Assembly: GCA_964623545.1 (NCBI GenBank) | Contig: CAZUTR010000002.1 | Span: forward strand, 1-29,868 | Reading direction: 5' to 3' | Source of the DNA: an uncultured Pirellulales bacterium | GTDB lineage: Bacteria; Planctomycetota; Phycisphaerae; Sedimentisphaerales; Anaerobacaceae | DNA: 29,868 nt | In this document: positions 1 to 29,868 of the stretch, in pieces | How positions within the stretch are numbered: position 1 is the stretch's first letter | Layout: each line of letters starts with the position of its first letter | Translations under genes and position numbers: made by a program | The notes under the pieces: generated by a model | What the model was told of the DNA's origin: nothing | Database searches by the model: none | Seen by the model: the letters and a program-made list of their open reading frames with translations, nothing else

Positions 1-2
1 AG

Positions 3-773
3 TTGAGGTTTCCCGGGACATATCCCATACATAGGGGAGAGAGATTGAGTTCACTTATAGAACGTGCCGGAGGATACACCGAACGCGCTTACCTTAAAGG
101 TACGGTCTTTACAAGAGAAAGTGCAAGAGCTATTCAGCGACAAAGAATGGAAAAACTCGTCAGACAAGTAGAAGAAGATATTCTGGTAAGCATGGACAGG
201 GCTATGGCGGGGAGTGTGGACGAAGATACCGTTAAGAGTCAGCAGATAGCTCTTCAGGCGAAAAAAGAGCTTCTCAGTAAGCTGATGGCCGCCGAGATAA
301 CCGGCAGAGTAGTTATAAAATTGGCTTGCTTAGAGGATTTCAGAACGTCGAAATATGATTTTGAGCTGGAAAAAGGGGACCAACTGGTCATTCCTGAAAC
401 TCCCGGTGTTGTGAGTATTATTGGAGAGGTTTTCAACCCCACATCGCTACTCTATGAAAAGGGAAAAACTGTCGGCTACTATCTTCGTAAAGTCGGTGGT
501 TTGACCAGGGATGCCAATAAGAAGCAGTTAAGCGTCGTCAGAGCGGACGGCTCTGTGGTCAGTAAGTCGCAGAGGAAATTTGGAAACGTCTCCTGGGATT
601 CTGATTCGCGTCAATGGCTTTTTGGAGGTTTTATGAGTATGAAGCTGAACCCGGGTGACACCATTGTTGTGCCGAGGAAGATGGATAAATATCTCTGGAT
701 GAGAAACACAAAAGATATAACAGAGATACTATTCCAGGTTGCGCTGGCTACAGGTGTGGTGCTGGCACTGTAG
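3..773 (+). CDS. SLBB-repeat polysaccharide export (OPX; Wza/KpsD/OtnA-like) protein, C-terminal part; 5' end lies outside the window
   Basis: Repeated SLBB motifs (GERLSSLIERAGG; LEKGDQLVIP; IIGEVFNP...YYLRKVGG; LNPGDTIVVP). Frame is open from the window edge. Directly upstream of a wzz-like gene. Confidence 0.85.
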   Translation: MRFPGTYPIHRGERLSSLIERAGGYTERAYLKGTVFTRESARAIQRQRMEKLVRQVEEDILVSMDRAMAGSVDEDTVKSQQIALQAKKELLSKLMAAEITGRVVIKLACLEDFRTSKYDFELEKGDQLVIPETPGVVSIIGEVFNPTSLLYEKGKTVGYYLRKVGGLTRDANKKQLSVVRADGSVVSKSQRKFGNVSWDSDSRQWLFGGFMSMKLNPGDTIVVPRKMDKYLWMRNTKDITEILFQVALATGVVLAL

Positions 774-793
774 AATTTAGGATCTTTTTAATT

Positions 794-1822
794 ATGTATG
801 GTCTAAAAGAATACCAGAACAATGAAAAACATCAGCAAGTTACTGAAGACGATGAAATAAGTCTTATTGGTTATTTTTTCGTACTTTTCAAATACCGTAG
901 AATGATACTGTGGATTTGCGGAATTGCTGTTGTAATTGCGGCGATAGTGAGTCTTTCATTACCTAAGACCTATTCGGCTACAACAACAATCGTACCGCCA
1001 ATGGATATTATACAAAAATCTGCGGAGCTTGGGGGAGGATTGGGAGGGGTGAAGAGCTCTTTTATCAGCAAGGCAATCGGCGTGACGAATATTGCTGATA
1101 TGTACGTCGGCATTCTCAATAGCCGAGCGGTTGTTGATGCGATTATCGATAAATTCGATTTGATGAAGGTGTACGGGGAAAAGACGTTCAGAAGCGACAT
1201 CAGGGAAAGACTGCAAAATAACACGAAAATAAAGGTTTCTGATGATGGCATAATCAGGATAGCAGTAGAGGATAGAAGTCCCGACAGGGCTGCAGCTATT
1301 GCTAATGCCTATGTTGAAGAACTTGACCAACAGAATAAGCGACTATCTGCAGGTCAGGCTACAAGTAAAAAGGAGTTTCTGGAAAATCGACTGAAGGAAA
1401 TAGAAAAAAAGCTCAGCGAGATTGATAACATCCTGAGTCGAGAGGCAAAGATTCAGGAGATGCTGTTTGAGTTACTCACCCGGGAATGTGAGGTTGCAAA
1501 AATTGAAGAAGCCAAAAGTATGCCTACGATACAGGTTCTTGACAAAGCAGATGTTCCGGAAAAGAAATGTAAGCCTAACCGAAGACAGATGGTTATGGTT
1601 TCCGCGATGGTTTCCTTTATTATAGCTGTAATCGCAGCATTTGGATGTGAGTATTTCGCAAAGATAAAAAGAATAGGCGTTGGGCTTCAACAGGGATTAT
1701 CATTTAAGTCCACTCCACAGAGGAAGGGAGCAAGTAATCTTCGAGACCTCGAGAGCAAGCGTAAAATTGTTGCAGAGCAGAGGATGCGAGCCCATGAGGG
1801 CTTTTCCGAGAAGGTTGGTTGA
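794..1822 (+). CDS. wzz: Polysaccharide co-polymerase / chain-length determinant (Wzz/GNVR type), no tyrosine-kinase domain
   Basis: N-terminal DDEISLIGYFFVLFKYRR + TM + LPKTYSAT; coiled coil; IQVLDKA-x-PEKKCKPNR + second TM. No Walker A motif after TM2. Confidence 0.85.
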   Translation: MYGLKEYQNNEKHQQVTEDDEISLIGYFFVLFKYRRMILWICGIAVVIAAIVSLSLPKTYSATTTIVPPMDIIQKSAELGGGLGGVKSSFISKAIGVTNIADMYVGILNSRAVVDAIIDKFDLMKVYGEKTFRSDIRERLQNNTKIKVSDDGIIRIAVEDRSPDRAAAIANAYVEELDQQNKRLSAGQATSKKEFLENRLKEIEKKLSEIDNILSREAKIQEMLFELLTRECEVAKIEEAKSMPTIQVLDKADVPEKKCKPNRRQMVMVSAMVSFIIAVIAAFGCEYFAKIKRIGVGLQQGLSFKSTPQRKGASNLRDLESKRKIVAEQRMRAHEGFSEKVG

Positions 1823-2174
1823 AGAAGGTCGGATAGGAACCAAGCAGCTGTAAGTCTGGTTTCTTTTTATAAAGTTATTACCGGCTTTTCTTAAAACAGA
1901 AAGCAGTTGGAGCGGCCCTTGTAGAAAGTTTACGGTGTAACCGACAGGGACGGAGTCTAAAATGGATTGATTTGCGAAAGAGACTAATGAGATTTGCCAA
2001 AGACTTTGTGTGGGTGTTTTTCGTTGCCACTGGCGCAAGAAACAGCTATGGAGATTGTTGAGTTTTAAAACTTGGAATCATTTTAGACAGATTAGGGAGC
2101 GGCCTTGGCTTGCAGGCGTACTACGTTCAGGCCAACCAAATAGGAAAAAATAGTTTGCAACAGGAGTTTTGAAA

Positions 2175-2951
2175 ATGAAAGTGGTTATATTATGTGGCGG
2201 TTTGGGAACCAGACTTCGTGAGGAGACTGAATTTCACCCTAAACCTATGATAGAGATAGGTGGTAAGCCAATCCTTTGGCATATAATGAAGATATATGCC
2301 CATTATGGCTTTACTGATTTTCTTCTTTGCTTAGGTTACAAAGGTGAAATGATAAAAGAATATTTTTATAACTATGGGATTTTAAACAATGATTTTACAA
2401 TAGAACTTGGGAATGGAAGAAATATAGAAATATGTAGCAATCATAACGAAGAAGGCTGGCGGGTCACTTTAGTTGATACTGGTGATAAGGCACTTAAAGG
2501 TGCTAGGTTAAAGCGTGTACAAAAATATATTGACGGTGACCAATTCGTTATGACCTACGGCGACGGAGTTGCTGATATAGACATTAATGCTCTTTTGGCC
2601 TTTCATAACAGTCACGGTAAGTTAGCTACGGTGACCGGAATCAACCCTGCTTCACGTTTTGGCGAGTTGAAGATTAAAGGTAACCAGGTTGAAAGTTTCA
2701 GAGAAAAATTAAAGACCGGTACTAGCCTGATTAGCGGCGGTTTTTTCGCCTTCAACAGCCGTTTTTTTGATTATCTTTCTGCTGATGATAATTGTGATCT
2801 GGAAGTGGGTCCTTTGGAAAAGATCACAAACGAAGGTCAAGTTATGGTTTATAAGCACACCGGATTTTGGGCATGTATGGATACTATCCGCGATGTGGAA
2901 TATTTGAATAAACTTTGGGATGACAATAAGGCTGAGTGGAAGATTTGGTAA
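2175..2951 (+). CDS. rfbF: Glucose-1-phosphate cytidylyltransferase
   Basis: VVILCGGLGTRLREETEFHPKPMIEIGG, TYGDGVADID, FWACMDT motifs. AGGAG at 2162-2166 favours ATG 2175 over TTG 2169. Confidence 0.95.
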   Translation: MKVVILCGGLGTRLREETEFHPKPMIEIGGKPILWHIMKIYAHYGFTDFLLCLGYKGEMIKEYFYNYGILNNDFTIELGNGRNIEICSNHNEEGWRVTLVDTGDKALKGARLKRVQKYIDGDQFVMTYGDGVADIDINALLAFHNSHGKLATVTGINPASRFGELKIKGNQVESFREKLKTGTSLISGGFFAFNSRFFDYLSADDNCDLEVGPLEKITNEGQVMVYKHTGFWACMDTIRDVEYLNKLWDDNKAEWKIW

Positions 2952-2957
2952 CAGATT

Positions 2958-4058
2958 ATGTTAAAAATGTTTAACGGCATTTTTCATGGCAAACGGGTTC
3001 TAATTACTGGGCACACTGGTTTCAAGGGTTCATGGCTTTCTGTGTGGTTGCGTGAGCTCGGCGCCGATGTAATTGGTTACGCGTTGGAGCCTCCTACGAA
3101 CCCGAGTCTTTTTGAAACCTGTAACCTTGAAAGTAAAGTGACCTCAATTATAGGTGATATTAGAAATCTCAAGGTATTAAAAGATGTTTTTGAGAGATAT
3201 CAGCCGGAGATAGTGTTTCATATGGCAGCCCAGGCGCTGGTGAGATATTCATACCGAGAACCAGTAGAAACTTATGAAACTAATATTATGGGGACCGTAA
3301 ATCTGATCGAGGCATGTCGACGTACCTCATCGGTCCGAGTCGTAATCGTTGTAACTAGCGATAAGTGCTATGAAAATCGCGGGGGTGTTTATAGCTTTAA
3401 GGAAATCGACCCAATGGGTGGTTACGATCCATATAGCTCAAGCAAAGGATGCGCAGAACTGATAACCGCAGCTTATACGAAGTCCTATTTCAATCCTGAG
3501 AACTTGGAAAAAAATGGTGCATTCATAGCCTCAGTTAGAGCAGGAAATGTAATAGGTGGCGGTGATTGGGGTGAAGATAGGCTTATTCCTGATTGCATTA
3601 GGGCTTTATTGGGAGGCAAACCGATTATTGTTCGTTATCCCAGCGCTGTTCGTTCCTGGCAGCATGTTTTAGAGCCGCTTTCTGGTTACCTTTTGTTAGC
3701 CCAACGTCTTTATCAGGATGGAGCTGCCTTTGCAGGTGGATGGAATTTTGGATCAGACAATAAGGACGCTAAGCCAGTCAGGTGGCTTGTTGACCGGATA
3801 ACTAAAATGTGGGGTGGTAATGTCTCTTGGGAAATCGACCAAGACAATAATCCACACGAAGAGCATTGCTTAAAATTGGATTGCTCTAAGGCAAAATCAG
3901 AGCTTGGCTGGTACCCACAATGGGATTTGAGATTAGCATTAAAGAATACAATTGATTGGTATAAAGCATATTGCAATCATGAGGATATGCTAAGGATGAC
4001 AATAAATCAGATTCAAAGTTACGAAAAAAGTGTTGAGGAAAAAGAAGTTCTCCAATGA
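2958..4058 (+). CDS. rfbG: CDP-glucose 4,6-dehydratase
   Basis: ITGHTGFKGSWL, VTSDKCYEN, DPYSSSKG, RAGNVIGGGDW, WQHVLEPL motifs; adjacent to rfbF. Confidence 0.95.
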   Translation: MLKMFNGIFHGKRVLITGHTGFKGSWLSVWLRELGADVIGYALEPPTNPSLFETCNLESKVTSIIGDIRNLKVLKDVFERYQPEIVFHMAAQALVRYSYREPVETYETNIMGTVNLIEACRRTSSVRVVIVVTSDKCYENRGGVYSFKEIDPMGGYDPYSSSKGCAELITAAYTKSYFNPENLEKNGAFIASVRAGNVIGGGDWGEDRLIPDCIRALLGGKPIIVRYPSAVRSWQHVLEPLSGYLLLAQRLYQDGAAFAGGWNFGSDNKDAKPVRWLVDRITKMWGGNVSWEIDQDNNPHEEHCLKLDCSKAKSELGWYPQWDLRLALKNTIDWYKAYCNHEDMLRMTINQIQSYEKSVEEKEVLQ

Positions 4059-5281
4059 ATTGCCGATTTTGCAGCAACAAACTTACACATCTTTTTGTAT
4101 CTCTTGGTCCTTGCCCTTTATCTAATTCTTATCTTACCCAGGACCAATTGAATCAAATGGAGCCGTTTTATCCTTTGGATGTATATGTATGTGAAAGGTG
4201 TTTTTTGGCCCAATTAGATGAGGTGGTGTCTGCCAAAGATATTTTCTCCTCGCAGTACGCTTACTTTTCTTCATATTCCAAGAGCTGGCTGGAGCACTGT
4301 GAAAACTATACGGAATTGATGGTTAGCCGTTTCGGTCTCAACAAAGATTCTTTTGTTGTTGAAATAGCAAGTAACGATGGATATCTGCTGCAATATTTTA
4401 AACAATATAATATTCCCGTTTTAGGCATAGAACCGGCAGCAAACACTGCGCATGCGGCCCGGGAAAAAGGCATCGAAACATTAGAAGAATTTTTTGGTGT
4501 CCAATTGGCTGAAAGTCTTGCAAAAGAAGGTGAAAAGGCCGACCTGATTATCGGTAATAACGTTTTGGCTCATAATCCTAATCTTAACGATTTTGTGGAT
4601 GGGTTGCGAATTCTCTTGAAGCCGGATGGAGTTATCACGATGGAGTTTCCCCATTTGCTCAGACTTATTGAGGGAAATCAATTTGATACGATTTATCATG
4701 AACATTTCTCATATTTCTCTTTTTATACGGTGCGAAACTTGTTCGCTGCTCATGATATTGTGCTTTTTGATGTTGATGAAATTCCTACACATGGCGGGTC
4801 ATTACGTATCTACGGCAAACACAAAGAAGATGGCTCCAAACCTATCACGAATCGCGTTGAACATTTATTAGAGAAAGAGAAATCGGCTGGCTTATTGGAT
4901 TTGAAAACATATTATACTTTTGGTGAGAAAGTCAAAACAACAAAAAGAAAATTGCTTGATTTTTTAATCAAAGTAAAAATCAGCGGAAAGAAAGTAGTCG
5001 GGTATGGAGCGCCCGCTAAGGGAAACACACTTTTAAATTACTGTGGAGTAGGGGTGGATTTTCTTGATTACACCGTAGATCGCAGTCCACACAAGCAAAA
5101 CAAGTATTTGCCAGGCACTCATATCCCAATCAAACATCCGGATAAGATAAAGGAAGATAAATCTGATTATGTTTTAATTCTTCCATGGAATATCAAGGAT
5201 GAAATTGTGGAGCAGATGGATTATATCAGGGAATGGGGAGGGAAATTTGTAATACCAATTCCAAAAGTAAGTGTGATTTAG
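4055..5281 (+). CDS. NDP-hexose 3-C-methyltransferase (TylCIII/EryBIII/NovU-like; Zn-binding N-terminus)
   Basis: CRFC...CERC zinc ligands, VVEIASNDGYLL SAM motif, FDTIYHEH, THGGSLR, GYGAPAKGNT C-terminal domain. ATGA overlap with rfbG. Confidence 0.88.
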   Translation: MNCRFCSNKLTHLFVSLGPCPLSNSYLTQDQLNQMEPFYPLDVYVCERCFLAQLDEVVSAKDIFSSQYAYFSSYSKSWLEHCENYTELMVSRFGLNKDSFVVEIASNDGYLLQYFKQYNIPVLGIEPAANTAHAAREKGIETLEEFFGVQLAESLAKEGEKADLIIGNNVLAHNPNLNDFVDGLRILLKPDGVITMEFPHLLRLIEGNQFDTIYHEHFSYFSFYTVRNLFAAHDIVLFDVDEIPTHGGSLRIYGKHKEDGSKPITNRVEHLLEKEKSAGLLDLKTYYTFGEKVKTTKRKLLDFLIKVKISGKKVVGYGAPAKGNTLLNYCGVGVDFLDYTVDRSPHKQNKYLPGTHIPIKHPDKIKEDKSDYVLILPWNIKDEIVEQMDYIREWGGKFVIPIPKVSVI

Positions 5282-5866
5282 GTGAGATTTAAAGAAACAA
5301 AACTTAACGGCGTTTATATTATTGAATTAGAACCGTTGGAAGATGAGCGGGGGTTTTTTGCCCGTTCGTTCTGCCGGAATGAGTTTAAGGAGCATGGTCT
5401 AAATCCCCGTATCGTCCAGTGCAGCATCTCTTACAACAAGAAGAAAGGCACATTACGAGGTATGCATTATCAGGTGGCTCCTCACGAGGAGGTAAAACTG
5501 ATTAGCTGTGTGAGGGGGGGAATATATGATGTACTCATAGATTTGCGCCCGGCTTCCCCGACTTACTGTCAATGGTTTGCAGTAACTCTTTACGGTTTTG
5601 ATTTCAATAGTGCTGATTCATCCATAAACGCGGATACTCACAAAGTCATGTATGTACATGAAGGTTTTGCTCATGGTTTTCAGACTTTGGAAGATAACAC
5701 AGTAGTCTCTTATCAGATGTCTGAGTTCTATCACCCGGAATGCGCCAGAGGCGTGCGATGGGATGACCCGGCGTTTGGGATAAAGTGGCCTGAAATGCCA
5801 ACTCTAATTAGTGAACGAGATAGAAACTATTCTCTTTATGAGGCTGTAGCAGGAAAACGGGCTTAA
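5282..5866 (+). CDS. rfbC: NDP-4-keto-6-deoxyhexose 3,5-(or 5-)epimerase, RfbC/RmlC cupin family
   Basis: DERGFFAR, GTLRGMHYQ, EGFAHGFQTLED, RWDDPAFGIKWP. GTG start immediately after the upstream TAG. Substrate is probably CDP-linked given the context. Confidence 0.9.
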   Translation: MRFKETKLNGVYIIELEPLEDERGFFARSFCRNEFKEHGLNPRIVQCSISYNKKKGTLRGMHYQVAPHEEVKLISCVRGGIYDVLIDLRPASPTYCQWFAVTLYGFDFNSADSSINADTHKVMYVHEGFAHGFQTLEDNTVVSYQMSEFYHPECARGVRWDDPAFGIKWPEMPTLISERDRNYSLYEAVAGKRA

Positions 5867-6058
5867 ATCTTATTGAACCATTGCCGGATAATTGGTCATG
5901 TGTTAGTTATTTGGGTGGTCTCTATTATATACGGCCGTCAAAACCCAGAGCATGCTAATTCTATTGGCAATAGTCTCGCTCATTAACACTGGCAGTATCA
6001 TCAAATCCACGAGGTTGCCACGCAAGCTTGCCGCAGTCTCTCTCCATAAGGTGCAGAA

Positions 6059-6823
6059 ACGAAAGATTTTGGTGTAGCCATTTTCGCTGACAAGGAGGTT
6101 GGGAAGAGAACAGTTGAGTATCTTCTACGGGGCTATTCTGGTCATGTGAGGTATTTGGTTCTGACTGACCAGGGTTCAGAGATTCTTTCTTTGGCTTTGG
6201 CCGCCGGCTTTGACAAGGATTTCATATTCTTCGGTAAGGACTTGTACAATGAGAGTGTCTTGAGCAGGATAAAAGAGATAAGTGTTAGCTACATTTTCCT
6301 GGCTTGGTGGCCTTTTATAGTTAAAGAGCCAATTCTTTCTCTTCCCCGAATTGGAGTTCTGAATTTTCATCCGAGTCTCTTGCCTTACAACAGGGGCAAA
6401 CATTACAACTTCTGGACCATTGTGGAAGAGACCCCCTTTGGTGTATCTATCCATTTTATTAATGAATCAGTTGATAGCGGGGATATTGTCTTTCAGAAGA
6501 AGATAGAAAAAACATGGGAGGATAATGGCAAGACCCTCTATGAAAAAGCTCAGGAAGCTATGTTTGAACTGTTTGTAGAGAGCTATCCCAAGATTGTAGA
6601 TTCACAGTACGTTCGTATTAAACAGAATAAGAACGAAGGAAGTTTTCATCTGGCCAGAGAACTGGAGCCGGCATCACAAATATTCTTGGATGAGAAATAT
6701 AAAGCTAAAGACCTGTTGAATCTGTTAAGAGCAAGGACTTTTCCTCCTTATTCTGCGTGTTATTTTTTTGACAGAGGCGGAAAATATGAAGTCACCGTTG
6801 AAATAAAAAAGGTGGAAGAGTGA
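6059..6823 (+). CDS. NDP-aminosugar N-formyltransferase (GART/Fmt fold)
   Basis: Catalytic N-x-H (LNFHPSLLPYNRG) and Asp (VDSGDI). Frame is open from 6050. The family-like N-terminal strand (VAIFADKEVGK) lies upstream of the tracked GTG 6146. Start placed at ACG 6059 behind AAGGTG; start is uncertain. Confidence 0.82.
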   Translation, partial: TKDFGVAIFADKEVGKRTVEYLLRGYSGHVRYLVLTDQGSEILSLALAAGFDKDFIFFGKDLYNESVLSRIKEISVSYIFLAWWPFIVKEPILSLPRIGVLNFHPSLLPYNRGKHYNFWTIVEETPFGVSIHFINESVDSGDIVFQKKIEKTWEDNGKTLYEKAQEAMFELFVESYPKIVDSQYVRIKQNKNEGSFHLARELEPASQIFLDEKYKAKDLLNLLRARTFPPYSACYFFDRGGKYEVTVEIKKVEE

Positions 6824-6825
6824 CT

Positions 6826-7560
6826 ATGAATCATCAGGAGTTTGAGAAAGCGAACAAAGAAAAAATTGCAGAAATGCAGAAGAGTGAGAGGGTCAAGAGT
6901 TTGACAAGAGACTGGTTTGTTCATGTGTCAAAGCATGAGTATTCTTACCATTTCACTTGGCTCGGTCGTCCTATTATTCAATTTCCCCAGGATATTGTTG
7001 CCATGCAGGAAATAATCTGGCAGACAAGACCCGATTTAATTATCGAAACAGGGATTGCCCGCGGAGGTTCTCTAATCTTTTATGCTTCTATGCTTGAGCT
7101 GCTCGGTGGCAGTGGCCAGGTTCTGGGCATTGACGTAGACATTCGGCAACATAACCGACTGGAAATTGAAAAGCATCCTATGTTTAAGAGAATTACGATG
7201 ATTCAAGGTTCATCGGTTGACCGATTTGTTGTTCAGCAAGTTTATGATTTTGCAAAAGGGGAAAAACGCATTCTGGTAGTTTTAGATTCTAATCATACCT
7301 ATGAGCATGTGTTAAAAGAACTACAACTGTATTCTCCTTTGGTGGATGAGGGTAGTTATCTTGTTGTTTTTGATACAGTTATTGAAGATATGCCGGAGGA
7401 TTCCTTTCCTGACCGTCCCTGGGGAAAGGGAAATAATCCCAAAACAGCAGTTCGGGAATTCTTGAAAACAAATGATCGCTTTGAGATTGATAAAGAAATT
7501 GAAAATAAACTGCTTATAACTGTAGCTCCGGATGGTTTCCTGAAATGCGTAAGGAATTAG
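6826..7560 (+). CDS. CmcI / cephalosporin-hydroxylase-family protein, likely SAM-dependent sugar O-methyltransferase (Rv2959c-like)
   Basis: YSYHFTWLGRPIIQFPQD, PDLIIETGIARGGSL, VVLDSNHT, PDRPWGKGNNP, ITVAPDGFL are characteristic of the family. ATG 6826 or GTG 6820. Confidence 0.85.
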   Translation: MNHQEFEKANKEKIAEMQKSERVKSLTRDWFVHVSKHEYSYHFTWLGRPIIQFPQDIVAMQEIIWQTRPDLIIETGIARGGSLIFYASMLELLGGSGQVLGIDVDIRQHNRLEIEKHPMFKRITMIQGSSVDRFVVQQVYDFAKGEKRILVVLDSNHTYEHVLKELQLYSPLVDEGSYLVVFDTVIEDMPEDSFPDRPWGKGNNPKTAVREFLKTNDRFEIDKEIENKLLITVAPDGFLKCVRN

Positions 7561-8684
7561 TCGCAGAACGTATCCCTGTATCGGGCCCTTGGATTACTCA
7601 GAAAGAGATTGATTACGTAACCGATGCAGCAACAAACGCCTGGTATGGTGAAGCCAACGTATACAACGAGCGTTTCGAAAAGGCGTTTGCAGAATACGTA
7701 CGTGTACGCTTTGCTATTTCCCTGCCCTCTTGTACTTCTGCTATCCATTTATCTCTTTTGTCTCTTGGCGTTGGTCCCGGTGATGAGGTTATTGTTCCTG
7801 ATATAACCTGGATTGCCACTTCAGCTCCAATTACTTATGTTGGAGCAACTACTGTTTTTGCCGATATTGATCAAGACACCTGGTGCTTATCAGCGGAGTC
7901 GTTTGAGCAGTGCGTAACACCACGGACCAAAGCTGTTATTCCGGTAGATCTCTATGGTGGGATGCCAGCTATGGATAGTATTTGTGAAATTGCTCAGCGG
8001 CATGGAATTGCTGTAATAGAAGACGCTGCTGAAGCTATCGGTTCTGAATATAAGGGTCAGAGAGCCGGCAGTTTTGGAGATACGGGAGTGTTTAGTTTCC
8101 ATGGTTCCAAGACCCTGACCACCGGTGAAGGTGGGATGTTGGTGACCGATAGCGAATATTTGCGCAATCGAGCGCTTGTTCTCCGCGATCATGGGCGTCC
8201 TCCTGGCGACACGATGTTCTGCAATACGGACGTCGCCTTCAAATACAAGATGAGCAGCATGCAGGCGGCGTTGGGCACGGGCCAGATTGAACGAATTGAG
8301 GAATTGATTGACCGAAAACGACGGATTTTTTCCTGGTATAAAGAAAGACTGAAAGATGTCGAGGCGGTTACGCTGAATTACGAGGCCGAGGATGTGAAAA
8401 ATACTTATTGGATGGTGTCGGTTATCATCGATAAGAAACTGGGATTGAAAAAGGAACAATTGATGAAATTGCTTGCGGAGAAAAACATAGAAAGCCGCCC
8501 GTTTTTCCGGCCTTTGAGTTCCATTCCCGCCTACAAGGGTTGTGAGCAGGCTGAGCTTGCAAGGAGCCGCAATCATGTAAGCTACAGTATTGCTCCTTTT
8601 GGAGTGAATCTTCCCAGCGGATTGAACTTGGATGAAGAAAAGGTTGAATATGTTTGCGACGTCTTGCGTGACCTGCTCTGCTGA
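7545..8684 (+). CDS. DegT/DnrJ/EryC1/StrS PLP-dependent sugar aminotransferase (perosamine-synthase-like)
   Basis: SCTSAIHL, GDEVIVP, IEDAAEAIG, SFHGSKTLTTGEGGM (PLP lysine), GVNLPS. Confidence 0.93.
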   Translation: MRKELVAERIPVSGPWITQKEIDYVTDAATNAWYGEANVYNERFEKAFAEYVRVRFAISLPSCTSAIHLSLLSLGVGPGDEVIVPDITWIATSAPITYVGATTVFADIDQDTWCLSAESFEQCVTPRTKAVIPVDLYGGMPAMDSICEIAQRHGIAVIEDAAEAIGSEYKGQRAGSFGDTGVFSFHGSKTLTTGEGGMLVTDSEYLRNRALVLRDHGRPPGDTMFCNTDVAFKYKMSSMQAALGTGQIERIEELIDRKRRIFSWYKERLKDVEAVTLNYEAEDVKNTYWMVSVIIDKKLGLKKEQLMKLLAEKNIESRPFFRPLSSIPAYKGCEQAELARSRNHVSYSIAPFGVNLPSGLNLDEEKVEYVCDVLRDLLC

Positions 8685-8713
8685 ATCTCCATCTATGCAC
8701 GTAACCAAATCTA

Positions 8714-8978
8714 AAAAACAGGTCGCTGTAACTTGAGATACATTGTACACCCAAGCATGGCAGTCGGCTAAGTGTAGCGGAGATAGAACCCAGCATATTC
8801 ACCAGAAATTGTTTGTATCGACGAATACCAGATATCGAAACATTGCAACAAGAAGTAGAAGCATGGAACCGTAAACAAAATGCAAATCAGAAAACAGTGG
8901 ATTGACAATTTACAAACGAAGAAGTAAGAGTGAAGTCGAAAAGATTATATCCACAAATTCAAATGTTATTAGGTACTA
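8714..8978 (+). mobile_element. Decayed IS630-family element: 3' end of transposase plus right end
   Basis: Frame from 8732 reads LEIHCTPKHGSRLSVAEIEPSIFTRNCLYRRIPDIETLQQEVEAWNRKQNANQKTVD*QFTNEEVRVKSKRLYP. This matches the IS630 C-terminal consensus as recalled (HYTPKHGSWLN.AEIE...W.FT...AR.KLKRLYP). TGA at 8903-8905 replaces a Trp. Ends in GTACTAG (8973-8979); IS630 elements target TA/CTAG. Confidence 0.82.
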
Positions 8979-10462
8979 GCCTGAAGCTCAATACCTTGGC
9001 CAACTTTGCGGGCAGGGCCTGGACTACACTGCTGGCCTTTCTTTTCATTCCCATTTACATCAAAGTGCTGGGGATTGAATCGTGGGGATTGATTGGTTTC
9101 TTCACGACGCTCCTGGCAGTGCTCAACCTGCTCGATCTGGGGCTTAGCTCGACGCTGAACCGTGAACTGGCGCGTCTCTCGGCGGAACAGGATAAGGGGC
9201 GCGAGCAACGCGACCTGGTGCGCACACTCGAGATGATCTATTGGGTCGTTGCAATGTTGCTCGGTCTGCTTGTGCTGGCGGCTGCCCCTGTTATCGCTCG
9301 CTACTGGATAAACTCTCAGGAACTACCCGTTGGAACCGTTACCTCCGCTGTTCGCATGATGGCGCTGGTCTTCATTTTACGATTCCCAGTCGCTTTATAC
9401 CAAGGCGGCCTGATGGGATTGCAGCGACAGGTTCTTTTGAATGGGATTCTGGGCGGAATGGGCACATTACGAAGCGTGGGTGCCGTCGCCGTTTTATGGT
9501 GGATTTCGCCGACAATTCAGGCCTTTTTTATCTGGCAATTACTTGTCAGCGCCTTTCAGACCCTTGCGCTCAGGTCGTACCTTTGGAGGCTGTTGCCCCA
9601 CGATACAGTTCGACCGCGGTTTCAAAAGGAGTCTCTCTTGGGAGTCTGGCGTTTCGCCACCGGTATGGCCGGAATCGCGCTGGTTACGGTCTTTCTGACG
9701 AACCTGGATAAAGTGCTTCTCAGCAAGTTACTGACCCTGGAGAGATACGGTTACTACATGGTGGGCGCCTCGGCGGCAGGCGGCATCTATATTTTGGTAG
9801 CACCGTTTTATATCGCAGCATTCCCACGGTTTTCGCAAATGGTGGCGGCGGGAGAGCATGAGCAGGTTGCGAGACTTTACCACTTGCTGTGCCAAAGCGT
9901 TGCCGTTGTGGTTCTGCCGGTTGTCGCCGTTGTCTCAGTGTTTTCGCCCGAGGCGCTGATGATATGGACGAGGAATCCGGCGATAGTTGAAAACTCCCAC
10001 TTATTTGTTTCCCTGCTGGTTATTGGAACCGGGCTGAACGGCCTAATGAATATTCCATACGCTCTTCAGTTGGCTAGCGGATGGACGAAACTCGCTTTCT
10101 ATCAGAACGTTGTCTCGGTTAGCGTTGCTGTTCCCGCTCTTATTATCTTAACACGATTATACGGCGGCGTTGGCGCGGCCGTTATCTGGGTTGTGCTGAA
10201 TGCGTCATGGGTGCTGATTACTCCCCATATTATGCATCGCCGGTTATTTACAACGGAAAAGTGGCGATGGTATTTTGGAGATGTGGCAAAGCCCTTATTG
10301 GGGGTTGTTGTTGCAGCGGGCGTTGTTCGATTGCTCGTTCCTTTTGAGATGCTTGGTCTCTGGACGCAGTTTCTTATCTTGGGTACAACATGGGCCTTGG
10401 CCGTAGTGATGGCAGTTTCCCTTACGCCGAGCCTTCGGGGAGTATTATTCAAAAGCGCTTAA
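8963..10462 (+). CDS. wzx: Wzx O-unit flippase (MOP superfamily)
   Basis: Many TM segments; SLKLNTLANFAGRAW...IPIYIKVLGIESWGLIG, LDLGLSSTLNRE, NLDKVLLSKLL. Start uncertain (ATG 8963 or GTG 8930, both in IS-derived sequence). Confidence 0.9.
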   Translation: MLLGTSLKLNTLANFAGRAWTTLLAFLFIPIYIKVLGIESWGLIGFFTTLLAVLNLLDLGLSSTLNRELARLSAEQDKGREQRDLVRTLEMIYWVVAMLLGLLVLAAAPVIARYWINSQELPVGTVTSAVRMMALVFILRFPVALYQGGLMGLQRQVLLNGILGGMGTLRSVGAVAVLWWISPTIQAFFIWQLLVSAFQTLALRSYLWRLLPHDTVRPRFQKESLLGVWRFATGMAGIALVTVFLTNLDKVLLSKLLTLERYGYYMVGASAAGGIYILVAPFYIAAFPRFSQMVAAGEHEQVARLYHLLCQSVAVVVLPVVAVVSVFSPEALMIWTRNPAIVENSHLFVSLLVIGTGLNGLMNIPYALQLASGWTKLAFYQNVVSVSVAVPALIILTRLYGGVGAAVIWVVLNASWVLITPHIMHRRLFTTEKWRWYFGDVAKPLLGVVVAAGVVRLLVPFEMLGLWTQFLILGTTWALAVVMAVSLTPSLRGVLFKSA

Positions 10463-10646
10463 TTCATATACTCGACAGTCATGAGTTTACATCAGTCTGC
10501 TTTCTTGTTAGGGCCTTTGTTATTACGTGCTGTTTGCTTCTGTCGAATTAATTTCGTTATCCACCATGAAACCGGAACTTTGGCGACATAATTATTGATT
10601 ATTACGGTCGGCAGGTTTTGCTATTGAAGGTTAAAATTGTAAGAAC

Positions 10647-11861
10647 ATGGTCAAGTTTACAATAATTATCCCAACACGAGAACGCTGCGATACTCTGGAG
10701 AGTTCTCTTCAGACGTGTGTGAGGCAGGAGTATGACAATTTAGAGATTATCGTAAGTGATAATGACAGTGGGGATAACACTCGTGACGTGGTGGAGTCGT
10801 TTAGAGATAATCGGGTCAAATACGTGAATACGGGTGAAAGGCTCAGTATGTCGGCCAATTGGGAATTTGCACTGTCACAGGTTGACAGTGGCTACATTAT
10901 TTATCTTGGAGATGATGACGGCATGCTGCCTGAGGCTATCATAAGTTTGAATCGGATTATTGAGGACACGGGGACCGAGGCGGTCGGATGGCGGTCAGCT
11001 GAATACCATTGGCCCAGACATCCAGACAAAGCCGTGCGAAACATGCTCAATATACCTCTCGGGACATCTTTGGAAAAACGCGATTCCAAAGAAATGCTGA
11101 CTGATGTGATTAATATGAAGCGTTCTTACCGTGAGCTTCCTTTTTTGTATAAGGGGGCGGTGAGTTACGAACCCGTTAAGCGAATATCACTTGAATCAGG
11201 GCGTTTTTTTAACTCTTTAACTCCTGATGTATATTCGGGGATTGTTCTGGCAAGTGTCATCGACTCCTATTACTATTCCCAGAGTCCTTATTCAATTAAT
11301 GGAGCCTCTCATCACAGCGTCGGTACATCAGGTTTCAGCGTGGGTTCTGACAAGAAAGCGCTAAATAAATACCTGAGCGAAGACAATATTCCGTTTCACC
11401 CCAAGTTGGTTATGGTGCCGTCAGTGCCGATTTTGGTGGCTGAATGCATTTTGCAGGCGCATGAGCATGTTGCGGAGTCGCGGCAGTTTGCGGTTGACAT
11501 TAAACATGTAATGGAGACTGTGGCCAGGCAGACGGTGAATTTACGAGGCGAGCAGTATGAGGCTGTTATAGGTGCGATAAAAGAGATAGCGAGACTTAAC
11601 AATCTTGAAGGATGCTTATCAGAAATTATTGTGCCGCGCAGGCAGCGCTGTGACCAAGCTGTCAGGTCCATACCCGGGATCAATCCGCTCAGGAAAACTC
11701 TTCTGGTGGATTGTTCGCAATTCGGTGCATCCAATGTGTTCGAAGCCAGTTTACTTTGCAGACACCTGCTGGCCTTAAGAGGGATGAATTATTTTTCCTT
11801 GAGAGGCATTGCGAAAACGACGATTGGTTTGCTCAAAAGAGAGTTTATAAAGAGGTCGTAG
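10647..11861 (+). CDS. GT2 family glycosyltransferase with C-terminal extension
   Basis: FTIIIPTRER, IIVSDNDSGD, NWEFAL, YLGDDDG (DxD). Confidence 0.88.
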   Translation: MVKFTIIIPTRERCDTLESSLQTCVRQEYDNLEIIVSDNDSGDNTRDVVESFRDNRVKYVNTGERLSMSANWEFALSQVDSGYIIYLGDDDGMLPEAIISLNRIIEDTGTEAVGWRSAEYHWPRHPDKAVRNMLNIPLGTSLEKRDSKEMLTDVINMKRSYRELPFLYKGAVSYEPVKRISLESGRFFNSLTPDVYSGIVLASVIDSYYYSQSPYSINGASHHSVGTSGFSVGSDKKALNKYLSEDNIPFHPKLVMVPSVPILVAECILQAHEHVAESRQFAVDIKHVMETVARQTVNLRGEQYEAVIGAIKEIARLNNLEGCLSEIIVPRRQRCDQAVRSIPGINPLRKTLLVDCSQFGASNVFEASLLCRHLLALRGMNYFSLRGIAKTTIGLLKREFIKRS

Positions 11862-11868
11862 CGAGGGA

Positions 11869-12588
11869 ATGAAGGAACTCATTAGAAAGGTTGCACGGCG
11901 AATCGGAGTGGAGGTTACCATGTACCGGCCTGAAAATTCTGATATGGCCAAGCTGCAAAAAATGCTGTCATGTCATCAAATAGAGCTTGTGCTCGATGTG
12001 GGAGCCAATAAGGGTCAATATGCCCGGCAACTCAGGCTCGGGGGATACAAGGGCAGGATTGTGTCTTTTGAGCCACTTTCGAGCGCTCATAAAATACTTT
12101 TTCAGCGGAGTGACGGGGACAGCAACTGGGTCGTGGCGCCGCGAATGGCAATTGGCGATAAAGACGGAATTACGCAAATCAATATCTCTGAGAATTCGGT
12201 AAGCAGTTCGCTCAAGCTCATGACAAGGGCACACCTCGAAGCGGCGTCGGCAGCCCGTTACATCGGGACGGAGGAAATAACCATTTCGCGGCTGGACAGT
12301 GTTTGCCATGAGTATATAAATGGAGACAGCAGGGTGTTTTTGAAGATAGACACTCAGGGCTTTGAGCGACAGGTTCTGGAGGGCGCTGAGAAGACATTGC
12401 CTCTGATTGAGGGAATTCAGATAGAGCTTTCTCTGGTTCCCTTATATGAGGAGCAGTTGCTATTCGCAGAGATGATAAACAGACTGAATGCTTTGGGTTT
12501 TGAGCTATACGGACTTTTCCCTGGTCTGACGGATCCGCGGAAGGGGAGACTTCTTCAGGCCGATGGAATACTGTTTAGAAGTTTGTAA
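11869..12588 (+). CDS. FkbM-family methyltransferase (Rv2956-like sugar O-methyltransferase)
   Basis: VLDVGANKGQY, IVSFEP, FLKIDTQGFE, GIQIELSLVPLYE, DPRKGRLLQADGILFR. Confidence 0.88.
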   Translation: MKELIRKVARRIGVEVTMYRPENSDMAKLQKMLSCHQIELVLDVGANKGQYARQLRLGGYKGRIVSFEPLSSAHKILFQRSDGDSNWVVAPRMAIGDKDGITQINISENSVSSSLKLMTRAHLEAASAARYIGTEEITISRLDSVCHEYINGDSRVFLKIDTQGFERQVLEGAEKTLPLIEGIQIELSLVPLYEEQLLFAEMINRLNALGFELYGLFPGLTDPRKGRLLQADGILFRSL

Positions 12589-12599
12589 CCGCTTACCTG

Positions 12600-12738
12600 A
12601 AATCATCGATTACTGCGAAGGTTTGAACCGGCGATGTTTAGCGCAGAACGCTGGCATAGATTACTGGAGAGGCTTACTTGGGGACACCACGAGCAGCAGT
12701 TGCTGAACGTTTATAAACAGATTGTGGCAAGATTTTAA
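12600..12738 (+). pseudogene. Probable 3' remnant of a GT4 glycosyltransferase gene
   Basis: Two overlapping frames read ...RRCLAQNAG and LERLTWGHHEQQLLNVYKQIV* (TAA 12736-12738). Together they resemble the GT4 C-terminal helix pattern (G/A-R..V...L.WE....L...Y). No start or upstream body. Confidence 0.35.
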
Positions 12739-12763
12739 CACACATTTGGGTAATTAAGACAAG

Positions 12764-14209
12764 ATGATAAGGTTTGACCATTGGTCATTTTACTGGATAT
12801 TCTTTGTTGTTTTATTCTCATCGGCCGCTATTTTTAGACCCCGCATGTTCGCGCTGATATTGCCTTTGGTTTTTTTCTGGACGGCAAGAGCATTCTTTCT
12901 CATTGACTGGAGCGTTCTAAAATTAGTGCTTTTTCTGTTTCTAATCTCTATTGCTCTCAATGGTTTTCCCCGCCAGATTTCTTCATTACCGAATCGTAAG
13001 GCTTTAATCGTCTTTATTTTGCTTTTTGGGGCATGGTCCGTTTACGCAGCATTTCACGTTCCCGAGTCTGCACTAATAGGGGTTGTGCGTTCCGCTGTAC
13101 ATCGTCCTCCGCTAAGGGGTATAGTAAGAACCTTTTACTTTATGTCTTTTATTTTGGCCCTGCCCATTGCTTTTTGGGGAATACATGGGAAGGCGGATTT
13201 TTCAAAGGTTCTACGCATATTTTTTATAACGGCTTTGGTCGCAGCCATTGTCGGAGTAGTCGAGATGTTTGCCGTTAGATTTGTGCCCTCCCTTGACAAT
13301 CTTTGGCGTTTTTTCAATGTAGGCAATGTCGTTGAAATAGTTGGGGAGAAAAAAACGTTTACCAGTTGTAGGCCCTGCCCGTTCGTTTATGAACCTCGAT
13401 ATTTTGGATATGCTATGGGATTTACAGCCTGCCTGGCTTTTCTTTGTAGAATCTTCCCTGTTTCCGGTGTTCCAAAATGGGCTACCCGCATTCCTTTCAT
13501 AGGTACCTGTTTCCTTTTATCGCTCGCAAGCGCATCTGTCTCTGCAGTGGCCGGTGTCTTGTTTGGTTTTACTGCGATTACGGTTTGGCTTGTAGCTTGC
13601 AAAAGGATTGTTCAAAAACATAAGCTTAAGTACGTATTTTTCTTTATAATCCTGGTTTTAATTTTTTTGTTGAATACTCAATTATTACAGCATCGTTTAT
13701 ACGGTTATTTATTCAGTGCTGGACTGGCGGACGAATCCGGGCTAACCAAAAATGCATTTGAAAGTCAGCGGGGCATGCTCTCAACTAATGCATATCTATA
13801 TTGGTTTATCAACCAGCCTAAATATCTGTTAATTGGCTCAGGGTTCGGAAACGGCTGCTTTTATTGCTTCAAATTTCTTCCTTACTTTAGCGGCTGGCTG
13901 GAAGCAGGATTTTTGACTGCAAGGTTGCCAATCATTGACTTGATATCAGATATCGGAATCCTGGGGATGTTATTCTTGTTCGGTTTATGGATAAGGTGGT
14001 GGAGAAAAATAGGCACATTAAGCAAGCAGACCGAAGACGTCGAGAGTATGCATTGCCTGGAAATTATTTGTGGAATACTCCTTTTTTTAATCATAAGCGG
14101 ATTCTGGTTTGAAACGCATGTCTTGACATGGTTCTTTTTTGGAGTGGCACTTGCATTGACAGCAGCAAACAATCCAGAGGCCGACTATGATGACAACAAT
14201 CTTGGCTGA
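12764..14209 (+). CDS. wzy: Wzy O-unit polymerase (polytopic membrane protein)
   Basis: About 10-12 hydrophobic segments, periplasmic loops (PFVYEPRYFG; GSGFGN...IIDLISDIGILG typical of Wzy_C), low GC, position among the GTs. A ligase-type function is not excluded. Confidence 0.72.
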   Translation: MIRFDHWSFYWIFFVVLFSSAAIFRPRMFALILPLVFFWTARAFFLIDWSVLKLVLFLFLISIALNGFPRQISSLPNRKALIVFILLFGAWSVYAAFHVPESALIGVVRSAVHRPPLRGIVRTFYFMSFILALPIAFWGIHGKADFSKVLRIFFITALVAAIVGVVEMFAVRFVPSLDNLWRFFNVGNVVEIVGEKKTFTSCRPCPFVYEPRYFGYAMGFTACLAFLCRIFPVSGVPKWATRIPFIGTCFLLSLASASVSAVAGVLFGFTAITVWLVACKRIVQKHKLKYVFFFIILVLIFLLNTQLLQHRLYGYLFSAGLADESGLTKNAFESQRGMLSTNAYLYWFINQPKYLLIGSGFGNGCFYCFKFLPYFSGWLEAGFLTARLPIIDLISDIGILGMLFLFGLWIRWWRKIGTLSKQTEDVESMHCLEIICGILLFLIISGFWFETHVLTWFFFGVALALTAANNPEADYDDNNLG

Positions 14210-15074
14210 GTTACCGAGAATTACTATTGTTACGCCCTTATATAACGGTGGAAAATTTCTGCGCGAGACCATCGAATCGGTCATAAATCAAAATTATGCA
14301 AATTTTGAATACTATATCGTTGACGGCGCAAGCACCGATAGCAGTGTAGACATCATTCGCGAGTATGCACATAGAGTCGATTGGTGGATAACCGAGAAAG
14401 ACCATGGGCAGTCTGATGCGATAAATAAGGGTTTTGCAAGGGCCACCGGTGAGCTTTTTTGCTGGGTCAACAGCGATGATATCCTGTTTCCAGGCTGTCT
14501 TGAAGCGGTTGCCGAATGCTATCTCATTCAAAATCAGCCGGATATTATTCACACTAACGTCGCGTACATAGATGCAGAAACAAGGATAACGCGATTCATA
14601 CGTGTGCCGCGACAGAGCAGGTTTTTCTTTTTTCGAGGTGTATGGCATGGAGCTGCACCCAGCATCTTCTTTAAAACATCGCTTATGCAAGCTGTAGGAG
14701 GACTTGATAAGAATCTACATTTGTCAATGGATATAGACATCTGGATGAAGATGATGAAGGCCGGGGCCAGAGTGGCGCATATACCGGAATATCTCGGAGG
14801 TTTTCGTCAACATGAGACCTCAAAGACCGTAGTGTCGAAAAATTCAAGAAAGACGTGTGAGAACTCGGAAACAACCCGAATACTCAACGGGAATATTCAG
14901 GGTTCGACAATCCCCAGGCGAGAATTCTGGCGCAGAATATACAAGCTTTACCAGGTTTTGAACCTTAACTATTTACGGGCAGCCGGGGATTTGCGTAGAA
15001 TTTCAGACCCAATGTACCTGCGGCGGATGTTAGCTGAGAAGAGACCTTCATTCTGTGGGGAATCAGAAAGTTAG
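14187..15074 (+). CDS. GT2 family glycosyltransferase
   Basis: ITIVTPLYNG, IVDGASTD, GQSDAINKGF, WVNSDD, MDIDIW. Confidence 0.9.
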   Translation: MMTTILAELPRITIVTPLYNGGKFLRETIESVINQNYANFEYYIVDGASTDSSVDIIREYAHRVDWWITEKDHGQSDAINKGFARATGELFCWVNSDDILFPGCLEAVAECYLIQNQPDIIHTNVAYIDAETRITRFIRVPRQSRFFFFRGVWHGAAPSIFFKTSLMQAVGGLDKNLHLSMDIDIWMKMMKAGARVAHIPEYLGGFRQHETSKTVVSKNSRKTCENSETTRILNGNIQGSTIPRREFWRRIYKLYQVLNLNYLRAAGDLRRISDPMYLRRMLAEKRPSFCGESES

Positions 15075-15867
15075 GGTGGCGGTGAAAAAGTTTAAAATCA
15101 AGCGTCTCAAAGATGGTCGTGCAATGTTGAATTTGGCTTGCGGTTACAAAATTCATCCGGAATGGACCAACATCGATTTTTCTCCTTTGGTAAAACTTGC
15201 CAGGCATAAGAACTTGGCTGGGCTGTTGAAAAGGGTCGGCATACTTTCGGAAAAGCGCTATCAGAGAGTTTTGCGGGTTGATACGGAGACTATTTTGTGG
15301 GATTTGAGGAAGGGAATTCCGTTCGGTGACAAACTTTTTGATGTTGTATATCACTCTCACTTTCTTGAACATTTGGACAAGGATGCGGCTTATTTGTTTT
15401 TGAGGGAATGCTATAGGGTTCTTAAACCTTGCGGTGTCATCCGGGTGGTGGTGCCGGACCTTGAGATAAGATGCCGAAATTATTTGAATACATTGGAGGC
15501 GGCGGTTGGGGTAGAGGCGAATGAGGGCGATTTTTATTCTTCGCATGAGCAATCCATAAGGAGATTGGTGGGTCAGATGGTGCGGAATGAACCTGCCGGG
15601 ACTGCGGAGCAGCCGTTGCTTGTGCGAAAAATTGAAAGTTTTGTTCGTGGTGATACGGCAAAGGCGGGAGAAATTCATCGATGGATGTATGACAGTGTGA
15701 CTTTGAGACAGTTGCTTTTGAAGAGCGGATTTACGGACGTTTCTCTGGAATCTTACAGTTCCGGAAGAATCAAGGATTGGTTGTCATTCAATCTGGATTC
15801 TGATGATGGGGATTCTTACAAGCGTGATTCAATTTATATTGAAGGTGTAAGGGGAGCGGATTTGTGA
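15055..15867 (+). CDS. Class I SAM-dependent methyltransferase (Methyltransf_11-like)
   Basis: MLNLACG motif I, WDLRKGIPF, YHSHFLEHL, RVLKPCGVIRVVVPDL, HRWMYD. Start is GTG 15055 or ATG 15124. Confidence 0.8.
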   Translation: MGNQKVRVAVKKFKIKRLKDGRAMLNLACGYKIHPEWTNIDFSPLVKLARHKNLAGLLKRVGILSEKRYQRVLRVDTETILWDLRKGIPFGDKLFDVVYHSHFLEHLDKDAAYLFLRECYRVLKPCGVIRVVVPDLEIRCRNYLNTLEAAVGVEANEGDFYSSHEQSIRRLVGQMVRNEPAGTAEQPLLVRKIESFVRGDTAKAGEIHRWMYDSVTLRQLLLKSGFTDVSLESYSSGRIKDWLSFNLDSDDGDSYKRDSIYIEGVRGADL

Positions 15868-15943
15868 TTCTGACTGAACTTTTGAGCTTGGGTCTCGATG
15901 TGGTTGACTTGAGACAGGCAATACATTTTCCGGGAGGTCTGTT

Positions 15944-17035
15944 TTGCAGATTGCTTTTTTTGGTTTGAAGAACTCTTTCGATTTTTACCACATCGGGGGC
16001 ATGGACTCGCTGGCACGAAGGCTGGCGATAGGTTTAGCTGAGTTGGGAGACCAAGTTGAATTCGTGCATTATGGCGCTGGCCAGGAAAAGACCGAGCAGC
16101 ATCGTGGTGGTATAACCATTCACCATTTTAAGAAATTCAATGATGCTCTCAAGCATCTGGTCGCTTCTGAGTGCGACCATGTGGTGTCAATTTACCTGAG
16201 GCCACGCGACCGTCTCACTTATGCGCGTTTTCGTCGCACACACGGACGCTCAATAAGATTTCATTGTATTTATTCATGCTGGCACGAATTGCGTTTTAGG
16301 CGGGAGCTGTTTTTCGCTGAAGCGAGGCTGTTTCCTTTTAACGGAACGTTGTTCTGCGTTTCACCGCGCATTCACCGATACGTCTCTCAATGGGCTTCAC
16401 ATGCAGCATTGCTTCTGCCGCCGGTTCCGGAATCATACTTTTGCCGCCCCGAAGAGAAGAATAGCAATAATAAACTACGTTTGACCTATGCCGGTCGTGT
16501 CGACCCTGGTAAGGGAACCGAACGCGCGGTGGATGTATTTGAGCGTCTGGGAGCACGCAAGGACGTTGAAGCGCGCCTTTGTGGCTTCGCGTGGTCTCAC
16601 CGCAAAGAGACCGTCGAACTTCACGAACGACTTCTGGCCAATCCGAACATTCGCTACGAACCGGTGGAATACAAGAGCTGGTCGCCGGAAGTGGATGAAA
16701 ATTTTTGCCGCCTGCTGAAAGAGGCGGATATTTTGCTTCTGCCTTATGAAAAACTGAGCAGCACAATCGATACACCGCTTCTGCTACTCGAAGCAATGGC
16801 AAGCCTTTGTGCTGTTATCACTCCGCATTTGGGAGATCTGCACGCCACCTACGGTCCTAGCGAGTTTAATTTGAGCGAAGGCTGGAGCACGGATGCCGTG
16901 ATTGAGTTAATTCACCGCATGCGCGAAGGCCTTTTGGTCGAGCGTGAACGTCTTGCTCGAAGAAATCAGGCTCTTGTCTTTAACACCTCCGGCGCGGTGG
17001 AATTGTTTGGAGAACATCTTCGTGTTAGTAAATAG
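15944..17035 (+). CDS. Divergent GT4 (GT-B) glycosyltransferase
   Basis: GGAGGT at 15933-15938 before TTG. IGGMDS, LTYAGRVDPGKG, ADILLLP...LLLEAMAS. Confidence 0.8.
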   Translation: MQIAFFGLKNSFDFYHIGGMDSLARRLAIGLAELGDQVEFVHYGAGQEKTEQHRGGITIHHFKKFNDALKHLVASECDHVVSIYLRPRDRLTYARFRRTHGRSIRFHCIYSCWHELRFRRELFFAEARLFPFNGTLFCVSPRIHRYVSQWASHAALLLPPVPESYFCRPEEKNSNNKLRLTYAGRVDPGKGTERAVDVFERLGARKDVEARLCGFAWSHRKETVELHERLLANPNIRYEPVEYKSWSPEVDENFCRLLKEADILLLPYEKLSSTIDTPLLLLEAMASLCAVITPHLGDLHATYGPSEFNLSEGWSTDAVIELIHRMREGLLVERERLARRNQALVFNTSGAVELFGEHLRVSK

Positions 17036-18416
17036 TAGTCTAACTTCCCAATGCCCGAGTCTGCAGTACGATTTGCGTGACCTGCTGCTCGATTTTTTCT
17101 CGCGCCTCGATAACACGTCCGTGACATATTGTGTTCTGCGCAACCATGAAGGTCTTCCCGAGCGCATGGGCAATGATATCGACCTGCTCGTACTGCCGCG
17201 AGACGCGCGTGCTTTGGAATCCTGCCTTCTGACCGCCGGCGAAGAAGCCGGTTGGCAGATTCTGAAAATCCCGAGGCGTTATGGTTATCGCTCGTATTGG
17301 TTTCGAACACCGGACGGACACTTCATGCATTTTGATGCCTGGTCTAAGCTTTTTTGGAAGGGGCTGCGTTGGGCCGATGAGGAGTTAATTTTGCATAGGC
17401 GCGTCCGCTGCAAACAGTTCTATGTTCTGGACCCCGCAGACGAGGCGGCGTCTCTACTTCTGAAGGACTTGCTCCCAAAAGCCGTAATCAAGGAGAAATA
17501 TCGAAATCAAATTGTTGACGTGGCAAAGCAGCGTCCTGAAGAATTCTGCAGATTCCTTGAATGTGCCGTGGGAAAAAGTCTTGCTGTGAAAATTTTAGAC
17601 TATGTCGTTGCCGGAAACTGGGATGCTGTACTGCGGCAAAGAAGCCGAATAATCGGTCATCTGTTTTTGGCAAGATTCTTATGCAATCCGTTCGAACCTT
17701 TTATTGGAATGGACAGATTTTTCTTTTCATATCTGAATGTAATGCTAACGGCTCACAATGGAGTATTCGTAGCTCTCATAGGACCAGACGGTTCGGGGAA
17801 ATCGACTATTGCCAATAAATTGACCCGATATCTATTGAAGTTGCTTCCGCAGCCCCGCTACTGTCATGGTCGCTTTGGTTTCCTTCCGGACCTGCGAGTT
17901 TTACTGAATATCGCGCGGCGATTGTGTAGACTTAGGCGTTTACCAACTGTGCCAAGCGGCGTACACGCCGTGCATGATGTAGCACCTCACGGAACTCTGC
18001 GGTGCGTTGTGCACGCACTCTATTACAGCCTTGATTTTGTTTTGGGATACTTCACCTTGGTGCGAATCAACGCCATCGGCGACTTAATGGTCTTCGACCG
18101 ATATTTTTATGACTGGTTTATTCAAAGCTACTATGGCCGTACACCTCGGTTGTTTCTCCCGGTGCTTAAGTTCATTCTGCCACGGCCAGACCTGGTTGTT
18201 TTTCTCAGTAATACACCCGAAGAGATACACCGGCGCAAACCGGAACTGACTGTGGAGCAGATTGAGGAACAGAGTAAAAAGTGCCGACGAATCATCCGGA
18301 ACATGCCATATGCAATGGTTGTCTCGACAAAACAATCCCCTGAGGAAGTTGTTTTTGAAATTGGCGATCGGGTCGTGGAAATCATGGCGAGGCACTGTCA
18401 GGAACAACAACGATGA
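17022..18416 (+). CDS. Fusion of an N-terminal nucleotidyltransferase-fold domain and a C-terminal thymidylate-kinase-like P-loop domain; function unknown
   Basis: YCVLRN...GNDIDLLV (17169-17186 for GNDIDL) with a third Asp in HFDAW. GPDGSGKST (17781-17807), FDRYFYD, PRPDLVVFL. GTG 17022 with GGAG at 17009-17012 preferred over TTG 16944. Confidence 0.75.
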   Translation: MLVNSSLTSQCPSLQYDLRDLLLDFFSRLDNTSVTYCVLRNHEGLPERMGNDIDLLVLPRDARALESCLLTAGEEAGWQILKIPRRYGYRSYWFRTPDGHFMHFDAWSKLFWKGLRWADEELILHRRVRCKQFYVLDPADEAASLLLKDLLPKAVIKEKYRNQIVDVAKQRPEEFCRFLECAVGKSLAVKILDYVVAGNWDAVLRQRSRIIGHLFLARFLCNPFEPFIGMDRFFFSYLNVMLTAHNGVFVALIGPDGSGKSTIANKLTRYLLKLLPQPRYCHGRFGFLPDLRVLLNIARRLCRLRRLPTVPSGVHAVHDVAPHGTLRCVVHALYYSLDFVLGYFTLVRINAIGDLMVFDRYFYDWFIQSYYGRTPRLFLPVLKFILPRPDLVVFLSNTPEEIHRRKPELTVEQIEEQSKKCRRIIRNMPYAMVVSTKQSPEEVVFEIGDRVVEIMARHCQEQQR

Positions 18417-19645
18417 AAATACTGAGTGTTTTCCCTGCTTATGAACCAGCCTGGGCATTTGGCGGTGTAGTGCGATGTATGAGCAATCTATGCCGGGCGA
18501 TGGCAGAGGCCGGTGTGGACGTATCCGTTTACACGACAAACGTTGATGGGCGAGGGGGACTGCTCGAAACGCCGCTGGAAAAACCGGTGAACCTTGGAGG
18601 AGTGAAAACGACTTATTTCCCATCGACCTTCGGCCGCAGGTCGGTTTGGGATTCCAGAGCGCTGACGCGAACGCTCAAACGTACGATTGAGGATTTCGAT
18701 ATTGTTTATGTATCTGCCATCTGGCAACAGATAGGAATAACAACTGGAAGGATAGCGAAAAAGCGAGACGTGCCGTACGTTGTTGGAGCCCACGGCTCGT
18801 TCGACTACGAGCTGCTGAAATTCAGCAGGTTGAAAAAATTACTATGGTGGCGTCTTTTTCTCAATAGCAATTTACGCTGTTGTAGCGGCTTGCACCTGAC
18901 ATCTGAATATGAGAGATGTCAAGCCGTGATATTGGGGACGGAGTTCCCACACTTTATCGTGCCCAATTGTATGCAGCCGGATGCTTTCGAGACGCCTGAA
19001 TCTCTCGGAAACTCCGTGCGGGAGGCGTTTCGGATTCCGCCAGATGCTTCTTTGCTGGTATCCATAGGACGGACTGATCCGAAAAAGCGACTCGACATAA
19101 TATTGGATGCTTTCGAAGCGATTCACCGTGTCTGTCCCGACTCGCGTTTGATGTTCGTCGGGGAATATGAAAACGATTATGGCTTGGAAATGAAAAGAAA
19201 ATCGGATGCCATGGAAGCATCAGAATTTATAATCTGGACGGGTTATCGAAGTGGAGACGGCCTGAAAGGTTGCTATGTGGCAGGTGATATTTTTATTTTA
19301 CCCAGCATGGATGAGAACTTCGGAATGGTTGTGACTGAAGCAATGGCGGCGGGAATGCCGGTCGTTGTTTCCGACCATGTTGGCGTGGCGGAAGATGTCG
19401 CGCGCACCGGTTCTGGGATTGTGACAAAAGTTAATCCCGACGACGTGGCGCGGGCGGTCCTTGAACTGCTAAGCAATCGCGAACGGATGCGCGCGATGGG
19501 CGAGCGAGCCCGTAAAACGGCAAAAGAACTTTACAGTGGTCCAAAAGTAGCCCAACAGATGATTGAAGCGTTTGAGGATGTTGTCTCAGGAAGACGAAGC
19601 GAGAAGTGTGCGGAGAGTGAAGAGAATAACCCGTGGAGATTGTGA
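18413..19645 (+). CDS. GT4 family glycosyltransferase
   Basis: PAYEPAWAFGGVV, SIGRTDPKKR, FILPSMDENFGMVVTEAMAAG (E-x7-E). ATGA overlap with the upstream gene. Confidence 0.92.
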   Translation: MKILSVFPAYEPAWAFGGVVRCMSNLCRAMAEAGVDVSVYTTNVDGRGGLLETPLEKPVNLGGVKTTYFPSTFGRRSVWDSRALTRTLKRTIEDFDIVYVSAIWQQIGITTGRIAKKRDVPYVVGAHGSFDYELLKFSRLKKLLWWRLFLNSNLRCCSGLHLTSEYERCQAVILGTEFPHFIVPNCMQPDAFETPESLGNSVREAFRIPPDASLLVSIGRTDPKKRLDIILDAFEAIHRVCPDSRLMFVGEYENDYGLEMKRKSDAMEASEFIIWTGYRSGDGLKGCYVAGDIFILPSMDENFGMVVTEAMAAGMPVVVSDHVGVAEDVARTGSGIVTKVNPDDVARAVLELLSNRERMRAMGERARKTAKELYSGPKVAQQMIEAFEDVVSGRRSEKCAESEENNPWRL

Positions 19646-19676
19646 GCGTTATGACAGCAAAGGAAACGAGAGGCTT

Positions 19677-20750
19677 ATGAACGACGATATTCCTGTCAAT
19701 ACTGATTGTCGATACTTTCGAGGCGACTTACCCTGCAAAGAACACAAACAGACAGGAGTACATTGTAACGATTGTCAAAAGTACTCTCCGACAAAGGAAA
19801 GAATTCTTATCATCAAACTCGGCGCGATGGGAGACGTGGTCCGAACCACACCGCTTTTACGCAGACTGAAAAAAGAACGACCCGAAGCCGAAATCACCTG
19901 GCTTACTTATTCGCCCGAGGTCGTGCCTGGCATCGTCGACAGAATACTCTTGCTGGAATGCAAAGCGATTCCCTGGCTATTGGCCAATCACTACGATCTT
20001 CTTTTAAATCTCGATAAAGATGCAGAGGCCATCGCGTTGGCCAAACTTGTCAAGGCTGATGTTAAAAAAGGTTTTGCCCTCGAAAACGGAAAATGCGTAC
20101 CGAGCGATGAATCTGCTCGACACAAATGGATGACGGGCCTTTTCGACGATTTCAATCAGGCCAACAATAAAAGTTACACTGAAGAAATATTTGAGATTTG
20201 CGGTTACGAGTTTGATGGCGAAGAGTATATTTTGGACATCGAACCATTTGGGAAGGAAATACACGCGCAACGCCCACTAATCGGTCTCAACACCGGTTGC
20301 GGTAATCGCTGGAACACCCGGCTGTGGAGCATCGAGAACTGGATCGAGTTGGCGCGAAATCTCGAAAAGCGAGAGTTGGGAATTGTTTTGCTTGGTGGAC
20401 CTGATGAGGACGAACAAAACAAGCGAATCGCTCGCGAGGCGGGAGTTCTGTACATGGGGCTGTTTCATATCCGAGAGTTTTGCTCTCTGGTAGCTGAAAT
20501 GGACCTTGTTGTAACGCTCGTGACTTCGGCTCTCCATTTTGCTATAGGAGCAAAGAAAAAAGTTGTGTTATTAAACAACATATTCAACAAACACGAGTTC
20601 GAATTGTATGGCCGTGGAGAAATACTCCAACCGCCTCTTGAGTGTCTTGGATGTTTCAAGACCGAATTCGACGACAAATGCTCGGCTCACAATTGCATGG
20701 ATCTCATCACTCCCGCTCAAGTAACTAAGGTAGTTTTAAGGCACCTATGA
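19677..20750 (+). CDS. GT9 (heptosyltransferase-like) glycosyltransferase with N-terminal Cys/His cluster
   Basis: ILIIKLGAMGDVVRTTPLL, IGLNTGCG, IVLLGGPDE, LVVTLVTSALHFA, CLGC...CM. GAGAGG before ATG 19677. Confidence 0.88.
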   Translation: MNDDIPVNTDCRYFRGDLPCKEHKQTGVHCNDCQKYSPTKERILIIKLGAMGDVVRTTPLLRRLKKERPEAEITWLTYSPEVVPGIVDRILLLECKAIPWLLANHYDLLLNLDKDAEAIALAKLVKADVKKGFALENGKCVPSDESARHKWMTGLFDDFNQANNKSYTEEIFEICGYEFDGEEYILDIEPFGKEIHAQRPLIGLNTGCGNRWNTRLWSIENWIELARNLEKRELGIVLLGGPDEDEQNKRIAREAGVLYMGLFHIREFCSLVAEMDLVVTLVTSALHFAIGAKKKVVLLNNIFNKHEFELYGRGEILQPPLECLGCFKTEFDDKCSAHNCMDLITPAQVTKVVLRHL

Positions 20751-21916
20751 AAAAAACAGCCTATATTATCAGTGTCAAATGCGCATTCGGTTCCCACAAG
20801 GAATTTGTCCTGTTTGGCAAACAGATGAAAAAGCGTGGACTTGCGGTTCGATACATCCTTTCACGTAATTACGCCTGGATGCACACCGAGCCAATCGAGG
20901 AAGTTCACTTTCTTACCAATTCGACCAATATGATTTCAATCGCTATCGACACGGTGCTCTTTTTTCTCTATGGCTGGATTCGCCTGGCCCTTATATTTCG
21001 AAAGGAGCCGCCTGATTTTCTCTGTTTTTACAACGCCCACCCGCTAAACTTTGCAATTGCAGGATTGGCTAAAAAATTCGCTCCTGACGGTATTCGGGCC
21101 GTTTATCTTCATGAGCCTGCCAGGCCGGAAAAGGCTGCCTACGCATGGAAAGGGAGATTGTATTTCAATATAGTCGAGTTTTGCCAGAGACTTGTCCTTG
21201 AATCTACCACCGATGTAATTTTAGGTTCGCCGGTAGCGATGGAATTGTTTGAACAACATTTCCCGGATTATCCGGGACAAAAGCATTATGCGCCTCTTTT
21301 GATTACTGATTGTCCTTCTAAAGTGCGGAAGCGACGGTATTTTTCAATGGTTGGCCGGTTCAATTTCGCCAAGAAACCGGATATTTTCATTGAAGCAATC
21401 AACTACGCGGCACAAAGAGGCGAAGATATCGAATTTCAAATAGTGACTTCATGCAATATTGAACGTTTCTTAGCGCTGCTTACGCCTGATGGAAAATCAA
21501 GGTTGCGTTTAGTAATAAAGAAAAACCTTTCCGACAAAGACATTTCACAGGCGGTTGCTGGAAGTTTTGCTGTACTCTCTCTCCAACCGATAGTAACGCA
21601 AAGCGGTATACTGCCCGTTGCTTTTATGAATTCGACACCTCTTATCGTTCGTCCCATTCGGGGCTTTACGCAGTTTGTTGAGCACACATTCAACGGGTGG
21701 GTACTTCCAAAGGACTTTTCTATCCAGGATATTGTAGAAGCCATGAAGTTGGTAAGGGATAACTTTGATAGCCTCTCAGCCAATGCCAGACATACTTTTC
21801 TCGACCTGTTTGCAGAAGAAAACTGGAACAAATATTATGATCGGTTGCTCAATCCGTTGAACGGCGTTCAGACGACCAAACTCGCAGCGACTGTTTGTGC
21901 ATATCCGGATAAGTAG
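20747..21916 (+). CDS. Divergent GT4-like (GT-B) glycosyltransferase
   Basis: FSMVGRFNFAKKPDIFIEA, TQSGILPVAFMNSTPLI, NGWVLP, ANARHTF...W..Y C-terminus. Lacks E-x7-E. Confidence 0.72.
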   Translation: MKKTAYIISVKCAFGSHKEFVLFGKQMKKRGLAVRYILSRNYAWMHTEPIEEVHFLTNSTNMISIAIDTVLFFLYGWIRLALIFRKEPPDFLCFYNAHPLNFAIAGLAKKFAPDGIRAVYLHEPARPEKAAYAWKGRLYFNIVEFCQRLVLESTTDVILGSPVAMELFEQHFPDYPGQKHYAPLLITDCPSKVRKRRYFSMVGRFNFAKKPDIFIEAINYAAQRGEDIEFQIVTSCNIERFLALLTPDGKSRLRLVIKKNLSDKDISQAVAGSFAVLSLQPIVTQSGILPVAFMNSTPLIVRPIRGFTQFVEHTFNGWVLPKDFSIQDIVEAMKLVRDNFDSLSANARHTFLDLFAEENWNKYYDRLLNPLNGVQTTKLAATVCAYPDK

Positions 21917-21924
21917 GAATTTTC

Positions 21925-22920
21925 ATGGCGTATAGAGTATTGGTTACAGGTGGTTCCGGATTTATAGGAACTAACTTGGTCGACTCTCTCTTGGCCGAGG
22001 GCTTTGATGCCCTGAGCATCGACATTAAAAGACCGATGAATGAAGAACATAACCACGTATTTAGGAAAGTGGATATTCTGGATTATCCAACCCTCGTCGG
22101 AGCTTTTAATGATTTCGCTCCTGTGTACATAGTTCATTTGGCCGCTCGAACTGATTTGCATGAGGACAAAAGCCTTGACGGCTATGCAGCAAATACGATT
22201 GGTGTAGAAAATATGGTTAATGCAATTGCCAACCAGACCTCGGTCAAAAGGGCCATCTTCACATCAACCAAGCTGGTTTGTCCGACGGGCTATAGCCAAA
22301 AATCATATGAAGATTATTGCCCGGATACCATGTATGGAAAAAGTAAAGTCGAGGGCGAAAAGATTGTACGGAGCTCCTCAGAGCTGAAATGCTGGTGGTG
22401 TATTGTTCGTCCAACCTCAATATGGGGCCCTTGGTCATATTCGCCACACATCCCCTATGGTAGGTTCTTTAAGATGATAGCGCGTGGTCATTACTTTCAC
22501 CCTGGTCTCGCAAGTCCGCTGAAAAGCTTCGGTTACGTTGGCAACGTCATATTTCAGATTAATAAACTCTTTGACGCCCCTCCCGAACAAATACACAGGA
22601 AGATCTTTTACTTAACGGATTATGACGTTTTTACAATAAAGGAGTGGGCGGACATGATATCTCTGAAGCTTCGAAATAGGAAAGCTCGGACGATTCCGGA
22701 ATGGATGGTTCGTCTTCTTGCCTTGGCTGGAGATTTGATGAAGTTCTGCGGGATAAGAGAGCCACCTTTTTCGTCGTTTCGGTTGAAGAATATGCGAGCG
22801 GACACTACAGGCATTCCATTCGAATCCATGAGGAAAATCACAGGACCTTTGCCTTATTCACTGGAGCAAGGGGTCGAAGAAACAATTTCATGGTTCCAAA
22901 AACATAATCTAATCAGATAA
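21925..22920 (+). CDS. NAD-dependent epimerase (extended SDR), resembling the Gnu / Und-PP-GlcNAc 4-epimerase type
   Basis: VTGGSGFIG, YGKSK, RPTSIWG, KSFGYVGNV, PYSLEQG. Confidence 0.85.
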   Translation: MAYRVLVTGGSGFIGTNLVDSLLAEGFDALSIDIKRPMNEEHNHVFRKVDILDYPTLVGAFNDFAPVYIVHLAARTDLHEDKSLDGYAANTIGVENMVNAIANQTSVKRAIFTSTKLVCPTGYSQKSYEDYCPDTMYGKSKVEGEKIVRSSSELKCWWCIVRPTSIWGPWSYSPHIPYGRFFKMIARGHYFHPGLASPLKSFGYVGNVIFQINKLFDAPPEQIHRKIFYLTDYDVFTIKEWADMISLKLRNRKARTIPEWMVRLLALAGDLMKFCGIREPPFSSFRLKNMRADTTGIPFESMRKITGPLPYSLEQGVEETISWFQKHNLIR

Positions 22921-22992
22921 GTGTATATGAAATGAAACTGGGGTATGACAGCTATTTACATCCCTACGGTGGTCAGAAGTAGTAGCCAAAAA

Positions 22993-23760
22993 ATGAAGGT
23001 CTCAATCATTACCGTTTGTTTGAATAGTGCTGAAACTATTGAAGATACTATAAGAAGCATCCTGAGCCAGGACTATAAGGACATTGAATATATTATTGTC
23101 GATGGCGGTTCTACTGATGGTACGCTTGATATTTTGAAGGAGTATAGTGATAGAATTCGAAAATTCATTTCTGAGCCTGATCATGGTGTGTACGATGCTA
23201 TGAATAAAGGGATTAGATTATCCAGCGGTGACATTATAGCCACACTGAATTGCGACGACATGTATGCGGACAGCACGAGCGTCTCTGATATGGTGAAGTT
23301 TATTGTGGCCAACGACCTGGACGGTGCTTATGCGGATCTAGTTTATATTGATAGAGAAAAGCCTGAGAAGGTTACTCGTTTTTGGAATACTGGTGAGTAC
23401 AAAAGTGGTGCCTTTTGTTACGGCTGGACCATACCTCACCCGACATTTTTCTGTCGAAAAGAAATTTTTGAAAGGTATGGATATTTCAATGATAATTTTC
23501 AAATTGCTGCAGATTTTGAGCTAATGCTTCGTTTCGTTGAAAAACATCAAATTACTATCGGTTATCTGCCGAAGGTAATTGTAAAAATGCGCACGGGAGG
23601 TAAAGCAAATGTTTTGCGAGGCATCATTCGTGGTAACTGGGAAATCATAAGGTCTTTTCGACTAAACAATCTTCGTTTACTCCCATGGTTCTTCGTAGTC
23701 AAACCAATAACGAAAATATCTCAGCTCTTTAGAAGACCGAGCCTGCAAAAGCGGCTTTGA
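22993..23760 (+). CDS. GT2 glycosyltransferase, WcaE/WfgS-like (candidate fucosyltransferase)
   Basis: MKVSIITVCLNS, IVDGGSTDGT, GVYDAMNKG, LNCDD, HPTFF, ADFELMLR. Immediately upstream of gmd-fcl. ATG 22993 preferred over 22945. Confidence 0.9.
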   Translation: MKVSIITVCLNSAETIEDTIRSILSQDYKDIEYIIVDGGSTDGTLDILKEYSDRIRKFISEPDHGVYDAMNKGIRLSSGDIIATLNCDDMYADSTSVSDMVKFIVANDLDGAYADLVYIDREKPEKVTRFWNTGEYKSGAFCYGWTIPHPTFFCRKEIFERYGYFNDNFQIAADFELMLRFVEKHQITIGYLPKVIVKMRTGGKANVLRGIIRGNWEIIRSFRLNNLRLLPWFFVVKPITKISQLFRRPSLQKRL

Positions 23761-23845
23761 ATCCCTTTGAAACTCAAGCAGTTGGGGTCTGAAACGGCCA
23801 AAAATCGTCTAACAATAATGACATATAGTTTTCGAGGAACAAAAA

Positions 23846-25824
<1,979 letters not shown>

Positions 25825-25920
25825 AACACTTGTTGTTCTTGCAATGACTGAATTAATCGAGTATTCTGATTAAAAACAAAAATTATTGCAAAAGAACGGC
25901 AGGCAAAAAGGAGCGAAATA

Positions 25921-26889
25921 GTGAAAAGAGTTTTAGTAACAGGAGGGGCAGGGTTTATTGGTTCTCATTTGAGTGAAACATTATTGAAGCAGGGTGATGA
26001 AATTTTTATTGTTGATAATCTTTCCACCGGAAGCATCGAAAATATCCGCCATCTCGAGGGTAATAAGAATTTACATGTAACCGTTGCTGATATTAATAAT
26101 AAAGCTGTTTTGGAGCCAATAGTAGCCCAGTGTGAGCATATTTATCATTTGGCGGCGGCGGTAGGAGTTAAGCGAATCATACAGGAGCCGGTGGAAACCA
26201 TCGAAACCAACATTCTTGGAGCTCATACGGTTTTCAGTCTTGCTGCAAAATATAACAGGAGAACTCTTATATCTTCGAGTTCGGAAGTGTACGGCAAGGG
26301 AGATAAAGTTCCTTTTTGCGAAGAGGACGACTCGATTTTCGGGCCGACGGTGAAAAGCAGATGGAGTTATGCCTGCTCTAAAGCAATTGATGAGTTTTTG
26401 GCACTGGCGTATTTTAAAGAAAAGAAACTGCCTGTAATCATTGCCCGCTTATTTAATGTCATTGGCCCACGCCAAACGGGGGCTTATGGGATGGTGGTGC
26501 CGACCTTTATTGACCAGGCACTAAAAGGTGAGCCGATTACAGTTTACGGCGATGGAAATCAAACGAGGTCCTTTGCCTACGTAAGCGATGTTGTGGGAGC
26601 GATGATTAAGTTAATGCAACATCGCGACAGCGCCGGTAGGGTATTCAATATTGGAAATGATAAAGAGATTAGTATTGGCCAATTAGCACAAAAGGTGAAA
26701 GAAAAGACCGGAAGCCAATCTGAGATTGTATATATTCCATACGACCAGGCCTACGAAGTAGGATTCGAGGATATGTCTCGTCGTGTTCCCGATATCAGAA
26801 GAATTAGGAAGTTGATAGGTTTTGAACCGACTGTTGATTTGGATACCGCACTGGAAACGATTATTGAATCCCGTAGTGTAAAACGGTGA
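25921..26889 (+). CDS. NAD-dependent epimerase/dehydratase, ArnA-decarboxylase / UDP-glucuronate decarboxylase-like SDR
   Basis: VTGGAGFIGSHL, HLAAAVGV, SSSEVYGK, RWSYACSK, RLFNVIGPRQ, GNQTRSF. AAGGAG before the GTG. Confidence 0.85.
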   Translation: MKRVLVTGGAGFIGSHLSETLLKQGDEIFIVDNLSTGSIENIRHLEGNKNLHVTVADINNKAVLEPIVAQCEHIYHLAAAVGVKRIIQEPVETIETNILGAHTVFSLAAKYNRRTLISSSSEVYGKGDKVPFCEEDDSIFGPTVKSRWSYACSKAIDEFLALAYFKEKKLPVIIARLFNVIGPRQTGAYGMVVPTFIDQALKGEPITVYGDGNQTRSFAYVSDVVGAMIKLMQHRDSAGRVFNIGNDKEISIGQLAQKVKEKTGSQSEIVYIPYDQAYEVGFEDMSRRVPDIRRIRKLIGFEPTVDLDTALETIIESRSVKR

Positions 26890-26996
26890 AATTCTTTCCT
26901 TCCAATCATTTTGTTTTACCACCTTTTGTAAAAACACGAAAGAATCATATCGATTGCTAAAATTGGCGCCATTTTTAAGTTCTTCGAAAAAAACTT

Positions 26997-28475
26997 ATGA
27001 AAAAATCTCTATTTGTACTATTGCTTGTTTCAATGCCGTTTTTATGTTCCGCTTCTGTGTCAACTAATGTTCCGCTTGACCACTGGAGCTATGATGCTGT
27101 TGACAAGCTTATCGGCTTGGGACTTGTCGAAGGTGGTATGTTGAGTACAAAACCGGTTACGCGCCTGGAGATGGCTAGACTTATTGCGGAGGCAATGGAT
27201 AAAGTCCGGGAACGCAATGAAACGAATGAAATAATTTTAGCTGTAATTGATAGATTGAAAAAGGAATTCAACGCAGAGTTAATCAACGCGGGTTTTATGG
27301 ATGGAGCTCCTGCCACGAGTTTTATAAAGCCGATTGAAGACCCATATTTAAGCTTTGTTTATGCAGATAAAGGACCTGAATTGGAAAACCAACGCGGAGA
27401 TATTTTTGATGAGGACTCCAATTTCAGGTCTGGATTTGCTTCACGAGCGAAGTTGTTTGATAACTATGTCTTTTATATTCATCCGGAGTACACCGATACA
27501 CCAACAGACCCGGATAATATTGACTTAGTTGAAGTATACGGCAAGATTAGGATTAGAGAACTGGAAATTGAGGTGGGTCAGGACTCACTCTGGTGGGGGC
27601 CCGGCTATTATGGCGGATTAATTATGACTAACAATGCCGAGCCGTTCAAAATGGTCAAGGTGTCCTGTCCAAATCCAGTAAAACTCCCCTGGTTATTACG
27701 TTACTTAGGCCCTTTTAAGTCAGTCTGGTTTTTGGCAGAACTGGAGGAGGACAGGACTATTCCAGAAGCTAAACTGACCGGCGTAAGATTCAATTTCAAG
27801 CCTCATCCGGCTTGTGAGTTAGGTGTTTCAAGGACCATAATGTTCGGTGGTCGGGGAGGGCCTCACGTTGGTTTTTCGGATTATGTTGATATGTGGCGGC
27901 CACAGGCCGAGCAATTGGAGAATAATCAATTAGCCGGCATCGATGGTTCTCTTCTTATAATGCTCAAAGGCAGAATGCCGGCAAAATCGGTCAAGGTTTA
28001 TACTGAGCTTATCGGAGAAGACGAAGCGCACTATATGCCTGGCAAATGGGGAAGGTTATTCGGTGTGCAGCTCAATGATATCTTCCGAACGGGCAGAACC
28101 GATTTCCGTTTTGAGTATGCAAGCAACCACATTAAGGATTATCCGGATATTTTTTATACCGATAATATTTACAAATCAGGTTACAGATACTATGGAAGAA
28201 TAATCGGCCATCATATGGGTACCGACACCCGTGATATGTTTTTTAGAATTACTCACTATTTGTCGGAGAACCTGATTCTGGGCCTTGAATATGACAACAG
28301 AATAGACGGCCTGTCTGTAAACAGAGGAAGCCAAACCACGGAAAGATATGGTTGTGACCTTACATTTTTCTCATCCAGTAACTGGCAGCTTAAAACCGAA
28401 TATCGTTACCAAGACGCAGAAGGGACAGCAGGAGATAACCATATTTTTCAGCTTAAGCTGGTTTATGATTTTTGA
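26997..28475 (+). CDS. wzi: Capsule assembly protein Wzi family (outer-membrane beta-barrel)
   Basis: Signal peptide; GQDSLWWGPG, NNAEP, ENNQLAGID, IGEDEA, IIGHHMGTD; terminal Phe. Confidence 0.85.
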   Translation: MKKSLFVLLLVSMPFLCSASVSTNVPLDHWSYDAVDKLIGLGLVEGGMLSTKPVTRLEMARLIAEAMDKVRERNETNEIILAVIDRLKKEFNAELINAGFMDGAPATSFIKPIEDPYLSFVYADKGPELENQRGDIFDEDSNFRSGFASRAKLFDNYVFYIHPEYTDTPTDPDNIDLVEVYGKIRIRELEIEVGQDSLWWGPGYYGGLIMTNNAEPFKMVKVSCPNPVKLPWLLRYLGPFKSVWFLAELEEDRTIPEAKLTGVRFNFKPHPACELGVSRTIMFGGRGGPHVGFSDYVDMWRPQAEQLENNQLAGIDGSLLIMLKGRMPAKSVKVYTELIGEDEAHYMPGKWGRLFGVQLNDIFRTGRTDFRFEYASNHIKDYPDIFYTDNIYKSGYRYYGRIIGHHMGTDTRDMFFRITHYLSENLILGLEYDNRIDGLSVNRGSQTTERYGCDLTFFSSSNWQLKTEYRYQDAEGTAGDNHIFQLKLVYDF

Positions 28476-28559
28476 TAGAAAATCGTTATCCCGCAGTAAA
28501 AAATAAACAAAATGCTCTATGCCTTGTTAGATGATGAAGCTATAATAAACGCGGTTTTT

Positions 28560-28597
28560 AAAAAGTAGTGTTTTGTAGATAAGCAATACTACTTTTT
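28560..28597. repeat. Inverted repeat (AAAAAGTAGT...ACTACTTTTT) between wzi and rnhB; possible terminator or operator
   Basis: 10-bp perfect arms (13 bp allowing one G-U) around a 12-nt loop. TATAAT at 28541-28546 just upstream. Confidence 0.5.
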
Positions 28598-28635
28598 ACC
28601 TCTGTGCGTACGTGCATTTTGTTTAGGGGCCAGGG

Positions 28636-29595
28636 ATGGCGGTTTTGGTTGGAATAGATGAGGCGGGTTTTGGCCCGATACTGGGCCCTTTAGTCATTTC
28701 ATCGAGCACCTTTTCAATTCCACATCACCTGTTGGAAACCGACCTTTGGCGTGTTTTATCCAAAAGCCTCGGCGATAAGCGCAGACGGCTCAGAGGCCGA
28801 CTGCTCGTCGCGGATAGTAAAAAGGCATACAGCAGGGCAGCAGGGATAAAACATCTACAGCGCACGGTGCTGGCATGCCTTTCATCTCTCGGAAAACAGC
28901 CGGCTACGTTGACCGAGCTTATGTCGATGCTATGCCCCGGCTCTCTCGAACGGTTAACTGATTATCCCTGGTATAAACAGGTGCAAAGCAGTTATCTTTC
29001 AGCCGACGAAGCCGATGTGGGAATTGCCTCGGCGGTGTTGAAGGAGGATATGGCCTTAAATGACATTAAATTGCTGGCTCTTGGTAGCCGCTGCCTGGAT
29101 GTCGGCTTCTATAACAGGATGGTTCAGAATGTGAAAAACAAGGCGAGCGTTTTATTTACCGCCACCTGCGAACTTATAAGCAATGCCTTTGATGATTTTG
29201 GGAATGATGATTTGCAGATTATCGTTGACCGGCAGGGCGGCAGGGTCCGCTACAGGGCCTGTCTGCAAAGGATGTTTTCCGGTATGGACCTAAAAATTAT
29301 CTGTGAAAATGCCCGAATTAGCAGTTACCAGTTGCAGGCCGATGGCAAATGTATGCGTTTGCATTTTGTAGTCGGTGCCGATGAAAGGTTTCTACCCGTA
29401 TCGCTGGCTTCGATGGTGAGTAAGTACCTTAGGGAGCTGCTGGTTGGTAACATTAACAGCTATTTTGCTTCCTTTTATTCTGATTTGAAGCCGACCGCGG
29501 GATACTGGAAGGACGGCCTGCGTTTTATCCAGGAGGTTAAAAAGAACATCCCTTCCCTTCAATTCGATGACAATCAGCTCATCCGCAGCAGATGA
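28636..29595 (+). CDS. rnhB: Ribonuclease HII family protein, long atypical form
   Basis: VGIDEAGFGPILGPLV, ADSKK, IIVDRQGG, GADERFLPVSLASMVSK. All four acidic catalytic positions are recognisable. Confidence 0.75.
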   Translation: MAVLVGIDEAGFGPILGPLVISSSTFSIPHHLLETDLWRVLSKSLGDKRRRLRGRLLVADSKKAYSRAAGIKHLQRTVLACLSSLGKQPATLTELMSMLCPGSLERLTDYPWYKQVQSSYLSADEADVGIASAVLKEDMALNDIKLLALGSRCLDVGFYNRMVQNVKNKASVLFTATCELISNAFDDFGNDDLQIIVDRQGGRVRYRACLQRMFSGMDLKIICENARISSYQLQADGKCMRLHFVVGADERFLPVSLASMVSKYLRELLVGNINSYFASFYSDLKPTAGYWKDGLRFIQEVKKNIPSLQFDDNQLIRSR

Positions 29596-29867
29596 TTTTG
29601 CAGCTTTTTTGTTCTCCTTAATATAAATCCCCCCAAACCCAACAGTAGAACTGTTGTTGGCTCAGGAACAACCTCGAATGTCATAGAATATGTATCATTA
29701 TAAATAGGTGTAGTCTCCACGAATGTTTGAACGGTAAGATAGTACATTCCCGCCGGTAGTATTCCAATATCTTCAGAATGTGACCATGGGGTCATTACAT
29801 CCATAAAGCCCACAGCGATAGATATATCAAGTTCCAGAAGGGTTCCATCATGACGAAAATCAGTATC
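29574..29867 (-). CDS. PEP-CTERM sorting-domain protein, C-terminal part; 5' end lies outside the window
   Basis: Frame is open from the window end. Ends VPEPTTVLLLGLGGFILRRTKK (PEP + TM + basic tail). Overlaps the rnhB 3' end by 22 nt. Confidence 0.88.
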   Translation of the reverse strand, partial: DTDFRHDGTLLELDISIAVGFMDVMTPWSHSEDIGILPAGMYYLTVQTFVETTPIYNDTYSMTFEVVPEPTTVLLLGLGGFILRRTKKLQNHLLRMS

Positions 29868-29868
29868 T

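What the first reader, a model, noticed from the sequence alone, without database searches (positions are those of the whole stretch)
2175..8684. Seven-gene cassette predicting a CDP-linked 3-C-methyl-4-formamido-4,6-dideoxyhexose (N-formylkansosamine-like sugar)
Seen: tightly packed rfbF, rfbG, 3-C-methyltransferase, RfbC-type epimerase, N-formyltransferase, CmcI-family protein and DegT aminotransferase, with no 4-ketoreductase or 3-dehydrase in the block. Known: RfbF/RfbG make CDP-4-keto-6-deoxyglucose; TylCIII-type enzymes methylate C3; DegT enzymes aminate a ring ketone; the CmcI-family Rv2959c is a rhamnosyl 2-O-methyltransferase. N-formylkansosamine is a mycobacterial glycolipid sugar, and CDP-vinelose is a precedent for CDP-linked 3-C-methyl sugars. 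Inference: with C3 quaternary, amination must be at C4, giving a branched, formylated, possibly 2-O-methylated L-sugar. I do not know of a characterised CDP route to it, or of this sugar in a Wzy-type polymer.
Basis: partly seen in the sequence, partly recalled or inferred. Interest (0 to 1): 0.82.

Follow-up and report, generated by a model that had tools for sequence, protein, structure and literature searches.

The report
Seven-gene CDP branched amino-sugar cassette
Seven linked genes in a bacterial surface-polysaccharide locus most likely build a rare methyl-branched, N-formylated amino sugar on a CDP carrier; the cassette is widespread in environmental bacteria, I found no paper characterising it, and this copy's formyltransferase has lost its start codon.

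Summary
Window 2175-8684 holds, on the + strand, rfbF, rfbG, a TylC3-type C-methyltransferase, an RmlC-type epimerase, a sugar N-formyltransferase, a CmcI-family methyltransferase and a Lys-bearing DegT aminotransferase. There is no ketoreductase or dehydrase in the block.

The same seven genes occur together in 38 of 80 related loci from at least 11 phyla, in two fixed orders. gmd is usually absent from those loci.

Sibling cassettes on annotated plasmids act as natural substitution controls:
- A reductase replaces DegT+FT (Methylocystis, S. meliloti pSymB, B. cereus).
- A NeuD/VioB-type N-acetyltransferase replaces FT (Peteryoungia).
- CmcI stays with the 3-C-methyl sugar even when there is no amine (S. 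meliloti).

This supports a CDP-4-formamido-4,6-dideoxy-3-C-methyl-hexose, probably L-series and O-methylated.

Caveats:
- In this window the formyltransferase has ACG where its closest relatives have ATG. The first canonical start lies 29 codons inside the conserved N-terminus.
- Stereochemistry, the O-methyl position and the nucleotide preference of the late enzymes are inferred, not shown.
- CDP-linked 3-C-methylation already has a characterised precedent (B. cereus CDP-cereose).

Verdict: a new variant of a known kind, of moderate interest.

The parts
2175..2951 (+). rfbF, glucose-1-phosphate cytidylyltransferase (makes CDP-D-glucose)
   Evidence: TIGR02623 equivalog scores 353.7 bits against a cutoff of 300.25. 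ATG at 2175 is preceded by AGGAG.
2958..4058 (+). rfbG, CDP-glucose 4,6-dehydratase (makes CDP-4-keto-6-deoxy-D-glucose)
   Evidence: TIGR02622 equivalog scores 500.8 bits against a cutoff of 278.45, over the full-length profile.
4055..5281 (+). NDP-hexose C-methyltransferase (TylC3/TcaB9 type), predicted to methylate C3
   Evidence: PF08421 (Zn domain), a SAM domain and PF08484 are all present. PDB matches: TylC3 1.6e-88, 5t64 2.3e-75, TcaB9 2.5e-68. It is 55% identical to the C-methyltransferase of a B. cereus rfbF-rfbG-CMT operon; CxxC...CxxC and YHEH are conserved.
5282..5866 (+). RmlC-type 3,5-(or 5-)epimerase
   Evidence: TIGR01221 scores 160.8 bits against a cutoff of 155.75; PF00908 scores 200.8 bits. 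PDB match to RmlC 1ep0, 5.3e-38.
5867..6058 (.). 192-nt non-coding spacer that interrupts the otherwise coupled block
   Evidence: No ORF, no significant RNA fold (z-score 0.63), and no promoter or terminator signal above the shuffled background.
6059..6823 (+). Sugar N-formyltransferase. ACG sits at 6059-6061 where the closest relatives have ATG; the first canonical start is GTG at 6146.
   Evidence: PF00551 + PF18216. The in-frame upstream 29 codons match the conserved N-terminus of homologues, and the Asn/His/Asp triad (N102, H104, D139) is present. Nearly all relatives examined have ATG/GTG/TTG upstream of the conserved FAD..VG segment. PDB best matches are 4-amino-sugar N-formyltransferases (4nv1 8e-27, 6v33, Rv3404c, VioF).
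6820..7560 (+). CmcI-family SAM methyltransferase, predicted sugar O-methyltransferase (O-2 most likely)
   Evidence: PF04989 scores 316 bits. The NCBIfam rhamnosyl O-methyltransferase model scores only 102.6 bits against a cutoff of 400. CmcI 2bm8 matches at 4e-11. A homologue lies near FT in 69 of 80 loci. A 51% identical homologue sits in the amine-free S. meliloti pSymB gene set.
7545..8684 (+). DegT-family PLP aminotransferase, predicted to act at C4
   Evidence: PF01041 scores 370.8 bits. PDB best match is GDP-perosamine synthase 3bn1, 6e-84. The PLP lysine is conserved (SFHGSK).
8737..8950 (+). Remnant of the C-terminus of an IS630-family transposase, with an internal stop
   Evidence: tblastn against plasmids finds 207 records, the best at about 50-60% identity, annotated as IS630 family transposase.
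8963..10462 (+). Wzx (MOP) flippase that travels with the cassette in other genomes
   Evidence: PF13440; 12 hydrophobic segments. Homologues at 42-47% identity lie directly after the cassette in other loci; 14 loci have a homologue overall.
10647..11861 (+). GT2 glycosyltransferase, a weak candidate for the transferase of this sugar
   Evidence: PF00535. Homologues at 30-36% identity lie just downstream of the cassette in 8 loci. This is suggestive only.

Best explanation
The block is a self-contained nucleotide-sugar pathway that feeds a Wzx/Wzy-type surface polysaccharide.

The first two steps follow from established family function:
- RfbF makes CDP-D-glucose.
- RfbG makes CDP-4-keto-6-deoxy-D-glucose.

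The remaining steps are inferred from homology and gene linkage:
- The TylC3-type enzyme adds a methyl group from SAM at C3 through the enolate next to the 4-keto group.
- The RmlC-type enzyme epimerises C5 (and C3, if it acts before methylation), giving an L-series 4-keto sugar.
- The DegT enzyme transaminates the only remaining ketone, at C4.
- The formyltransferase formylates that amine using N10-formyl-tetrahydrofolate.
- The CmcI-family enzyme O-methylates the sugar, most likely at O-2.

The predicted product is CDP-4-formamido-4,6-dideoxy-3-C-methyl-(2-O-methyl)-L-hexose, an N-formylkansosamine-like sugar.

In this particular copy the formyltransferase has ACG in place of its start codon. 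Formylation may therefore be weak or lost, which would leave the free 4-amino sugar.
For: - Family assignments pass curated cutoffs for rfbF, rfbG and rmlC, and Pfam gathering scores for the other four genes.
- The C-methyltransferase is 55% identical to the one in a B. cereus rfbF-rfbG-CMT operon. That operon type makes the CDP-3-C-methyl sugars cereose and cillose (Li et al. 2017, doi 10.1074/jbc.M117.777417, cited in PMC10050317 and PMC7725333; enzymology from memory).
- DegT keeps the PLP lysine, and its best solved relatives are C4-aminotransferases.
- The best solved relatives of FT act on 4-amino-4,6-dideoxy sugars, and FT has the C-terminal dimerisation domain PF18216.
- All seven genes are co-directional within 7 kb in 38 of 80 related loci from at least 11 phyla. 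They occur in two fixed orders with no room for a reductase. gmd is present in only 10 of the 38.
- Natural substitutions support each role. Methylocystis has rfbF-rfbG-CMT-rfbC followed by an oxidoreductase. S. meliloti pSymB has rfbF, rfbG, CMT, rfbC, an SDR and CmcI but no DegT or FT. Peteryoungia has a NeuD/PglB/VioB N-acetyltransferase (TIGR03570, 177 bits) exactly in the FT slot.
- A homologous Wzx follows the cassette in 14 loci.
Against: - No enzyme here has been assayed. The product, the order of steps, the stereochemistry and the O-methyl position are all inferred.
- The formyltransferase lacks a canonical start codon for its conserved N-terminus.
- DegT's closest solved relative uses a GDP-sugar, and gmd is in the window.
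- Two related loci (L068, L079) carry the rmlC-CMT-DegT-FT-CmcI module beside rmlA and wzm/wzt, with no rfbF/rfbG in view. The carrier nucleotide may therefore differ between lineages.
- Family membership alone does not exclude C5 methylation. From memory, NovU of the same family methylates C5.
- CmcI could instead methylate the tertiary 3-OH, or act after glycosyl transfer.
Confidence: 0.6

Rival explanations
1. Two separate pathways lie side by side. In this reading DegT+FT convert the Gmd product into GDP-N-formylperosamine. Meanwhile rfbF/rfbG/CMT/RmlC/CmcI, together with the distant SDR at 21925-22920, make a reduced CDP-6-deoxy-3-C-methyl-2-O-methyl-L-hexose (vinelose-like).
For: - DegT's best solved relative is GDP-perosamine synthase (6e-84).
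- gmd is in the window (TIGR01472, 543 bits).
- An SDR of unassigned function lies at 21925-22920.
- Amine-free vinelose-type gene sets do exist.
Against: - gmd occurs in only 10 of 38 complete cassettes, whereas rfbF/rfbG are always present. No reductase is ever inside the cassette.
- The SDR at 21925 has no homologue that passed the filter in any of the 80 loci.
- In the window, gmd abuts an fcl-like gene (NF047922 best hit), which points to GDP-L-fucose.
- FT is closer to dTDP-Qui4N formyltransferases than to the GDP-perosamine formyltransferase (8e-27 against 4e-10).
Confidence: 0.1
2. The cassette is decaying in this genome. Under this reading the formyltransferase is a start-codon pseudogene. 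The cell would then make the unformylated 4-amino sugar or nothing, and the locus is a mosaic that has been disturbed by an insertion sequence.
For: - ACG sits at 6059 where the closest homologues have ATG. There is no ATG/GTG/TTG until 29 codons into the conserved N-terminus, whereas nearly all relatives examined have a canonical start before that segment.
- An unusual 192-nt spacer lies upstream of FT.
- An IS630 remnant lies directly after DegT.
- GC content is 0.39-0.47 in the cassette and 0.53 in wzx.
Against: - The 29 upstream codons are intact, in frame and conserved, including the invariant G15. An AAGGTG Shine-Dalgarno-like motif lies 5 nt before the ACG.
- A single T-to-C assembly error, or weak non-canonical initiation, would explain the same data.
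- The other six genes are full length.
Confidence: 0.25
3. The enzymes are as assigned but the regiochemistry differs. The C-methyltransferase might methylate C5 (noviose-like). Alternatively, the CmcI-family enzyme might methylate O-3 or act on the finished polymer. Either would give a different sugar from the one predicted.
For: - Family-level assignment does not fix regiochemistry.
- The CmcI protein fails the NCBIfam rhamnosyl O-methyltransferase equivalog (102.6 bits against a cutoff of 400).
- At least three loci (L028, L030, L033) lack CmcI, so it is an optional tailoring step.
Against: - The C-methyltransferase is 55% identical to the B. cereus CDP-sugar C-methyltransferase homologue. 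From memory, the characterised enzymes of that operon type methylate C3.
- All solved relatives are named as 3-C-methyltransferases or are members of that family.
- From memory, CDP-vinelose and kansosamine both carry 2-O-methyl together with 3-C-methyl.
Confidence: 0.1

Closest known systems
CDP-cereose / CDP-cillose operon of Bacillus cereus (Li et al. 2017, J Biol Chem 292:7636)
   Same: The first three steps match: rfbF, rfbG and a TylC3-type C-methyltransferase acting on a CDP-4-keto-6-deoxyhexose. Identities to a B. cereus plasmid homologue are 49% (rfbF), 47% (rfbG) and 55% (CMT).
   Different: The B. cereus operon ends with a 4-ketoreductase. It has no epimerase, aminotransferase, formyltransferase or CmcI, and its products are neutral D-series sugars that decorate spores.
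CDP-vinelose (6-deoxy-3-C-methyl-2-O-methyl-L-talose, Azotobacter vinelandii; from memory), and the matching uncharacterised gene set on S. meliloti pSymB
   Same: Both involve a CDP carrier, 3-C-methyl, the L-series and 2-O-methyl. pSymB carries rfbF, rfbG, CMT, rfbC, an SDR and a CmcI homologue at 51% identity.
   Different: C4 is reduced to a hydroxyl rather than aminated and formylated. The genes for vinelose itself have, to my knowledge, not been assigned.
N-acylkansosamine / N-formylkansosamine of mycobacterial lipooligosaccharides and glycopeptidolipids
   Same: The predicted sugar skeleton is the same: 4-acylamino-4,6-dideoxy-3-C-methyl-2-O-methyl-L-hexose. The sugar is named in PMC4403928; its structure is from memory.
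   Different: The mycobacterial sugar sits on glycolipids, not on a Wzx/Wzy polysaccharide. Its pathway is uncharacterised and presumably dTDP-based. The manno configuration cannot be inferred for the window.
dTDP-Qui4NFo and GDP-N-formylperosamine pathways (WbtJ, VioF, Rv3404c; Per + WbkC)
   Same: The last two steps match: a C4 aminotransferase followed by an N10-formyl-THF-dependent N-formyltransferase with the Asn-His-Asp triad and a small C-terminal dimerisation domain.
   Different: Those pathways use dTDP or GDP carriers and unbranched sugars, with no C-methylation, epimerisation or O-methylation.
TylC3, TcaB9 and KijD1, the dTDP-sugar C3-methyltransferases of antibiotic deoxysugars
   Same: The three-domain architecture and conserved motifs are shared.
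   Different: Their substrates are dTDP-linked 2,6-dideoxy or 3-amino sugars from actinomycete secondary metabolism.

Membership tests
Glucose-1-phosphate cytidylyltransferase (RfbF/DdhA) | Score above the curated equivalog cutoff over the full-length profile | tested here: met
   TIGR02623 scores 353.7 bits against a cutoff of 300.25, covering profile positions 1-255 of 255.
CDP-glucose 4,6-dehydratase (RfbG/DdhB) | Score above the curated equivalog cutoff over the full-length profile | tested here: met
   TIGR02622 scores 500.8 bits against a cutoff of 278.45. The dTDP model scores only 112.9 bits and the GDP model 52.3 bits.
TylC3/TcaB9-type NDP-hexose C-methyltransferase | N-terminal four-Cys zinc domain, SAM-binding domain and C-terminal PF08484 domain | tested here: met
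   PF08421 82 bits, PF13489 47.8 bits and PF08484 227.8 bits. CRFC...CERC and YHEH are visible in the alignment.
TylC3/TcaB9-type NDP-hexose C-methyltransferase | Methylation at C3 of a 4-keto sugar, here CDP-linked | not testable with these tools
   Inferred from 55% identity to a B. cereus CDP-operon homologue and from all solved relatives belonging to the 3-C-methyltransferase family.
RmlC-type 3,5-epimerase | Score above the curated equivalog cutoff; cupin fold family PF00908 | tested here: met
   TIGR01221 scores 160.8 bits against a cutoff of 155.75, only just above. PF00908 scores 200.8 bits.
Sugar N-formyltransferase (WbtJ/VioF/Rv3404c type) | Formyl_trans_N core with a catalytic Asn-His-Asp, plus the N_formyltrans_C domain | tested here: met
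   PF00551 67.1 bits and PF18216 43.6 bits. N102, H104 and D139 are invariant in alignment A1 and present in the window.
Sugar N-formyltransferase (WbtJ/VioF/Rv3404c type) | An intact, translatable gene that includes the conserved N-terminal strand and loop | tested here: not met
   ACG sits at the position of Met1. The first ATG/GTG/TTG is 29 codons downstream, whereas nearly all relatives examined start before the conserved segment. This could be an assembly error, which is not resolvable here (one search found no second copy).
DegT/DnrJ/EryC1/StrS sugar aminotransferase (as opposed to E1/ColD dehydrase) | PLP-binding lysine retained; dehydrases have His at this position | tested here: met
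   SFHGSK aligns with SFFGNK of C. crescentus perosamine synthase. PF01041 scores 370.8 bits.
GDP-perosamine synthase | Uses GDP-4-keto-6-deoxymannose; genomic linkage to gmd | tested here: not met
   gmd accompanies only 10 of 38 complete cassettes, and rfbF/rfbG accompany all of them. Substrate preference itself is not testable here.
CmcI / rhamnosyl O-methyltransferase family (PF04989) | Pfam domain above the gathering score | tested here: met
   PF04989 scores 316.4 bits against a cutoff of 23.2.
Rv2959c-type rhamnosyl 2-O-methyltransferase (NCBIfam NF045824 equivalog) | Score above the equivalog cutoff | tested here: not met
   102.6 bits against a cutoff of 400. It is a family member but not an orthologue, so 2-O specificity is an inference.

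The most novel reading that the evidence does not exclude
The cassette family is a widespread pathway, present in at least 11 phyla, for which I found no published characterisation. It would contain a CDP-sugar C4-aminotransferase and a CDP-sugar N-formyltransferase, and would put an N-formylkansosamine-type sugar, so far known to me only from mycobacterial glycolipids, into Wzx/Wzy and ABC-transporter polysaccharides of many environmental and plant-associated bacteria. It appears to be modular, with N-acetyl, non-O-methylated and reduced sibling versions.
Probability: 0.5. Interest if true: 0.55.

Novelty: new variant of a known kind. Interest (0 to 1): 0.45.

Why it matters
If the prediction holds, it assigns a product to a gene cassette found in dozens of genomes. 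These include cultivable Cupriavidus, Agrobacterium, Bosea, Paraglaciecola and Synechococcus strains.

It would add CDP-linked amino sugars to the tailoring chemistry so far described mainly for dTDP, GDP and UDP sugars. It would also give a genetic handle on kansosamine-type sugars, whose biosynthesis appears uncharacterised even in mycobacteria.

The modular sibling cassettes (reductase, N-acetyl, with or without O-methyl) make it a tidy system for studying how surface-sugar diversity is generated.

It is not conceptually new. Every enzyme belongs to a well-known family, and the logic mirrors established deoxysugar pathways.

Tried and rejected
- **Literature search.** They found no paper on this cassette or on a CDP-4-formamido-3-C-methyl sugar. 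The library covers open-access papers only, and the key B. cereus paper (PMC5418060) is not held.
- **Exact-protein lookup.** A lookup of the window's C-methyltransferase found no contig.
- **Second copy of the FT start region.** A metagenome pattern scan for this region, meant to check ACG against ATG, gave no hits.
- **The 192-nt spacer.** It shows no significant RNA fold and no promoter or terminator enrichment.
- **Formyltransferase on plasmids.** tblastn against PLSDB plasmids found only two haloarchaeal hits, so the formyl version is not on catalogued bacterial plasmids.
- **IS630 fragment.** Pfam did not recognise it; tblastn did.
- **SDR at 21925-22920.** I rejected it as the pathway's missing 4-ketoreductase. 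It matches only generic SDR families, and no homologue passed the filter in any of the 80 loci.
- **C3 amination.** I rejected this because no 3,4-ketoisomerase is present and the cupin is a bona fide RmlC family member.
- **Structure prediction.** None was run, because it would not settle nucleotide or regiochemical specificity.

Full report
**What is in the window.** All substantial ORFs lie on the + strand. The window reads as one surface-polysaccharide locus, in this order:
- a Wza-like exporter fragment (3-773) and a Wzz/PCP-like protein (794-1822);
- the seven-gene block;
- a MOP flippase, several GT2/GT4/GT9/GT1 glycosyltransferases and two further methyltransferases (FkbM type and Methyltransf_11);
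- a 10-segment membrane protein with no family hit (12764-14209, a plausible Wzy);
- an unassigned SDR (21925-22920);
- gmd (TIGR01472, 543 bits) abutting an fcl-like gene, then a UXS/ArnA-C-terminal-like SDR and Wzi.

Gmd's best named relatives, at 81-82% identity, are from Planctomycetota metagenome-assembled genomes. That is only a weak taxonomic hint.

| Gene | Coordinates | Main evidence |
|---|---|---|
| rfbF | 2175-2951 | TIGR02623, 353.7 bits (cutoff 300) |
| rfbG | 2958-4058 | TIGR02622, 500.8 bits (cutoff 278) |
| C-methyltransferase | 4055-5281 | PF08421 + SAM domain + PF08484 |
| RmlC-type epimerase | 5282-5866 | TIGR01221, 160.8 bits (cutoff 155.75) |
| N-formyltransferase | 6059-6823 | PF00551 + PF18216 |
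| CmcI-family methyltransferase | 6820-7560 | PF04989, 316 bits |
| DegT aminotransferase | 7545-8684 | PF01041, 371 bits |

Neighbouring genes overlap or nearly abut, except for a 192-nt spacer before the formyltransferase. No second SDR and no E1/ColD-type dehydrase is in the block. DegT retains the PLP lysine (SFHGSK aligned with SFFGNK of perosamine synthase).

Homologues of the formyltransferase are about 255 aa long, but the listed ORF here is 225 aa, starting from GTG 6146. The in-frame upstream sequence reads TKDFGVAIFADKEVGKRTVEYLLRGYSGH. This matches the conserved N-terminus of the family, including the invariant Gly. The codon aligned with Met1 of the closest homologues is ACG (6059-6061), and an AAGGTG motif lies 5 nt upstream of it.

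Nearly all of the roughly 60 relatives examined have an ATG, GTG or TTG before the conserved FAD..VG segment. The window has none between the upstream stop and GTG 6146. This could be a recent start-codon loss, weak non-canonical initiation, or a single-base assembly error. I could not find a second copy to decide between these. The catalytic Asn-His-Asp triad is intact.

**Comparative evidence.** A profile of the formyltransferase retrieved 80 loci from one-genome-per-species bacterial collections. I searched these with tblastn using all the window's proteins.
- All seven genes are co-directional within 7 kb in 38 of the 80 loci. Most of the remaining loci are short contigs.
- Two orders dominate. 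The window's order, rfbF-rfbG-CMT-rmlC-FT-CmcI-DegT, occurs in 12 loci. The order rfbF-rfbG-rmlC-CMT-DegT-FT-CmcI occurs in 24.
- Going by the record titles, complete cassettes come from Bacillota, Bacteroidota, Pseudomonadota, Chloroflexota, Acidobacteriota, Spirochaetota, Nitrospirota, Planctomycetota, Fibrobacterota, Cyanobacteriota and Verrucomicrobiota.
- Cultured strains with complete cassettes include Cupriavidus, Agrobacterium tumefaciens, Paraglaciecola, Parvibium and Synechococcus; Bosea robiniae has all seven genes with rfbG inverted.
- Gene starts are spaced by gene lengths, so no reductase is hidden inside the cassette.
- gmd (at least 45% identity) is within the fetched flanks of only 10 of the 38 complete loci.
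- A Wzx homologue at 42-47% identity directly follows the cassette in several loci, and 14 loci have a homologue overall.

**Natural substitution controls.** Searching annotated plasmids with the C-methyltransferase and with CmcI revealed sibling cassettes.
- *B. cereus pRML01* has rfbF-rfbG-CMT followed by an SDR-like stretch. Its C-methyltransferase is 55% identical to the window's. This is the operon type reported to make CDP-cereose and CDP-cillose (Li et al. 2017, cited; the paper itself is not held, so the enzymology is from memory).
- *A Methylocystis plasmid* has rfbF-rfbG-CMT-rfbC in the window's order, followed by an NAD(P) oxidoreductase.
- *S. meliloti pSymB* has rfbF-rfbG-CMT plus rfbC, an SDR and a CmcI homologue at 51% identity, with no DegT or FT (see also PMC4053727). 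CmcI therefore goes with the branched 6-deoxy sugar, not with the amine.
- *A Peteryoungia plasmid* has rfbF-rfbG-rmlC-CMT-DegT, then a NeuD/PglB/VioB-family N-acetyltransferase (TIGR03570, 177 bits against a cutoff of 160.8), then CmcI. An N-acetyltransferase thus occupies exactly the formyltransferase slot.
- *Loci L028, L030 and L033* lack CmcI.

These swaps are what one expects if three things hold: DegT deals with the C4 ketone that a reductase would otherwise handle; FT acylates the resulting amine; and CmcI is an optional O-methylating decoration.

**Mechanism.** RfbF and RfbG produce CDP-4-keto-6-deoxy-D-glucose; this follows from established family function. The remaining steps are inferred:
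- SAM-dependent C3 methylation;
- epimerisation by the RmlC-type enzyme to the L-series;
- PLP-dependent amination at C4;
- N-formylation;
- O-methylation, most likely at O-2 by analogy with vinelose and kansosamine. O-3 or post-transfer methylation is not excluded.

The solved-structure matches agree with these assignments. DegT is closest to the C4 enzyme perosamine synthase (6e-84). FT is closest to formyltransferases of 4-amino-4,6-dideoxy sugars (4nv1 8e-27; 6v33; Rv3404c; VioF). It is weaker to 3-amino-sugar enzymes and to the GDP-perosamine formyltransferase.

**Rival explanations.**
It has only the DegT homology in its favour and is contradicted by the linkage statistics and by the gmd-fcl pairing.
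- *A different nucleotide carrier.* Carrier preference of the late enzymes is not proven. The Cyanobium locus L068 and the Bdellovibrionales locus L079 carry the five tailoring genes beside wzm/wzt and a true rmlA, with no rfbF/rfbG in view.
- *Decay of the cassette in this genome.* This is a real possibility, given the ACG codon, the spacer, an IS630 transposase remnant directly after DegT and the compositional mosaic (cassette GC 0.39-0.47, wzx 0.53).

**Novelty and score.** I found no paper on this cassette or its predicted product in the searchable library. The library covers open-access papers only, so this is a limited test. Every enzyme family is well known and the pathway logic is standard. 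The first three steps have a characterised CDP precedent, and the predicted sugar skeleton is known from mycobacteria.

What would be new is the CDP-linked amination and formylation branch, its breadth across phyla, and its place in Wzx/Wzy and ABC-transporter polysaccharides. I rate it a new variant of a known kind, with interest 0.45.

Noticed in passing
window 6059-6146: The formyltransferase has ACG where its closest relatives have the ATG start codon. The conserved 29-codon N-terminus is intact and in frame but has no canonical initiator. An AAGGTG motif lies 5 nt upstream of the ACG.
   Followed up: yes
window 8737-8950: A C-terminal remnant of an IS630-family transposase, with an internal stop (W to stop), lies between DegT and wzx. 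The listed wzx start (GTG 8930) lies inside the remnant, so the real start is probably ATG 8963.
   Followed up: yes
window 8963-10462; loci L048, L016, L029, L034, L063, L042: A Wzx flippase homologue at 42-47% identity directly follows the cassette in other genomes. The flippase therefore seems to travel with the sugar genes.
   Followed up: partly
L085 8339-8995 (Peteryoungia desertarenae plasmid): This cassette variant has a NeuD/PglB/VioB N-acetyltransferase in the formyltransferase slot, which predicts an N-acetyl version of the sugar. The same plasmid also carries a second, divergent rfbF-rfbG-CMT-rfbC set on the other strand.
   Followed up: partly
L084 (S. meliloti pSymB), L083 (Methylocystis plasmid): These are amine-free sibling gene sets: rfbF, rfbG, CMT, rfbC and an SDR, with CmcI also present in S. 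meliloti. They look like candidates for vinelose-type sugars, and I am not aware of an assigned product.
   Followed up: partly
L068, L047, L079: In two cyanobacterial loci and one Bdellovibrionales locus, the tailoring genes sit beside a wzm/wzt ABC transporter, with no rfbF/rfbG in view. L068 and L079 have a true rmlA nearby. This hints at use in ABC-transporter-type O-antigens and possibly a different carrier nucleotide.
   Followed up: partly
L006, L007 (Hyphomicrobiales and an unclassified MAG): These variants lack the C-methyltransferase. They run rfbF-rfbG, then an unexamined gap of about 800 nt, then rmlC, a divergent DegT, FT and CmcI. That would give an unbranched formamido sugar.
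   Followed up: no
window 16944-18416: A 490-aa protein with no firm family assignment. It has weak matches to an uncharacterised nucleotidyltransferase domain (PF14907) and to P-loop/thymidylate-kinase-like domains. Its ORF overlaps the upstream GT1 ORF by 92 nt.
   Followed up: no
window 28636-29595: In this 319-aa ORF only the first ~50 residues match RNase HII. The rest has no family hit, so it may be a fusion or a mis-called start.
   Followed up: no
window 19563-20750: A GT9 (heptosyltransferase-family) glycosyltransferase sits inside a Wzx/Wzy/Wzi-type locus. The locus also holds two extra methyltransferases (11869-12588, FkbM type; 15055-15867), which suggests a heavily methylated glycan.
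   Followed up: no

Follow-up and report, generated by a model that had tools for sequence, protein, structure and literature searches.

Results

The only flippase gene of a polysaccharide locus adjoins an IS end

What becomes of a flippase gene when the tip of an insertion sequence (IS) stands where its start codon should be? The wzx gene of this locus raises that question, along with those of where the element went in, what was lost afterward, and from which codon the gene might now be read. The window, that is, the whole stretch of DNA that we analyzed, comprises an entire contig of 29,868 nt that derives from metagenomes of salt-marsh sediment. On one strand it carries a Wzx/Wzy-type polysaccharide locus (capsule or EPS) that encodes Wza, Wzz, and Wzi, with a sugar-nucleotide cassette ahead of wzx and glycosyltransferases behind it (Table 1). 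A search for a second MOP flippase within the 29,868 nt found none, which leaves wzx as the sole one, and the locus otherwise looks complete. Overall, we consider it quite probable that an IS630-family element inserted into wzx, that its left side was subsequently lost, and that loss of the transposase stop codon produced an IS-derived open frame into wzx, from which the flippase would be translated.

Table 1. Coordinates of the locus genes and of the features at the aminotransferase-wzx junction
Feature	Position	Strand	Remark
Wza-like SLBB protein	3-773	same as rest of locus	
Wzz	794-1822	same as rest of locus	
DegT/DnrJ/EryC1 aminotransferase gene	7545-8684	+	last gene of the sugar-nucleotide cassette; Pfam PF01041, E 1e-110, profile positions 3-359 of 360
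Filler, 53 nt	8678-8730		replaces about 39 nt of native junction
IS630-family 3′ end, 246 nt	8731-8976	+	element positions 982-1227 of about 1227; nhmmer, tblastn
Nonsense change in transposase frame	8903-8905	+	TGG>TGA (Trp in VDWQFT)
In-frame GTG, IS-derived	8930-8932	+	longest possible wzx start; 17 residues ahead of LK motif
In-frame ATG, IS-derived	8963-8965	+	Met of native transposase C terminus ...QIQML
TTA replacing the transposase stop	8966-8968	+	relative to TGA, one G>T at 8967
TA target dinucleotide at right IS end	8977-8978		A8978 is first base of wzx codon 3 (AGC)
Native wzx (MOP flippase), codon 3 to stop	8978-10462	+	494 intact codons
First in-frame start-type codon (TTG) within native wzx	8996-8998	+	use would remove SLKLNT motif
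Glycosyltransferases	3′ of wzx	same as rest of locus	
Wzi	26997-28475	same as rest of locus	

The assembly across the junction was compared with Logan contigs from nine independent salt-marsh runs (coverage, 2-6x). Contig X5 matched 8547-8724 at 100%, X1 covered 8721-9412, and X9 and X4 together spanned 8616-8843 as a variant haplotype (see below); outside a patch of the filler, the runs differed from the window by ~0.2-0.4%. No alternative joint or informative loose end was found at 8677 or 8978 in the nine runs, nor did they yield an empty-site allele, for which the original prediction had proposed to look, or an allele with the full IS. Because coverage was just 2-6x, rare alleles would have escaped notice. 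Exact-protein matches to the neighboring genes came from short contigs only, all of them ending before the junction, and the stretch was present in none of the RNA runs in which it was looked for.

The wzx 5′ end carries the last fifth of an IS630-family element

An nhmmer DNA profile built from 19 full-length IS relatives gave an ungapped match (E 1.4e-63) between window positions 8731-8978 and profile positions 982-1229, so the remnant consists of the last 246 nt of the element plus the TA at 8977-78. Within it lie the final ~80 codons of the transposase gene and the right inverted repeat (about 8948-8976). The profile had no other match in the window, and the left repeat is absent throughout it. 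When the 74-amino-acid translation of the remnant was searched by tblastn, annotated IS630-family transposases on plasmids were found at up to 62% identity (E 1e-25), which confirms the original prediction of an IS630-like stretch in the 5′ end of wzx. Nearer copies occur in an Anaerohalosphaeraceae MAG (69%) and in many sediment metagenomes (72-76% in protein), and other IS630 relatives present in the community reach just ~85% similarity.

The 19 full-length relatives measure 1227-1229 nt, counted from TA to TA, and their termini read TA/GTACCTCATAACATTTGATTTTAG ... CAAATTCAAATGTTATGAGGTAC/TA (slashes mark junctions), mostly within CTAG. IS relatives were also found at GAG/TA/G. One full relative encodes an HTH_32 ORF and a DDE_3 ORF, and its joined protein scored 206 bits against the NCBIfam model transpos_IS630 (NF033545; cutoff, 100). 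On this model the remnant alone reached 16 bits (profile positions 253-296 of 299; E 0.0055), short of the cutoff, as expected for 74 amino acids.

At its right end, the remnant closely follows the family pattern. The right inverted repeat is one base off the consensus across the final 22 nt, and the terminal GGTAC/TA/G is identical in 39 of 70 relatives, so that the junction with wzx is an IS terminus exactly as the family has it, in agreement with what had been proposed. The TA at this end is followed by G (8977-79). In the relatives a TA stands at either end; here the left copy has been deleted.

The remnant has features in common with known members of the IS630 family, such as ISMae29 of Microcystis and the element on plasmid pPSE7367.01 of Pseudanabaena sp. 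PCC 7367: the C-terminal sequence ...HTPKHGSWLN...RRIPD...VDWxFT...KLKRLYPxI, the family inverted repeat at the end, and the adjoining TA (here TA/G). Unlike these elements, it represents only the last fifth, lacks the left end, the catalytic domain, and the second TA, carries one nonsense change, and has lost its stop, so that its frame continues into a host gene. Moreover, even the nearest copies detected share just 72-76% protein identity with it. Judging from the 982-1227 portion that persists, the remnant is a dead fragment, predicted to be incapable of transposition. The original prediction had called it decayed, but it is barely so: besides the nonsense change and the stop loss (TGA>TTA), it contains no frameshift.

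Orthologous loci place the insertion between wzx codons 2 and 3

Six homologues of wzx are 77-85% identical to it in protein, and the loci of five of them were compared with the window. The aminotransferase gene likewise lies upstream of wzx in three of the five (L003, L004, and L020), and the whole sugar cassette is shared with L004. All five loci have the sequence CA TTG (AGC/AGA/GCA) (AGC/AAC/AGT) CTG AAA CTN AAC, and in all five wzx starts with the TTG two codons ahead of L-K-L-N (the LKxN motif). A GGGGAAG or GGGGGAG ribosome-binding site lies ~9 nt 5′ of the TTG in the three loci with the aminotransferase, where the aminotransferase stop is 0-14 nt from the wzx start. Among the 102 homologues in which the motif [LIV][KR]xN was located, exactly three residues (M-x-x) precede it in 75.

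By blastn, homology between the window and the orthologous loci ends at 8677 and restarts at 8978, the gap between these breaks being about 39 nt in the relatives versus 300 nt in the window. The restart at 8978, combined with the M-x-x N termini, places the IS between wzx codons 2 and 3. The window has neither the native TTG start, codon 2, and ribosome-binding site nor IS positions 1-981. In the history that we propose, a TA target between wzx codons 2 and 3 would have received an IS630-family element of 1.23 kb. Before the insertion, the site probably read ...CCA TTG AG/TA/GC CTG AAG, one synonymous change from the orthologues (TTG AGT AGC CTG versus L020). IS positions 1-981 and about 39 nt of the left flank would have been lost in a later rearrangement, which left the 53-nt filler.

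A quite unlikely alternative is that the remnant marks a recombination joint, such that the wzx module was imported with an IS fragment already attached and no insertion occurred on the spot. The GC content of wzx (~54%) does exceed that of its neighbors (~40-45%), and at its 3′ end the gene meets a second junction, beyond which lies a different GT2 gene (25% identity). Against import, the adjacency of aminotransferase and wzx is kept in L003, L004, and L020, the two genes have diverged alike (79% versus 81-85% amino acid identity), and on the right the IS ends cleanly at a TA within wzx, as transposition would leave it.

A 53-nt filler separates the aminotransferase from the IS remnant

The aminotransferase is 79% identical in amino acids to its L004 counterpart through ...DLL, and the alignment extends to residue 378 of 379. 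The final codon and the TGA stop (8682-84) of its gene come from the filler, and the Pfam domain is still complete. The junction that the filler replaced comprised the tail of the aminotransferase gene, a GGGGA ribosome-binding site, and the wzx TTG start with codon 2.

No significant similarity was detected between the filler and the IS (both strands), the orthologous junctions, other loci, the rest of the window, or plasmids. In local alignments with the 19 full IS copies on both strands, its score was 24, shuffled sequences averaging 22 and 22% of them doing as well; against the 130 nt just upstream of the IS breakpoint, the score was 23 versus 22.7, and ungapped identity to the IS at offsets of -15 to +15 was never above about 37%. 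The idea that the filler is decayed IS from just upstream of the breakpoint (NLNTH...EPKEARRLAER) was rejected, as the match was not above shuffles. A fold-back junction finds no support either: the filler 10-mer GAATCTCCAT, once reverse-complemented, corresponds to the M/L-E-I-H codons that some relatives have at the breakpoint, a match with an E of about 9. Neither haplotype of the filler showed significant RNA structure (z -0.57 and +0.33 versus shuffles).

The filler is also where the original prediction had located the beginning of wzx. It assigned 8714-8978 to the IS, which is correct for the right end; on the left, however, IS homology starts sharply at 8731, and 8714-8730 resembles no part of an IS. 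The predicted gene began at ATG 8695 (MHVTKSSLKLNT...), with the IS in the TA of TCTA/G (8712-13) at about codon 6-7 and 8714-8978 left behind by an internal IS deletion; both the ATG and the TCTA (8710-13) fall within the filler. The uninterrupted junction would then be ATGCACGTAACCAAATCTAGCCTGAAG. The arithmetic of the proposed empty site is right, in that 8695-8713 plus 8979 onward gives ATG CAC GTA ACC AAA TCT AGC CTG AAG. This join at 8713/8979 is in frame, recreates CTAG, and puts the start 10 nt past the aminotransferase stop; the distance from the last shared aminotransferase bases to AGC becomes 34 nt, versus 38 nt in the orthologues, and S-S before LK also occurs in P0002 and P0005.

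As the ancestral site, however, the join is highly unlikely. The left repeat GTACCTCATAACATTTG is absent after the TA at 8712-13, a caveat that the original prediction had itself raised, and the putative internal deletion would consequently have to begin exactly at the first IS base. The sequence 8695-8713 matches none of the five orthologous junctions, which are themselves well conserved and which put the insertion between codons 2 and 3, not at codon 6-7. Seven residues before LK would be atypical, given that most homologues have M-x-x only. TA occurs four times in the filler, twice within CTA, which makes it moderately likely for some join to fall in frame with an ATG ahead of it by chance, and the empty site is probably just such a coincidence. 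In the second haplotype, finally, ACG stands in place of the ATG and TTCA in place of the TCTA.

This second junction haplotype was present in two runs (contig X9, 8616-8766; contig X4, 8693-8843), and both haplotypes keep the IS/wzx arrangement. Eight substitutions distinguish them (T8696C, C8700T, G8701A, A8703C, C8711T, T8712C, A8714G, and C8724T), of which seven are transitions. All eight lie within 29 nt of the filler (8696-8724), and the flanking 80 nt on the left and 119 nt on the right show no difference. The simplest guess is that the cluster arose by conversion over a short tract, the donor lying outside the window, and the 29-nt patch may mark an unrecognized local diversifying or conversion process. 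Taken by itself, the haplotype would not refute a decayed former coding stretch; it does take away the sole positive evidence.

Loss of the transposase stop joins an IS-derived frame to wzx

Returning to insertion between codons 2 and 3, we asked what frame now leads into the gene. The frame beginning at 8696 reads ...LEIHCTPKHGSRLSVAEIE...KTVD-stop-QFTNEEVRVKSKRLYPQIQMLLGT/SLKLNTLANF (in longer form, ...LEIHCTPKHGSRLSVAEIEPSIFTRNCLYRRIPDIETLQQEVEAWNRKQNANQKTVD-stop-QFTNEEVRVKSKRLYPQIQMLLGT/SLKLNTLANF), with a single internal TGA at 8903-05. The transposase frame is therefore in frame with wzx, as had been observed. Between that TGA and the junction, the only ATG, GTG, or TTG codons are GTG 8930 and ATG 8963. 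The earlier statement that these IS-derived codons are the only starts thus holds upstream of the junction, whereas TTG 8996 lies inside native wzx.

In the IS group, the transposase ends in ...YPQIQML-stop, with the stop located within the right repeat, 8 nt from the tip, and ATG 8963 is shared with the IS relatives. At the position of the TTA, 62 of the 70 relatives have a stop codon (TGA in 54, TAA in 5, and TAG in 3). Since the transposase frame is in phase with wzx, the G>T change at 8967 makes the frame continuous from GTG 8930 or ATG 8963, and it passes from M-L-L-G-T into the S-L-K-L-N-T of wzx. With the stop retained, the next in-frame start would be TTG 8996, at the cost of the conserved motif. 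The change of the transposase stop to TTA, opening the frame through MLLGT into wzx, also belongs to the proposed history.

We found no convincing ribosome-binding site before GTG 8930, ATG 8963, or TTG 8996 (the sequence upstream of GTG 8930 is purine-rich, without a clear site), and no promoter- or terminator-like site was found in 8500-9100. A start at a native codon (TTG 8996, or a noncanonical one such as CTG 8981) instead of an IS codon is very unlikely. Although the in-frame TTG is available and the orthologues themselves start with TTG, a start at 8996 would lose the family-conserved S-LKLNT motif, has no ribosome-binding site ahead of it, and would make the stop loss at 8966-68 pure coincidence. 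Most likely, wzx is still translated from ATG 8963 or GTG 8930, and we infer that the stop loss was selected for restoring a flippase with the conserved N-terminal motif. A TTA is also present in one other IS copy (L049/L062), in which there is no host-gene fusion and the dead transposase is lengthened by 13 codons; the stop loss is thus not unique and need not be adaptive. Tentatively, the flippase may have been rescued without excision of the IS: a point mutation in the inverted repeat would have removed the transposase stop, and the last codons of a dead transposase would have become the start and N terminus of the flippase. A start at an IS-derived codon predicts the N-terminal peptide MLLGTSLK... 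or KSKRLYPQIQMLLGTSLK....

The body of wzx is intact and constrained

From 8978 onward, wzx contains neither a stop nor a frameshift across its 494 codons, and its amino acid identity to P0002-P0006 is 80-85%. Pairwise dN/dS, which the original prediction had proposed to determine for wzx, was 0.12-0.16 against the five orthologues and 0.12-0.20 between orthologues. The values for wzx are averages along a long branch (dS 0.65-0.88), from which constraint after the insertion cannot be read. Strain SNPs in wzx, which come from a 93%-alike relative, were too few for a constraint test.

The protein matched PF13440 with 48 bits (cutoff, 23) over residues 47-343 and gave a weak MatE match too; on the NCBIfam MOP flippase model it scored 41 bits, under the 273-bit cutoff. 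The search returned 1617 homologues, and the named ones are annotated as oligosaccharide flippase or O-antigen/teichoic acid export protein. On these matches, wzx encodes a MOP-superfamily flippase within a Wzx/Wzy-type locus, with flipping of a lipid-linked repeat unit as its predicted function. At the 3′ end, the frame is shifted by an additional G at 10455, at the cost of the last 9-11 residues of Wzx. DNA homology to the orthologues ends at 10469, where the divergent GT2 gene follows. Given the breaks at the 5′ and 3′ ends, both ends of wzx are rearrangement junctions.

These data also bear on the possibility that wzx is untranslated or dying, the in-frame IS codons being accidental and the capsule pathway either off or served by another flippase. 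The native ribosome-binding site and start are gone, no ribosome-binding site precedes the IS-derived starts, the 3′ frameshift trims the tail (which could be early decay), and both gene ends are rearrangement junctions. We nevertheless regard this as unlikely: the 494 codons are intact, dN/dS is as low as among the relatives, the arrangement is kept in both haplotypes, and wzx is the sole flippase of a locus that otherwise looks complete. Loss of Wzx while the initiating transferase is active is usually harmful.

Discussion

IS scars are common in capsule and O-antigen loci, and expression signals supplied by IS elements are well known. Examples of the former are IS5 in wbbL of Escherichia coli K-12 and the IS1016-bexA partial deletion in the cap locus of Haemophilus influenzae type b. 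Like these, the window has a mobile-element scar at a gene boundary together with deletion of the adjacent 5′ gene end. In those cases, however, the gene that was hit is inactivated or truncated, whereas here the frame is open from IS codons into an otherwise intact flippase gene. ISAba1, ISEcp1, IS1, and IS10 activate neighboring genes through outward or hybrid promoters; the likeness is that an IS provides expression signals to a downstream host gene, and the difference is that the remnant supplies a start codon and N-terminal codons by way of stop loss, with no promoter detected.

The event itself is of an ordinary kind, with a neat twist. What is less usual is that stop loss at an IS end has left an IS-derived start and N terminus on an otherwise intact flippase, for which the mechanism proposed above is plausible. 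A search of the literature turned up neither a directly comparable case nor any report on IS630 together with wzx.

If the proposed reading is correct, the window would hold a documented case in which an IS end was exapted as a translation start. Translation from an IS codon would mean that host genes can acquire start codons from transposase 3′ ends that stop a few bases short of the IS tip. The locus also offers a base-by-base example of a polysaccharide locus outliving a mobile-element hit, with a single substitution in the IS end leaving a full-length frame that includes the conserved N-terminal motif. The general significance is modest, and the understanding of these systems is unchanged. 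For annotators, the case is a warning that the called starts of such genes may be foreign: the public gene call for wzx (P0001; 499 amino acids, MLLGTSLKLN) begins at the IS-derived ATG 8963.

The 3' end of wzx

Relative to its orthologues in five loci, the flippase gene wzx carries an extra G at position 10455 (AAAAGCGCTT in the window versus AAAACGCTT in the orthologues). This insertion shifts the reading frame to a stop at 10460 to 10462, and the resulting C-terminus is 9 to 11 residues shorter than those of the five orthologues. DNA homology to the orthologues ends at base 10469, and a 184-nt AT-rich gap follows directly. In the orthologous loci a GT2 gene overlaps wzx, and the N-terminal domain of the GT2 gene that follows wzx in the window shares only 25% identity with it. 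The 3' end of wzx therefore marks a boundary between modules, the locus being a mosaic. The GC content of wzx (~54%, 9000 to 10000) differs from that of the neighboring genes (~40 to 45%) and of the IS remnant upstream (~36 to 40%). Farther downstream, a 481-aa ORF had no Pfam match at an E value of 0.001.

Features downstream of wzx
Feature	Coordinates	Location
GT2 gene	10647-11861	downstream of wzx
481-aa ORF	12764-14209	

Variation upstream of wzx and relatives of the IS remnant

Two haplotypes of the filler, the segment immediately left of the IS remnant, were observed in the salt-marsh metagenome runs. They are separated by 8 substitutions (7 of them transitions) within 29 nt (8696 to 8724), a divergence >50 times the background diversity, and are the same on either side, at 8616 to 8695 and 8725 to 8843. 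In the upstream aminotransferase gene, the window has G at 8453 and 8477, whereas all four of the runs X1 to X4 have A; both sites reflect strain variation between these samples and the assembly from which the window comes.

Sediment metagenomes contain a well-populated IS630 subgroup (loci L023 to L102, relatives of the IS remnant), whose elements are 1,227 to 1,229 nt long and carry two ORFs each. The transposase gene of these elements terminates within the right inverted repeat, its stop codon being 8 nt from the tip, and most copies are located within CTAG.
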